A stretch of 64,000 bases of DNA from an uncultured Thermoactinomycetaceae bacterium (lineage in GTDB: Bacteria > Bacillota > Bacilli > Thermoactinomycetales > CALJVA01): contig CALJVA010000015.1 of assembly GCA_937975135.1 (NCBI GenBank), forward strand, positions 1,064-65,063. The letters are read 5' to 3'. A program made the position numbers and the translations under genes. Position 1 is the first letter of the stretch. Each line of letters begins with the position of its first letter. The notes below the pieces were generated by a model. It was not told the DNA's origin and made no database searches. It saw only the letters and a program-made list of their open reading frames with translations. Positions 1-64,000 of the stretch are shown one piece after another.

Positions 1-1
1 A

Positions 2-64
2 AAACTAGTACAGCGGGAAGAAGCAATGCGGCGTAAGGTGCTGGAATCAGCCCATCTGGAGTGA
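2..64 (+). CDS. purE: 3' end of N5-CAIR mutase gene, truncated by window edge
   Basis: Frame is open from the window edge (KLVQREEAMRRKVLESAHLE*) with stop tga at 62-64, 44 nt before the purK start. Position matches the purE-purK order of Bacillus pur operons. The fragment is too short for motif support. Confidence 0.5.
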   Translation, partial: KLVQREEAMRRKVLESAHLE

Positions 65-107
65 TCAAAGCTTAGAACATAGTGATTTAGTCAAAGGGTG
101 ATTATGT

Positions 108-1268
108 TTGTCACAAGCGAAAAAAGCGGCCTCCAAGGATATCATCCTGCCCGGTAGTACGATTGGAATTTTGGGTGGAGGTCAGCTAGGTCGGATGATT
201 ATTCTAGAAGGGCGAAAAATGGGATATCGGTTCGTTGTTTTAGACCCCACCCCTAACTCTCCAGCAGGTCAGGTTGCGGACCAGCAGCTCATAGCTTCCT
301 ATAGTGATCTAAATGCAGGAGAGAAGTTGGCTGCCCTTTCTGATGTGATTCTCTATGAGTTTGAAAATGTGGACGCTGAAGTAGTGAGATACTTAGAAAG
401 CCAGACTTCTCTTCCCCAAGGTAGTTGGTTGCTTAAGGTCTCACAAAATCGTATTCGGGAAAAAAATGCGCTCGTTGAAATTGGAGTTCCAGTTGCTCCA
501 TACCGAGAAGTAAGGAGTATAGCCCAATTGCATCAGGCAGTCGAAACTCTTGGTTATCCCTGTATATTGAAAACAGCAATGGGCGGTTACGATGGTCGAG
601 GTCAACGAATCATTCGTAACAAACGAGAAATTGAAGCAGTGGGGAAAGAGTTTTTGCTCCATGATGAAGAGTATATCCTGGAATCTTATATTCCCTTTAC
701 CAAAGAATTGTCGGTGATTGTGGCCCGAAATGGTATGGGAGAGATCCGTAGCTTTCCAGTAGCGGAAAATATTCATCAACGCCATATCTTACATCATTCG
801 ATTATACCGGCCCGCATTGAGCCAACCGTGGCAAAGGAAGCAGAAAAAATCGCCCGAAAAATTGCAGAGGAGTGGGAAATTGTTGGGCTAGTGGCAGTAG
901 AAATGTTTTTATTACCGAGCGGGGAATTAATGGTGAATGAGATTGCTCCACGGCCTCATAATTCAGGTCACTATACTTATGATGCCTGTAAAACTTCTCA
1001 GTTTGAACAGATGATTCGGGCTGTATGCGGACTTCCACTGGGATCTACCGAGCTACTTGCGGAGGCGCTCATGGTGAATGTGCTGGGAGAGCATTTGCCC
1101 ATGTTGATCGAAAAATTACCTGATCTAACTTCTGATATCAAACTTCATCTCTATGGAAAAGAGAAAGCAAAAGAAGGACGGAAGATGGGTCATATCACCC
1201 TGTTAACGGAATGTGTCGATGAGGCGTTGATCCAGATTGAACAAATGAATATTTGGAGTCTTAAATGA
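108..1268 (+). CDS. purK: N5-carboxyaminoimidazole ribonucleotide synthase (ATP-grasp)
   Basis: 386-aa ORF with TTG start. Motifs ILGGGQLGRM, GYPCILKT and EIAPRPHNSGH are typical of PurK. It is the first full gene of the pur operon. Confidence 0.93.
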   Translation: MSQAKKAASKDIILPGSTIGILGGGQLGRMIILEGRKMGYRFVVLDPTPNSPAGQVADQQLIASYSDLNAGEKLAALSDVILYEFENVDAEVVRYLESQTSLPQGSWLLKVSQNRIREKNALVEIGVPVAPYREVRSIAQLHQAVETLGYPCILKTAMGGYDGRGQRIIRNKREIEAVGKEFLLHDEEYILESYIPFTKELSVIVARNGMGEIRSFPVAENIHQRHILHHSIIPARIEPTVAKEAEKIARKIAEEWEIVGLVAVEMFLLPSGELMVNEIAPRPHNSGHYTYDACKTSQFEQMIRAVCGLPLGSTELLAEALMVNVLGEHLPMLIEKLPDLTSDIKLHLYGKEKAKEGRKMGHITLLTECVDEALIQIEQMNIWSLK

Positions 1269-1384
1269 AAAAGTTCATCTGAATTGGTGTCTTAAAGCAT
1301 TTTTTGAGAAGGATCAATGAATGGATAATGGTCTGAAAGGGATATGAGGATAGCCCTTAAGAGCCATAAAAGGAGATGTTTTTG

Positions 1385-2680
1385 ATGATCGAACGTTACA
1401 CCCGGCCTGAAATGGGAGCAATTTGGACAGATGAGAATCGTTATCAAGCTTGGTTAAAAGTAGAGATTGCCGCCTGTGAAGCTTGGGCAGAGTTAGGAGT
1501 TATACCCCAAGAAGATGTGGAGAAAATTAAGAAAAACGCACGGATTGATATCAAACGGATTCTTGAAATTGAAGAAGAGACACGCCATGATGTTGTCGCA
1601 TTTACACGGCAGATTGCAGAAACCCTTGGGTCTGAATCAAAATGGGTTCACTACGGCCTTACCTCTACTGATGTTGTGGATACTGCCCTCTCTTATCTCC
1701 TGAAGCAAGCCAATGAAATCCTTTTACGTGATGTGGATCGTTTTATCGAGGTATTGCGAGAGAAGGCCTTGGCATACAAAGAGACTGTCATGATAGGGCG
1801 TACCCATGGCGTTCACGCTGAGCCGACGACGTTTGGCTTGAAAATGGCCCTTTGGTATGAAGAAATGAAACGTCACCGCGAACGATTGAAACAAGCAGCA
1901 GAAGGGGTTCGAGTCGGTAAAATATCCGGTGCAGTAGGTACCTATGCAAATATCGATCCCTTTGTTGAAGAATATGTTTGTAAGCAATTAGGGTTAAAGC
2001 CTGCACCCATTTCTACACAGACCCTTCAACGGGATCGGCATGCTGAGTATATTGCGACACTTGCCCTTATTGCTACTTCCTTGGAGAAGTTTGCAACCGA
2101 GGTACGTGCTTTACAAAAGAGTGAGACACGTGAAGTGGAAGAATCTTTCCGCAAAGGGCAAAAAGGATCTTCTGCTATGCCCCATAAACGGAACCCTATC
2201 GGATCAGAAAATATCAGTGGTCTTGCTCGGGTTGTACGCGGTTATATGGTATCCGCTTATGAAAATGTCCCCCTTTGGCATGAACGGGATATTTCCCATT
2301 CATCGGTAGAGCGTGTGATTATTCCTGATGCGACAATCCTACTCAATTATATGCTGAACCGCTTTGCTTCCATTATTGAAAATCTTACTGTTTTTCCCGA
2401 AAATATGCTTCGCAATATGGAGCGTACCTATGGTCTGATCTATTCCCAGCGTGTTCTCCTCACCCTGATCAATAAAGGGTTCCCACGGGAAACAGCTTAT
2501 GATCGTGTGCAGCAGTTAGCCATGCAAGCCTGGGAAGAGCAACGTTCCTTCCGTACTTTGGTAGAAAAAGATGAAATGATTACTGAAGTACTTTCCGCCG
2601 AGGAAATCGATGACTGCTTTGATCCCCGTTATCACTTGAAACATGTTGACACGATCTTTAAACGACTGGGACTTCTTTAA
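1385..2680 (+). CDS. purB: adenylosuccinate lyase
   Basis: N-terminus [30 protein letters not shown] and the signature [11 protein letters not shown] are present. The ORF track starts at 1376; the ATG at 1385 gives the canonical N-terminus. Confidence 0.95.
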
Positions 2681-2886
2681 GATATGCCGCTGTGAAATGG
2701 CGACGCGATTTTCCAGAAGTAAGCTGGGATTTGTAAGAAGCGTAGTAATTGTACTTATGTTTACGGAGGTGAGGGCTACGAATTCCTTTAATTTTTAAGG
2801 AGCAAAGAGGGTAGCTGAGATCACCTCCAGGTTATCCAAGGACTATTCTCCGTGGTGCTTTGTAAAACAATCTAAGGAGGAGAAAC

Positions 2887-3606
2887 ATGGAGCGGGGAGA
2901 GTTGCTATATGAAGGAAAGGCGAAGAAGATCTATCATACAAAGGATCCAAACTTTGTCTGGGTAGTCTATAAAGATGATGCGACAGCCTTTAATGGGGAG
3001 AAAAAAGGTCAAATTACGCAAAAAGGGGAGCTAAACAATCGAATAAGCAGCTTTCTCTTTCATTACTTAGCAAAGCGAGGGGTTTCCAATCACTGGGTTA
3101 AGATGCTTTCCCCAACGGAACAGCTGGTTCGACGCGTACAGATCATTTTGTTAGAAGTGGTGGTTCGTTATCGAGCTGCCGGCAGCTTAGTAAAACGATT
3201 GGGAATGAAGGAAGGAGAAGTGTTATCCACTCCGATCGTTGAGTTTTATTACAAAAATGATGCGTTAGGAGATCCGCTTATCAATCAAGATCATATCAAC
3301 GCTTTAAATCTTGCTACACCGGAACAGGTGAAGAATATGCGGGATACCAGCCTAATTGTAGGAAAACACCTTCAGGAGCTGTTTCAGCAACACCATATTA
3401 TTTTGGCCGACTTTAAACTAGAGTTTGGGATGGATCGACAAGGGAGTTTACTTTTGGCAGACGAGATTTCTCCCGATACCTGCCGACTCTGGGATCAAAG
3501 AACCGGTGAAAAGCTGGATAAAGATCGTTTTCGACAAGATTTAGGAAATGTATCTGAGGCTTATCGTGAAATTTGGCATCGTTTGGAGGGGAAAGCAGAT
3601 GTTTAA
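2887..3606 (+). CDS. purC: SAICAR synthetase
   Basis: 239 aa with LYEGKAKKIY, LEVVVRYRAAGS and LADEISPDTCRLWD motifs. SD aaggagg lies upstream. Confidence 0.95.
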   Translation: MERGELLYEGKAKKIYHTKDPNFVWVVYKDDATAFNGEKKGQITQKGELNNRISSFLFHYLAKRGVSNHWVKMLSPTEQLVRRVQIILLEVVVRYRAAGSLVKRLGMKEGEVLSTPIVEFYYKNDALGDPLINQDHINALNLATPEQVKNMRDTSLIVGKHLQELFQQHHIILADFKLEFGMDRQGSLLLADEISPDTCRLWDQRTGEKLDKDRFRQDLGNVSEAYREIWHRLEGKADV

Positions 3607-3850
3607 AGGAATTGTGGAGATCGCTCTAAAGCCTGGTGTTGTCGATCCGCCAGGTGTAGCAATCAAAGAATCTTTACATTCTTTAGGATTTAATGAAGTA
3701 GAGTCTGTCCGGATGGGTAAGCGAGTTGAAGTTCACCTTAATGCTGCAAATCGTGAGGAAGCAGAGAAGCAACTCCAAAAAATGTGTGAACAGTTATTGG
3801 TCAATCCTGTGATCGAGGAGTACACCTTTTATGTAGAGGAGGAAGCTTAA
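3599..3850 (+). CDS. purS: FGAM synthetase subunit PurS
   Basis: MFKGIVEIALKPGVVDPPGVAIKESLHSLGF... is an 83-aa PurS-like sequence. ATG 3599 overlaps the purC stop; the ORF-track start at 3548 is an upstream extension inside purC. Confidence 0.9.
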   Translation: MFKGIVEIALKPGVVDPPGVAIKESLHSLGFNEVESVRMGKRVEVHLNAANREEAEKQLQKMCEQLLVNPVIEEYTFYVEEEA

Positions 3851-4524
3851 TGCGTTTTGCCGTCCTGATGTTTCCTGGTTCCAGTGGGATGGAATGTGTC
3901 CGTATAATCGAAAAATTCCTGAAGCAACCGGTTAGCAAGGTATGGCATCGGGAACGGGATTTATCCAATTATGATGTCATTATTTTACCAGGAGGCTTCT
4001 CCTATGGTGATTATCTTCGACCAGGAGCATTGGCCGCTTTATCTCCAGTGATTGATGGGGTTCGTGTGGCTGCAGAGCACGGAAAGTTGATCCTAGGGAT
4101 TGGTAATGGATTTCAGATTCTCTTGGAAGCAGGTTTGTTGCCAGGGACGGTGTTACCCAATAATCATCAACAATTCCGTTGTGGGATTCAAAGGGTACGT
4201 GTGGAACAGAGGGAGACGCCTTTTACGAGAGAGTACCAAGTGGGCGAGGTGATTTCCCTTCCCTTTGCCCATGGACATGGAAACTATTATTGTGATCCAG
4301 AGACCCTTCAGTCATTGCAGAAATCTAAGCAGATTATTTTTCGTTATTACGGTGAGAATCCCAATGGTTCTCTTGATGGGATTGCAGGCTTGGTAAATAA
4401 AACAGGTAATGTACTGGGGACCATGCTACGACCAGAACGGGCGGTCGCTCTAGGAGCTGGTTTTGGCGGTGAACGAATATTTACTTCGATGCTTCGTTTC
4501 GGGAGGGAGAAGGGTGTTATCTGA
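3850..4524 (+). CDS. purQ: FGAM synthetase glutaminase-subunit homologue with degenerate catalytic triad
   Basis: 224 aa, collinear with PurQ ([27 protein letters not shown]). The start overlaps the purS stop (TAATG). The nucleophile motif reads GIGNGFQ and the His motif reads MLRPER (see findings). Confidence 0.9.
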
Positions 4525-6772
4525 ACAAAAGCAACCGTTTTTAGAGCCAACGCCTGAGGAGATTTGCGAGAAGAGGCTGTACCAAAAGATGGGGATGACT
4601 ACTGAAGAGTATGAAAAAGTAGTCCAACACCTCGGACGACTCCCTAATTGGACGGAGACAGGGATTTATAGTGTGATGTGGTCAGAACATTGTAGCTATA
4701 AAAACTCCAAAGCACTGCTGCGTCTTTTTCCGACCGAAGGTCCTCAGGTATTGCAGGGACCTGGTGAGGGAGCTGGTGCGATCGATATTGGAGATGGACA
4801 GGCGGTGGTGTTCAAGATTGAAAGCCATAACCACCCTTCTGCTGTGGAACCTTTTCAAGGAGCAGCCACAGGAGTGGGTGGAATCATGCGGGATGTGTTT
4901 TCCATGGGTGCCCGTCCCATTGCACTGCTCAATTCTCTCCGCTTTGGTTCCTTGGATAAGGAAGATGTCCGCCATCTATTAAAACAAGCTGTGGCGGGGA
5001 TTGGTTATTACGGGAATGTGATTGGGGTTCCTACAGTGGGTGGGGAAGTTGTGTTCGATCCGGTTTATAACGAAACTCCATTGGTAAACGCGATGTGTGT
5101 CGGACTTCTCTCACATGGGGATCTACAAAAAGGGATTGCCAAAGGCAAAGGAAATCGGGTAATTTACATCGGCGCAAGTACAGGTCGTGATGGAATTCAT
5201 GGTGCAACCTTTGCTTCAGAAGAGCTGAGTGAAGACTCTGAAGAGATGGTACCTGCGGTACAAGCCGGAGATCCATTTATGGGCAAACGGTTAATGGAAG
5301 CTTGTCTGGAATTAGTCCAAGCACAGATTTTAGTGGGAATTCAGGATATGGGTGCTGCAGGTTTGACCAGTTCCAGTGTGGAGATGGCAGCCAAAGGAGA
5401 AAGTGGTATCTTACTGAATCTAGATGCGGTTCCCCAGCGAGATCCTGAAATGACACCTTATGAAATGATGTTGTCAGAATCTCAAGAGCGGATGTTAGTG
5501 ATTGTGGAGGAAAAGAATGTAGCAGAGGTTCATCGTATTTGCCAGAAGTGGGAGGTTCAATCCGTTGATATTGGGGAAGTGACTGATGATGGCACACTTA
5601 CCCTAATACACAAGAACAAGAAAGTAACTTCTCTTCCTATAAAGACTCTTGTTAATGCTCCTATGGTGTACCGTGAAGCGAATGAGCCTGCCTACTATCA
5701 ATCCTTTGCAACGGTTGATCCTGTTCAAGAATTAGCAGGAATCGAAGTGGAAAAGGCATTTTACCAGGTACTTTCATCCCCTAACGTAGCAAGTAAACGC
5801 TGGGTGTATCAACAGTACGATTATATGGCTCAGGGAGCTACTGTTGTATCTCCGGGATCTGATGCAGGTGTGATCGCGATTGAGGGGACAAAAAAATTCC
5901 TCGCTGTAACCACTGATGGCAATGGTCGATATGTCTATCTAGATCCAAAGGTGGGAGGAGCCATTGCTGTAGCAGAAGCGGCCCGCAACTTGGTTTGCAC
6001 AGGAGCTAAACCCCTCGCGATTACCGATGGGCTCAACTTTGGTAGTCCGGAAAAACCGGAGATTTATTGGCAAATGACGGGTGCCATTCAAGGGATGCAG
6101 GCAGCTTGCCTCACATTGGAGACCCCGGTTACAGGGGGGAATGTAAGTCTGTACAATGAAACCGCTGGCCAAGCGGTTTATCCAACACCGATCGTTGGAA
6201 TGGTTGGTTTGATTGATGGGCCTGAGAAAATCACCACTCATTCTTTTAAAAATGAGGGCGATATAATTCTCCTACTTGGAAATACGCTGGCTGAACTGGG
6301 CGGCAGTGAATTGCAACAATGTATTACCGGCCAGATTTCTGGACGGCCACCCCAGATTGATCTAGAGCGTGAAAAAAATGTGCAAAAAGTTGTTTTGGAG
6401 GCGATTTACTCCGGTTGGGTTCAATCGGCCCATGATTTATCTGAAGGAGGATTGGCCGTTGCCTTAGCGGAGTGCTGTATCAGTGGGAATCGAGGAGCGG
6501 AACTTGCTATAAAAACGGATCTTAGTCCCCTTACCTTCTTGTTTAGTGAAAGCCAGTCCCGTGTTTTGCTCAGTGTTAAAGTAGATCATCTTGAAAAAGT
6601 CGCCCAACTGGCTGCAGCGTACCAAGTACCTTTAACTCAACTGGGTCGTGTAGGGAAATCGCAAGTGTCTGTGACTGTGAATGGAGAGCTTTTAATCGAT
6701 GCTCCCCTTTGTAAGCTGCAGCAAACGTGGGAAGGGGCGATACCATGGGCGATGAGTTCCACTTCGAGTTAA
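4514..6772 (+). CDS. purL: FGAM synthetase subunit PurL (small type)
   Basis: [20 protein letters not shown] and GGNVSLYNE motifs are present. A likely GTG start at 4514 overlaps the purQ end; the ORF track begins at 4463. Confidence 0.95.
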
Positions 6773-8175
6773 AAGAAGAGTGCGGTGTTTTTGGTGTAGT
6801 CGGACACAAAGAAGCAGCACAGCTTGCTTATTATGGACTTCATGCACTGCAGCATCGAGGTCAGGAGAGTGCCGGGATCGTTACCACTACGGGGGAGAAG
6901 TTTCATGTTCATCGCGATCTCGGACTGGTAACCGAAGTCTTCAATAGTGATCGTTTAATGCAGTTAAAGGGAGAGATGGCAATCGGCCATGTCCGTTATA
7001 CGAAAAGTGGGGAGAGTGGCCTTCTTAATGTACAACCCTTGGTATTTAACCGGGGTGCTGGTCCCTTGGCGATTGCTACCAATGGCAATTTAGTTAATGG
7101 GTCTGAAATTAGAAAAGAGTTAGAAGAAACGGGCTCCATTTTCCAAACAACTTCCAACACGGAAGTGATCGCACATCTGATTGTCCGATCCAGGAAAAGT
7201 ACCATCGAAGAAGCGATAAAAGAGGCATTACGTCAATTGGTAGGAGCTTATGCTCTTCTGATATTAACCAAAGATCAGCTCTTTGTCGCCCAAGACCCTC
7301 ATGGATTACGTCCGTTATCCGTTGGACGCTTGGAGCAGTCCTATGTATTTTCATCAGAGACCTGTGCTCTGGATGCGATTGGTGCAGAATATTGGCGTGA
7401 AATTGAGCCAGGAGAGTTAGTAGTTATCAATCACAACGGAGATTTTCGAAGCGAACCCTTTACCCAATCCGTTCGCCGTGCAGTATGTTCTTTTGAGTAC
7501 ATTTACTTTGCCCGCCCGGACAGTAATATTGCTGGGGCAAATGTTCATACCGTCCGTAAAAAGTTGGGGCGTCTGCTGGCGAAAGAGGCACCGGTTGCAG
7601 CTGATGTAGTAACTGGTGTGCCTGATTCCAGTATCTCAGCGGCCATTGGTTATGCTGAAGCGACGGGTACCCCTTATGAACTGGCGTTAATTAAAAATCG
7701 ATATATTGGCAGAACCTTTATCAAGCCCAGTCCAGAGTTACGTGAACAAGGAGTAAAGATGAAGCTTAGTGCTGTACGCAAAGTGGTCGAAGGGAAGCGA
7801 GTCGTCATGGTAGACGATTCGTTAGTTCGGGGGACTACTTCCCGGCGATTGGTAAGTCTTTTGCGCGCAGCGGGGGCTAAAGAAGTACATGTTCGGATTA
7901 GCTCACCTCCAGTAAAAAATCCCTGTTTCTATGGGATTGACACTGCGGATCGTAAGCATTTGATTGCTGCAAATAAATCGGTAGAAGAGATTCGTAAAGA
8001 GATTGGAGCGGACAGTTTGTACTTTTTAAGCGAGCAAGGACTGTTGACGGCAATTGGCCGTCCAGTAGAGATGAACCATAGTGGTCAATGTTTGGCTTGT
8101 TTTAACGGGGATTATCCGACACCGATTGAAACTGCGATGGGAGCTCCAAAGGTGGAGAAAATAGATTGGTCTTGA
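6745..8175 (+). CDS. purF: amidophosphoribosyltransferase
   Basis: [21 protein letters not shown] is a short propeptide followed by the N-terminal nucleophile Cys, as in B. subtilis PurF. Fe-S Cys ligands ([26 protein letters not shown]) and the PRPP loop [12 protein letters not shown] are present. Confidence 0.95.
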
Positions 8176-8378
8176 AACATTTCCTAGAGGATTTATGTGC
8201 TTAGAGAAGACCCTTCGATTTTAGGGATCAATAGAAAAGATTGAAAGTAGGGACCAAGGGAGTGTTAGGGATTGGACCTTGTATTGAAATGACAATGGAG
8301 TCGCCTAAACACTCCCGGGTCTAGTGAACAGCAGATTGCACCGAAATGACGATTGCTAACAATGATGGAGGAAGAAGC

Positions 8379-9413
8379 ATGAGTGAAGCATACCGGGCAG
8401 CCGGAGTAGATATCGATAAGGGGAATGAAGCTGTCGAGCGGATGAAACAACACGTGGCACGAACAAATCGTCCTGAAGTTATTGGTGGTTTAGGTGGGTT
8501 CGGCGGTCTATTTGCTCTAGGTTCCTACAGGGATCCAGTTTTAGTGGCAGCAACAGATGGGGTAGGAACCAAATTGAAAGTAGCATTTGCGATGAACCGC
8601 CACGATACCATTGGGATTGATTGTGTGGCCATGTGTGTGAACGACCTTGTGGTTCAAGGAGCAGAACCGCTCTTCTTTCTCGATTACCTTGCGACAGGAA
8701 AATTAGAGCCTGAGCAGGTAGAAGCCGTTGTTAAAGGAGTAGCGGAAGGCTGTTTGGAAGCGGGATGTGCTTTAATCGGTGGGGAGACTGCGGAGATGCC
8801 TGGAATGTTCGCCCCAGATGAGTATGATATTGCGGGCTTCTCTGTGGGGGTCGTTGAAAGAGAAGAATTGATTACAGGAGAGCGGATCCAGCCCGGTGAT
8901 GTGATTATCGGATTGGCTTCCAGTGGCTTGCATAGCAATGGGTACTCTTTGGCACGTCGTGTTTTGTTGGAAGGCCGATGGGAGCGCATCAATGAACGTG
9001 CTGCGGGAGATGATCGGACATTGGGGGAAGTGCTGCTTACCCCGACTAGAATCTATGTTTCAATCTTCCGTTCCATGATGAAAAAGTTTGATATTAAAGG
9101 TGGGGCACATATTACGGGAGGTGGTTTATTGGAAAACATTCCTCGTATCCTCCCAAAGGGTTGTCATGCCAAGCTGGAGCGAAATGCTTGGGAGATCCCT
9201 CCTATCTTTAGACAGATTGAAGAGGAAGGCAACCTTTCAACGGGTGACCTTTACCGAACCTTTAATATGGGTATTGGTATGGTCCTGATTCTTCCATTGG
9301 AACAGGCAGATACAGCTCTTACTTTCGCAGAATCGGTTGGTGAAAAGGCATGGCGAATTGGGGAAATTGTCTCAGGGGAACAGGGCTGTAGTTGGATTGG
9401 CGGGGAGGAATAA
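8379..9413 (+). CDS. purM: AIR synthetase
   Basis: [19 protein letters not shown] and [10 protein letters not shown] motifs are present. SD ggagga lies 6 nt before ATG 8379; the ORF track starts at 8346. Confidence 0.95.
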
Positions 9414-9416
9414 CCG

Positions 9417-10031
9417 ATGGGAATCGCAGTATTTGCTTCTGGGAATGGAAGCAATTTTGAAGCATTGGTTCGTGATTCGCGGCGGAGAAACTGGCCTCTT
9501 CCGATTCGTTTGCTCGTAACCGATAAAGAAAACTGTGGAGCTTTGGAGCGGGCCAAGCGATTAGACGTACCCGCCTTCTCCTTCGATCCCAAGCAATATG
9601 CATCTAAAGAAGAGTATGAGCGAGAGATTCTTACTTTGCTTCAGGAGCAAGAAATTCAATGGATTGCCCTTGCAGGTTATATGCGGATTATTGGTCCTAC
9701 ACTTTTGCAGGCTTATCCTTGGCGAATTGTAAATGTTCATCCTTCCTTGCTTCCTGCCTTTCCAGGAAAGGATGCCGTGGGTCAAGCCCTTAAATATGGT
9801 GTCAAATGGACAGGGGCAACGATTCATTTTGTGGACGAGGGGATTGATACCGGTCCGATTATAGCCCAAAAGCCGGTCTTGGTTCATGAAGGTGATGATC
9901 ATACAACGCTAACCAAACGGATTCAGTTTCTGGAACATCATCTTTACCCGGCGACCTTACGACAATTGATCATGGGCAAGATTCCGCTTCCTTCTACCAC
10001 ATTTCTGCAAAAGAGGGGGAAAGAGATGTGA
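9417..10031 (+). CDS. purN: GAR formyltransferase
   Basis: 204 aa with [22 protein letters not shown] and [11 protein letters not shown] motifs. Confidence 0.93.
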
Positions 10032-11572
10032 ATAAACGACGTGCGTTAATCAGTGTTTTTGATAAAACCGGAATAGTTGACTTTGCCCGAGGCCTTGTAA
10101 AACATGGGGTGGAGATAATTTCCACCGGAGGAACATTCACAGTATTAGAAGAAGCTGGAATACCTGTGATAAGCGTATCCCAAGTGACTGGCTTTCCAGA
10201 AATATTGGACGGTCGGGTAAAAACATTACATCCCATCATTCATGGCGGATTACTGGCCAAACGTGATCAAGAGAGCCATCAAAAGCAACTGTTGGAGCAC
10301 GGAATTCTTCCAATTGATATTTTGGTTGTTAATCTGTATCCCTTTGAACAAACCATCGCAAAACCGGATGTAACCTATGATGAAGCAATTGAGAATATCG
10401 ACATTGGTGGTTCCGCAATGTTGCGAGCAGCAGCAAAAAATCATGCTCATGTAACAGTGATTGTAGATCCCGCCGATTATGACGTGGTCCTGGAGCGGAT
10501 CAGCTGCCAAGAGGAGAACGATTTTTCTTTTCGCCAGCGGATGGCTGCCAAAGCCTTTCGCCATACCGCTGCTTATGACGCCTTAATTGCCAATTATCTA
10601 AGTAAAGAGTGTGAAGAGAAGTTTCCTGAGCGACTTACCCTTACCTATGAAAAAGCACAAGAGCTTCGCTACGGAGAAAACCCACATCAAGAGGCCGCCT
10701 TTTATCGTGCTCCTTTAGTTAAAACTGGACAAATTGCGACTGCGCCCCAATTGCATGGTAAGGAGCTTTCCTATAATAATATCGCCGATGCCAATGCTGC
10801 TTTAGAGATTGTCTCGGAATTTTCCGAACCAACAGTAGTAGCAGTGAAACATATGAATCCCTGTGGTGTGGGGAGTGGAGAGAATATTTTTGCTGCTTAC
10901 CAAAAGGCGTATGAGGCAGATCCCACTTCTATTTTTGGAGGGATTGTGGCTGCCAACCGGCCCATTGATCGACAAACGGCAGAGCATATGGGGAAACTCT
11001 TTTTAGAAATCGTCCTCGCTCCCAGCTTTGAGCCGGAAGCCCTCACCTTACTAAAAAAGAAGAAAAACCTTCGCCTGTTAGAATTGGGTGATCCACAGGT
11101 TTGGGGGAAAGGAATCGAGTTGGAAATGAAGTCGGTTGGAGATGCGCTCCTGATCCAGCAAGTAGACCGCCGGTCTCTGGAGCGAAGCCAGTGTCAGGTT
11201 GTTACCAAGCGCTCTCCCTCCGAGGAGGAATGGGAGATGCTCTTGTTTGCCCGTAAAGTGGTGAAGCATGTAAAATCCAATGCGATTGTTTTGGCAAAGC
11301 ATGGACAAACCGTGGGAATTGGGGCGGGACAAACCAATCGAGTGGGGGCTGCCCGGATCGCGATCCGAGAGGCTGGCTCTAGAGCAAAGGGAGCTGTTCT
11401 AGGTTCTGATGCCTTCTTTCCCATGAAGGATACCGTAGAAGTAGCAGCAGAAGCGGGCATTACGGCAATTATCCAGCCGGGGGGTTCAATTCGCGATGAG
11501 GAATCAATTGCGGAAGCGGACCGTCATGGGATCGCCATGGTTTTTACCCATCTTCGCAACTTTAAACATTAA
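10028..11572 (+). CDS. purH: bifunctional AICAR formyltransferase / IMP cyclohydrolase
   Basis: 514 aa. [24 protein letters not shown] and [11 protein letters not shown] motifs are present. The GTG start overlaps the purN stop. Confidence 0.95.
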
Positions 11573-11618
11573 ATCCTACCATTCGATTGATTAAGTGTAT
11601 CAATAGGAGGGAGCCTAT

Positions 11619-12893
11619 TTGCGAATTTTGGTAGTTGGTAGAGGTGGTCGAGAACATGCTTTGATTTGGAAGTTAAAGCAGAGTCCGCGAGTAAGCCAGA
11701 TTTATGCAGCACCAGGAAATGCCGGGATTTCAAAGTTGGCAACCTGTGTTGATATTGAAGAAAAAGATATCGCAAGCTTGGTTCAATTTGCAAAAAAGAA
11801 GCAGATTGATTTGACTGTAGTAGGGCCTGAAGAACCCCTTTTAATGGGACTCGTAGACCAATTTCAAGAACATGATCTTCCTGTTTATGGGCCGACACAA
11901 GCTGCAGCCCGGATTGAAGGGAGTAAACGATTTGCAAAAGCATTAATGGAGAAATATCAAATCCCGACTGCTCGCTACCAAGCCTTTGACCAAGCTGATG
12001 AGGCGATCGCCTATGTAAGAAAGAAAGGCGCTCCGATTGTTGTTAAAGCGGATGGGTTGGCGGCGGGAAAGGGCGTTATCCTCGCTGAAACCTTGGAACA
12101 GGCAGAAGCAGCGATTAATCGGTGTATGAAGGAGCGCGCTTTTGGGGATGCCGGAAGAGAAGTAGTGATTGAGGAATACTTGTACGGTCAGGAGATTTCC
12201 TTGATGGCTTTTGTCGATGGCAAAGTTGTTCGTCCAATGGTGATTGCCCAAGATCATAAGCCTGTTTTTGATGGGGATGAAGGACCCAATACGGGAGGAA
12301 TGGGTGCCTATTCTCCCGTACCACAAATCGAAGAGGAGATGATTCAGCGGGGCATTGAAGAAATCTTAATACCAATGGCAAATGCTTTAGTTGAGGAAGG
12401 GATTCATTATCAAGGAGTACTATATGCCGGATTAATGATTACTTCCGAGGGGCCGAAGGTGATCGAATTTAATGCCCGATTTGGTGATCCCGAAACACAG
12501 GTTGTTCTCCCACGATTAAAGAGTGATTTGCTTGATATTCTACTGGCAACACTAGAGGGAGAGCTATCTAAGGTGGAGATTCATTGGAAGCATGAAGCAG
12601 CAGTTTGTGTTGTGATGGCTTCTGAGGGTTATCCTAGGGCTTATCAGACAGGCTTTCCCATTACGGGTTTACCAGAAGCTACAGAATCTGTCATTCCCTT
12701 TCATGCAGGAACTCGTCACGAAGGGGAAACAGTCGTTACCAATGGTGGACGCGTGTTGGGGATTACTGGATTGGGAAAAGATTTGATAGAAGCACGGGCA
12801 ATAACCTATGAAGCAATCGATAAAATTATGTTTTCTGGTGCTCATTACCGCAAGGATATTGCCTCCAAGGCATTGGATCATGTAAAAGTATAA
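11619..12893 (+). CDS. purD: phosphoribosylamine-glycine ligase
   Basis: MRILVVGRGGREHALIWKL, KADGLAAGKGV and EFNARFGDPETQ motifs are present. TTG start. Confidence 0.95.
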   Translation: MRILVVGRGGREHALIWKLKQSPRVSQIYAAPGNAGISKLATCVDIEEKDIASLVQFAKKKQIDLTVVGPEEPLLMGLVDQFQEHDLPVYGPTQAAARIEGSKRFAKALMEKYQIPTARYQAFDQADEAIAYVRKKGAPIVVKADGLAAGKGVILAETLEQAEAAINRCMKERAFGDAGREVVIEEYLYGQEISLMAFVDGKVVRPMVIAQDHKPVFDGDEGPNTGGMGAYSPVPQIEEEMIQRGIEEILIPMANALVEEGIHYQGVLYAGLMITSEGPKVIEFNARFGDPETQVVLPRLKSDLLDILLATLEGELSKVEIHWKHEAAVCVVMASEGYPRAYQTGFPITGLPEATESVIPFHAGTRHEGETVVTNGGRVLGITGLGKDLIEARAITYEAIDKIMFSGAHYRKDIASKALDHVKV

Positions 12894-12934
12894 GAGAAGT
12901 TTCATGATTAAATAAAACTTGATCTAGTTTTCTT

Positions 12935-12969
12935 ATCCCACTTATATAAAGGTGGGATTATCTTTTTTT
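12935..12969 (+). terminator. intrinsic terminator of the pur operon
   Basis: Hairpin atcccac / gtgggat followed by tatcttttttt, about 40 nt after the purD stop. Confidence 0.75.
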
Positions 12970-13224
12970 GGGAAGCAAATATCTTTCCGTGTTAATAAGG
13001 TAGGACGGTGGGTATATGTAGTGGATACTTATGTATCAAGAAGCTTTGTTGTAAAAGTGGAAAGTAGTTTATAAATTGTCTTATATAAATAAACAAGTAT
13101 TTACTTATCTATTTTTATTGATCCTAGCCTTAAATATTAATTTTTATTGCTCCATGAAGATAGAGCTGTTATGATATAATAGTTTAAAAATGATGTTGGG
13201 TTGTGATTGAGAGAGTGATCTTTC

Positions 13225-14235
13225 ATGAGTGAGGGGTTGGTCTTTTCTTTTTTGCTGGTTGTTCGCAATGAAGAAAAGTATATTGCCGATCTGTTGGAAG
13301 CTGTTTTAAACCAAGATTTCCCACATGATTTATATGAAATTATTGTTGTTGATGGTGAATCAACCGATCGCACCCTAGATATTGTTAAAGAGTATCGTCG
13401 CAAAAATCCAGAACGAATTAAGCTTCTACACAATCCCCAAAAAACTTTGCCGCCGGGATGGAATATTGGAATTCGGCAGGCTCGGGGTCGATATGTGATT
13501 CGTGTAGACGGACACAGCAAGATTCCAAAGGATTTTTTGTCCCGAAATTATGCTGTTGCTCAGCGTGTGCCTGAAGCTGCTTGTGTTGGAGGAGTGATCC
13601 ACTCTGTAGGGTTTGGCTTTTGGGGTGAAGTAAATGCCTATGTTTATTCCCACCCTTTTGGAGTTGGTAACTCTAAATTTCGTACCCAGAAAGAAGAATG
13701 GGAAGGGTATGTGGATACGGTTCCTTATGGAGCCTATAAGAGAGAAGTGTTTGAGCAGGTAGGGTTGTTTGATGAGACGCTTAAGCGGAATGAAGATTTG
13801 GAAATGCATGCGCGGATTCGTCAAAATGGGGGAAAATTTTTTCTTTCTACCTCCATCTCATCTACCTACTTCGTTCGTAGTACTCTTTTTGCCCTGATTA
13901 AAAAATCCTTTGCCGATGGAAAGTGGACAACCATCGCAGCAAGACGGGGGAAAGCAGTCCTGCGCTTCCGTCACTTGATTCCCTTTTATACTGTTTTAAC
14001 AGGCGGTCTTTTAGCCTTAGGTTCACTTTTCTATCCGCTTTTGGGAATCATATTGCTAGTTCTAAGCGGGCTGTATATGGCCCTGATTTTTATTTCTGCA
14101 GCTGGGATCATACGCCAAAAAGGTTGGCGCTATTTTTTCCCCTGTGTATTATCTTTTATTTGTCTACACATTAGTCGGGGAATTGGTTCTATGGCAGGAT
14201 TTTTCAACCGCGAATATTGGAGGAAAAAAAGGTGA
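13225..14235 (+). CDS. family 2 glycosyltransferase with C-terminal membrane anchor
   Basis: The GT-A N-terminal domain has VVDGESTDRT and NEDLEM motifs. The last ~100 aa are hydrophobic helices (LIPFYTVLTGGLLALG..., IILLVLSGLYMALIFI...). Confidence 0.8.
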   Translation: MSEGLVFSFLLVVRNEEKYIADLLEAVLNQDFPHDLYEIIVVDGESTDRTLDIVKEYRRKNPERIKLLHNPQKTLPPGWNIGIRQARGRYVIRVDGHSKIPKDFLSRNYAVAQRVPEAACVGGVIHSVGFGFWGEVNAYVYSHPFGVGNSKFRTQKEEWEGYVDTVPYGAYKREVFEQVGLFDETLKRNEDLEMHARIRQNGGKFFLSTSISSTYFVRSTLFALIKKSFADGKWTTIAARRGKAVLRFRHLIPFYTVLTGGLLALGSLFYPLLGIILLVLSGLYMALIFISAAGIIRQKGWRYFFPCVLSFICLHISRGIGSMAGFFNREYWRKKR

Positions 14236-15005
14236 CCGAGCAATCCAAAGAGCAGCAGCTTATGTTACTGCCGACATTGCCCTTTGACTCTAAGCGGATT
14301 TTGGAATTGCGGGCAGCCTGTCAAAAGCCTCGGGATAAAGAGGAGATTTTGTCTTGGTTTCTTTTGCGTCGGATCTCGATCTATGTGACACTTCTATTTC
14401 TACGGACCCGAATTACACCGAATGGGATCAGTTGGCTTAGTTTACTATTCTTTTTGTTATCTGGATGGTGGATCTTATGGATGAAACCTTGGGCCTTTTT
14501 GTTGGCAACCCTTTGTTACAACTTGGGTTATCTATTGGACTGTGTTGATGGAGAAGTGGCTCGCTTAAAAGGGATTACGAGTAAAAAAGGGGTTTTTATT
14601 GATACTTTAATTCGTGCTTCCAGTATTCCGATCATTATTTCATTTACGATTCCCTTATATCCTTGGATTCAGGGAGAGCCCCTTTCTTTGCTCGGAGCTT
14701 CAGTAATCTATTTTGTCTCGGTCATGTCTACGATGGCCTTATTGATCCCACTTTCCTATAATTACATTCAGGCAGGGGCTGAAGAACGAGATCCAGTGGG
14801 AGAGATGCGGACAAATTCATCCCTTCATGAGTGGGTCGCTTTCTTATCGGGATTGCCAGGCTTCTTTTCGCTTCTTCCACTGGTAGCAGGTGGGGAGGCC
14901 TGGAGTGATCTACCATTTATGGCAATCTTTTTAGCTACTTTTTTGGTCGTCTTTATCCTTAAATCTTTTTTTCGTTGTATTATTACGGTTTCCGCTTTGA
15001 GATGA
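14232..15005 (+). CDS. CDP-alcohol phosphatidyltransferase family membrane protein
   Basis: The motif DCVDGEVARLKGITSKKGVFIDTLI fits D-x2-D-G-x2-A-R-x8-G-x3-D. The protein is polytopic and has ITPNGIS upstream. GTG 14232 overlaps the preceding stop (GTGA). Confidence 0.7.
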   Translation: MTEQSKEQQLMLLPTLPFDSKRILELRAACQKPRDKEEILSWFLLRRISIYVTLLFLRTRITPNGISWLSLLFFLLSGWWILWMKPWAFLLATLCYNLGYLLDCVDGEVARLKGITSKKGVFIDTLIRASSIPIIISFTIPLYPWIQGEPLSLLGASVIYFVSVMSTMALLIPLSYNYIQAGAEERDPVGEMRTNSSLHEWVAFLSGLPGFFSLLPLVAGGEAWSDLPFMAIFLATFLVVFILKSFFRCIITVSALR

Positions 15006-15176
15006 CTTGGTGAAAGGGAAACCTCTTGAATATTTGTCATAAATCACTTAATATGATTGAGATGGCCACCTCTAGGGTACTCTGTTCTCTTGCTCGTAGA
15101 AAAGGAGCCATCTCGATAAAATCGTGTATTTGATATGGTTACTTTCAGTCATCGAGCGGATAAAAGGAGTAAGAGT

Positions 15177-15962
15177 ATGCTAGCAGAACTAAAAAAGTAT
15201 AAAGAACTCATTTATTTTCTGGTTCATAAAGAAGTTCGTATTCGTTATCGCAATTCTTTATTTGGCTTCTTTTGGTCTCTTTTAGAGCCATTGGGGTTAA
15301 TGATTATTTATACGATTGTATTTGCGCTGATTCTTAAGTTATCAAGAGGGATTGATAATTATCCCCTTTATATTTTATCTGGCTTGATTCCATGGGTGTT
15401 TTTTAATGATACATTGAAGAAAAGTATGCAGTCCCTTTCGCGTAATGCATCTCTTATCAAAAAAATTTACTTTCCGAGGGAAATCTTCCCCTTCACTACT
15501 TTGATTGCCAATGTAGTTGCTAACTTTTTGCCTGCCATGCTACTCGTAATTGCACTGGCGCTCATTTTACAACCAGGGGAAATTTCGTGGTTTAAGATGC
15601 TTTTTGCTCCTGGTATTGTCCTTTTGCAGGCCGTCTTTACATTTGGTCTTTCCTTGGTACTCTCTGTGCTTAATGTGTTTTACCGGGATGTAGAATTTAT
15701 TAGCAACTTAGTCCTACGAGGTTGGATGTATCTATCGCCGATCATCTATCCATTGTCCTTTGTGCCGGAAGAGTACTTTAACTTTTATGTTCTAAATCCG
15801 ATGGCTGTAATTGTTTCCTTGTATCACGATCTTTTTTATAGCAACTTACAGACGGTACCCACTTGGTCTATTTTCTATGTGATTGTTTTTTCCATCATCC
15901 AACTCTTTGTGGCAATGTTAATCTTTAAGCGCTTGAATCGCCGCGTAGGGGAAGTGATTTAG
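15177..15962 (+). CDS. ABC-2 type polysaccharide/teichoic-acid export permease (TagG-like)
   Basis: N-terminus MLAELKKYKELIYFLVHKEVRIRYRNSLFGFFWSLLEPL is typical of TagG/KpsM-type permeases, with 6 predicted TM segments. SD aaggag precedes ATG 15177. Confidence 0.85.
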   Translation: MLAELKKYKELIYFLVHKEVRIRYRNSLFGFFWSLLEPLGLMIIYTIVFALILKLSRGIDNYPLYILSGLIPWVFFNDTLKKSMQSLSRNASLIKKIYFPREIFPFTTLIANVVANFLPAMLLVIALALILQPGEISWFKMLFAPGIVLLQAVFTFGLSLVLSVLNVFYRDVEFISNLVLRGWMYLSPIIYPLSFVPEEYFNFYVLNPMAVIVSLYHDLFYSNLQTVPTWSIFYVIVFSIIQLFVAMLIFKRLNRRVGEVI

Positions 15963-15964
15963 TC

Positions 15965-16702
15965 ATGGATGCGATCGTAGTCAATGGCGTTACCAAGCGA
16001 TTTCGCAAACCATACGATAAGACACTAAAAGGCTTTTTTATCTCTTTGGTAAAAAGAGAAAAGCTCTATAAGGAGTTTGTTGCCCTCAATGGCGTCTCTT
16101 TTTCGGTAAAGAAGTCCGAGGGATTCGCCATTATCGGTAAGAATGGAGCTGGAAAAAGCACTCTTTTTAAGGTGTTAAGCGGTATTATTACGCAAGATGA
16201 GGGCGAAGTGAAAATCAATGGTACGGTTGCACCTTTAATTGAGTTAAGTGCTGGACTAAGTGGTGACTTGACAGGTGAGGAGAATATCCGTCTGAACTGT
16301 GCAATTTTTGGTTTGACAAGGAAACAAATTGAAGAAGTTTATCCTGACATTGTCGCCTTTTCCGAACTGGAGGAGTTTATTGATACACCCGTTAAATTTT
16401 ACTCTTCTGGGATGAAAGCCCGTCTTGGTTTTTCAATTGCTGTTCATATTGACACAGATATTATTTTGATTGATGAGGTACTCGCCGTTGGTGACAAGGA
16501 TTTCAGAGAAAAATGCGAAGCAAAAATGCAGGAGTTGAAACAAAGAGGCAAAACCCTAGTGATTGTCTCCCATAGTTTAAACCCATTGAAGAAGATTTGT
16601 GATCGAGCATTGATCCTGGAAAAAGGAAAAGTAGTAGATATTGGAGATATCCACAGTATGATTGAAAAGTACCAGGGAAAAAAGAAAAAGAAGAAAAAGT
16701 GA
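15965..16702 (+). CDS. ABC exporter ATPase (TagH-like), poly-Lys C-terminus
   Basis: Walker A GKNGAGKST, signature YSSGMKARLGF and Walker B IILIDEVLAVGD are present. The start is 3 nt after the permease stop. The protein ends GKKKKKKK. Confidence 0.88.
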   Translation: MDAIVVNGVTKRFRKPYDKTLKGFFISLVKREKLYKEFVALNGVSFSVKKSEGFAIIGKNGAGKSTLFKVLSGIITQDEGEVKINGTVAPLIELSAGLSGDLTGEENIRLNCAIFGLTRKQIEEVYPDIVAFSELEEFIDTPVKFYSSGMKARLGFSIAVHIDTDIILIDEVLAVGDKDFREKCEAKMQELKQRGKTLVIVSHSLNPLKKICDRALILEKGKVVDIGDIHSMIEKYQGKKKKKKK

Positions 16703-16710
16703 TGAAAAAA

Positions 16711-16738
16711 ACGGACCGTATTCATATGGTCCGTTTTT
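16711..16738. terminator. bidirectional intrinsic terminator
   Basis: Stem acggacc / ggtccgt, flanked by an A-run upstream and ttttt downstream. Confidence 0.75.
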
Positions 16739-16934
16739 AAGTCTTTATTGGTTCTGTATTTCATCTATTGATCAGGTCCCTCAATAATGATCCTTCATCT
16801 CGTGAACAAGTTAGGGCAGCCACCTTCTCCTCTTTATCCGATAGAAAACCTCAGTTTTTAGAGAAATCCCAAATATTCCTTTTATTGGATCCTGGCTTGC
16901 GATGTTACGATCCGGAGAGCGGGTTGGAACTACC

Positions 16935-17156
16935 TTATCCAATCGTTGCTGTCTCTTTTTCTCCTTGGATGCTGACAGCATGGACGGGAATTTCGAACCA
17001 CCAAGCTCCTTGTGCTTGTCTTGTAGGCTTATAACCCGCTCGTTTTAAAGAGCGTGCCACATTCCAGCTCGCCGTGTAAACGGTTGCTGTACTTCCCGAT
17101 TCGTCAAACTGGATCACTGTTTCCTTTTCTTCTTCACTAAGTGTAATTTTTGTCAC
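16935..17156 (-). CDS. small hypothetical protein (74 aa)
   Basis: GTG at 17156 is preceded by SD gaggtgg at about 5 nt. Sequence is VTKITLSEEEKETVIQFDESGSTATVYTASWNVARSLKRAGYKP... The ORF-track version (to 17258) extends upstream without an SD. No family was recognised with certainty. Confidence 0.45.
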   Translation of the reverse strand: MTKITLSEEEKETVIQFDESGSTATVYTASWNVARSLKRAGYKPTRQAQGAWWFEIPVHAVSIQGEKETATIG

Positions 17157-17928
17157 ATTCCCACCTCGCCATTTCTCTTTCCCAATTCGATCATATGTTC
17201 CATGCATCCTATTGTACTCAGATTGCGCAAGCTTATCTACCCTTTTATGCAATTCCAACCTGCTATGTGCTACTTATAAAGGAATTCCCATAAACAGCTT
17301 GAAGCTAAATGTTTGAACGATCGGCAACAAATAAACTACAGGGTTGATTAAGCTGTTTGACATCACCTCATTAAAATCCTCTATCTCGGCCTCCTTTTTC
17401 TCTAGAAACGCTAGATTGAAGGTATTAGGATCATAATGAAAGTGAGTTGTCAGAAGTTAGCGACAGTATTTTACCATAGATATTGCATAGACAAGGGTGA
17501 ATCTCCTCCAAATATAAATCTGTCACTTTTTTCTCCTTCTCAGGATTGTTTATGAGAATATTAGTAGAATAAAAAATAACCAATTTCAAAATGATTATAT
17601 TTCTGCCCTTAGGATTATATGATATACTAAATACGTATATTATTCCCAAAAAGTATAAGAGAAGGAGATAGAGAAGGTGAAAGGGTTAATAGCTTAATGA
17701 AAGTCCTAACATTATTTTTAGATCTTGTTAGAGTCTATGTTCTCTTTTTCAGGATTTAATTTTGAACAGAGTTATAATAAATATACCTTTATGAAGGGCA
17801 TTTGGTCAATGCTGAAGACCATTCAACGACTTGCTTATGATTATTACCCATTTACATTTCTAATCTTGAATACAAGTTTTCTCAACTAAAGAATTTTGTA
17901 AATTGATGTAATATAGGGAGTGATCAAA

Positions 17929-18438
17929 GTGCCAAAGTTAAAAAAAGTAATTGTACTTGGAGAAAACATTCAACAACTATTGGAATGTGAAGATATTCTG
18001 CAAGAAGCGGGACTGAATCCCATCTTTATTCAGACGAAGGATAATTTGAACAATTTATTAAATATATTAGAGAAAGAGAAGTTTAGGTAGCCAAAGGATG
18101 GTGTTGTTTACCTATCTCCTTCTACCTGTTTGGACTTTCGTCTTCATGAAATTAGACGTAGAGATTTGGTTTTCTCTTTATCTAGTACAGAGTTGAGGAT
18201 TTTAAAGGCCTTATACTCACAACTAGGAAGTGTTTATCCAACTATGGATCTAATTGATACTGTTTGGGGAGATTCCCATGTAGGATTGGATAATTTATAC
18301 GTGTATATTCGCAGAATACGCGAAAAAATAGAAGATGATCCAAAAAATCCTCGTTTTTTAATTACTCACCATGGACATGGTTATGAACTTAGAACATATG
18401 AAATTCAAAAAAAGGAAAATAAAAATTATCACTATTAA
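17929..18438 (+). pseudogene. decayed OmpR-family response regulator (in-frame TAG, receiver domain mostly deleted)
   Basis: GTG 17929 with SD gggag opens a 53-codon receiver-like N-terminus (KKVIVLGEN...). An in-frame TAG sits at 18088-18090. The same frame continues into a complete winged-helix Trans_reg_C domain (LSSTELRILKAL...YVYIRRIREKIEDDPKNPRFLITHHGHGYEL). Confidence 0.7.
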
Positions 18439-18469
18439 GTGTAAATCCTCCATTAAGGAGGTGTAAAAT

Positions 18470-19198
18470 ATGGAAAAGTGGCGTGTGTTTGTGGTAGAAG
18501 ATGATGTTAAAATTGACACTTTGATTCAGAATCATTTGAATCAGTATGGGTATATCACCCAAGGGGTTAAGGATTGGAATCAAGTAGAAAAGGAATGGCT
18601 TGCCTTTCATCCCCATGTTGTCATATTGGATGTTAATTTGCCCGGAAAAGATGGCTTTCATCTCTGCCAGGAGATGCGTCGTCATTCGTCAGTCCCCATT
18701 TTATTTCTGTCTGCACGCTCGGGAGAGATGGAACAAATTTATGGCCTAGAGAGTGGGGGCGACGATTATGTGACGAAGCCCTTTCGTTTGGATGTGTTGC
18801 GGAGCAAGATCAAAGCGTTATTACGGCGCACTTATGGTTCCCTCTCTAAAGGGAAGCAGCAGCCTGCTGTGGTTCAGATGGGAGAGTTAGCTTTTTTCTC
18901 TGATAAAGGAGAAATCAGCTTTAAAGGAGAGAGGCAATCACTAACAAAGAATGAGTGGAAGCTGTTTGCTTTGTTGTTAGAAAGAAAAGATCAAGTAGTA
19001 ACCCGAGAAGACTGTTTGGAAGCTTTGTGGGATGATCAACGGTTTGTTGATGATAATACATTGACCGTTAATGTGACTCGTCTACGAAAGAAGTTAGCGC
19101 ATTGGGATATAGATGGTGCTATAGAAACCTGTCGAGGTGTAGGGTATCGGTTAAATTCTTCTTTCTTAGAAAGGGAAGCGTTAGGTGAAGAGAATTAA
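18470..19198 (+). CDS. OmpR-family response regulator (BceR-like)
   Basis: Receiver motifs VVEDD, ILDVNLPGKDG and VTKPF are followed by a C-terminal winged helix (LTKNEWKLFALL..., TCRGVGYRL). Confidence 0.9.
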   Translation: MEKWRVFVVEDDVKIDTLIQNHLNQYGYITQGVKDWNQVEKEWLAFHPHVVILDVNLPGKDGFHLCQEMRRHSSVPILFLSARSGEMEQIYGLESGGDDYVTKPFRLDVLRSKIKALLRRTYGSLSKGKQQPAVVQMGELAFFSDKGEISFKGERQSLTKNEWKLFALLLERKDQVVTREDCLEALWDDQRFVDDNTLTVNVTRLRKKLAHWDIDGAIETCRGVGYRLNSSFLEREALGEEN

Positions 19199-20240
19199 AG
19201 CTTTTCTCTGGGATCGGTTGGGCCTAATTTTACTTGTCTTGGGAAACTCACTACTAGTGATGACTTGGTTTAGCCTGTGGGTAGTTGGGGAAGGTTTCGA
19301 TTTTCTGAGGTTGGGACCAGTATGGATTTACGGTGGAGGGATAACTCTCTCTTTCTTGATATTCTTCCTGCTTATTGACTGGCTGCGCTGGCTCCCCGTA
19401 AAAAGGTCATTGCATAAGATCGCTGACGGGGAGGAGGCTTCTCTTCCCAAGGGACCACTACGCATCCAACGTCTTATCCACGATGCGATTCAGTCCTTGG
19501 AGCGTGCACGACTGGCCGAACGTCATCAGGCACAGGCAGAAAAGCGGAGACATTTGGATTTTATGAATCAGTGGGTACACCAAATGAAAACACCTGTGTC
19601 TGTTCTTTCATTACTAGCGCAACAATCAGACGAGGTATTTGCACGAGAGATGGAGGAAGAATTGGACAAGCTAAATCAGGGGTTAGAAATGATTTTACAT
19701 ATGGCCCGATTGGAAGAGTTTGCTCTCGATTTCCATCTGCAAAAAATGAATTTAAAAGAGGAAGTCAATCGAATCTTAGGAGAACGGAAGCGGCAATGGA
19801 TTCGCCAGCGGATCTATCCCCGCTGGGAAGAGGATCAGGAGGGCTCTTGGGAGGTATATACCGATTCCAAGTGGAATCGCTTTGTGCTGGATCAATTATT
19901 TAATAATGCGATCAAGTATGCTTCCCAGGTTTGTGATACACAACAATATCTTCACCTTTCGCTGCGGAGAAAAGGGAAGTGGGTCTGCTTGACGATACGG
20001 GATGAGGGGCCAGGAATTCCCGCGCAGGATGTTCCTCGAGTGTTTGATCCTTTTTTTACGGGAGAGAATGGCCGTCGTTTTAAGGAATCAACAGGGATCG
20101 GCCTTTATTTGGTCAAGCAGGTGTTAACATCAATGGATCATCAGATTGAGATTCGGTCTACGGAAGGAATGGGAACAAGTGTTACCCTATTCTATCCTGG
20201 TATTACGCGAGGGGAAAAAGAAAGGGAGAGGATATGCTAG
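19185..20240 (+). CDS. intramembrane-sensing histidine kinase (BceS-like)
   Basis: Two N-terminal TM helices are joined by a ~12-aa loop. H-box WVHQMKTPVS, N-box LFNNAIKYA, G1 IRDEGPGIP and G2 TGIGLYLV are present. The GTG start overlaps the RR gene end. Confidence 0.88.
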   Translation: MKRIKAFLWDRLGLILLVLGNSLLVMTWFSLWVVGEGFDFLRLGPVWIYGGGITLSFLIFFLLIDWLRWLPVKRSLHKIADGEEASLPKGPLRIQRLIHDAIQSLERARLAERHQAQAEKRRHLDFMNQWVHQMKTPVSVLSLLAQQSDEVFAREMEEELDKLNQGLEMILHMARLEEFALDFHLQKMNLKEEVNRILGERKRQWIRQRIYPRWEEDQEGSWEVYTDSKWNRFVLDQLFNNAIKYASQVCDTQQYLHLSLRRKGKWVCLTIRDEGPGIPAQDVPRVFDPFFTGENGRRFKESTGIGLYLVKQVLTSMDHQIEIRSTEGMGTSVTLFYPGITRGEKERERIC

Positions 20241-20400
20241 AAAGTATATGGCGATAAGATCAGAGCCCTCTCCGCAGAAAGTACATAGGTTTCATTTTAT
20301 AATTTTTCCTCTGCGGTTTTAGCCTCTAGTACTAGATACCAAACGCCATGCAGGGTCCTGTTCAGTGGCGAATCAACTGAATGGTGGTATTGATTATGTG
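20234..20400 (+). pseudogene. decayed 5' fragment of a BceA-like ATPase gene
   Basis: atgctagaa...agtatatggcgataagatc...gtacataggtttcattttataattt aligns by eye with the start of the intact ATPase at 22372 (atgttagaagcaaaatatttgaccaaagtatatggtggtgagatc...gtaaatgggtttcatcttacaattc). The fragment carries an 18-nt deletion and early stops. Confidence 0.5.
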
Positions 20401-20416
20401 TGTGATACTCGTTAAG

Positions 20417-20442
20417 TAAAACCACCCCAAGTCCGGGGTGGC
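20417..20442 (-). terminator. intrinsic terminator of the permease gene
   Basis: Minus-strand hairpin ccacccc / ggggtgg followed by tttt, about 40 nt past the permease stop. Confidence 0.65.
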
Positions 20443-20479
20443 TTATCTTGGAAAAATGTGAGGAGGTATATAGAATCTA

Positions 20480-21880
20480 TCATGTATTTTCATTTTCAGA
20501 GTTTACTTTCGCATGTTTATATCCATACACCCAATAAATAATTACACCAATCACTAACCAAATCGAAAATCGAAGAATCGTAAATAGTGGAAGGCTAAAG
20601 ATTAATGCAAGGCTGCCTCCAACACCGATGATTCCAAAAAACCATAACGCAGGTACTTTAAATGCTCGGGGTTGATCAGGTTTTGTGTAGCGAAGAACCA
20701 TAACACTGACAGTTGTTAGAGCAAAAGCTGTTAAGCCACCAATATTAGCGAATTCCGCCAACTCCCCGATCGATAAGAACCCCGATAGAAGAATACCGGT
20801 CGCAACAACAATAACAACCGATGCTACGGGAACGCCTGTTTTTTTATTTGTTTGTGCGATCCGCTCTGGGAGAAGTCCATCGCGACTCATAGCAAATAAA
20901 ACACGTGTTGCACTGGTTGTGTTTGCAATCATCGTAGCAAGCAATCCAAAAATAACAGCTACTGCAATGATGGCCCCTCCCCATTGAATCCCGACAGATT
21001 GAAGAGCAAATACAGTGGGATTTGGAACATCCAATTCAGGGAATGGTACAATTCCCGTCAATACTAATGCGACCAATGCATAAAGAAGTGTGAGCACACT
21101 CAACCCACCAATTAATGCGACTGGGATTGCTTTTTGTGGATTTTTCACTTCTTCCAAGACCGTTGTCACACCATCAAATCCAGTAAATGCAAAAAACACC
21201 AATGCAGCCCCTGCCATGACTCCTGTCCATCCAAAAGGTGTAAAGGGTGTCCAGTTTATAGGATCAACATGGAAAGCGCCAATGATGAGGAACAGAATGA
21301 TGGCTCCAACTTTTGCGACCGTAAATAATGTATTGGACCGACCTACATTTTTAATTCCACTTAAAGCAATCCACGCAACGATAAGCCAACCCACAACTGC
21401 CGGTAAATTGACAATTCCACCATGAGCGATATCTTTTGTTAAACCCTCAGGCAAGTAAATGCCAATAGATTGGAGAAAGGAATTCACATAGCCACTCCAT
21501 CCAACGGCTACTGTACTTGAAATAACCGTGAATTCCAATAGTAAATCCCATCCAATGATCCAAGCAATAAACTCTCCCAGTGCAATATAAGAATAGGTGT
21601 AAGCACTTCCGGCAACGGGGGCCATAGAGGCAAATTCAACATAAGCGAGTCCAACTGCAATCGTCACGATTCCACCAATCAGGAATGATACAATCACTCC
21701 CGGCCCTGCATGTAGCGCAGCAGTGGTTCCCGGCAAGACAAAAATCCCTGCTCCGATCGTGGCGCCCAATACATACAACATCAATTGCCATGATCCGAGT
21801 TCCCGTCTAAGTTTAAAACGTTCAACTTCAGTGATCCGTTTGGCTTGCTCAATGGACTTCGTTCTAAAAATATTCGCCAT
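20480..21880 (-). CDS. APC-superfamily amino acid permease
   Basis: 466 aa with about 12 TM segments. N-terminus ...LRRELGSWQLMLYVLGATIGAGIFVLPG is typical of amino-acid/polyamine/organocation permeases. Confidence 0.88.
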   Translation of the reverse strand: MANIFRTKSIEQAKRITEVERFKLRRELGSWQLMLYVLGATIGAGIFVLPGTTAALHAGPGVIVSFLIGGIVTIAVGLAYVEFASMAPVAGSAYTYSYIALGEFIAWIIGWDLLLEFTVISSTVAVGWSGYVNSFLQSIGIYLPEGLTKDIAHGGIVNLPAVVGWLIVAWIALSGIKNVGRSNTLFTVAKVGAIILFLIIGAFHVDPINWTPFTPFGWTGVMAGAALVFFAFTGFDGVTTVLEEVKNPQKAIPVALIGGLSVLTLLYALVALVLTGIVPFPELDVPNPTVFALQSVGIQWGGAIIAVAVIFGLLATMIANTTSATRVLFAMSRDGLLPERIAQTNKKTGVPVASVVIVVATGILLSGFLSIGELAEFANIGGLTAFALTTVSVMVLRYTKPDQPRAFKVPALWFFGIIGVGGSLALIFSLPLFTILRFSIWLVIGVIIYWVYGYKHAKVNSENENT

Positions 21881-22149
21881 AAAATCACTCCAATTCTTAA
21901 GTTACCAGTCTTTCTCACACAGAAAAAAGCGGTGAAAAATCATCATCTCTATACTCGTTGTAGATAGCAGCCATGAAGTGATAATAAAATATTAGCATAA
22001 TTCCATTTTCATGAACGGAAGGAAGTAATAGAAATAACCAGGTATATTGAATTTCTGCGGATTGGACATATATAATAAAAATACTTAATATTGGATTATT
22101 TACGGATTGCCGTGTTGAGCACTTTTTTCAAAATCGGAGTCATTTTTAA

Positions 22150-22371
22150 CTTGCACTGGGAATTCTGCTTATGATGCCGGAATTAAAGATGCCTTCAGTG
22201 ACGAAGTTTATCGACGGAACGGGTCCTGTTGGTGAAGGGATTGGGCCTTATCTGCTAAAGCAGGGGTCAGCGTCAATGAATCATCAGATTGAGATTCGAA
22301 CTACGTAAGGGACTGGAAGGAGTACTACTCTCTTCTCCCCTAGTACAACACAAGAAAAAAGGGAGAGGAAT
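22150..22371 (+). pseudogene. decayed 3' fragment of a BceS-like histidine kinase gene
   Basis: It translates as MPSVTKFIDGTGPVGEGIGPYLLKQGSASMNHQIEIRTT*GTGRSTTLFSP. The intact kinase reads VPRVFDPFFTGENGRRFKESTGIGLYLVKQVLTSMDHQIEIRSTEGMGTSVTLFYP. The fragment has an in-frame taa at 22306-22308 and ends in the same gggagagg(a)atATG junction. Confidence 0.65.
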
Positions 22372-23148
22372 ATGTTAGAAGCAAAATATTTGACCAAAGT
22401 ATATGGTGGTGAGATCGGAGCTCCCCGCCATCGAGCAGTAAATGGGTTTCATCTTACAATTCAGCCCAAGGAATGGGTGGGAGTGATGGGGCCATCTGGA
22501 AGTGGGAAAACCACTCTCCTCCGTATGTTGGGTACCTTGGATCTTCCGACAGCTGGGGAGATTTGGTTTAAAGGACGAGAGTTAACCCAACTTTCCTCTA
22601 AAGAACGAGCAGACTTCCGCCGCCGACATCTGGGTTTTATTTTTCAGGATGATCGATTATTAGATGCCTTAACCCTAAGAGAAAACACGTGGCTCCCTCT
22701 AATTTTAGCTGGGGAAGATCCCACAAAGATGCAGAAACGAAGCGATACTCTAGCAGCACTCTTTGGTTTGGATAAGGGGTGGCACCGTTTTCCACGGCAA
22801 GCTTCTGGGGGAGAAAAGCAGCGGGCAGCGGCGATTCGTGCTCTGATTCACCGTCCTGATCTCGTTTTAGCCGACGAACCGACGGGAAACTTGGATTCCA
22901 AAACATCCCGGTGTCTACTTTCCGGACTTGAAATGATACGTCAGGAGAGTGAAACAGCCATTTTGATGGTAACCCATGATCCTGTTGCAGCGAGCTGGTG
23001 TGATCGTGTTTTGTTTATACGTGATGGGTCGCTCATGACAGAGGTTCGTCGTGGGGATGACCGGAAGCTTTTTTTGCGGCAAATTTTAACAGTTATCTCC
23101 GCGATGGGAGGTGACTCCCTTGACCTGGAGAGAATGGGCAATTCGTAA
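22372..23148 (+). CDS. ABC transporter ATPase (BceA-like)
   Basis: Walker A GPSGSGKTT, signature ASGGEKQRAA, Walker B LVLADEPTGNLD and H-loop VTHD are present. 258 aa. Confidence 0.9.
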   Translation: MLEAKYLTKVYGGEIGAPRHRAVNGFHLTIQPKEWVGVMGPSGSGKTTLLRMLGTLDLPTAGEIWFKGRELTQLSSKERADFRRRHLGFIFQDDRLLDALTLRENTWLPLILAGEDPTKMQKRSDTLAALFGLDKGWHRFPRQASGGEKQRAAAIRALIHRPDLVLADEPTGNLDSKTSRCLLSGLEMIRQESETAILMVTHDPVAASWCDRVLFIRDGSLMTEVRRGDDRKLFLRQILTVISAMGGDSLDLERMGNS

Positions 23149-25002
23149 CCTCCGCTACCATTGGCAAGATTTGATGGCCTATTTCTTAAGTTGCACATGG
23201 GCAGTTACTCTGGTTCATCTTTTTATGCAGGTGATTGATCACCCTGAGCTTGCCTCGGATGTTCACCGAGGTTTTTTTTTCGTGGCCCTATTTCTACTGG
23301 TTTTCTTTATGGCGGGCTTTATTTGGTTGTCTCATCAGTATTTTTATCGGAAACGGGAGGAAGAGTGGGAGCTTTTATCCTGGTTAGGGATGGAGTCTGC
23401 TCATTGGAAGCGTCTGTTGTTATGGGAAAGTGGGTTACTTGCCGGAATATCGATACTAGGCGGCCTGGGTGGGGGCTTTCTACTGGCTCCTCTTTTTTAT
23501 CTCGCAGTATCCACTGTCCTTTTTCTGCCCGATCCTCTGGGCATGCACTTTTCTTGGAGAGGAATTCTATGGACTGTAGCTTTTTTTGCACTTTTATATT
23601 TCATCGTAACTTGGCGTATCTGGAATCAATTGGGGAATGAACAGCTTCGATCAACAAAGTTGCCTCGACTACAGCTTTCTGAGAAGTGGGGTATAGTCTT
23701 TTCATTGCTCTCATTGGGAGGGGTGTGGTGGGGAACGGATACCGCAACCTGGACAGCATGGATTCCCCGATTTCCTTTTATTGTTTTTCTAGGACTTTTC
23801 GGGGGATTTGGTTTACTACGTTACGGTGGAGCATGGTTGATGAGCTGGGCCCGAAATCAGCCATTAATTCTGAAAATCCCCTCCCTTTGGCTACTAATTA
23901 CTTGGTTGCGTCCACGTTGGTCTCAAGATGCTCGATTATTAATTTTGATCAGTGGGATGATGCAATTGCAGTAGGAATGGGAAGCTTCTGCTTTGTCTTC
24001 TGGAATCAGGCAGACCACTTAGCAGTAGAGCAAAACCCATGGACCATTCAAATTGTTGGGGTAAAAGGAAATGAAATTGCGAAGGAAGTGGAACGAGTTT
24101 TAGCTGAGGAGGGGTTGCCGATCGAGCAAAAAATGTCCCTACCCATGTTAAAGGCGAATAAAAGGGAAACTTCTTATATTCTGGTTTCATCCAGTGACTT
24201 TAACGAGCTGCTTAAAAGTAGGGGATATCCACCTTTTCAAATTGATTCAGGGGAGGCTATCGATGTTTTTCCTTTTCAAAAGGGAGCAAAAGAGGAAAAG
24301 CATCGAGCATCTACAACCTTGAAGGTAGAGAGGTGGACGTTGCAAGTGGGAGCTGGGTCTTGGAAGGTGGATGTGGTGCAACGGTCTAATCTCCGATTGT
24401 TAAACCAGCACCCTTTGACAGAACATGTCTTGGTGTTAGCGGTATCAGATTTCCAAAAGTTATGGGAACAATCTTCTGAAGAGCAATTCTGGATTTATGG
24501 TTGGAGGTCTTCTCGATGGCGTGAGAGCTCCGATGTTCTTGAACGTTTGGAAGATACGCTTCAGGATAAAAATAATCTGGCAAAAACACCGCTTAGAGAG
24601 AGCAGATGGTTACGTCAAGGATTTGCTCCACTAATGTTTTTCAGTTTATTCCTGGGGATCCTCTTTTTCTTAGCCTCTGTGACCCTGATTACCTTTCGTC
24701 TTCGCCAGCAAGTGATCCGCGAACCGGAGAGATGGCAACGATTAGGGGAGTGGGGGATGACGGCGAAAAAACGAATGGAAATGATTCACTGGGAAGTAAG
24801 AGTGATTTTTGCCCTTCCTTGGTTACTCACCTTGGGTGCAGCGGTTTTGGTAAATCGCTTTTTGGATGTACTGGTTCCTGGTGGGACTGCTACTACTGTA
24901 GCGACTGTTTATGTGGTTCAAGCTGGGATGTGGTGCCTCGTGTATCGCTTTATGTGGGAGAAGTTTCGCTGGTGGTTGGAAGAGCGAGTAGAGGAAATAT
25001 AA
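23120..25002 (+). pseudogene. BceB-like (FtsX-domain, 10-TM) ABC permease interrupted by a frameshift near 23962
   Basis: Two overlapping ORFs lie in different frames (to 23974, and 23686-25002). Together they give about 625 aa with BceB architecture: 4 TM + FtsX region, ~200-aa extracytoplasmic domain, C-terminal TM bundle. The join is ...ARLLILISGMM | AIAVGMGSFCFVF. Confidence 0.7.
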
Positions 25003-25037
25003 AACGGACATAGAAAAAAATTTTGTATTTATTCACC

Positions 25038-25059
25038 AACGCCTAAGAGGCGTTTTTTC
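25038..25059 (+). terminator. intrinsic terminator
   Basis: Stem aacgcct / aggcgtt followed by ttttt, 36 nt after the permease stop. Confidence 0.7.
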
Positions 25060-25209
25060 TTTTCTGCCTTTCAAAAATGTAAGATTCATGTGGCTGATTG
25101 TAAGCTTTTTCGATGGGAAGGAGGTGATTGGCAAGATAAACTTAAGGAGAAACGGGATGGATGAAATGTTTCCTGAAGTAGTAGATGGATGGAAGGAGAA
25201 GTGTGTTGG

Positions 25210-26113
25210 ATGGATGTTTTGGAAGCGATCCGTGTGACAAAAAAAAATCGGTTCCCGAATCGTAATTGATGATCTGTCATTCTCTGTGAAAAAAGGTCAT
25301 ATATGCGGTTTTCTTGGTCCCAATGGTGCTGGAAAAACAACGATGATTCGTCTTTTTACAGGCTTGATTCGTCCCACTAATGGAGAAGTAAAGATTCATG
25401 GTATCAGTGTTACCCGGAGTCGTACACAGGCCCTGCAAAGCGTCGGTGCAATTGTGGAGGAGCCTATTTTCTTCCCATACTTAACAGGGAGAAAAGCACT
25501 TCTCAATTTGGCACGACTCCATCCACAATTAAAGAGAGGGCAGAGAAAAAGAAAAGTGGAGGAGGTGCTGGAGAAGGTGGATTTATCCCATGCAGCTGAA
25601 CAAAAAGTAGGTACCTACTCCTTAGGCATGAAGCAGCGGCTGGGAATTGCTCAAGCCCTTCTCGGAGATCCGAAGGTGATTATTCTTGATGAGCCGGCAA
25701 ATGGCCTAGATCCAATGGGGATGCGTGAGCTGCGTAATTTAATTTTAAAGCTTCGAGAAGAGATGGGTTGCAGTTTCCTTATTTCCAGCCATCTTTTGGA
25801 TGAATTACAGCAGTTATGTGATGACCTTGTTGTGATCAAGGAAGGAAAGCTTGTTTGGCAGGGGAAAATGGCGGATCTTTTTGGAGGGACAGAGTATGTT
25901 TTTACGCTGTTTCCTTTGCAAAAAGCGATCAAGCTGATTCAGAAGAAGTACCCTGTTCAATTCTTATCAGAAAAACAGTTGCAAGTGAAAGTCCCAGATG
26001 AGGAAGTGAGCCAGTTAAATCATCATTTAATACAAAATGGTATTCAAGTGATGGGTGTGGAACGAAGGCAAAAGCGTTTGGAAGATGTATTTGTCGAGAT
26101 GATGTCACCATGA
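25210..26113 (+). pseudogene. ABC-2 subfamily ATPase interrupted by a +1 shift in an A9 run (25239-25247)
   Basis: ATG 25210 (SD aaggag 11 nt upstream) gives MDVLEAIRVTKK, then runs out of frame. The 25286 frame carries IGSRIVIDDLSFSVKKGHICGFLGPNGAGKTT, signature YSLGMKQRLGIA and Walker B IILDEPANGLD. Removing one A restores a canonical N-terminus. Confidence 0.75.
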
Positions 26114-26943
26114 TGCGATTAATGGCCAGTGAGTGGGAGCGGATCTGGTGCCGAAAGATTACATGGGTCTTGTTTGCATTGATTCCTGTTGTCTTGATTG
26201 CTACAGGATATAAATATCAAAACTTCAATCAGAACTTATCACCCCAAAGTCCAGCCTATTCTTTTTTGGATAACTTCCCTGTCCTAGCTCTTTCTTCTGG
26301 ATATCAATTGGTAATTCTTTTCAATCTGGTTCTACTTATTTTACTTGTTTTCTCGATAACTGAGGAATACCGATCCGGCCAAATACGGATGGTGATGATT
26401 CGCTCATACTCCTTTGCACAACTGCTTCTGGCCAAATGGCTTACAGTAATTGGGGTGATATTTTTATACCTTGGTTGCTATATGATCTTAAGCTATGTAG
26501 TGGGTGCTTGGTTGTTTGAAAGTTCCTCGCAATTGTTTCTTCTTCACCATGAAAACCCTGTTTCTAAAGGCCCCGCCTTTTCTTATGTGATCCGTTACTA
26601 TGCCATTGCTTTTCTTACATTAGTCGTTGTTTCAATCATTGTCACTTTTTTTGCTATCGTCAGTCAAACGACTACAACAGCGATTGGAGTTGTCGCTGGC
26701 TTTTTTCTCGCTTCTTTTGCTTATCCAGCAATACTGAAAACCTTTTCTATCGGACTGGAGCCGCCTTTAGATCCTGCTTGGTATTTGCTATCAATTAATG
26801 TTATTCAACAGGAGGGGATTGCATTGTTATTGGCTGATAAACCAAAGTTTCCATTCTTTATTATGAAAACGCTTCTTGGTTACACGGTTTTATTCGGAAT
26901 TTCTGCATATCTGAGTTTCACCCGAAAGGATCGTTATATCTAA
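26110..26943 (+). CDS. ABC-2 family permease
   Basis: 277 aa with 6 TM segments. The start overlaps the ATPase stop (ATGATG). The N-terminus is MASEWERIWCRK. Confidence 0.75.
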   Translation: MMRLMASEWERIWCRKITWVLFALIPVVLIATGYKYQNFNQNLSPQSPAYSFLDNFPVLALSSGYQLVILFNLVLLILLVFSITEEYRSGQIRMVMIRSYSFAQLLLAKWLTVIGVIFLYLGCYMILSYVVGAWLFESSSQLFLLHHENPVSKGPAFSYVIRYYAIAFLTLVVVSIIVTFFAIVSQTTTTAIGVVAGFFLASFAYPAILKTFSIGLEPPLDPAWYLLSINVIQQEGIALLLADKPKFPFFIMKTLLGYTVLFGISAYLSFTRKDRYI

Positions 26944-26962
26944 GTTGATTCTGAAGGAGGAG

Positions 26963-27736
26963 ATGGCAATGTATGAGCTTATTTTAAGTGAGTGGGAGCG
27001 AATCTTTGCTCGAAAAAAAACCATCGTAAGTCTTCTTATTTATATTGTTTTATTGGGATTGCTTGCTTTTGGGTTGCATCGGGGAGGCATTGGATTTTAT
27101 ACACCAGAGATGTATACACAACTCAATTCTTTAAACTTTCCCGTATTTTTATTAAAGGAAGTAGGCTTTCTATTATCGTTTATCATTCTGCCTATGTTAT
27201 TTGTAGACAGTTTTAATGGTGAATATCGTTCGGGAGCTTTCCGAATGGTGTTGATCCGTCCTCAACCCATCATGAAGTTACTGCTTGCAAAATGGGTTGC
27301 GATGGTATCTGTTGTCCTTGTCCTATTGACCATCACTTTTTTATTGGGGCAGATCATAGGTTGGCTCTTCTTTCCCACTGCTACAAATGTATCGTTCTAT
27401 CCTGATGGGGAATCATTTTCACTATGGGGGTCTTTTGGATACTCTTTCTTATTTTATCTTCTTTTTTTTGGAATCTATTTGGCTTACCTCGGGATTGCTA
27501 GCTTGATTAGTACAGTTGCTCCTAATGCAATCCTTTCCTTTTTCCTTACCGTCGCTACACTTTTGGCAATGATTTATGCTCCTGACCAACTTCGGTTTTT
27601 TCTTCGCACAGGAGAGGAAGCTTTTAAAATCATGAACGGCTCAGGAAAAACTGAATTTTTGTTAATGCTGTTTACTGTGATATTTGTTACATATAGTCTA
27701 GGTATCAGGTTATGGTGTAGAAAAGATTGGATTTAA
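26963..27736 (+). CDS. ABC-2 family permease (paralogue of preceding gene)
   Basis: About 257 aa with 6 TM segments. SD aaggagg precedes ATG 26963. The N-terminus ILSEWERIFARKK mirrors the previous permease. Confidence 0.75.
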   Translation: MAMYELILSEWERIFARKKTIVSLLIYIVLLGLLAFGLHRGGIGFYTPEMYTQLNSLNFPVFLLKEVGFLLSFIILPMLFVDSFNGEYRSGAFRMVLIRPQPIMKLLLAKWVAMVSVVLVLLTITFLLGQIIGWLFFPTATNVSFYPDGESFSLWGSFGYSFLFYLLFFGIYLAYLGIASLISTVAPNAILSFFLTVATLLAMIYAPDQLRFFLRTGEEAFKIMNGSGKTEFLLMLFTVIFVTYSLGIRLWCRKDWI

Positions 27737-27744
27737 TAGAAAGG

Positions 27745-27786
27745 AAAAGTCTCCACTTACTACTTAACAAGTGGAGACTTTTTTAT
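27745..27786. terminator. bidirectional intrinsic terminator
   Basis: Stem aaaagtctccactt / aagtggagactttt (12+ bp) with A and T runs on either side. It lies between convergent genes. Confidence 0.85.
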
Positions 27787-27978
27787 TCAAGTCCTGCCTC
27801 GTCTACGAAAGCGAAAGGCGATTAAAGTAAGTACCACCAGGGCACCTACAGCGGAAAGAATGGCAAAGCCATAATCGGTTATGAATTCGCTAATCACCGG
27901 GTTGGGGTCCAAGGGTGACGCTAATTGATGGGTGAGAAACAGGACCCCTTTAACGATAAGTGTTGATAATGGGTTCAT
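27787..27978 (-). CDS. possible small membrane-anchored protein (63 aa)
   Basis: MNPLSTLIVKG...YGFAILSAVGALVVLTLIAFRFRRRGRT* has a C-terminal TM helix plus a basic tail and ends directly at the terminator. The SD is weak and the ORF overlaps the tail of the upstream DUF2892 gene. Confidence 0.3.
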   Translation of the reverse strand: MNPLSTLIVKGVLFLTHQLASPLDPNPVISEFITDYGFAILSAVGALVVLTLIAFRFRRRGRT

Positions 27979-28267
27979 TTGTTTCACCCGCACTGCTACT
28001 TAAATGTTTGGATTCCTGGTGATGATCTTTATGTGAGTGATTCCCTTGCGTATTTGAATTTTTTCCCAATGTGTTTTGGCCCATCATATACAGCACCGGA
28101 CAGAAACGAGTGATTCCTTCGGCTACTTTCATGCCGGAGAGGATCGCGAAAAAAAGAGGGGAATAGCTATGAGGTTTTCGGGCCATCCGCGATGCGCTCC
28201 AGGCTAGCCCTGCTAACCCGCCGGTGATTCGCATAATAGCATCCCAAGTACCGATGTTTTTCTGCAA
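27950..28267 (-). CDS. DUF2892 (YgaP-like) membrane protein with His-rich tail
   Basis: GTWDAIMRITGGLAGLAW...GITRFCPVLYMMG matches the DUF2892 pattern. The C-terminal tail reads NTQGNHSHKDHHQESKH. TTG start. Confidence 0.65.
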   Translation of the reverse strand: MQKNIGTWDAIMRITGGLAGLAWSASRMARKPHSYSPLFFAILSGMKVAEGITRFCPVLYMMGQNTLGKNSNTQGNHSHKDHHQESKHLSSSAGETNEPIINTYR

Positions 28268-28401
28268 GGTTGCAACCCCTTTCTTAGGACGTGGTGAACC
28301 TAGTATTCGTAAAAGGAGGTCGGTTTATGTAGTTAAAAGATAGGGAATTGGGGATGCCGCTTATATAGTTTTAGTAATGATGGAGGAGGTATCTATTTCA
28401 T

Positions 28402-28446
28402 CCAAAAAGAGGATATATGTTCATCGATTGAACAGATTATCCTCTT
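28402..28446 (-). terminator. intrinsic terminator of the pxp operon
   Basis: Minus-strand stem aagaggata / tatcctctt followed by ttttt, about 25 nt after the DUF1445 stop. Confidence 0.6.
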
Positions 28447-28470
28447 GTGAGAAAAAGCTATTTTTCCTAT

Positions 28471-29232
28471 TTATTTTGTTTTTTGATCGGTAATAAACAT
28501 GTGTCCAGGAGCATGGGTAATCATCCATTCGGGTTTACTTGCGAGGGCGACTGCTTGCGGGGTAACACCACAGGCCCAGAAAACAGGAATTTCTCCTGGG
28601 TGTACTGGGACCGCATCCCCAAAGTCTGGTTGATCCAAATCATCAATTCCAATGGCTGAGGGATCTCCTGCATGGACGGGAGCTCCGTGAAAGTCTGGGT
28701 ATTGGGCAGTGATTTCTACAGCCCGGATCATATCTTTCGGTTTCATTGGTCGCATACTCACTACTAATGGTCCAGAAAAAAAGCCTGCGGGTTCACATGA
28801 GATGGAAGTGGTATACATCGGTACATTACATCCCGTCTCAATATGGCGGACGGGGATCCCTGCAGCAAGAAGTGGAGCTTCAAAGGTAAAGCTGCATCCG
28901 ATGAGGAATGAGACGGCATCATCGGTCCAATGGTCCATGATATCTGTTACCTCATCAACCAATTCCCCATGTTTGTAGATGCGATAACGAGGAACATCAG
29001 TGCGTAGATCTGCACTGGGAGCCATTTTTTGTGGAACAGGAGAACCAGGATCGGTTACTTCCAATAAAGGGCAGGCTTTTTTGTTCCGCATACAGAATAA
29101 TAAAAAGTCAAAGGCATATTTTTTGGGAAGAATTACTAGATTTGCTTGCATATAGTCAGGGGCAAGTCCTGCTGTTGGGCCTGTCCAAATCCCTTGACGA
29201 ATTTGTTCACGTATTTCTTCATGCTTCATCAC
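28471..29232 (-). CDS. DUF1445 / UPF0317 putative hydro-lyase (D-glutamate cyclase family, YcsI-like)
   Basis: 253 aa with [30 protein letters not shown] and [10 protein letters not shown] motifs characteristic of UPF0317. It is the last gene of the pxp operon, as ycsI is in B. subtilis. Confidence 0.8.
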
Positions 29233-29234
29233 CT

Positions 29235-30203
29235 TTACCCCTTTCTTCCAATAATTTCTAATTGTCGAAGTAGCTTTTCTTGAGCAATGGCTAACTTTTG
29301 TGCTTCTTCAATCTCCACCGCCCGAAAAGATAAAGTGTGTCCCGGTGCTGACTGGGCGATGAGGGGGAGGTCAACAGAGATCACAGTAGCAATTTTTGTA
29401 TAACCACCTGTTGTATTGCGATCTGCCAGGAGAATAATTGGTTGTCCTCCAGCAGGCACTTGGATGGATCCAGGAGCGATTCCATCAGAGATAATATCTG
29501 CTCCTTCTTTATGTTGGATGGGCGGACCTTCAAGGCGAGTTCCCATCCGATCCGACTGAGGGGTTACCTTGTAAGAACTCGTAAGAAAGGTATGAACTCC
29601 TTCTTCGGTAAAAGCATCTGCTTGAGGTCCCATAATGACACGAAGGGTAACTTTTTTGTCATATACCGGTTGTTCCCTCGGGGAAAGAAAACGGCCTGTG
29701 ATTTGGGAAAAAGGTAGATGTGTAGATCCAACAGGGAGGATATCCCCGGATTGGAGGGCTCTCCCTTGATAGCCACCCATCTTCCCCTTGAGAAAGGTGG
29801 ATCTACTCTTCATTATTGGCTTCACGTCGATGCCACCGGCGATACAAAGATAGGCCCGGATTCCCTGTTGTGGGCGGTGAAAACGAAGGATTTGTCCAGG
29901 CTCCACATAAATACTTTTCCAGCGCGGAAGTGGATGATTATCTAAGGTAGCCTTCAGGTCTGCTCCTGTAATTGCAATGACACTTTCCTGATGAAATTGT
30001 AGTTCCGGACCGATTAGGGTGATTTCTAAGCCAGCTGCATTACGGGGATTACCCACCAGCAGATTTCCTACGGCGAGGGAAAAGGCATCCATCGCTCCTG
30101 CTACGACCATGCCATATTGCTGATAACCATAACGACCCAGATCTTGAACAGTTGTTAGAAGTCCAGGTCGAAGTACTTCGATTCCCTTATTCACTGCTCC
30201 CAA
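29235..30203 (-). CDS. pxpC: 5-oxoprolinase subunit C (KipA / allophanate hydrolase subunit 2 family)
   Basis: 322 aa with [21 protein letters not shown] and [12 protein letters not shown] motifs. The start may be GTG 30194 rather than TTG 30203. Confidence 0.85.
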
Positions 30204-30969
30204 TCCTTTTTATCTGAATTCCTTCTTTCTGCAATTGAGTACGTAATTGTTGAACAAACTGGAGAGCCTGAGATCCATCTCCATGAACACATACTGTGTC
30301 TCCTTGAAGAGGAATTTCTGTGCCATCGATTGTCTTTACTGTGCCCCTTTTAATAATTTGGATTACCTGAGCTACTGCAGCTTCCGGGCTGTGGATCATC
30401 GCCTTGGGGTTGGTTCGTGGGGTTAAAGTCCCATTCCTTTGGTAAGTTCGATCAGCGAATATCTCTTCTGCTACCGTAAGGCCTGCGGCCCGTCCTGCAG
30501 AAACCAGTTTACTTCCTGCCAGTGCAAATAAAATTAAACTTTTATCAACGGCTGCAACGGCTTCAGCGATTGCCTGAGCAATTCCTGGATCTTCAGCCGC
30601 TCGGTTGTATAAGGCGCCGTGTGGCTTAACATGTTGAAGAGAGCTATTATGAATCGAAGCGAAGGCTTGTAGGGCGCCAAGTTGGTAGACAACCATGTTA
30701 AAAACATCTTCAGGATCTGTCTGGATCCAACGGCGTCCAAATCCTAATAAATCAGGTAAGCCTGGATGTGCTCCCAATCCCAACTTTTTTTCTGCTGCCA
30801 TTTTGATCGTTTGATTCATTACATTATGATCGCCAGCATGATAACCACAGGCGATGTTAACTGAGGTAACATAATCAAGAATTGCTTCGTCTTGTCCGAT
30901 TCGGTACGGACCAAAGCTTTCCCCTAGATCACAATTCAAATCAATCGAGTTACGCAATCGATCTATCAC
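30187..30969 (-). CDS. pxpA: 5-oxoprolinase subunit A (LamB/YcsF family)
   Basis: IDLNCDLGESFG, NIACGYHAGD and VKPHGALYN motifs are present. Confidence 0.88.
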   Translation of the reverse strand: MIDRLRNSIDLNCDLGESFGPYRIGQDEAILDYVTSVNIACGYHAGDHNVMNQTIKMAAEKKLGLGAHPGLPDLLGFGRRWIQTDPEDVFNMVVYQLGALQAFASIHNSSLQHVKPHGALYNRAAEDPGIAQAIAEAVAAVDKSLILFALAGSKLVSAGRAAGLTVAEEIFADRTYQRNGTLTPRTNPKAMIHSPEAAVAQVIQIIKRGTVKTIDGTEIPLQGDTVCVHGDGSQALQFVQQLRTQLQKEGIQIKRIGSSE

Positions 30970-31729
30970 CCTTTAGAAGTTTTTTATCAACGACATAAAT
31001 TCCTTGCGCTTCTTTTTCTTCTATCTCCTTGTATTCTTTCTCATCGATCGGACGAAACTGAATATAATTTCCTGTTTTTAAAAGAATGGGATCTTCTCGA
31101 TGAGGGTCATAAAGGCGAACAGGAGTACGACCAATAATGCGCCAACCACCAGGGGATTCCAAGGGATAGACTCCGGTTTGAGAGCCGGCAATTCCTACCG
31201 ATCCTGATGGAACACGCTGTCGTGGAACTTCCAGACGTGGAGTCGCAATTTTGTCTGTCATTCCTCCAAGATATGGAAATCCCGGGAGAAAACCCATCAT
31301 GTAGATCAAATATTTCGTTTCAGAATGTAATTGAATCACTTCTTCCGTGGATAATCCATTCTTTTGTGCCACCGATTGTAGATCCGGTCCCCACTCTCCA
31401 CCATATAAGACAGGCAGTATAATCACCTCAGCGGGAGCTGCGGTATGATCCTGCAGTTGTTGGGCAATTTTTTTCAATCGCTGAAGCAAATCGTGATATT
31501 GAATAATATATGGCTTGTAATAAATTGTAATTGCACAATAGGAAGGGACCCATTCGATCACACCAGGAATAGACTCTTTCTCTAATCTTTGACAGTAGCT
31601 GTGAATTTGACGATTAATCTCTGGATCGATCGTATTTCCAAATTGAATACGGATGCCTGTATCACCAAGAGGTTGATAGGAGAGCGTCACACATACACCT
31701 CCAGTTTTAAGAAAATACTTTCGTTTCAT
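30950..31729 (-). CDS. pxpB: 5-oxoprolinase subunit B (KipI / allophanate hydrolase subunit 1 family)
   Basis: 259 aa with YQPLGDTGIRIQFG and GFLPGFPYLGG motifs. Confidence 0.85.
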   Translation of the reverse strand: MKRKYFLKTGGVCVTLSYQPLGDTGIRIQFGNTIDPEINRQIHSYCQRLEKESIPGVIEWVPSYCAITIYYKPYIIQYHDLLQRLKKIAQQLQDHTAAPAEVIILPVLYGGEWGPDLQSVAQKNGLSTEEVIQLHSETKYLIYMMGFLPGFPYLGGMTDKIATPRLEVPRQRVPSGSVGIAGSQTGVYPLESPGGWRIIGRTPVRLYDPHREDPILLKTGNYIQFRPIDEKEYKEIEEKEAQGIYVVDKKLLKGDRSIA

Positions 31730-31985
31730 AACTGCTAATCTTTCTAAGTTAGCGCTTACAAATCTGCATTACAAATAATATCCCTGATTCTCCGGGGCTA
31801 ATTCCCCCGTTTATTTCCAAGTATATAGGATACCTCAACACTTCTAGTAGAGAATAATAAATTATTCAGTTATCTATATTAAGAACAATTTACTTTAGTG
31901 ATTTAAAGATGTATTGTTTTTGATTTTATCATAGTAAATCAATATCACTCAAGGACATAAGAATCTACTGTGAGGAGGGATTGGT

Positions 31986-32969
31986 ATGGGAGTAAAATTG
32001 AGATGGTTTTCGCTGATCACTCTCTTTGTGCTTGCAACTGTTCTTCCCGGTTGCACCTGGGAAGTAGCTCAGCCGGAGACTGAAAAGAAACAGGAGAGTT
32101 ATCGTTATCCATTAACCGGGATAGAAGGGGAAAAAGGGGAACAACCAATCCTGATGGTAATGGTAAATAATCAACAACAAGCCCGTCCACAAACAGGATT
32201 GGATCGGGCAGACCTTGTTGTGGAAATGTTGGCGGAGGGAGAGATTACCCGTTTTGCAGCCTTTTATCATAGCCAACAGGAGGGGATTGTTGGCCCAGTA
32301 CGTAGCCTTCGGCCTTATTATCTCAATTTAGCAAAAGGGTTAAAAGCCATTAGTGTTCATGCTGGCGGATCAACGGAAGCTATGGATATGATTCAACAGG
32401 AGAAGTTACCTTCATTGGATGGGATTCATGAGGGGGCAAAATATTTTTGGCGTGTTGATTTTCGACCTGCTCCACACAATTTATATACTCGGATGGATCT
32501 GCTATTAGACGGTGTAGAGGAGGCTGGTTGGGAACAAAAGAAAGTGGAAGTGCCATTTCGATTTGCTAAAGAAGGAGCTACTGTCGAGGGAAAAGAGGCG
32601 CTAGAGATTCAAATTATGTACAATCCCCTTTATAAATTGAGTTATCAATACGATCCCAACTCACAGATCTATACTCGTTATACTCAGGGTGAACCCCATA
32701 TAGATAATGAAACGAAGCAGCCCCTTACAATGCAAAATGTACTGGTAATCAAAGCTCCACATCAAATTGTGGATCAAGCTGGTCGGCGAAGGATTGAATT
32801 GGATGGAACAGGGGAAGGATACTTGTTTCAACATGGAAAAGGAATCTCCATTCGTTGGAAAAATGAACAAGGTGTGCTTTTACCGATCGCAGACGGAAAG
32901 GTTTTGCCCCTTGTTCCAGGGAAGACTTGGGTGAACGTAATCCCGGACTCGGCAGATGTTACCTATTAA
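31986..32969 (+). CDS. DUF3048 lipoprotein (YerB-like)
   Basis: Signal peptide with lipobox VLPGC. MVMVNNQQQARPQTGL and VRSLRPYY motifs are present. It sits upstream of yerC-pcrB-pcrA-ligA, as in B. subtilis. Confidence 0.8.
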   Translation: MGVKLRWFSLITLFVLATVLPGCTWEVAQPETEKKQESYRYPLTGIEGEKGEQPILMVMVNNQQQARPQTGLDRADLVVEMLAEGEITRFAAFYHSQQEGIVGPVRSLRPYYLNLAKGLKAISVHAGGSTEAMDMIQQEKLPSLDGIHEGAKYFWRVDFRPAPHNLYTRMDLLLDGVEEAGWEQKKVEVPFRFAKEGATVEGKEALEIQIMYNPLYKLSYQYDPNSQIYTRYTQGEPHIDNETKQPLTMQNVLVIKAPHQIVDQAGRRRIELDGTGEGYLFQHGKGISIRWKNEQGVLLPIADGKVLPLVPGKTWVNVIPDSADVTY

Positions 32970-33361
32970 AAGAGGCAGGATAAGAAGAGAATGTATCGAA
33001 TATTATTAGAAAATAGGATGGGAATTCTCTTTACTTTAAAAGTAGAGAGGAAGCAAAGATTGGATGAGCGGGTAATATCCTCACAAGTCTTACAATCTGG
33101 TATACTAAAATAGAAGTGAAATGTTATTTCTACCTTGAAGAACGAAATTGTATGGGGTTGGGTAAAGAAGAAACAGCTATCATGTAATCGTAAAGTTATA
33201 TCATTCCGGAGCAAGAGTTTATGTTCACTATACTCGCATGAATCATGCGTTTCTGGTATCTTTAAAGTTGAATTAAAGCCCACCCCTTACTTTACAAGTC
33301 TTTTTCAGTATAAATGTATCTATTATAAAAAGAAGAAATTTTGCTTTGAGGAGGATTGCGC

Positions 33362-33673
33362 TTGCAATTGGAAAAATTGAATCAGAAAGAGATTCAACGT
33401 TTGTTTCGTGCGATTTTAAGTTTGAAAACCATTGAAGAGTGCTATAAGTTTTTTGATGATCTTTGTACCGTTGGTGAGGTAAAATCCCTTGCCCAACGTT
33501 TATCCGTAGCTCATATGCTGCAACAAGGGTATACCTATAATCAGATTGAAGCAGAGACTGGAGCAAGCACTGCCACTATTTCGCGGGTTAAACGATGCTT
33601 GCATTATGGGATGGACGGTTATCACTTGGTATTGAAACGATTAGAGGAAGAGGAGAAAGAAAAAGAAGTTTGA
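33362..33673 (+). CDS. yerC: YerC/YecD family TrpR-like protein
   Basis: MQLEKLNQKEIQRLFRAILSLKTIEECYKFFDDLCT...TGASTATISRVKRCLHYG is closely collinear with B. subtilis YerC. TTG 33362 has better SD spacing than the track start at 33356. Confidence 0.88.
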   Translation: MQLEKLNQKEIQRLFRAILSLKTIEECYKFFDDLCTVGEVKSLAQRLSVAHMLQQGYTYNQIEAETGASTATISRVKRCLHYGMDGYHLVLKRLEEEEKEKEV

Positions 33674-33714
33674 ACATGGAGAATCATGATTGACAGTTTA
33701 AGAAATCTCTATTT

Positions 33715-33755
33715 AAACGCCTGGCCCTATTATAGGAGGAGGCGTTTAGTATTTT
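33715..33755 (+). terminator. probable intrinsic terminator after yerC
   Basis: Stem aaacgcct / aggcgttt with a 17-nt loop, followed by agtatttt. Confidence 0.5.
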
Positions 33756-33912
33756 GATTTGCTTTATTCTCGATAGTTTTTACTCATAAAATCCTGGGAT
33801 CAAGCCTTGGAGAAGTTCGAATAAAAACCTCCATTTAGGCTTGATTCATTTATTTATATTAGATAATAATTAAAACGTATGAAATGTTAATAAAAAACCG
33901 ATAAAAAAGGAT

Positions 33913-34137
33913 GTGAAAATTTTGGTTAGGAGTAAAGCTAAAAAGATACGCCTTAAAAGAATACGTGAAGGAAAAAGAAATCCAGAAGAACTACGGGGCA
34001 GCTGGAGGGGAATAAACCCCATAGAGCGACGAACCCCAACACGAAAAGAGCGTTTAAAACGACAATGGAACAAGCATCGAAAACGATGGGATTCTTTGGA
34101 GGAAAGAGATCCCATCGTTTATTATTTTTTAGAGTAG
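33913..34137 (+). CDS. small highly basic protein (74 aa), unknown function
   Basis: GTG start with SD aaagga. Roughly a third of the residues are Lys/Arg (KAKKIRLKRIREGKRNPEELRGSWRGINPIERRTPTRKERLKRQWNKHRKRW). The protein has no hydrophobic core. Confidence 0.5.
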   Translation: MKILVRSKAKKIRLKRIREGKRNPEELRGSWRGINPIERRTPTRKERLKRQWNKHRKRWDSLEERDPIVYYFLE

Positions 34138-34370
34138 GGTGCTTTTTCCTCGTAACTGAGTCATGTATAATGAGATTAAATGCAGGAGTTATCCTTTATA
34201 AGAAGATTAGGAAAAAAGTAGAAGTATTGTATTATCTTAATATGTTTTTAGGGACTTCTTTATCTTTTTCTAAAAAGCTATGAAGTGAAACAAGTTTCGA
34301 TTCCCGACTTGACAAAATATTACACAAACATTGCATCGCTTTTTATACCCTTGAGTGGAGGTGGGATTGG

Positions 34371-35108
34371 ATGCTGCGAGAAATGGTGGCCCATTGGCGC
34401 CATGTTTTTAAACTGGATCCAAACCGGGTGCTCTCAGACAAAGCACTTGAAGTAATCTGCCAGTCAGGAACGGATGCGATTATCGTCGGGGGAACAGATG
34501 GGATTACCTTTGAAAATACTTTTGACTTGTTAAAACGGCTGCGTCGTTACCCGATTACATGTGTACAGGAGATTTCCGTTCGTGGAGCGGTAATGCCCGG
34601 TTTTGATGGCTATCTGATCCCAACGGTATTAAATAGCGAGGGTAATAAGTGGATTCTCGGTGCCCATCATGAAGCGATTAAAGTATTTGGAGCTTGGATT
34701 CCCTGGGATAAAGTAGTTTCTGAAGGGTATATTGTTCTTAATCCGAAATCAAAAGTAGCTCAATTAACGAAAAGTCAAACAAAGCTAGAGCCAAGTGATT
34801 TGACTGCTTATGCTCGTTTGGCCGAACACTTGTTTCACTTGCCCGTTGTTTATGTTGAATATAGTGGTACTTTTGGTGATCCTGTGATGGTAGAAGCAGC
34901 TCGCAATGGACTTTCTAAATCCCGGCTTTTTTATGGGGGCGGGATCGAAACTGAAGCACAAGCACGCCAGATGGGGAAGCTGGCTGACACAATTGTCGTA
35001 GGCAATTTAATTTATCGGAATGTGGAAGCTGCCGTAAATACAGTCAAATGGGTGAAAAAGAGTAATACACAAGAGAGCAAGACTCAAAAGTGTAAGACGA
35101 GTAAGTAA
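34371..35108 (+). CDS. pcrB: heptaprenylglyceryl phosphate synthase
   Basis: [21 protein letters not shown] and [10 protein letters not shown] are collinear with B. subtilis PcrB. It lies immediately upstream of pcrA. Confidence 0.92.
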
Positions 35109-35155
35109 GAAGGGGGACAAACCCCTTTTTCCTTTTGTTGAAAGGTGTGAATAAA

Positions 35156-37339
35156 ATGAGTGAGGTTTTCCCTGTGAAAAATGAATTATTGGCAGGCTTG
35201 AATCCTGCACAGCAAGAAGCAGTTCAGACAACGGAAGGACCATTATTAGTTGTAGCTGGTGCAGGGAGTGGAAAGACGCGTGTTTTGACTCATCGTGTAG
35301 CCTACTTAATCAGCGAGAATAAAATACATCCTTGGAATATATTAGCCATAACTTTTACCAATAAGGCTGCTCGTGAAATGAAGGAACGAATCGTTCAGCT
35401 TAGCGGAGATGACGCTGAAGAAATTTGGATCTCTACTTTTCATGCAATGTGTGTTCGGATTCTACGACGGGATATTGATCGCATCGGTTATTCCCGTAAT
35501 TTTACAATCTTGGATACTGCCGATCAACTAACCGTAATACGGCAAATATTGAAAGAGCAAAATATAGATCCCAAGCAGTTTGATCCCCGGGGGATTCTTC
35601 ATCACATCAGTTCCGCCAAGAATCAACTTTGTACACCGCAACAATTAGAGAGTCAAGCAGAGACTTATAAGGAGCAAATGATCGCGACGTTATATAAGCA
35701 TTATCAAGAGAAGCTTCGTGCTAATCAATCCCTTGATTTTGATGATCTATTAATGGAGACGGTTCATCTGTTTCAGCAAATGCCTGAGGTTCTAGATTAC
35801 TATCAGCGCAAATTTCAATACATTCATGTGGATGAATACCAGGACACCAACCATGTCCAGTATGTATTGGTAAAGATGTTGGCGGAGCGATACCGCAATA
35901 TTTGTGTTGTGGGGGATTCTGATCAATCCATTTATCGCTTTCGAGGTGCAGACATTACAAATATATTAAATTTCGAACAGGATTATCCAGATGCCAAAGT
36001 GATTAAATTAGAGCAAAACTATCGTTCAACCCAAACCATTCTTGACTGTGCCAATAGCGTGATTGCCAATAATAAGGGACGTAAACCCAAAAGTTTATGG
36101 ACAAAAAATGAGAAAGGCGCTCCCGTTCAACTTTTTGAAGCGGACCATGAGCATGATGAAGCTTATTTTGTGGCAGACCAAATTGTTAAAGGAGTAGCAG
36201 AAGGCCGGAACTATGGAGACTTCGCCGTTTTATATCGGACAAACGCACAATCACGTGTATTGGAAGAAGTATTGATGAAAGCAAATATTCCTTACCAGGT
36301 TGTGGGGGGAATTAAGTTTTATGAGCGAAAAGAGATTAAGGATATTTTGGCTTATTTGCGGCTGATTGTTAACCCTCACGATGACTTAAGCTTGGAACGC
36401 GTGATTAATGTGCCTCGACGGGGGATTGGTGCAGTCACCCTAGAAAAGGTTTCTCAGTATGCGGCAAGTAAAGGTCTTTCTCTTTATGAGGCATTACTGG
36501 AAGCGGATGAGATCGGTTTGTCAGCACGGTTTGTTCGGACGCTTACTTCTTTTGTCGAACTCCTTCGTGAATTGCATAGCATGGCAGATTACCTGACCGC
36601 TGGGGAGCTGACCGAGGAGATGTTATCACGAACCGGTTATCGTGAAGAATTAAGAAGAGAAGGCACAGTGGAAGCCGAAACTCGACTAGAAAATATTGAG
36701 GAATTTCTTACTGTAACACAGGAATTTGAAATGAAAAATGAAGATAAATCCTTGGTTACTTTTTTGACGGAGTTGGCTCTGGTTTCCGATGTGGATCAAT
36801 TGGATGAGGAAGAGAAAGGGTCATTTGTTTCGTTGATGACGCTTCATTCAGCGAAAGGATTGGAGTTCCCTAGGGTTTTTTTGGTGGGGATGGAGGAGGG
36901 AGTGTTTCCTCATATCCGTTCCCTTGATGATGAGGAAGAGATGGAAGAAGAACGACGCTTGGCTTATGTAGGGATTACCCGTGCTGAGGAATGTTTATAT
37001 CTTACCCGTTCTCGACAGCGCATGTTATTTGGAAAGACAAGTGCCAATCCACCCTCACGCTTTTTGAGTGAGATTCCACAAGAGCTTCTAGAGTTTGTTG
37101 GAGAAAAAAGGGGCTCAGTACAACCGGAGACAATCCTTCGCTCAAAGCGATTCACACCCCAGAGCGAACTTAACTGGAGTCTCGGAGATAAAGTTCAGCA
37201 CAGAAAATGGGGGATGGGTACTGTCGTTGAAGTACGGGGAGAAGGAGATGATCAAGAGCTAACGATTGCTTTTCCTGCCCCGGTGGGAATGAAAAGATTG
37301 TTGGCTCGTTATGCACCGATCACTCGAGCTGAGCAGTAA
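35156..37339 (+). CDS. pcrA: ATP-dependent DNA helicase PcrA (UvrD family)
   Basis: [39 protein letters not shown] and [10 protein letters not shown] motifs are present. ATG 35156; the track starts at 35135. Confidence 0.95.
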
Positions 37340-37357
37340 AAGTCTTCCTTGATTTGA

Positions 37358-39424
<2,067 letters not shown>

Positions 39425-39553
39425 TGATCAAGGGAAGTATTTGGTATTGCAAAGTCTCTTACGCTGAAATCAATGAAATGAGTTTCCGAAAACTTTCGCA
39501 TCAGGTAAAGATCAGTTTGAACTGAAAAAGTATCAATAGTAATCGTCTATCTC

Positions 39554-39582
39554 AACGAAGGGCTTTTTGGTCCTTCGTTTTT
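39554..39582 (+). terminator. intrinsic terminator after ligA
   Basis: Stem aacgaagg / ccttcgtt followed by tttt. Confidence 0.7.
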
Positions 39583-39668
39583 ATCGATTGTTTTATTGGT
39601 GTTAGTGCAAGTGTATGGTGATGAATCGTTGGATATCTTGCCTTAAAGGGGGAGGGCGAAATAGCGAC

Positions 39669-40556
39669 ATGACCCAATTTCATTATGTTGTAACAGCAGA
39701 GGAAGATGGGAAGATATTGAAAAAAGTCCTCAAACGGCGATTTCGCTTTTCTCGCCGCATGTTTCGACGCTTAAAATTAACTGGAGGAATATTGGTAAAC
39801 GGGAACCCCGTCTATCTCAACTCTTTAGTCTACCAGGGGGATCGAGTAACAGTATTATTCGATGAAGAGGAAGCAGGGCATATCGTACCTGAGCCAATTC
39901 CTCTTAACATTGTCCATGAAGATGACGATCTGATCGTTTTGAATAAACAGCCTGGGATCGTGGTTCATCCTACCAAAAATTATTCACAAGGAACACTGGC
40001 TAATGGATTGGCATATTATTGGTCTCAACAGGGGAAACAACATAGGATTCGACCAGTTACTCGGTTGGATCGGGATACATCGGGATTACTTGTTTTTGCC
40101 AAGCATGCCTATGCGCATTCATTTCTTTCGGAACAGATGGAGAGAGGACGTTATCAGCGCCATTATCTTGCGATTTGCCACGGGATTCTGAGTAAAGAGG
40201 AAGGAAGTATCGATGCGCCAATTGCCCGTTGTTCCGAGAATGATAGCCGGCGTCAAGTTACAGCAGAGGGAGCACGTGCTGTAACTCATTATAAGGTGCT
40301 GGAGCGTTATCGAAGGGCTACACTTCTTTCACTTCGCTTAGAAACAGGACGAACGCATCAGATTCGCGTTCATCTCGCTTATATGGGACACCCCATTGTA
40401 GGGGATTCCCTTTATGGACCTGCTGAGGAAACAAAACTTCTTCAGCGGCAAGCTCTTCATGCTTCCTTCATTCAATTTCTTCACCCACGAGGTGGGACTC
40501 GATCCTGGTCATCTTCCATGCCCGATGATATGAAGCAATTAACACATCGCTTGTAA
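39669..40556 (+). CDS. RluA/RluD-family 23S rRNA pseudouridine synthase
   Basis: An S4-like N-terminus is followed by the catalytic motif TRLDRDTSGLLVFAK and RTHQIRVHL. ATG 39669; the track starts at 39615. Confidence 0.88.
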   Translation: MTQFHYVVTAEEDGKILKKVLKRRFRFSRRMFRRLKLTGGILVNGNPVYLNSLVYQGDRVTVLFDEEEAGHIVPEPIPLNIVHEDDDLIVLNKQPGIVVHPTKNYSQGTLANGLAYYWSQQGKQHRIRPVTRLDRDTSGLLVFAKHAYAHSFLSEQMERGRYQRHYLAICHGILSKEEGSIDAPIARCSENDSRRQVTAEGARAVTHYKVLERYRRATLLSLRLETGRTHQIRVHLAYMGHPIVGDSLYGPAEETKLLQRQALHASFIQFLHPRGGTRSWSSSMPDDMKQLTHRL

Positions 40557-40763
40557 AAAAGCTTTTTCAGGGGAAATATGGCCATATCACACACTTTCTT
40601 TTGTACCTCCTTATCATAAAATGATTGGGAGGCTCTTAAATTACTGGTAAATATTTCTGACAACTTAGATTAATTAATCAAAAGAGGAAGGGTTTTTTTA
40701 TTTCATAACGAAATAAAGAGTAGATGTTTATTAATTATAAAAAAGAAAAGGAGAGTGAGAAAT

Positions 40764-42428
40764 GTGAAAAGGACTATAAGACTATTTTGGGTATTTGTTC
40801 TTTCAATCTCGTTGCTGCTTCCACTTGGAGTTGCGCAAGGGGCAGAAAAAATCCCAAATCCCGTCCCTGCAGGGGTTCAAATCATGGGAAGTAAAGGTGG
40901 GGGAAAAAGTTATACTCCAGGCACTTGGTATCTGGGGAGCACACCACCTAATGTGGATTACAGCAAGCCACCCATTGTTTTTGTTCAAGGGAAAAATGGG
41001 GTAGCACAAAGTTGGTGGGAAGATACCGTATATCATGGACGTAATGATATGTATGACTATGCTTATAACAATGGGTACCGGACAGCCTTTGTTCAGCTCT
41101 ATGATGCTGCCGGCAATGGTTCTCATGATATGTGGGATAATGGACAGCTACTCGCACAACTGCTGCGGGAGATTAGCGAGCACTTTGGCGAAAAAGTGAA
41201 TGTTGTATCCCATAGTAAAGGTGGGATCGACACACAGGCTGCCCTGATTCACTACAATGCATGGCCCTATGTAGGGAAAGTAATCACACTGGGTACGCCA
41301 CACCATGGATCTCATTTGGCAAACCTGGCTTATAGTTCTTGGGCAGGATGGCTAGCAGATCTACTTGGACAGCAGGACGATGGTACGTATGTACTTCAGA
41401 CAGGGTATATGGAATATTTCCGTTCCATTACGGATAATCACAGCAATAGAAGTAAAAATATGTATTACACTGCTGCGGGTACGAGCTGGGGTCCTTTCCC
41501 TTCTGCACTGTGGACAGGAGGAGCTTACCTTGCTTTTCAAGGGCAAAATGATGGTTTGGTAAATGTTTGGAGCACACAGTTGCCCTATGGACGTCATTTG
41601 TTTACCGCAAATTATGATCATGACAATATCCGCATGGGAAGAACTGCATTTCCACGGATTGAATCTGAACTTCGCAATATAGGAACAACTATGAGTCAAG
41701 CACAACAAAAAGAAGCATTTGTGACGAAAGCAGTGGAGCCTAATGCTGAGGGAGAACAGATTGTACGTGGAGGCCCCTTACAAGCTAATAAGATGGTAGA
41801 AGAAACAATGGTGATTGAATCGGGAAGACAAGAAGCGATTTTCCAAGTACTCACCAAGAATAAGAATGTAGATACAGTACTTATTTCCCCCAGTGGAAAA
41901 ATGTATACTAGCCGTAGTGCTGAATATTTGACAGCTGAAGGACATGACGTCTTTAAGGGAGCGAGTGTGAAAGCATTTCGTATTAGCCGTCCTGAGGCAG
42001 GAACCTGGAAAGTTCGTCTGACAAGTAAAGCAAAGGATGCTTACCTCCTGATGACAACTTTACCTGGTGCACCAACCATCGAAGTTGATCTTGAGAAACC
42101 AGCCCGAGGAGAAGTTCCAGTTCATGTAAAAATGAAGAACCCTGATAAGTGGGAGCTTAAGAACTTTGATGTTAAAATGAAAGTAGTGCCAACTACACCC
42201 GGAAAAGACAGAAAAATGAAAAAAGAAATTAAAGAGATGAGATTAAAGCAGATTCAGGATAAAAAATCGAAGGAGTTTACAGGCAAAATTTCCGGAAAAA
42301 TGAATCCTGGTGTTTATAACGTAACTTTAGAGATCCAGGGAGAAACCAAAGATGGCGAGCCTTACCAGCGTACAGTAATTCGTTCCTTCTTTGTCCCTGG
42401 GGATAAAAAAGAAGATATTGGTGGATAA
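40764..42428 (+). CDS. secreted alpha/beta-hydrolase (lipase/esterase-like) with C-terminal beta-rich domain
   Basis: Signal peptide ...LLLPLGVAQGAEK and nucleophile elbow VVSHSKGGID are present, followed by about 250 aa of C-terminal extension. GTG 40764 has better SD spacing than 40755. Confidence 0.7.
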   Translation: MKRTIRLFWVFVLSISLLLPLGVAQGAEKIPNPVPAGVQIMGSKGGGKSYTPGTWYLGSTPPNVDYSKPPIVFVQGKNGVAQSWWEDTVYHGRNDMYDYAYNNGYRTAFVQLYDAAGNGSHDMWDNGQLLAQLLREISEHFGEKVNVVSHSKGGIDTQAALIHYNAWPYVGKVITLGTPHHGSHLANLAYSSWAGWLADLLGQQDDGTYVLQTGYMEYFRSITDNHSNRSKNMYYTAAGTSWGPFPSALWTGGAYLAFQGQNDGLVNVWSTQLPYGRHLFTANYDHDNIRMGRTAFPRIESELRNIGTTMSQAQQKEAFVTKAVEPNAEGEQIVRGGPLQANKMVEETMVIESGRQEAIFQVLTKNKNVDTVLISPSGKMYTSRSAEYLTAEGHDVFKGASVKAFRISRPEAGTWKVRLTSKAKDAYLLMTTLPGAPTIEVDLEKPARGEVPVHVKMKNPDKWELKNFDVKMKVVPTTPGKDRKMKKEIKEMRLKQIQDKKSKEFTGKISGKMNPGVYNVTLEIQGETKDGEPYQRTVIRSFFVPGDKKEDIGG

Positions 42429-42432
42429 TGGT

Positions 42433-42459
42433 TTTGGGTCCCGACGGGACCCAAATTTT
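42433..42459 (+). terminator. intrinsic terminator
   Basis: Stem tttgggtccc / gggacccaaa followed by tttt. Confidence 0.8.
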
Positions 42460-42628
42460 GTGTTATGCTCGTAATTAATTTCTTTTCCTATGTTTTCTTT
42501 TCAAAAATACGTTACAATATCAATGGTTGTTATAGAAAATAATATGATAAAACAAAAGGACCCGGGAAATTCTTTGTTTGGATCAGGATAATTCTGATTT
42601 CACTATGCCAGTAGGAGAGTAAGGGAAG

Positions 42629-43390
42629 ATGCAAAAGCGTGTTGCATGGATTACAGGTGGAGTGAAGGGGTTAGGTGCTTATATTGCTAAAAGCTTGGCT
42701 GAAGATGGATACCGGGTTGTAGTGAATTATCGGAGAAGCGCCGAAGCCGCAGACCGTTTAAAAGAAGGATTGGCAAAACAGGGATATGAAATCCTTACGC
42801 TTCAAGGGGATGTGGGTAGGGTTGAGGATGTACAGAGAATTACGAAGGAAATTCTTGATCGTTGGGGACGTCTGGATGTTTTGATTTGTGCCGCAGGTCC
42901 TTTTTTGTTCCGACGGATTTTGGCTAAAGAGACAACAGATCAACAATGGAAGGAAATGCTAGACGGAAATCTGTCCAGTGTTTTTTATTGTACACGGGAA
43001 GTGATTCCGATTATGCGCCAACAAGGGTTTGGAAGGATTATTACCTTTGGATTTTCCGGGGTAGAAGATACTCCAGCATGGTTGGGTTATTCTGCCTATG
43101 CTGCTGCCAAATCGGGGGTAGCAACCTATACTCGGACCTTGGCTTATGAGGAAGCTCCTTATGGAATTACCGTGAATATGATTATACCAGGCGATATACG
43201 CGATCCTTATAAAGAGAGTAGTATTAAAGAGGCTAGAGGGGCTGTGGATCGGAAGAATCCAGTCGGAAGGCCAGGGACTGGCGAGGATATTGCTCGGGTG
43301 GTTCGCTTTTTAATTGATTCCAATTCAGATTTTATTACTGGTGCCCTTATACCTGTAACAGGGGGGTATGATTTTCGTTCACAGAACTGA
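42629..43390 (+). CDS. short-chain dehydrogenase/reductase (FabG-like)
   Basis: Cofactor motif TGGVKGLG, the catalytic Y-x3-K (YAAAK) and PGDI are present. 253 aa. Confidence 0.85.
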   Translation: MQKRVAWITGGVKGLGAYIAKSLAEDGYRVVVNYRRSAEAADRLKEGLAKQGYEILTLQGDVGRVEDVQRITKEILDRWGRLDVLICAAGPFLFRRILAKETTDQQWKEMLDGNLSSVFYCTREVIPIMRQQGFGRIITFGFSGVEDTPAWLGYSAYAAAKSGVATYTRTLAYEEAPYGITVNMIIPGDIRDPYKESSIKEARGAVDRKNPVGRPGTGEDIARVVRFLIDSNSDFITGALIPVTGGYDFRSQN

Positions 43391-43652
43391 ATCTTCGATG
43401 AAGTTTTTACTACGATGGATACCCAAAGTGTAAGCATTACGATATAATTATAGACGATATCTGAACTGATATATACGAGCTTATAAGCATTTCATAAGAA
43501 GAAAAAAGTGAGTGAATAAGCCATAATAGATTTATGCCCTTTTCTGTTATTTTTTAGGTGGTTATACGATTCTTAAATCGTGGGATGAACAGGGTAAAAG
43601 GCGATTTTAAACAGAAAAAAAGAAAAAACGATTCGATGCAGGGGGTACACTT

Positions 43653-46004
43653 ATGGACGATAAAAAGAGGAGCAAACGCTCCTTTCCGTCCCGATTTAAC
43701 CGAGGGCGTGGATCGGCTCATCCACGGCGACCTGTTCCCAAACCGGGTTTTCGACGATTGTTTACTCTGAAATGGTTTATGCTTGTTGCCCTAACCTCAT
43801 TCTTATTGGCGATTGGCGGCTGTTTAGCAGTTATGATGTCGGCAGAAGCAATGCCACTTGAAAAGATGAACGATTTTAAGTTTGCTTCTACGATTTATGA
43901 TAAAACGGGAAAACCCGTAGCCAAGTTGGGGCCCAATCGGGAATATGTCCCCATGAATGAGATGAAATCGAAGGAATTGATCCGCAGAACCTTCGTTGCT
44001 GTGGAGGATAAGCGCTTTTATGAACATAGCGGTGTGGACTGGAAAGGGATGGCCCGTGCCGTAGTGGCTAACATTACCAAAGGTGGCGGTTCCCAGGGTG
44101 GGGGTACCATCACTATGCAGGTGGCGCGAAACATTATCCTCGAAGAGCGGGAGAAAACGCTTAGTCGAAAGTTGAGAGAGATTGGAATCGCTTGGGGACT
44201 GGAGATTGATCATTCAAAAGATGAAATTTTGGATGCCTATCTCAATTATATCGATTTTGGAAATCAGGCGATGGGTATCCAAATGGCCTCTAAAATTTAT
44301 TTTGATAAAGATTTGACCAAGGATGAGCTGGAGCCCCAAGAGGTTGCGCTCCTGGCAGGGTTACCAAAAGCAACAACCACTTATAATCCCTATCTCAATC
44401 CTGATAAAGCAAAACAGCGACGTAATGTAGTCCTTATGCTGATGGCGGAACAAGGGATTATAACAGAAGAAGAAAAGAAAAAATACCAAAAGATGGACCT
44501 TGGTGTGAACAAAAAGTACTTGTCAAAACATATGAAGTTTGACGAGTTCCAAGCATATCGGCAATATGTGCTTTCCGAAGCGAAAGAGCGATATGGCTTG
44601 TCAGAGGAAGACCTGATTCTTGGAGGCTATGATATTCATACCCATCTCAATCCTAAGGCGCAAAAAGCGATGGAAACCGCATTGAAGGATCCAGCCATGT
44701 ATCATAACCATCAAGATCTCGATGGTGGTGCTACGATGATTGATGCCAAGACTGGTGGCATCGCAGCGATTGGTGGCGGACGCCGATACATGGGACGTGG
44801 CTATCCGATTCGAGCCTTGGAGAAGATGCAGCCCGGATCTTCTCTTAAACCGATTACCATTTATGCGCCTGTTGTTGAAGAGAAGGGCTATCATAGCTAT
44901 ACCATGGTAAAGGATCCTCCAGGATTTTCAGTTGGCAATTGGAAACCACAAAATTACCAACGGCAATATTATAATGAATTACCGATGCAGGATGCCGTGG
45001 CGAAATCTCTAAACGTGGCGGCAGGATGGCTATTGTACAATGAGATTGGTATGGAAAAAGCCGTTGAGTATGCGGAAAAAGCGGGAATCCGACTCAGTGA
45101 ACAAGATAAATCTTCACCAGCGGCATTGGCTCTGGGAGGAATGACGGTTGGAGAAAATACACTACATATGGCCCAGGGCTATATGGGTTTTGCAAACAAT
45201 GGAAAAATGACTCCCGCCCATGCAATCAAAAAAATTACTTATAAAGGGGAACTGAAGGAGCCACTGAAAGAATTAAAAAAGAACCAGCAGCTCTACAGTC
45301 CCAAAACGGCATATTATATGACCTTGATGTTAAAATATAATGTTCACTCCGGACAAGGAACTGGAAGTAATGCACGACTTCCCGACGGACGAGATGTAGC
45401 GGGTAAGACTGGAACAACCCAAGGGAGTAAGCAAGCTTGGTTCGTTGGTTATACCAATGAATATGTAATGGCTGCGGTCGTTTTTAATACAAAGTCCAGT
45501 AATACGATCCCATTAAGTGGTGGACAATATCCTGCTCGGATTTTTCAGCGAGTAATGGCAGAAACGTTGTCAGGAACACCTGTATCTAAATTTGAACGAC
45601 CAAAGGGAGTGGAAGATCCTTTTCAATTAAGAGCCGTCAATGATTTGCGGGGTAGTTACAACGCTTCATCTAATGTAGTAAATTTAACTTGGACCAATTA
45701 CCATGAACGGGTAAAATACCGGGTGGAACGTTCAGAGGATGGTTCAGATTGGCAAGCGTTGACGGAGACAGAACAGGGAAGTTTTACCGATAGTAACATT
45801 GTAGCTCCAGGTAGCGGGGGATTGTTTGAAACCCTTTTTGGTGGAGGCGGACCTCAGCAGTATTATTACCGGGTAGTAGCAGTGGATAAAAGAACAGGAA
45901 ATGAAGCAGGGGCCTCCAATTCCGTCGTAATCACGATCACAAAGTCAGAGGAACAGCGTGATCAGGATTATGATGACGATGACGATGATGATGACGATGA
46001 TTAA
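43653..46004 (+). CDS. class A penicillin-binding protein (GT51 + transpeptidase) with one Fn3-like module and poly-Asp tail
   Basis: A basic N-tail plus TM is followed by GT51 motifs VAVEDKRFYEHSGVD and RKLRE, and transpeptidase motifs SSLK, SLN and KTGT. The C-terminus has VNDLRGSYNASSNVVNLTWT...YRVERSEDGSDWQ and ends in D10. Confidence 0.92.
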   Translation: MDDKKRSKRSFPSRFNRGRGSAHPRRPVPKPGFRRLFTLKWFMLVALTSFLLAIGGCLAVMMSAEAMPLEKMNDFKFASTIYDKTGKPVAKLGPNREYVPMNEMKSKELIRRTFVAVEDKRFYEHSGVDWKGMARAVVANITKGGGSQGGGTITMQVARNIILEEREKTLSRKLREIGIAWGLEIDHSKDEILDAYLNYIDFGNQAMGIQMASKIYFDKDLTKDELEPQEVALLAGLPKATTTYNPYLNPDKAKQRRNVVLMLMAEQGIITEEEKKKYQKMDLGVNKKYLSKHMKFDEFQAYRQYVLSEAKERYGLSEEDLILGGYDIHTHLNPKAQKAMETALKDPAMYHNHQDLDGGATMIDAKTGGIAAIGGGRRYMGRGYPIRALEKMQPGSSLKPITIYAPVVEEKGYHSYTMVKDPPGFSVGNWKPQNYQRQYYNELPMQDAVAKSLNVAAGWLLYNEIGMEKAVEYAEKAGIRLSEQDKSSPAALALGGMTVGENTLHMAQGYMGFANNGKMTPAHAIKKITYKGELKEPLKELKKNQQLYSPKTAYYMTLMLKYNVHSGQGTGSNARLPDGRDVAGKTGTTQGSKQAWFVGYTNEYVMAAVVFNTKSSNTIPLSGGQYPARIFQRVMAETLSGTPVSKFERPKGVEDPFQLRAVNDLRGSYNASSNVVNLTWTNYHERVKYRVERSEDGSDWQALTETEQGSFTDSNIVAPGSGGLFETLFGGGGPQQYYYRVVAVDKRTGNEAGASNSVVITITKSEEQRDQDYDDDDDDDDDD

Positions 46005-46348
46005 ACGAAAAAGAATCATGAGCAAGCCTAGGGACCGGCAGCAATGTCGGTCCTCTCTCCTTCATAAAATAGGATGGCTTTACGAGTAAAATAAGAAGTA
46101 TTGTGCTTGGCTTCAAGGAAAGTTTCTAGTAAAATAAATGAATAACCGAAGATCTTTTAAATTATTTTAGTAGATTTGGGTTATTATAAAAAAATTACCT
46201 TTATTAGGCATTTTCGGATGTTGCGATGAATCACTTTTGGGGATATGTATAGGTTGGTAAACATACCCCGATTTAGAAAACTTTATTACATTGATTTTAC
46301 ATTAACAATTCAAAAAGAGAATAACGTTAATTTACAGGGGGTTCCAAG

Positions 46349-48961
46349 ATGGAGGAATTTGGCCGGGGAAATAACTCCATTCCTTCTCGCTCTAGTCGAG
46401 AGCGGTTGTCACGCTCTTCGCGAATCAAAAAGGGAAAAAAGAAAGGTTGGCGACGTTATTTTAATTTAAAGTGGATCTCTATTGCCTTACTAACTGGTAT
46501 TTTAGGCGTTTTTGGCTGGGCCTTATCAATTATTTTCTCTGCGGAAAGTCAGCCGATCGATAACATGGATAAGATTGAGTTTTCATCCAATATTTATGAT
46601 GGAAGCGGCAAGCAGATTGCCAAATTGGGCCCTAACCGTGAATTGGTTTCCCTCGATGATATTAAATCTAAAGATCTGGTTATGAAAACGTTTATTGCTG
46701 TAGAAGACCGACGTTTTCTTGACCATGGTGGGGTAGATTGGAAAGGAATGATGCGGGCCGTAGCAGCGAACCTCCGCAAAGGTGGAAAAGCTGAAGGTGG
46801 AGGTACCATTACCATGCAGGTAGCCCGTAACATTGTTCTGGACGAACGACAAAAAACCTTTACCCGGAAGCTGAAGGAAGTAGGCGTAGCGTGGGAATTG
46901 GAAAGAAATTATAGCAAAGAAGAGATCTTGGAAGCCTATCTTAACTTTATTGATTTGGGGAACCAAGTGATGGGCTTAAAGATGGCTGCAAAAATTTATT
47001 TTGACAAGGATATTACCAAAGATGAGTTAGAGCCGCAGGAAATTGCTTTACTTGCGGGTCTTCCGAAAGCTCCTACAACTTATAATCCCTACCTGAATCC
47101 TGAACGAGCAAAAGAGCGGCGCAATGTCGTGCTAATGGTTATGGCTGAGCAGGGGGTTATTTCCCAGGCTGACAAAGAGAAGTATCAAAAGATGGATCTG
47201 GGAGTAAATAAAGAGTACTTAACAAAGTACCTGAAAGATGACGATTATCAACCCTACAAACAATATGTTATTAGTGAAGCAAAAAAGAGGTACGATATTG
47301 ACGAAACGGATTTGACTACAGGTGGATATGATATTTATACACATTTAGTTCCGGAAGCCCAACAAGAAATTAATACAGTTATTAAAGATGATGAAATTTA
47401 CCAGAATCATGAGCAGTTGGATGGTGGAGCTACCATACTTGATGTTAAGACAGGGGGAATTGTAGCTGTAGCCGGTGGTCGTAGATACCAGGGTCGAGGC
47501 TTTCCTTTACGAGCTACAGCAAAGGTGCAGCCTGGTTCGACGATTAAACCCATCACTGTATATGCACCTGCAGTAGAAAAGCATGGTTATGATGAGTATA
47601 CCCTTGTGGATGACTCCCCAGATTTTAAAATTGGTGAATGGAAGCCACAAAACGTTCAACGAACTCACTATGGCAAGGTACCATTGCAGGAAGTTCTGAA
47701 TAAGTCTTTAAACGTTGCTACCGCTTCCTTGCTTTACAATACCGTAAAACTTCCAACAGCGGCTGAATATGCAGAGCGATTGGGATTGGAGCTCGATCCC
47801 AAAGATAAGGAGTCTTATTCCGCCTTAGCCTTGGGAGGACTCACATACGGCGAGACCACTGTGAACATGGCTCAGGCTTACTCCGCTTTTGCCAACCATG
47901 GGAAAATGACTCCGGCACATGCGATTAAAGAAATCAAATATAATGGAAAAACAAAAGAACCCACTGTTCCTTTAGAAAAGGATAAGCAGGTGTTGGAGCC
48001 AAAAACAGCATGGTATATGACTCGGATGATGAAAGACAATATGGTGAATGGAACAGGGGTTGAAGCACGCTTAGAAGGGCGAGATTCAGCAGGAAAAACG
48101 GGAACTACCCAGAAGAGTAAAGAAGCGTGGTTTGTTGGGTATACCTGTGATTATGTCATGGCAGCTACAGTTTTTAACACAGATAGTAAGAACTTGATTG
48201 AGCTGACGGGTGGCGGGTATCCAGGAAGAATGTTTAATAAGGTAATGACCGCGATTCATGAAGGAAAACCGCCTTGTCAGTTTCAACGACCACCTGGGGT
48301 AGAAGATCCCAAACCCCCTGTCGAGATTAAGCCAGTAAATGATTTACGGGCTCAATATCAAGAAGAGGGCCATGTCGTCCGACTTACTTGGACGGAAGTC
48401 GGAGAGGCAGGGCAGGTTGAATATACTCTGGAGCGTTCAGAGAATCAGAGAGATTGGCAAACCATCGGTAAAGTATCTGGTGGGGAGTATTTAGACCGAG
48501 GATTACCACCACCTACAGAGGAGCCGAAGCGTTATTTTTACCGTCTGGTGGTTAAGGAAGTAGATTCAGGAGAAGAAAATCACTCCAATGTAGCTTCCGT
48601 TGATGTAATGATTGGAACAGAATTGCCAGATGATGAGGAGGATCCTACACAGCTTGATCCTGTATCTGATCTAACCGCTAGACAGCTAGGTTTACGTAGA
48701 GTAAACCTTTCTTGGAGTCGGCATGAGCAAAGAGGTGTTACCTATATTGTGCAGCGTTCCACAGGAAATGGGGATTGGGTACCTGTGACCAGTGGAATAC
48801 CACAAAATAATTATACTGATACATTGCCTCCTAACCCACCTGCCTCAGGGCGCTATGTCTACCGAGTCATTGCAGTGTATGAAGGAGTGCAATCGGAACC
48901 GTCCAATGAAGTAACCATTCAACTAAGACCATCAATCCCCGGTAATCCGGGAGACGAATAA
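46349..48961 (+). CDS. class A penicillin-binding protein paralogue with two Fn3-like modules
   Basis: Architecture matches the upstream gene (IAVEDRRFLDHGGVD, STIK, SLN, KTGT). Two C-terminal repeats are present (VNDLRAQYQEEGHVVRLTWT..., VSDLTARQLGLRRVNLSWS...). Confidence 0.92.
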   Translation: MEEFGRGNNSIPSRSSRERLSRSSRIKKGKKKGWRRYFNLKWISIALLTGILGVFGWALSIIFSAESQPIDNMDKIEFSSNIYDGSGKQIAKLGPNRELVSLDDIKSKDLVMKTFIAVEDRRFLDHGGVDWKGMMRAVAANLRKGGKAEGGGTITMQVARNIVLDERQKTFTRKLKEVGVAWELERNYSKEEILEAYLNFIDLGNQVMGLKMAAKIYFDKDITKDELEPQEIALLAGLPKAPTTYNPYLNPERAKERRNVVLMVMAEQGVISQADKEKYQKMDLGVNKEYLTKYLKDDDYQPYKQYVISEAKKRYDIDETDLTTGGYDIYTHLVPEAQQEINTVIKDDEIYQNHEQLDGGATILDVKTGGIVAVAGGRRYQGRGFPLRATAKVQPGSTIKPITVYAPAVEKHGYDEYTLVDDSPDFKIGEWKPQNVQRTHYGKVPLQEVLNKSLNVATASLLYNTVKLPTAAEYAERLGLELDPKDKESYSALALGGLTYGETTVNMAQAYSAFANHGKMTPAHAIKEIKYNGKTKEPTVPLEKDKQVLEPKTAWYMTRMMKDNMVNGTGVEARLEGRDSAGKTGTTQKSKEAWFVGYTCDYVMAATVFNTDSKNLIELTGGGYPGRMFNKVMTAIHEGKPPCQFQRPPGVEDPKPPVEIKPVNDLRAQYQEEGHVVRLTWTEVGEAGQVEYTLERSENQRDWQTIGKVSGGEYLDRGLPPPTEEPKRYFYRLVVKEVDSGEENHSNVASVDVMIGTELPDDEEDPTQLDPVSDLTARQLGLRRVNLSWSRHEQRGVTYIVQRSTGNGDWVPVTSGIPQNNYTDTLPPNPPASGRYVYRVIAVYEGVQSEPSNEVTIQLRPSIPGNPGDE

Positions 48962-48971
48962 AGATCACTTT

Positions 48972-49000
48972 AAGACCAGTCATAGGACTGGTCTTTTTTT
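48972..49000 (+). terminator. intrinsic terminator
   Basis: Stem aagaccagtc / gactggtctt followed by ttttt. Confidence 0.85.
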
Positions 49001-49086
49001 ATGAAAACTGGAAGGTTGTTCTATTGATGTTAGATCATCAATAAACTACTCCATAGGACATGTTGATACAAGAAAGGGAGTTAAGG

Positions 49087-50130
49087 GTGAAGGAGAAATG
49101 GTTTCCGGCGGCTCGTGTGGGGTTTACCTATATCGGAACAGTAGTCGGAGCGGGGTTTGCATCGGGCCAAGAGATATTGCAGTTTTTCACAGTGTACGGT
49201 ATGGGAGGAATATGGGGGATTTTTGTGGCTCTATTTTTGTTTGGATGGCTAGGGACGCGGATGATGATCATGGGGGCCCGACTTAATGCAAGTTCCTATG
49301 AAGTATTTAACCAATACTTATTTGGGCCACGGTGGGGTAAATGGATGAATGGTTTTGTCGGGATTATACTGTTTGGTGTTACGACGGCAATGATGTCTGG
49401 AACAGGAGCTCTTTTCTCAGAACAGATTAAGCTTTCCTTTCATTTTGGAGTTTTGTTTACGGCATTAATAGCTTATCTTGTGATCCATCGTGGAATGGAA
49501 GGGATCTTATCAGCAAACTCTTTTATTGTCCCGCTCATGCTATTGTTTACAATTTTAGTTGGAATTACTGGTTGGCAAAGTGGAGAGGTACAGGCGTTAT
49601 TCACTTCCAATTCTACTTTGGAGCAAAAAAGTTGGCTCGTATCAGCGATTACTTATGTTGCTTTTAACCTTGCGATGTCCCAAGCAGTTCTTGTTCCTAT
49701 GGGAGGAGAAATTGGGGATGAGAAAGTGTTGCGGCTTGGGGGTTGGTTGGGTGGCATTATTTTAGGTGTCATGTTACTGGCCAGTAATATCGCTTTAGGA
49801 ACTAAAATGCCGAATATACTGGAGCTGGAGATTCCCATTGCTTCTGTCATAGCAACTTTGGGAGAAGGGATGAAATACTTTTTTCTAGCCGTTATGTGGG
49901 GAGAAATTTTTACTACATTGATTGGCAATGTATACGGATTGGCTGCAAATCTGAATGAATGGTTACCCTTTCGAATGAACAGCATCATACTGATGATTTT
50001 CATCCTAGGTTATTTGTGTTCTCTGATTGGATTTCCCGTTTTTATCGGCTATATTTATCCGTTTTTTGGATATTGCGGATTAGTCGTAATCCTCCTGTTG
50101 GTTGTACGACGTTTTCCGAAGTATTCGTAG
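49087..50130 (+). CDS. YkvI-family polytopic membrane protein (putative transporter)
   Basis: FTYIGTVVGAGFASGQEILQFF is the characteristic YkvI N-terminal motif. The protein has about 11 TM segments. GTG 49087 follows SD aagggag. Confidence 0.7.
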   Translation: MKEKWFPAARVGFTYIGTVVGAGFASGQEILQFFTVYGMGGIWGIFVALFLFGWLGTRMMIMGARLNASSYEVFNQYLFGPRWGKWMNGFVGIILFGVTTAMMSGTGALFSEQIKLSFHFGVLFTALIAYLVIHRGMEGILSANSFIVPLMLLFTILVGITGWQSGEVQALFTSNSTLEQKSWLVSAITYVAFNLAMSQAVLVPMGGEIGDEKVLRLGGWLGGIILGVMLLASNIALGTKMPNILELEIPIASVIATLGEGMKYFFLAVMWGEIFTTLIGNVYGLAANLNEWLPFRMNSIILMIFILGYLCSLIGFPVFIGYIYPFFGYCGLVVILLLVVRRFPKYS

Positions 50131-50283
50131 GAAAGGTTGCGGTGAAAGAATACGCCATGGAAGCGTTGGTGATTGCAACGCTTCTATGGCGGAAGGAGAT
50201 GATTGGCGAAACACTTTAACCAATCGAATTCGGGCTGATATTTTAGACTGTTTTGGAGTTAGGTAAAAGAGGGAAGTGAGATT

Positions 50284-50835
50284 ATGTCTGTATTATTTTC
50301 TCTAATGATCTCCTATGGGATAGGGATGATTCCCCTCTCTCAGTTCATCTTAGGAATGGGCTATCATCGTCGAATGGGAAGATACCCTGGAGTTGCTGGA
50401 AGAAGAGTATTAGAAGCAGTCATTGATATTCTCAAAGGCATGTTGGCCACCTATATTGGACTGCATTTGGGAGGATGGATCGGGGCCAGTCTGTCGGCAC
50501 TGGGGGTAGTTTTAGGACATACATATCCCTTAATTATGTTGAAAGGAGTCAATAGAGGAAGTAGTGCCGTGGCAGCTGGAGCACTTTTTGTTTTAAGTCC
50601 TCTTGTGATTACGATAGGATTGATCGTTTTTTTAGTTAGCCTGCTACTTACCCGCTATGTTACATTTTCTACGCTGTTAACCATCCCTGTCGTTGTTTTG
50701 GTAACTTTATTTTTGTCTGCTAAATTTCTCGTTGTGACAATAACCTTTTGTTTAGCAGGGGTGATTCTATTTCGAGAGCGAAATAGTGTAAAGCGCTGGC
50801 GTAGAGGTGCAGAACTTCCGTTTCGGTTTAAGTAA
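50284..50835 (+). CDS. PlsY-family membrane protein, divergent (lacks the GSGNxGATN motif)
   Basis: It is collinear with PlsY (IDILKGMLATY, LGHTYPL, KG..RGSSAVAAGALFVLSP, RERNSVKRW). The region between TM1 and TM2 reads HRRMGRYPGVAGRRV. Confidence 0.65.
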   Translation: MSVLFSLMISYGIGMIPLSQFILGMGYHRRMGRYPGVAGRRVLEAVIDILKGMLATYIGLHLGGWIGASLSALGVVLGHTYPLIMLKGVNRGSSAVAAGALFVLSPLVITIGLIVFLVSLLLTRYVTFSTLLTIPVVVLVTLFLSAKFLVVTITFCLAGVILFRERNSVKRWRRGAELPFRFK

Positions 50836-50854
50836 GATTGGAAGTGTGATCTGA

Positions 50855-51670
50855 TTACGAAAAAAGAGTATGTTGAGATGATACAGCAAAAGTAACTTTG
50901 TACCCTGCGTGCCGTCGCATATTTAAGACGCCTGTATCGAGAATTAAATATTGAGCTTTAATTCCTAGGAGTAAACCAGTTACTTTAGGCTCTTTATCTA
51001 AATTAAGAGCTGTTATTTTTTCAGGGGTAGCAAGGGATGGATAAGTAAATTGTTGGACCGGCTCATCCGTGAGTAAATAGGTTTGAAACTTTTCAGGGAT
51101 TACTTCATATAAAGATTCCCTGACCTCCTCCAAATTTTTTGGCACAATTTCATTTTTTAGCATTTTCCTCCAATTTGTTCGGTCGGCTACATATTGAGAT
51201 AAATAAATTTCCAGTTCCCCGGCTGATTTTCGGTTAGGTAGTTCGGCGATTGGTAGAGCGGATACCGCTCCTTGGTCCATCCAGCGACGGAAGGCATTTT
51301 CCTTACGTGTAATTCCAACTTTTACGTCACTGCTTAAGGCAAGATAAACATAATGTTTTTGCATACAGTATTGTTCGCCAAAAGTATCATCCCGGCAAGT
51401 CCCCTGATCAAAATGACACAGATTCGGCTTGACGATACATAAATCGTTTTCAGGTAAAACTTTAAAACAGCGATAGCAATAGCCATTATTATAGGTTTTT
51501 TTGATTTTACGGCCACAGTGGCAGCATGCTTTCTCACCCATGTAGGTAATGTGTATTTTATTTCCTAATAAAGGATTTAAAGGTATCTGAGTTTGATCAA
51601 GAAGCGCATAGTAAGTGATGGGATGAGCGTACTGATGCTGTAGCGGACGGAGAAATCCTATTTCTTTCAA
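50855..51670 (-). CDS. DUF2797 domain protein (Zn-ribbon-like Cys clusters)
   Basis: 271 aa with Cys clusters CCHCGRKIKKTYNNGYCYRCF and CHFDQGTC. This is the pattern I associate with DUF2797. Confidence 0.6.
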   Translation of the reverse strand: MKEIGFLRPLQHQYAHPITYYALLDQTQIPLNPLLGNKIHITYMGEKACCHCGRKIKKTYNNGYCYRCFKVLPENDLCIVKPNLCHFDQGTCRDDTFGEQYCMQKHYVYLALSSDVKVGITRKENAFRRWMDQGAVSALPIAELPNRKSAGELEIYLSQYVADRTNWRKMLKNEIVPKNLEEVRESLYEVIPEKFQTYLLTDEPVQQFTYPSLATPEKITALNLDKEPKVTGLLLGIKAQYLILDTGVLNMRRHAGYKVTFAVSSQHTLFS

Positions 51671-51892
51671 AACCGTATCTCCTCTTTCTTTCTACCATTC
51701 ATCATATCTTTTTATTAAGTGTTCTTAAGATGATCATATAATGAGAGGAAAAACGGTGCAAGGAATTAAGATGGCGAATCTGGAAAGACGGATCAATTGA
51801 TTTTTGTCGTAAAAAGGAGTTTTTTTATAAAAATAATGAGTAAGAGAGAAAAAATGAATAAAGTGTGGTTTAATTAAGTAGAGGTGAACAAT

Positions 51893-52126
51893 ATGAATCA
51901 CAAAAAAAATAAAGAAGAGATCAATTCTAATAGTATTGTAAGTTATTATCAAAGTGGGTGGTCAGTGGTCGAAATAGCAGCAGAAGCCGAATGTAAGGTG
52001 AAAGATGTGTTACGCACATTGCAGGAGCACAATGTCACAATCAAAGAGGAGCACTTACAGGAAGCAGAATCCCATCTGGAGATGGAAAATGAACTTGGTT
52101 TTCATATACTTTCAAGAGCAAAGTAG
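51893..52126 (+). CDS. small protein with putative helix-turn-helix
   Basis: SD gaggtg lies 6 nt before ATG 51893. SIVSYYQSGWSVVEIAAEAECKVKDVLRTL resembles a resolvase-type HTH. The ORF-track start is 51884. Confidence 0.4.
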   Translation: MNHKKNKEEINSNSIVSYYQSGWSVVEIAAEAECKVKDVLRTLQEHNVTIKEEHLQEAESHLEMENELGFHILSRAK

Positions 52127-52270
52127 AGCTTTTGATGAGACAACAATACGCTAAGAGTGTATTAAAAATCATTTCAATCAAGTAGAGTACCAGGTATACC
52201 TTGAAATGAATGCTCATCTACAAGCTTTTATGGTTGCGAAATTGAGACAAAAAAGAGAGGAGAATGTTTT

Positions 52271-52591
52271 ATGATCGTTGTAACAACAGAACAGGTCGCA
52301 GGTCATAAGATTCGAGAAGTGAAAGGGCCCGTCTTTGGAGTAGTAGTACGTGCTCGAGGTTTGGGGGGAGATATAGTTGCATTTTTTCGCGGTTTAATTG
52401 GTGGAGAGGTAAAGGAATATACGGCGATGTTAGAGGATGCTCGTAGGCAGGCGATTGATCGGATGATTCAAAATGCGACGGCTATGGGAGCCAATGCGGT
52501 AACCATGGTCCGCTTTGACTCCAGTACAGTGGCCAGTAATATGAGTGAAGTGATTGCTTATGGTACTGCAGTGGTGATCGAAGAGGAATGA
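52271..52591 (+). CDS. YbjQ/UPF0145 family protein
   Basis: MIVVTTEQVAGHKIREVKGPVFGVVVRARG...ANAVTMVRFD is the typical YbjQ fold signature. 106 aa. Confidence 0.85.
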   Translation: MIVVTTEQVAGHKIREVKGPVFGVVVRARGLGGDIVAFFRGLIGGEVKEYTAMLEDARRQAIDRMIQNATAMGANAVTMVRFDSSTVASNMSEVIAYGTAVVIEEE

Positions 52592-52821
52592 CGGTAGGCT
52601 TTTGGATTGCTCTCTTTTATGGTCTGCAGGTTGTTGGGTTAATCATTATACTTTTGATTTCCTTGAAAAAAGATAAGCGTGTAAACCAGACAGACTCGAA
52701 ACAGGTTCCTCCGGGTTTTCAGGCTACCAACGAGATTATTGTTGATCCCGTTGATCAAAAAAAGCGGCAGATCTACTTTAATCCCACTACTGGGGAACGG
52801 TTTTATAAAATTATTGAATGA
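52588..52821 (+). CDS. small single-pass membrane protein
   Basis: The start overlaps the ybjQ stop (ATGA). An N-terminal TM (FWIALFYGLQVVGLIIILLISL) is followed by a soluble tail. Confidence 0.5.
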   Translation: MTVGFWIALFYGLQVVGLIIILLISLKKDKRVNQTDSKQVPPGFQATNEIIVDPVDQKKRQIYFNPTTGERFYKIIE

Positions 52822-53195
52822 ATCTAGCTCGAACCATTTTTAAACTTGGAAGGGTGCTATACGGAAGGGTGTATTAGACTAAAAGAAATTATTTTTTATT
52901 GTAGGAATCAAATGGGGGTTAACTTATTAAGGAGCCTTCAAAACATAGGGACAAGCTCATCATTTGAATGGTTAGTAATAGATTGTATAAATTTATTTCA
53001 AAGTGGTGAAACCCCTAGCCTATAAAGTACGTTCTATTTTATAGAAGGAGAAAAAACACATCAATTTTAATTCCTTTTACCAAGTCAGGATGTCCGTCGT
53101 TTTGATCTAAGGCTTTGTGAAATTCTCATGGATTTTAACCGTGAGAATATGAATTTGCATACCTCTTTATATTGCATATAGTTTGACCCCCTTGA

Positions 53196-53227
53196 CCAAT
53201 AAGGCCAGCAAATGCTGGCCTTATTGG
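53196..53227. terminator. intrinsic terminator (serves the minus-strand hydrolase gene)
   Basis: Stem ccaataaggccagca / tgctggccttattgg overlapping the stop codon. Confidence 0.7.
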
Positions 53228-54072
53228 CTTTTAATATGAGAAAGGGTTTCATGGAAGAACGAAGCTGTTCGTTCAAGTGCTTTTTCTAAGTCAGGAGTTG
53301 TTCCCTTGAAAGGGTGAACTGCTCCAAATGTGTGATTGGCTCCTTTGAGGATTTCAAGAGTTGCCTTCGGAGCAGTTGCTGCCATTTTATGTGCTCCTTC
53401 TACCAGGCGGGGCTGATCTGCTTCTCCTTGTATGATCAAGAGGGGTCGGTTAAAAGAGGCGAGACGCTCGATGATATTAAATCGACTGTGATTGGCTTCA
53501 ATATCATCCAAAACTTCTTTTTGAATGGGCATTTGCTGTCCTGTGCGTGCATTAGGAATCAACGCGGCGCCATGAATCTGCATTTGCTTTTTTATATCTG
53601 GTGGAAAAATGTCTACATCTGAGATGCCATTCCATGTAACTACACTACGAATCGCTGTATCCTCAAAAGCGTATAGCAAGCTGTTGCCTCCTCCTCTACT
53701 GTGGCCGATTAAACCCAGGCGATGGGTATCAATTGCTTCAGTCAAGGGAAGAGCGCGTTCACGAAGAGAATGAAAAAGAAGTGCTAGATCTTCCTGTTCT
53801 CGACTATAGGTGTTTCGTGCGAATTTATCCAATTCTGTAAAGTGGAAGAGCTCTTCTCCCACTCCGTTCATAGAAAAATTGAAAGTAATCACCGTAAATC
53901 CTTGCTTTGCAAGGGATTCAGCTGCATAAGGGAAAAATCCCCAATCCTTGAAGCCTTTAAACCCATGACAAATAATCAAGGTGGGTGCAGCTTGTTCCGC
54001 CTTGGTAAATACGTCACCCCGAATCACACGGTCCTCTTTACCTAGGCGGAGGATAAATGATTGCCGCTTCAT
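53221..54072 (-). CDS. alpha/beta hydrolase
   Basis: Nucleophile elbow GHSRGG and the oxyanion region ICHGFKG are present. ATG 54072 is preceded by aaggaagga-ggaacagt; the track start at 54132 is an extension. Confidence 0.8.
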   Translation of the reverse strand: MKRQSFILRLGKEDRVIRGDVFTKAEQAAPTLIICHGFKGFKDWGFFPYAAESLAKQGFTVITFNFSMNGVGEELFHFTELDKFARNTYSREQEDLALLFHSLRERALPLTEAIDTHRLGLIGHSRGGGNSLLYAFEDTAIRSVVTWNGISDVDIFPPDIKKQMQIHGAALIPNARTGQQMPIQKEVLDDIEANHSRFNIIERLASFNRPLLIIQGEADQPRLVEGAHKMAATAPKATLEILKGANHTFGAVHPFKGTTPDLEKALERTASFFHETLSHIKSQ

Positions 54073-54153
54073 ACTGTTCCTCCTTCCTTTAATTATTACA
54101 TGTTTCGTATTCTGTAAGTGATTTTCCTGCATATCATTGTATATGTGTGGTTA

Positions 54154-54182
54154 TTGCGAGTATATATGCTTTCAGATATAAT
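54154..54182 (+). promoter_or_regulatory. sigma-A-like promoter of the B12 uptake operon
   Basis: -35 ttgcga (54154-54159), 17-nt spacer, -10 tataat (54177-54182), about 20 nt upstream of the riboswitch. Confidence 0.5.
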
Positions 54183-54199
54183 ACAAGTGAAAATATCAT

Positions 54200-54370
54200 A
54201 TGTCGCAAAAAGGTCCCCGCCTCGGGCGTGGGTTAAAAGGGAAGTCCGGTGTAAATCCGGCGCGGTCCCGCCACTGTAATTGGGGAGCAACATCGCATGT
54301 ATGCCACTATCTAAACGATGGGAAGGCGCGATGAAGCGAGGATCCATAAGCCAGGAGACCTGCCTTTTTG
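54200..54370 (+). promoter_or_regulatory. cobalamin riboswitch aptamer
   Basis: Conserved core ggttaaaagggaagtccggtgtaaatccggcgcggtcccgccactgt (B12 box gccactg) plus downstream gggaagg...gccaggagacctgcc. It lies upstream of a BtuF-type binding protein. Confidence 0.9.
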
Positions 54371-54450
54371 CTGAATATTGCTGTTCACCTTCGAGGCAAA
54401 GGATGAACGCAGATACGTAGTTTTTTTTGCTGCGTAAAAGCGCGATTTTC

Positions 54451-54481
54451 ACCCTGTGCCTTGTATGGTACAGGGTTTTTT
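54451..54481 (+). terminator. riboswitch expression-platform terminator
   Basis: Stem accctgt / acagggt followed by ttttt, lying between the aptamer and the first gene. Confidence 0.7.
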
Positions 54482-54526
54482 ACATCTGCCCGCCCGAAGG
54501 ATGACAAGGGGAAAGGGGAAACAAAA

Positions 54527-55483
54527 ATGAAGTTGTCACGGCTTGTAGCATGGTTTATGACATTAGTATTAGCAGTTGTAATGGTCGGATGTGGGGCTGA
54601 TTCAGCAGATCCGAAAAAAGGAACAGAGAGCGGATCACAAAAGACGGCCTCATTTCCTGTAGAAATTAAAGATACATCGGGGCAAATAGTAACAATCGAA
54701 AAGGAACCAAAACGAATTGTATCCATTATTCCTGGAATGACAGAGGTAGCTTTCGCACTAGGTATTGGTGATCGGGTAGTAGGTGTGACTGAAAACGATA
54801 ATTATCCTGAAGAAGTAGAAAAGATCGAAAAAGTCGGGGATATGACGATTAATACGGAGAAAGTTCTTGCTCTTAAGCCCGATTTAGTCCTGGCTTCACC
54901 ACTCAACGGAGAGGCAGTGGAACAACTGCGAAAACTAGGCCTTACTGTGTTAAGTTTTGACGGACAAAATTTGGATGAGGTTTATGAATTGATTCGGAGG
55001 GTAGGTAAGGCAACAGGCACAGAAGATGAAGCTGAAAAGGTAATTTCTCAGATGGAAGATGAGAAGAAGGCGGTATTAGAAAAGGTCGATTCTCTTTCCG
55101 ATAAAGAGAAGCCGAAAGTGTGGATTGAGGTTTCACCTGAACTATACACTGCTGGTAAAGGAACGTTTATGGATGAATTGGTCACATTGGCTGGTGGGTA
55201 CAATGTAGCAGGTGAGCAAGAGGGTTGGCCGCAGGTATCCGCAGAAAAAGTGGTAGACTGGAACCCAGATGTGATTATCCTTATGTACGGACATGACAAT
55301 CAAAAAAAGAGCGTTGATCAGGTATCTGCCCGTAAGGGATGGCAAAATATTGAGGCTGTAAAGACAGGGCAGATCATTCCCCTAGAGACAGATATGCTAA
55401 GTAGACCGGGGCCACGGCTGACAGAGGGACTTCAAAAAGTTGCGGAAGCGATCCATCCGGATTTAATGAAAAAAGGGGAATGA
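54527..55483 (+). CDS. cobalamin/siderophore-type ABC substrate-binding lipoprotein (BtuF-like)
   Basis: MKLSRLVAWFMTLVLAVVMVGCG has a lipobox. The PBP type 2 pattern is present (PKRIVSIIPGMTEVAFALG, KPDLVLAS). A B12 riboswitch lies upstream. The track start at 54461 runs through the terminator. Confidence 0.85.
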   Translation: MKLSRLVAWFMTLVLAVVMVGCGADSADPKKGTESGSQKTASFPVEIKDTSGQIVTIEKEPKRIVSIIPGMTEVAFALGIGDRVVGVTENDNYPEEVEKIEKVGDMTINTEKVLALKPDLVLASPLNGEAVEQLRKLGLTVLSFDGQNLDEVYELIRRVGKATGTEDEAEKVISQMEDEKKAVLEKVDSLSDKEKPKVWIEVSPELYTAGKGTFMDELVTLAGGYNVAGEQEGWPQVSAEKVVDWNPDVIILMYGHDNQKKSVDQVSARKGWQNIEAVKTGQIIPLETDMLSRPGPRLTEGLQKVAEAIHPDLMKKGE

Positions 55484-56526
55484 GCAAGATAAAAAAGGGA
55501 TTATACCTCGGATTATGGCTCGGTGGGCTGTTTGTTCTTTTACTTCTTACCATTGGTGGAGCTGTTTCTATTGGCAGTGTAGATATTCCTTTTGTTGAAG
55601 TATGGCGTATCATTGCTAGACACCTATTGGGAAGTCATGAATGGCTGGGGGCAGCACCAGATGAGGTAGTGGAGGCGATTGTATGGCAGATCCGCTTGCC
55701 CCGTACCCTATTGGCAGCTATGGTGGGTGCTTCTTTGGCTAGTGCAGGGGTTGTATTTCAAGGAATTCTTCGTAACCCCTTGGCAGATCCCTATATTTTG
55801 GGGGTTTCATCAGGAGCAGCGCTTGGGGCTGTGATAGCGATTGTAACTGGATGGGGTACCTTATTATTTGGGGGCTGGTCCTTACCCGGATTTGCTTTTC
55901 TGTTTGCTTCTCTATCCTTATTTATCGTGCTGCGTCTGGCTCGTATTGAGAATCAGATGTCCACAGGAACTTTAATTTTGTCTGGTGTAGTGGTCCAAGC
56001 CTTTTTAGGAGCGGTACTCACCTTTGTTATTTCCTTATCCCCAGAGCAGTTGCTGGAAATTCATTATTGGTTGATGGGGAGTTTAGCCCTCCGGGACTGG
56101 AGTCATGCAGGAATCGTGTTACCTTTTCTGGTGCTTGGATTTCCTTTGATGTGGGCCTGTAGCCGTGAGCTCAACCTATTCGCTCTAGGGGATCGATCTG
56201 CAGGGCATCTTGGCGTTCCAGTGGAGAAGGTACGATTCTTTCTTTTGGTGATTGCCTCTTTGATAACAGCGGGAGCTGTATCCGTTTCAGGGACAATTGG
56301 ATTTGTTGGTCTAGTGATACCCCATATAATGCGGATGTTAACGGGGCCCGATCATCGCCTTCTGCTTCCGGTATCCGCTTTAACTGGAGCGGTCTTTCTT
56401 GTGTGGGCTGATACAATAGCTCGGGTCGTAATGGAGCCTAGGGAGTTACCAATCGGTGTGATTACTGCTTTTGTAGGAGCCCCTTTTTTCGCATTTCTGC
56501 TTCGAAAACAGCGCCGGATTTACTAG
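55480..56526 (+). CDS. FecCD-family ABC permease (BtuC-like)
   Basis: 348 aa with about 9-10 TM segments. RLPRTLLAAMVGASLASAGVVFQGILRNPLADPYILGVSSGA is the FecCD signature region. Confidence 0.9.
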   Translation: MSKIKKGLYLGLWLGGLFVLLLLTIGGAVSIGSVDIPFVEVWRIIARHLLGSHEWLGAAPDEVVEAIVWQIRLPRTLLAAMVGASLASAGVVFQGILRNPLADPYILGVSSGAALGAVIAIVTGWGTLLFGGWSLPGFAFLFASLSLFIVLRLARIENQMSTGTLILSGVVVQAFLGAVLTFVISLSPEQLLEIHYWLMGSLALRDWSHAGIVLPFLVLGFPLMWACSRELNLFALGDRSAGHLGVPVEKVRFFLLVIASLITAGAVSVSGTIGFVGLVIPHIMRMLTGPDHRLLLPVSALTGAVFLVWADTIARVVMEPRELPIGVITAFVGAPFFAFLLRKQRRIY

Positions 56527-56677
56527 GTGTACTGTAAATTAATCCTTGAGTTTAAGGTGTGGTTGGTAACTGTGCTCCTTGTACTGAGCTCGTATGGATG
56601 CCGAGTTGTGGATCTATAATGGAATCATGGATGGAAATATTTAAAGGATAATGGGGAGTGCCAAGGAGGAGAGAAGC

Positions 56678-57469
56678 GTGCTTAGAGCGAAGGAAATAAC
56701 CAAGTCCTATGGTGGGCCACAGATACTGAATCAGGTTAGTTTTGTCCTAGATACGGGAAAAATGATGGGAGTGATTGGGCCTAACGGGAGTGGAAAAACA
56801 ACTTTGGTCCGATTGCTATCTGGTGAAGAGAAGCCTGATCAGGGGACGATTTATTTTCGAGATCGGCCACTTTCTACTTTCACAATACGGGAATTAGCTC
56901 AACAGATCGCTGTCTTGCCCCAAGGTGGACTTCCTCCTCTCCCCTTTACAGTGCAGGATGTAGTAATGATGGGACGTTATCCTCATCAAAAACGTTGGCT
57001 ACCACCTACCAAGGAAGACTGGCGCATTGTTTCAGAGGTGCTTGAGGAGTTACAGCTTACAAAGTATAAAGATCGTCCTCTTGACCAGCTAAGTGGTGGT
57101 GAACGACAACGGGTAGCCATGGCAAAGGTGATGGCCCAGAAGCCAAAGTTACTGATTTTAGATGAACCTACTACCTACTTGGATATTGGCTATCAAGTTG
57201 CGATCTTAGATATCATTCAATTGTGGCAACAAAAACAAACCTTGTCGGTTTTGATCGTTCTTCATGACTTGAACTTAGCCGCCCAGTATTGTGATCGATT
57301 AATCATAATGAAAAATGGCAAGATCATCAAAAATGGATCACCAACAGAGGTACTACAACCTGTTATTTTAAAAGATGTGTATGGGATTGAGCCATTACTT
57401 ACGCAACATCCGACGGCAAAGGTTCCACAAGTGTTGCTGCAATCAAGTATAGAGTGGAAAGTAGGGTAA
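56678..57469 (+). CDS. ABC transporter ATPase (BtuD/FepC-like)
   Basis: Walker A GPNGSGKTT, signature LSGGERQRV and Walker B LILDEPTTYLD are present. GTG 56678 follows SD aaggagga; the track start is 56651. Confidence 0.9.
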   Translation: MLRAKEITKSYGGPQILNQVSFVLDTGKMMGVIGPNGSGKTTLVRLLSGEEKPDQGTIYFRDRPLSTFTIRELAQQIAVLPQGGLPPLPFTVQDVVMMGRYPHQKRWLPPTKEDWRIVSEVLEELQLTKYKDRPLDQLSGGERQRVAMAKVMAQKPKLLILDEPTTYLDIGYQVAILDIIQLWQQKQTLSVLIVLHDLNLAAQYCDRLIIMKNGKIIKNGSPTEVLQPVILKDVYGIEPLLTQHPTAKVPQVLLQSSIEWKVG

Positions 57470-57568
57470 AACGGTTTGCGGTAGGATTTCTGCTTCGCTG
57501 GATGCTGTAGAGCACAAGCATATAGAAGTGGGGACCTACCCCTTTTTTAATATAAGGAGGGTAAAAAA

Positions 57569-58126
57569 ATGCGTCTTTATACGCGTACTGGCGATGAAGG
57601 GATGACGGGGGTGATCGGTGGACGAGTAAACAAGGATGATATCCGAGTAGAGGCATATGGCACTCTTGATGAAGTGAACGCTTTTGTTGGCGAGGCGATT
57701 ACGCGTCTTGATCCAGAGAAGTTTGCCGATATGATCGAGGACCTACAGGAAATCCAGCATGAACTTTTTGATGCTGGAGGCGATTTGGCTCAAGTGGGAA
57801 AGAAGCGGCATTATAAGGTAACTGGAGAGATGGTTGAACGTCTGGAAAAGTGGATTGATCAGTACAATGAAGAAGCACCAGAAATCAAACGCTTTATCTT
57901 GCCCGGTGGCTCCTCTGCTTCAGCAGCACTTCATGTTGCCCGGGTATTAACTCGGCGAGCGGAACGGTGTGTAGTAACACTTTGTCGTGAAGAAGAGACC
58001 AATGAGGAAGTGCGCCGTTATTTGAATCGCCTGTCAGATTTCTTCTTTGCCGTAGCCCGTGCAGCCAATGCAAGGATGGGAGTGCCAGATGTAGAGTATA
58101 AACGAAGCGGAAAAGTATTTGGCTGA
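57569..58126 (+). CDS. ATP:cob(I)alamin adenosyltransferase, PduO type
   Basis: MRLYTRTGDEGMTG, LQEIQHELFDAGGDLA and ILPGGS motifs are present. Confidence 0.9.
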   Translation: MRLYTRTGDEGMTGVIGGRVNKDDIRVEAYGTLDEVNAFVGEAITRLDPEKFADMIEDLQEIQHELFDAGGDLAQVGKKRHYKVTGEMVERLEKWIDQYNEEAPEIKRFILPGGSSASAALHVARVLTRRAERCVVTLCREEETNEEVRRYLNRLSDFFFAVARAANARMGVPDVEYKRSGKVFG

Positions 58127-58247
58127 GAGAAAAATGATGGATAGATAGAGCTATAAAGGTATAAGATGTAACTTGAGTGACTTTGCTCAAAGTAAGAAGA
58201 GATCAGGAAGGCAAGTTAATCAAAATTATTGAAAGGTGATCCATCGA

Positions 58248-58622
58248 ATGAATACTCCCTTGAAAATGTATCTATACCCTCGCTGTGGTACTTGCCGCAA
58301 AGCCAAAAAATATTTTGAAGAGAAGGGGATTCCTTTTACAGAACAACACATTGTAGATGAGCCTCTGAGCGAGAAAGAATTGCAAGAGTTGATTGATAAA
58401 AGTGGATTACCCCCGCGAAAATTTTTTAATACCAGTGGGAAGAAGTACCGGGAGCTAGGCTTAAAGGATAAATTGCCACAGATGAGTGAAGAAGAAATGG
58501 TTCAGTTACTGGCTTCAGATGGGATGTTAATTAAACGCCCCATTGTGACAGATGGGACACGTGTAACTGTTGGTTTTAAAGAGGAAGAGTTTGACGAGCT
58601 ATGGGGAAGCTCCCGCACATGA
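58248..58622 (+). CDS. ArsC/Spx-family thioredoxin-fold protein
   Basis: YLYPRCGTCRKAKKYFEEKGIPF and LIKRPIV are typical of the ArsC/Spx/YffB family. Confidence 0.8.
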   Translation: MNTPLKMYLYPRCGTCRKAKKYFEEKGIPFTEQHIVDEPLSEKELQELIDKSGLPPRKFFNTSGKKYRELGLKDKLPQMSEEEMVQLLASDGMLIKRPIVTDGTRVTVGFKEEEFDELWGSSRT

Positions 58623-58635
58623 TGTGCGGGAGCTT
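58607..58635. terminator. bidirectional hairpin between convergent genes
   Basis: Stem aagctcccgcacat / atgtgcgggagctt overlapping the stop codon. Confidence 0.7.
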
Positions 58636-58640
58636 TATTG

Positions 58641-59711
58641 CTAGGCCCCCTGTGATTGCTTGGCATATACCAGATGCAAAATTTCATTGATTTGTTTGGT
58701 GGTGGTTTCATACTTATTTTCTTTCAACCAAGCTAGGAGTCGTGAACGATCAGCATAATACTCATCTTCAATCATTGAGATGATATGTTCTTGGCCTCTA
58801 CTTTTTAAGATTTGGTAGTAAGCTTGACGTGCTTCCTCTGAAGCAAACATCAGGTCCGTGATACATAAACGTCCCCTGGGTTTAAGCACACGATGCATCT
58901 CCTCCAATGACAGCAACTTCTGGTCCTCTGTCAGATGGTGTAAGGCATAGCTGGTCACGATAAAATCAAAGGTGTGATCAAAAAAGGGGATTGCCAAAAA
59001 GTTACCAAGACGTGTTTCCATCTGGGGATATTTTGTTTGGCAATATTGCAGCATCTCCCAAGATTGATCTACGCCGCTCATCTTTGCACCGCTTTTTAGG
59101 CATAGGCCGGCTAGATTTCCTGTGCCTGTTCCAAGATCAAGCCCCATTTCCCCTGGTTGAGGATTTACAAAATGAACGGTTTGTGCCAAGGCCTGTTCAT
59201 AGTCGAGATGAGGATTAAACCCATCCACTTCATTAGGAAGCACTTGATCATAATAGACAGCCTGTGCATCAAAGTTCCATCGGTCCTTCCAATTTAACCG
59301 ATTGTTCCATAATTGTTTAGAGCGTGAAGCGAGCTTGAAAACATCTTCCCATGCCGGTGACTGCTGCTCAAAGGAATCAATCATTTCATTGATGGTTTCA
59401 ATAATTTGTTTTAAACGAATCCATTCAAAGAAAATGGCGGATCGCTGTAAATCCAGGTAATATTGTATTTTATGGTGGTCTCCTTGATCCATCTCCTCAA
59501 GAATGTTTTTAATCTCACGGATGGTCATTCCGATTTCTCTTAGAGCGATAATGGTTTGTAACCGCCATGCATCTGTTTCAGAAAAGAGTCGATAGTTATT
59601 TTCCGGGTCTTTTTTTGGTGTGATTAGGCCTTTTTCTTCATAAAAACGAATCGCTCGAGGGGAAATCTGTAACTTGTCAGCCAGTTCACGAATAAGTATC
59701 GGATTGTTCAT
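58641..59711 (-). CDS. MerR-family HTH fused to class I SAM-dependent methyltransferase
   Basis: The N-terminus ILIRELADKLQISPRAIRFYEEKGLITP...YRLFSETDAWRLQTIIALREIGMTIREI is a MerR HTH plus coiled coil. The C-terminus has the SAM motif I GLDLGTGTGNLAG and post-I/II motifs. Confidence 0.85.
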   Translation of the reverse strand: MNNPILIRELADKLQISPRAIRFYEEKGLITPKKDPENNYRLFSETDAWRLQTIIALREIGMTIREIKNILEEMDQGDHHKIQYYLDLQRSAIFFEWIRLKQIIETINEMIDSFEQQSPAWEDVFKLASRSKQLWNNRLNWKDRWNFDAQAVYYDQVLPNEVDGFNPHLDYEQALAQTVHFVNPQPGEMGLDLGTGTGNLAGLCLKSGAKMSGVDQSWEMLQYCQTKYPQMETRLGNFLAIPFFDHTFDFIVTSYALHHLTEDQKLLSLEEMHRVLKPRGRLCITDLMFASEEARQAYYQILKSRGQEHIISMIEDEYYADRSRLLAWLKENKYETTTKQINEILHLVYAKQSQGA

Positions 59712-59795
59712 TGTGTTTCCTCCTTTGCCCCTATCATAAAGGTTTCCCTTAGGTGAATGTAAAGGAGGAAATTAGCGAAGAAGATTCGCTAACCA

Positions 59796-59823
59796 TTGAC
59801 AATATATGTATAATTGGTATAAT
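59796..59823 (+). promoter_or_regulatory. near-consensus sigma-A promoter
   Basis: -35 ttgaca (59796-59801), 16-nt spacer, -10 tataat (59818-59823). Confidence 0.55.
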
Positions 59824-59837
59824 TAGTATAATTGGTA
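59809..59837 (+). repeat. 11-nt direct repeat tataattggta x2 (period 18) overlapping the -10 region
   Basis: Exact copies lie at 59809-59819 and 59827-59837. Confidence 0.8.
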
Positions 59838-59915
59838 AATATAAAAAAGTTGGGATAACCTAATTTATTCCAAGACAACTTCTCACATTATCACATACAT
59901 GTTAATTTTTTAAGG

Positions 59916-59969
59916 GACAGGTTCAGGGTGAGTTGCTCGATCCGTTAACCCTGTACCTGTCTTTTATTT
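59916..59969 (+). terminator. strong intrinsic terminator / attenuator in the leader of the DUF1430 operon
   Basis: Stem gacaggttcagggt / accctgtacctgtc (14 bp, one mismatch) with an 18-nt loop, followed by ttttattta. It lies 43 nt before the TTG start at 60012. Confidence 0.7.
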
Positions 59970-60011
59970 AATTCAGATCCCTTTAAAGTAGATTAAAGGA
60001 GCAGGTTACCC

Positions 60012-62285
60012 TTGAAAAAAATTGTTTTTATAGCCATAATCATTAGCTTTGCTTTCTCTCTTCCAATTGCCAGTCAGCAAGCTAAAAATGAGGAGTTAGA
60101 GCGACTAGCTATGCTTGAAAGGGAGTTTGCCATTCCCTTTATAATACCAGAGCAAGAAGAGCTATCGGTTGCAGAAGATGTGTATCCCCTTTTACTAAAA
60201 GCTGCCCAAGAAGCGGGGGTAAATCTTTTTCGGCCCGCTCGTTATTATCGGCCTGATATGGAAGTAGAGATACAGAAGTATCTTTTAATGACTGGTGAGA
60301 CTCGTTTCTTCGATTATATCGATCTTGCAAATGGTAGGATGCTGAAAATGGAAGAGACTCAGAAAAGTGGTTGGTTCCTCTCTTCGGTGCAAACAAAGGA
60401 TCAACATCAAGTGGGACAGCTATCCTACTTTGATCCGGATCAGCGGATCACGATTCGTTCGCTACAAGATTCCTATCATTATCTCCCTGTCAATGGACGA
60501 TACTATGTCGAGGGAGAAGAGGAGAAGTATCAGCTTTTTCTTAATATCCTGAGCAAGGAGTTAAATCGTTATCTAAATAAGAAAAATAGTGAAGAGGAAT
60601 ATTCTTATACTCCTGCGGATTTCCAGCCACCTGAGGCTTTTGTTGATCCACCTGAGGGGTTTTTCATTTTGGAAAACTCGGATTATCTGGAGTTTCTACA
60701 GCATATCTTTTTATTCGTAACACTCCTGTTGTTGGTTTACTACATTTTTAATCAGGCGAAAGAAGTTGGGATCCATAAGATGCATGGGGTATCCAACGGT
60801 CGTCTGTGGTGGATGGTGGCAGGGCGTTTAATTACCATGGCAGTCGCGATTACCGCTTTGGGAAGTTTCCTCTTTGCGACAGTAATGGATAAGTCTTCCG
60901 CTTATCTAGCTAAGAGTTTTCTTCAATTGGGACAAGCCTATCTTTTATTCATGGGATTATCCTTACTCTGTTATGTCTATATTTCTATCATTAAAGTGAG
61001 TCAAACGCTTAAAAACCGAAGGGATACCCGAGGAATTTTTGTATTAAATATCCTGTTAAAAGTGGTTTGTGCTGTTGCTCTGCTTCTCGTTGGTATTGAT
61101 ACATTCAAACAATACACCGAGTTGCGCGCCAAAGAGCAACTGATTCATAAGCAACAAGGAGAGTTGAGCAATTGGAAAGAGGTCGATGAGTATGGACTGG
61201 TTGAGGCTTATGTAGGTCATACCACTGCTTTTACTTGGGAGGAATATGAAGCGGAGCAGGCTAGAGGAGATACACTTCTTTATAAGCTATATTCCTATCT
61301 CAGCTCCAAAGGAGCTCTCTATATCAATGCCCAGGAATACGAAGAGATGAACTTGTTACTAAACCAAAATTTTAGTGGGATTCGAGCGATAACTGTTAAT
61401 ACGAACTATTTGAGATCTTTTCCTATCAATGATGAACAAGGAAAACCGGTTGATATTCCTGATGAAAGTGATGATTGGATACTTCTTGTTCCAAAGAAAT
61501 ATACGGATCGTGAAGGGGAAATCCGAGCTTATTTTGAACAGGATGAGGACATTCGAAGATTTTACCTTACTGATGATAGAGGGCAGGAATTGAAAATTAT
61601 CTGGTTGGCTAATGATCAGTATATCTTTAGTTTTAATCCACATGTGTTTCCAAGGGAAAAAAATAAGATTTTGGATCCAATTATCTTTGTAAAGACACAA
61701 CAAAATCATCTTTTTACCTACCGGGGTGGAATCCAAGGGAAAGGACTTAGTGATCCACTAAAGGTACGGTTGATCAACAAGGATCCGGAACGTACATTGA
61801 AGGAATTAATGCCGGGATTGAAGCCTTTACAGCTGGATGACCGGATAAAGATTGTTACCTTGCAAGAATCCTTAACCAAGGATCTTGCTTTGTTATCCCA
61901 AGAGATTAAAGTAAGGTTACTTACACTGATCGGGATTTTCGCTGTATTACTATTTGTGATCCTACAAAATCTCCTAATCTTTTTTCATAAACACCAGAAA
62001 GAATTTATAGTCAAACGTCTCTTTGGAATTGGTTTTTTTAAGACATACCGCTCCGTTCTCGGTTGGTTTCTTATCACTTCAGTGGCAGTGATGATGATTA
62101 CTCTTTTCTGGGATCAAATAAAGGGAATGCCTGAATATATGTGGAGGATTAGCGGAATTACAGATCCGCACTTCTTAGCTAGCGTACTCATTCTGTTCGG
62201 CTTAGAAATCCTTGCTACAATCATCGCAATGATCATCATTGAGCGTCGTAACAAGATTAAGGTGATTAAAGGAGGCGATTCATAG
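60012..62285 (+). CDS. DUF1430-type bacteriocin-associated integral membrane protein (putative immunity/permease)
   Basis: 757 aa: N-terminal signal/TM, ~220-aa soluble region, 4-TM block, ~270-aa soluble region, 3-TM C-terminal block. It is translationally coupled to a small ABC ATPase. This architecture matches the lactococcin-972-group immunity proteins as I recall them. Confidence 0.6.
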   Translation: MKKIVFIAIIISFAFSLPIASQQAKNEELERLAMLEREFAIPFIIPEQEELSVAEDVYPLLLKAAQEAGVNLFRPARYYRPDMEVEIQKYLLMTGETRFFDYIDLANGRMLKMEETQKSGWFLSSVQTKDQHQVGQLSYFDPDQRITIRSLQDSYHYLPVNGRYYVEGEEEKYQLFLNILSKELNRYLNKKNSEEEYSYTPADFQPPEAFVDPPEGFFILENSDYLEFLQHIFLFVTLLLLVYYIFNQAKEVGIHKMHGVSNGRLWWMVAGRLITMAVAITALGSFLFATVMDKSSAYLAKSFLQLGQAYLLFMGLSLLCYVYISIIKVSQTLKNRRDTRGIFVLNILLKVVCAVALLLVGIDTFKQYTELRAKEQLIHKQQGELSNWKEVDEYGLVEAYVGHTTAFTWEEYEAEQARGDTLLYKLYSYLSSKGALYINAQEYEEMNLLLNQNFSGIRAITVNTNYLRSFPINDEQGKPVDIPDESDDWILLVPKKYTDREGEIRAYFEQDEDIRRFYLTDDRGQELKIIWLANDQYIFSFNPHVFPREKNKILDPIIFVKTQQNHLFTYRGGIQGKGLSDPLKVRLINKDPERTLKELMPGLKPLQLDDRIKIVTLQESLTKDLALLSQEIKVRLLTLIGIFAVLLFVILQNLLIFFHKHQKEFIVKRLFGIGFFKTYRSVLGWFLITSVAVMMITLFWDQIKGMPEYMWRISGITDPHFLASVLILFGLEILATIIAMIIIERRNKIKVIKGGDS

Positions 62286-62935
62286 TGCCGCCCGTCTGTG
62301 AGCTAGATCGAGTAACCAAACGTTACGGAGATCGTCTTGTATTGGATCAGATGAGCCTGACTGTTCATAAAGGTGAGATGGTAGCTATTACTGGGAAGAG
62401 TGGTTCTGGTAAATCTACGATTCTCAATATTATCGGGATGTTAGAAAACCCCGATGAAGGGAGGGTAAAACTCTTCGGAGAGGATGCTCCTCGTAGTCAT
62501 TCAAGAAAAGCAAATCAGATATTACGATCCCGCATTTCCTATTTATTTCAAAACTTCGCATTGATTGATAATGCTACGGTAGATAAGAATCTCGAAGTGC
62601 CACTCATTTATGCAAAAAAGTCAAAGAAAGAGAAAGAGCAGCTAAAAAAAGAAGCTCTCCAAAAAGTTGGGTTAAAAATCCCCCTAAGCCAGAAAGTGCA
62701 TGCTCTTTCAGGTGGGGAACAACAGCGTGTAGCAATCGCTAGAATTTTGTTAAAACCTTGTGAGCTTATCCTAGCCGACGAGCCGACAGGTTCTGTGGAT
62801 GCGGAGAATCGCAAAGAAATTATGGGCATTTTAAAAGGTTTAAATAAAGAGGGGAAGACAATCATTATCGTTACTCATGATCCCGTTGTTGCTGAGGCAT
62901 GTGATAGAGTCATTCATTTACCAGAGAAGTCTTAA
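62285..62935 (+). CDS. ABC ATPase (MacB/LolD-like, lactococcin-972-group type)
   Basis: 216 aa with Walker A GKSGSGKST, signature LSGGEQQRVAIAR, Walker B LILADEPTGSVD and H-loop VTHD. The GTG start overlaps the upstream stop (TAGTG). Confidence 0.88.
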   Translation: MPPVCELDRVTKRYGDRLVLDQMSLTVHKGEMVAITGKSGSGKSTILNIIGMLENPDEGRVKLFGEDAPRSHSRKANQILRSRISYLFQNFALIDNATVDKNLEVPLIYAKKSKKEKEQLKKEALQKVGLKIPLSQKVHALSGGEQQRVAIARILLKPCELILADEPTGSVDAENRKEIMGILKGLNKEGKTIIIVTHDPVVAEACDRVIHLPEKS

Positions 62936-63038
62936 ATAAACAGAACGAATCTTTTGAGCTTCCGGGATGATGCGGGCGTAGTGAAGGACCGGAGCTACTC
63001 GATGCTGATTTATTGTGAGCAAATTGTTATTGAAAATC

Positions 63039-63076
63039 AAAAACCCTTCACCATTTGTAATAGCGAAGGGTTTTTG
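63039..63076. terminator. bidirectional intrinsic terminator
   Basis: Stem aaaaacccttc / gaagggttttt between convergent genes. Confidence 0.75.
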
Positions 63077-63121
63077 AAATTCATCACTCCGAAGAGTTAT
63101 TTCGGGTGGATAAGTAGTTTC

Positions 63122-64000
63122 TTAGGTTTCGTTTTCTACTTGTAGGATTCGCCCTTCAATTTCAGCTGAGAAGGGCTGAGGTAGCTGTTTTATATAGTCG
63201 ACAAGGGCATCCAAATCGACAGGGCCGACGACTCGATTGGTTCCTTCAGTGAGTACCGTAAAGTTGTCACCACCGTCGGCCAAGAAAGCATTGACAGCTA
63301 CAGTATAGACGGCGTTAGGTTCAACGGGGGTACCATCAGCTTTCTGTATAGTGACAATCCGTTCCCCTACCGGCTTTGTTCCATCCCAGGTGTAGGTGAG
63401 ACCGGAAATTTGTAGCATTCGGGTAGTTTCTCCTTGCCACTGTTGGTTAAGCAAGCGTCGAATCTGATCTCCTGTCAACTGTAAGGTAACCATTTGGTTA
63501 TTGAAGGGTTGAACATTGTATAAATCACCCCAGGTTACCTCTCCAGCTGCTATATCATGGCGAATGCCTCCTGGGTTCATAAAGGAGAAGTCAGCCTCCA
63601 TTTTCCAACGTTGGGCATCAGCAATTAAATTTCCTAATGCCGATTCACCGTGTGCATTTTGTTCGCGAGTAATGGGGTGGGCAGCTTCTCCTACCTTGCG
63701 ATTAATGATCGGAGCTACTTCTTTTTCGTACCCTTCAACCATCTTTGCAATCTGTCGATCCGGTTTTATTCCGTTATGGGCAGTTTTAATAATTGTGGCA
63801 TTCTTCGTCACAATATCTTTGGAGCGTCGATCCAAAGTGAGATCAATCTTAGAGAAGGCTTTTCCGTAATCATGGGATTGGACGACCAACTTGCCATCAA
63901 TCATTGCATTAATTCGGGTGTGGGTGTGACCGGAGATAATGACGTCCACTTCATCATCTACTTTACGAGCAATATCAGCAATAGGGCCTGTTACATTTCC
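63122..64000 (-). CDS. 5'-nucleotidase / metallophosphatase family protein, N-terminus beyond window
   Basis: DVIISGHTHT is a metallophosphatase motif. The 5'-nucleotidase C-terminal domain is present (FMNPGGIRHDI, NAFLADGGDNF). The frame stays open to the window edge upstream of the track start. Confidence 0.85.
   Translation of the reverse strand, partial: GNVTGPIADIARKVDDEVDVIISGHTHTRINAMIDGKLVVQSHDYGKAFSKIDLTLDRRSKDIVTKNATIIKTAHNGIKPDRQIAKMVEGYEKEVAPIINRKVGEAAHPITREQNAHGESALGNLIADAQRWKMEADFSFMNPGGIRHDIAAGEVTWGDLYNVQPFNNQMVTLQLTGDQIRRLLNQQWQGETTRMLQISGLTYTWDGTKPVGERIVTIQKADGTPVEPNAVYTVAVNAFLADGGDNFTVLTEGTNRVVGPVDLDALVDYIKQLPQPFSAEIEGRILQVENET

Follow-up and report, generated by a model that had tools for sequence, protein, structure and literature searches.

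A PurQ subunit without the nucleophile and general base of the glutaminase site: a putative structural pseudo-glutaminase in a bacterial purine operon

The pur operon of an uncultured Thermoactinomycetaceae bacterium (assembly GCA_937975135.1, contig CALJVA010000015.1) encodes a PurQ orthologue in which both the cysteine nucleophile and the histidine general base of the glutaminase site have been replaced. FGAM synthase is a textbook ammonia-channelling amidotransferase; judged from its residues, this PurQ cannot act as a thiol glutaminase. The gene, purQ, is nevertheless under purifying selection and is therefore not a pseudogene. Comparison with homologues indicates a widespread and recurrent pattern of which the window is a single instance, and our literature searches found no description of Cys-less PurQ. 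The explanation that we favour, with moderate confidence, is that PurQ persists as a structural pseudo-glutaminase and that FGAM synthesis would run on free ammonia. The window is the whole stretch of 64,000 nucleotides that was analysed (positions 1,064 to 65,063 of the contig); all coordinates given below refer to its forward strand.

Operon context

The window carries the genes purK-purB-purC-purS-purQ-purL-purF-purM-purN-purH-purD at 108–12893, and ten of ten neighbours of purQ exceed the curated NCBIfam equivalog cut-offs. At a locus of the same species (L081), an rRNA operon, purE and a purine riboswitch (90 bits) that precedes purE are found upstream, which puts purE and the riboswitch immediately outside the window on its 5' side. 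Both junctions of purQ (3850–4524) are tight: the TAA stop codon of purS (83 aa, 3599–3850) shares one base with the purQ ATG (TAATG), and purL, which encodes a small PurL of 752 aa (4514–6772), begins with a GTG and has its first 11 bases in common with the end of purQ, a start also used by the L081 gene call. Read from these junctions, purQ is translationally coupled to purS and purL. The same single purS-purL slot is filled by the orthologous Cys-less purQ in all lineages examined. As for the wider relationships of the locus, PurB is 80–83% identical to that of loci L087 (Kroppenstedtia pulmonis), L093 and L096 (Thermoactinomycetaceae), and together with the named neighbours of PurQ this identity places the locus near that family.

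A first-pass annotation, made from the sequence without database searches, had described the neighbours of purQ as retaining their catalytic signatures, and profile searches bear this out. PurS is intact (NF004630, 100.8 bits against a cut-off of 75). PurL scores 1023 bits against NF002290 (cut-off 648) and contains SEHCSYK and ESHNHPS; the motifs for catalysis and for the end gate, [22 protein letters not shown] and YQQYD, are intact, and PurL retains the equivalents of H296, T310 and D657 as well as the gate residue D436. PurF has its N-terminal cysteine, Cys13, in the motif CGVFG, which is where the purF model starts.

Catalytic sites and predicted fold

The open reading frame at 3850–4524 translates into the 224-aa product that had been described, and this product matches the PurQ equivalog models above their cut-offs over residues 1–216 (NF002957, 261 bits against 212; TIGR01737, 238.6 against 177.8). 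The nucleophile, C86 in T. maritima and C1135 in the E. coli and Salmonella enzymes, is replaced by Gly85 (codon GGT, 4102–4104), and the triad histidine, H1260, by Arg194 (codon CGA, 4429–4431). By contrast, Glu196 and Arg197 (4435–4440), equivalent to the triad glutamate E1262 and the mouth-gate arginine R1263, are kept. Near the N-terminus the canonical PGSNCDxD reads PGSSGME (3874–3894): Ser12 occupies the position of N1051, the equivalent of S1052 is deleted, and Gly13 stands in place of the aspartate. Further changes at canonically conserved residues are R63A, F64L, R103P, L107Q, E143H and P193L.

Both catalytic replacements and the degenerate N-terminal motif had been proposed from a manual alignment, and they stand: the catalytic columns agree across three independent alignments. 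Pairing with T. maritima PurQ (3d54_D), by phmmer and by profile alignment, sets GIGNGFQ against GICNGFQ, MLRPERA against MPHPERA and PGSS-GME against PGSNCD. When E. coli PurL is aligned to the PurQ profile, C1135 pairs with Gly85, H1260 with Arg194 and E1262 with Glu196. As aligned, then, the Cys-His-Glu triad is incomplete, and the protein is a pseudoenzyme (here a pseudo-glutaminase) in the sense of an enzyme homologue without essential catalytic residues.

An AlphaFold2 model (pLDDT 87.3) predicts the alpha/beta fold of class I amidotransferases and can be superposed on the solved structure of PurQ; the top Foldseek match in the PDB is 3d54_D (TM 0.86/0.90, rmsd 1.9 Å). In the model Gly85 sits where strand 80–84 meets helix 86–93, which is the nucleophile elbow without its cysteine. 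Three other readings of the site were considered and set aside. A substitute nucleophile was rejected, there being neither Cys nor Ser near the elbow, and selenocysteine at residue 85 was rejected on the GGT codon. A role as glutamine sensor was judged unlikely for the window clade, in which residues conserved only where Cys is present have changed as well.

Sequence integrity and selection

It seems extremely improbable that the replacements are an artefact of sequencing or assembly, or a symptom of a pur operon that is being lost. The GGT and CGA codons occur in six independent assemblies (one from ENA, five from SRA runs) that differ from the window by 3–11 SNPs per 9.5 kb; these differences mark the assemblies as independent strains, and the identical codons in all of them exclude the sequencing error that the first-pass annotation had already thought unlikely. 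There are no frameshifts, all eleven genes are intact and the riboswitch is present. No support for error or decay was found; a noisy, frameshifted long-read assembly from the same project (L095) belongs to another organism.

Between the window and L090, a relative of 92% identity that likewise has neither Cys nor His, purQ has a dN/dS of 0.10 at a dS of 0.41. The operon neighbours range from 0.05 to 0.14, meaning that the constraint on purQ is comparable, and these operon-wide values likewise speak against decay. The same C-to-G and H-to-R changes are found in two relatives, L090 and L088. Within this clade the glycine codon varies synonymously (GGT in the window, GGC in L090, GGA in L088), and Arg at the triad His position recurs in P0092 and L144 as well as in L090 and L088. 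A relative-rate test with a canonical outgroup (P0012) gave 21 versus 5, whereas with K. pulmonis, itself Cys-less, as outgroup it gave 13 versus 10 and no asymmetry.

Recurrence of Cys-less PurQ

The Cys has been lost independently at least seven times among 133 close homologues, each loss being nested within canonical relatives. Neither the Cys nor the His column varies among the 108 canonical close homologues, and the complete Cys-His-Glu triad is found in 79 of 80 GTDB species loci, which are distant PurQs matched by the universal GGFSYGDY pattern, include no close relatives and form a roughly unbiased sample. Both observations place the change far from chance variation. The share of Cys-less sequences is about 1% of the GTDB species loci sampled and 12–18% of the sequences closest to the window; among the 150 best 50%-cluster representatives, Cys is absent from 27. 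In metagenomes, 45 of 80 loci that hold the pattern GIGNGFQI are purQ genes, most of them with purS and purL on their two sides, and these add at least 45 Gly-bearing purQ genes to the losses among close homologues. Cultured bearers of a Cys-less PurQ among the close relatives are Kroppenstedtia pulmonis (CP048104) and Amphibacillus sp. MSJ-3; congeners with a canonical PurQ are a Kroppenstedtia species and A. marinus.

The 39 Cys-less representatives retain E196 in 100% and R197 in 90% of cases, together with the GG of the oxyanion strand, N104 and NPNGS. The PGSNCD motif, with Asn in 98% and Asp in 100% of the 108 canonical homologues, is degenerate in five of eight Cys-less lineages and in most of the metagenome variants; N12 and D13 of this motif are among the sites that decay jointly with the nucleophile Cys, N12 corresponding to N1051 of large PurL and the intervening Cys to S1052. 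The glutaminase Cys of PurF is retained in every lineage with a Cys-less PurQ that was examined.

Co-variation in PurL

In large PurL, a mouth gate to the ammonia channel is formed by N1051, S1052, R1263 and D657, with N1051 anchoring the oxyanion strand (PMC7124931). Channel-wall residues have also been described there, and F467 and V470 belong to an allosteric switch that couples the synthetase to the glutaminase (PMC7124931). When mapped onto small PurL by profile alignment at low identity, two of the sites that co-vary with the PurQ Cys adjoin these elements. Residue 169, Val in the YGN-V-IGVP of the window (5018–5020) and Cys with canonical PurQ partners, is equivalent to E379, next to the channel-wall residue N378. 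Cys169 is found in 34 of 38 partners of canonical PurQ versus one of 20 partners of Cys-less PurQ (Fisher p = 2e-10, the sequences not being fully independent). Arg169 is confined to partners of Cys-less PurQ, where it occurs in about eight independent lineages; the window clade has Val or Met. It is important to point out that Cys at this site is not universal, as the canonical enzyme of T. maritima and PDB 3viu carry Ser or Ala there.

The other site is the end of the C-loop, Val246–Ala251 (5249–5266; [11 protein letters not shown], canonically KRPxVQVGDPF), equivalent to F467–R472 of large PurL. The change V251A is found in 13 of 19 Cys-less partners versus one of 38 canonical ones, and Arg246 is lost in about half of the Cys-less partners. 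The statistics for the PurL sites treat clusters of 75–80% identity as independent, which overstates their significance. On this comparison, only Arg169 and V251A are specific to Cys-less partners among the PurL changes, and the window has Val169 rather than Arg. Two sister pairs, L093 versus L096 and L049 versus L073, differ in exactly the PurL features linked to the PurQ Cys. A Kroppenstedtia relative whose PurQ still has the Cys already shows the changes in PurL and at the gate, and uncoupling thus preceded the loss of the nucleophile in that lineage. Overall, the co-variation favours free ammonia as the probable nitrogen source over another glutaminase docking on PurL, and a structural over a channel role for PurQ.

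Comparison with known systems

By its profile score and length, its predicted fold and its place in the purS-purL slot, the window protein is an orthologue of canonical PurQ of B. subtilis and T. maritima (3D54 chain D), with which it shares the oxyanion-strand motif [19 protein letters not shown] as well as the E-R of HPER. It differs in having neither the Cys, the His nor an intact PGSNCD. The glutaminase domain of large PurL (Salmonella and E. coli; human PFAS) is homologous, and its framework of mouth gate, channel wall and C-loop maps onto PurQ and small PurL; large PurL is, however, one polypeptide in which the hydrolysis of glutamine is tightly coupled, whereas the window system has lost the equivalents of N1051, S1052, C1135 and H1260 and is altered in PurL at the channel-wall neighbour and the C-loop.

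Mammalian carbamoyl-phosphate synthetase I has a class I glutaminase-like domain that has lost its catalytic Cys and serves as a structural or allosteric part, and its synthetase uses free ammonia. In outline this is the arrangement proposed here, a dead glutaminase domain being retained alongside the use of free ammonia. It nonetheless concerns another enzyme, a fused domain and a eukaryotic lineage, and it reflects a single ancient event as opposed to many recent independent ones.

The herpesvirus vGAT proteins (ORF75, BNRF1) are FGAM synthase homologues in which the catalytic triad is missing and which count as pseudoenzymes (PMC7605207). They are tegument proteins that act on host immunity outside purine metabolism, in contrast to the window PurQ, whose gene lies next to that of an intact PurL in a regulated pur operon. 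Archaea also have purine amidotransferases that miss glutaminase residues: for the Cys-less PurF' of Crenarchaeota ammonia dependence has been proposed, and PurQ of Thaumarchaeota has a His-to-Asn change (PMC3261824). In the archaea surveyed, however, the Cys and Glu of PurQ are fully conserved, and PurF', an additional paralogue, has another fold, of the Ntn type (PMC3261824).

The source of nitrogen for FGAM synthesis

PurQ of the window descends from a normal PurQ and has lost the Cys (now Gly85), the His (now Arg194), the N-terminal residues of the channel-mouth gate and other conserved residues. In the explanation that we favour, the protein would still be made and still be needed, its most likely part being that of a third, structural component in a PurS2-PurL-PurQ FGAM synthase. 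The nitrogen of FGAM would come from free ammonia taken up by PurL and not from glutamine hydrolysed in PurQ. PurL has altered in step at sites beside the mouth gate, the channel wall and the C-loop of the allosteric switch. The loss of catalytic residues, the strong purifying selection, the intact operon, the recurrence, the PurL co-variation and, for one lineage, the sequence of events are observed; the PurS2-PurL-PurQ assembly, the free-ammonia donor and the lack of a substitute glutaminase are inferences. The first-pass annotation had already suggested that PurQ should be unable to hydrolyse glutamine, that FGAM synthesis would depend on ammonia or on another glutaminase and that PurQ was kept as a structural or channel subunit; dN/dS, translational coupling, the predicted fold and the PurL motifs support this proposal.

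Biochemical precedent bears on the favoured explanation from both sides. The small PurL of B. subtilis alone reportedly has a weak NH3-dependent activity, and formation of the PurLSQ complex in B. subtilis and T. maritima is said to depend on glutamine and MgADP. The NH3-dependent activity of small PurL is a small fraction of the rate of the complex, and purQ mutants of B. subtilis require purines; dependence on ammonia would thus need high ammonia or compensating changes in PurL. In PurF, mutation of the catalytic Cys abolishes the use of glutamine and keeps that of ammonia (PMC3261824). Against the free-ammonia reading stands the PurF Cys, whose retention indicates that glutamine has not been abandoned generally as nitrogen donor.

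The ammonia might alternatively be supplied by another glutaminase elsewhere in the genome, whether a further purQ of canonical type, a large purL or an enzyme of other descent, the operon copy being a redundant or regulatory paralogue. The search for a second purQ covered the 64-kb window, where none was found, and the archaeal Memar_1841 sets a precedent for an extra, decayed purQ (PMC3261824). We nevertheless consider this source unlikely. The Cys-less gene holds the only purS-purL slot in all lineages examined, a dN/dS of 0.10 is unexpected for a redundant copy, and PurL has lost conservation precisely where large PurL couples to its glutaminase (the neighbours of mouth gate and channel wall, and the C-loop), which would be unexpected if a glutaminase docked there; in addition, and as a weak argument, no second K. 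pulmonis purQ appears among the 120 closest homologues. The empty glutamine pocket of PurQ could also serve as an entry port that admits external ammonia to the old channel towards PurL. The smaller residues at the pocket and mouth gate (C85G, N12S, the deleted S1052 equivalent, and F50A or F50S in other lineages) and the retained gate residues R197 of PurQ and D436 of PurL would suit such a port, yet the PurL site by N378 is enlarged (Arg in about eight lineages, Val or Met in the window clade), resembling a channel that has been filled or abandoned, and we regard an open port as very unlikely.

A further suggestion shares its mechanism with the free-ammonia explanation and differs in the selective driver alone: a thiol-free PurQ would render FGAM synthase insensitive to natural glutamine analogues (azaserine, DON and their relatives), and ammonia-rich habitats would make the loss of the thiol affordable. 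These compounds act by alkylation of the catalytic Cys, and FGAM synthase, a classical target, is highly sensitive to them. DON causes FGAR to accumulate more than 80-fold through inhibition of FGAM synthase (PMC9668306). The replacements recur, converge and are specific, unlike random decay: most lineages have Gly for Cys, N12 is replaced by Ser and F50 by Ala or Ser, and in PurL Arg takes the place of Cys169 and Ala that of V251. The loss was followed by a rate acceleration specific to PurQ and then by strong constraint, and Cys was lost by PurQ alone and not by PurF. Among named bacteria the nearest relatives belong to the Thermoactinomycetaceae, for example Planifilum, and appear repeatedly in work on thermophilic, ammonia-releasing compost. 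Gly and Ser are, on the other hand, the sole small residues reached from a Cys codon by one base change, and structural tolerance at the elbow could suffice; we regard adaptive loss as improbable. Tentatively, and with rather less confidence than we place in a structural pseudo-glutaminase fed by free ammonia, a broader scenario can be drawn, in which a three-protein, glutamine-dependent FGAM synthase would have been converted repeatedly and convergently into an ammonia-dependent enzyme. Changes of PurL next to the channel wall and in the C-loop, and of PurQ at the mouth gate, would have come first, followed by loss of the thiol and later of the His; the dead PurQ would be an obligatory scaffold, and the enzyme would be immune to glutamine-analogue antimetabolites and favoured in ammonia-rich habitats, e.g. 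thermophilic compost.

Perspectives

Annotation pipelines attach the label "PurQ / glutaminase" to proteins that, by their residues, would be unable to be glutaminases. The recurrent losses provide many independent natural experiments on those residues of PurQ and PurL that exist solely for the coupling of glutaminase and synthetase, and the co-varying sites adjoin the mouth gate, channel wall and allosteric loop known from mutagenesis and simulation of large PurL. The cultured K. pulmonis and Amphibacillus sp. MSJ-3 are ready test cases. If the favoured explanation is true, de novo purine synthesis in these organisms would need free ammonia, with consequences for their ecology, for how they are cultivated and for how sensitive they are to antimetabolites.

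Identity and genomic setting of the window PurQ

The ORF at 3850-4524 (+) encodes the 224-aa product described in the first-pass annotation, which lies over NCBIfam equivalog cut-offs along its whole length (NF002957, 261 bits against a cut-off of 212; TIGR01737, 238.6 bits against 177.8) and is also matched by Pfam GATase_5. The loss of catalytic motifs proposed there is borne out: a phmmer alignment to T. maritima PurQ in the PDB (3d54_D) sets GIGNGFQ opposite GICNGFQ and MLRPERA opposite MPHPERA, and a profile built from 16 homologues agrees with this register, placing a degenerate PGSS-GME opposite the N-terminal PGSNCD. The nucleophile position is occupied by Gly85 (GGT, 4102-4104, +) and that of the triad His by Arg194 (CGA, 4429-4431, +). 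In the profile alignment, Gly85, Arg194, Glu196 and Arg197 correspond to C1135, H1260, E1262 and R1263 of the large, single-chain E. coli PurL, whose residues agree with the literature names for Salmonella PurL at every position checked. An AlphaFold2 model (pLDDT 87; TM 0.86-0.90 on 3d54_D) predicts that Gly85 occupies the strand-helix junction that is the nucleophile site of class I amidotransferases. Descent makes the protein a PurQ; as it lacks the defining catalytic feature, it is classed here as a pseudo-glutaminase PurQ.

The surrounding pur operon is normal and regulated. The stop codon of purS shares a base with the start codon of purQ (TAATG, +), and purL begins with a GTG 11 bases inside purQ (+). 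The products of purK, B, C, S, L, F, M, N, H and D each exceed their NCBIfam equivalog cut-offs by a wide margin. As previously annotated, PurF retains its N-terminal nucleophile Cys. PurL keeps its signatures ([22 protein letters not shown] and YQQYD). On L081, a longer contig from this species, a purine riboswitch (90 bits) and purE precede purK, with a complete rRNA operon (37-5472; 16S, two tRNAs, 23S and 5S) directly upstream. Within the 64-kb window there is no second PurQ-like gene; the remaining genes are an ordinary Bacillales set, including pcrA-ligA, ABC transporters and a two-component system. Two adjacent class A penicillin-binding protein genes (transglycosylase and transpeptidase; 43653-46004 and 46349-48961) are probably a tandem duplication, and a cobalamin riboswitch (128.7 bits, 54194-54381) lies upstream of a periplasmic-binding protein gene (Peripla_BP_2, 54461-55483). 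At E <= 1e-5, no Pfam family is matched by three sizeable ORFs, 40755-42428, 23686-25002 and 49060-50130 (557, 438 and 356 aa).

Reproducibility and evolutionary constraint

The identical PurQ protein occurs on contigs in 65 blocks of a public assembly index. The GGT and CGA codons are reproduced in six assemblies from different samples, which lie 3-11 SNPs per 9.5 kb away from the window and thus represent separate strains of one species; sequencing error, already considered unlikely in the first-pass annotation, is thereby ruled out as the source of Gly85 and Arg194. The pseudogene reading is ruled out by a purQ dN/dS of 0.10 (dS = 0.41) between the window and a close relative (L090; 92% identical, also without Cys and His), a value within the range of ten other pur genes (0.05-0.14). 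Inside the window clade both codons drift synonymously, Gly85 among GGT, GGC and GGA and Arg194 between CGA and CGG.

Recurrent loss of the nucleophile

Cys loss is not confined to the window PurQ but recurs. The nucleophile Cys is replaced in 15 of the 120 closest homologues (12 Gly, 3 Ser), and a neighbour-joining tree separates at least seven Cys-less lineages, each nested inside relatives with the canonical Cys-His-Glu triad. The Cys-less lineages comprise the window clade (Gly and Arg), the Planifilum group (canonical sister 86% identical), K. pulmonis (which shares its 90% cluster with Cys-bearing sequences), a Ser lineage and the homologues P0092, P0034, P0028/P0046 and P0044/P0101; purQ lies between purS and purL in all those with DNA retrieved. 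Among metagenome contigs with DNA for GIGNGFQI, at least 45 PurQ carry Gly at the nucleophile (45 of 80 loci examined), and purS and purL flank most of those long enough to judge. Cys-less sequences make up 27 of the best 150 50%-identity cluster representatives (22 with Gly), a list ordered by resemblance to a query that itself lacks the Cys, which enriches it somewhat. A roughly unbiased sample of GTDB species retains Cys-His-Glu in 79 of 80, the sole exception being Amphibacillus sp. MSJ-3 (Gly); A. marinus is canonical. From a Cys codon, a single base change can reach no small residue other than Gly or Ser, and the observed codons fit such a change (TGC to GGC or AGC).

Several variants were encountered alongside these lineages. 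A Planifilum-type PurQ on a 1.3-kb JGI contig (P0004) reads MPPPER, with His replaced by Pro; its retrieved cluster mates (P0124, P0126-P0128) keep the His, and the Pro is an error or else a variant private to this sequence. A divergent PurQ-like group from metagenome contigs (L103, L110, L117, L122, L125, L131, L137, L138, L141, L152 and L175), with the motifs [19 protein letters not shown] and GIMAC(P/I)ERAV, has Gly for the nucleophile Cys and, wherever the locus covers the region, Cys for the triad His. It has no purS or purL alongside in the retrieved DNA (L137 adjoins metallophosphoesterase and FeoB genes), and its motifs could mean either that the nucleophile has moved or that this is a pseudo-glutaminase family of its own. 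In a K. sanguinis-like organism (L095; ERZ25039573 contig_82558), the pur operon is split into many short ORFs, which looks like noisy long-read assembly, not biology, and calls for caution with contigs of that project.

Changes elsewhere in PurQ

When 39 Cys-less representatives are compared with 64 canonical ones (both sets clustered at <75% identity), conservation is lost together with the Cys at N12 and D13 (PGSNCD), F50 (to Ala or Ser), E143, F64, R103 and R63, and also at L107, C111, P193, N172, Y52 and H194; the window PurQ is altered at nine of these positions. Still conserved in Cys-less PurQ are G48-G49, D54, R57, N104 and NPxGS, as well as E196 (100%) and R197 (90% of the 39). Relative-rate tests show that a PurQ-specific burst of substitutions follows Cys loss: 21 versus 5 in the Planifilum lineage (p = 0.002), 31 versus 9 for P0034 and 41 versus 11 for the window PurQ, with symmetric rates in the genes next to purQ in the Planifilum pair. 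In K. pulmonis, where the loss is very recent, the test detected no burst.

PGSNCD aligns with N1051/S1052 of large PurL, which together with R1263 and D657 form the ammonia-channel mouth gate of the Salmonella enzyme, N1051 additionally holding the oxyanion strand (PMC7124931). The N-terminal degeneracy already noted in the first-pass annotation is therefore the decay of the channel gate together with that of the catalytic site.

Co-variation with PurL

Every PurL was paired with the state of its adjacent PurQ, and sites were compared as plain counts that ignore phylogeny. Residue 169 is the Cys of YGNC(I/V)G(I/V)P in 34/38 PurL with canonical partners and 1/20 with Cys-less partners (Fisher p = 2e-10, for sequences that are not fully independent); Arg at this site is found beside 0/38 canonical partners and in about eight independent Cys-less lineages, and the window has Val. 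VQVGDPF becomes VQAGDPF (residue 251; Ala in the window) beside 1/38 canonical and 13/19 Cys-less partners, and the C-loop Arg of KRP (residue 246; Val in the window), kept with canonical partners, is lost in about half of the Cys-less cases. Residues 159, 435 and 439 shift too. Since canonical T. maritima PurL and PDB 3viu carry Ser or Ala at 169, only Arg169 and V251A are specific to Cys-less partners.

Mapped onto large PurL by alignment, not by structure, residues 159 and 169 correspond in an ungapped profile-alignment stretch to E. coli G369 and E379, adjoining P370 and N378, which with A374 and A384 are wall residues of the transient ammonia channel (PMC7124931). Residues 246 and 251, likewise in an ungapped stretch, correspond to F467 and R472, F467 being part of the C-loop allosteric switch together with V470 (PMC7124931); 435 and 439 flank the equivalent of D657.

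The coupling is directly visible in two sister pairs. Among Planifilum-type loci, Gly PurQ accompanies PurL with YGNR and VQAGDPF (L093), and Cys PurQ accompanies YGNC and VQVGDPF (L096). Amphibacillus sp. MSJ-3 combines Gly PurQ with YGNR, IQAGDPF and a missing C-loop Arg, and its sister A. marinus combines Cys PurQ with YGNC, VQVGDPF and KRS. A Kroppenstedtia relative (L220/L221, SRR28678135/6), whose PurL is 94% identical to that of K. pulmonis, still has the PurQ Cys but already carries YGNI and VQAGDPF in PurL and PGSSCD and GGFAYGN in PurQ, an intermediate state indicating that, in this lineage, the gate and PurL had changed before the nucleophile was lost. The purL of Amphibacillus sp. 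MSJ-3 (L049, 10644-12887), beside its Cys-less PurQ, reads ESHNSPS for the conserved ESHNHPS, the second His being replaced by Ser; this PurL may be changing or decaying.

Proposed function and selective driver

In a class I amidotransferase without a thiol, the glutamyl thioester cannot form. With the thiol, the His and several glutaminase-linked residues all gone, the established mechanism makes residual glutaminase activity of the window PurQ very unlikely. Because purQ is conserved and translated together with its neighbours purS and purL, and because the protein keeps its fold and many surface motifs, we read it as a putative structural subunit of the PurS2-PurL-PurQ complex (1:1:2 stoichiometry; PMC10912719), in which PurL would use free ammonia as nitrogen donor. 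PurQ is very probably a selected pseudo-glutaminase; the whole statement, including the structural role and free ammonia as donor, is somewhat favoured. PurL co-variation argues against the docking of another glutaminase on PurL, and slightly disfavours PurQ acting as an open ammonia port.

A structural PurQ would resemble mammalian CPS I in its way of working, where a dead glutaminase-like domain goes with free-ammonia use. Herpesvirus vGATs are FGAM-synthase homologues that also lack the triad but, unlike the window PurQ, have left metabolism (PMC7605207). Crenarchaeota harbour Cys-less PurF' paralogues proposed to be ammonia dependent, and Thaumarchaeota PurQ has Asn for His; the PurQ Cys is fully conserved across the archaea surveyed (PMC3261824). 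A literature search covering few subscription journals found no description of Cys-less PurQ in bacterial pur operons or of its co-variation with PurL.

One possible driver of Cys loss is protection from glutamine-analogue antimetabolites that alkylate the PurQ Cys, which fits PurF retaining its own Cys. A relaxed need for glutamine hydrolysis in ammonia-rich habitats is a plausible driver; the closest relatives with a name belong to the Thermoactinomycetaceae, among them Planifilum, a recurrent genus in studies of thermophilic compost.
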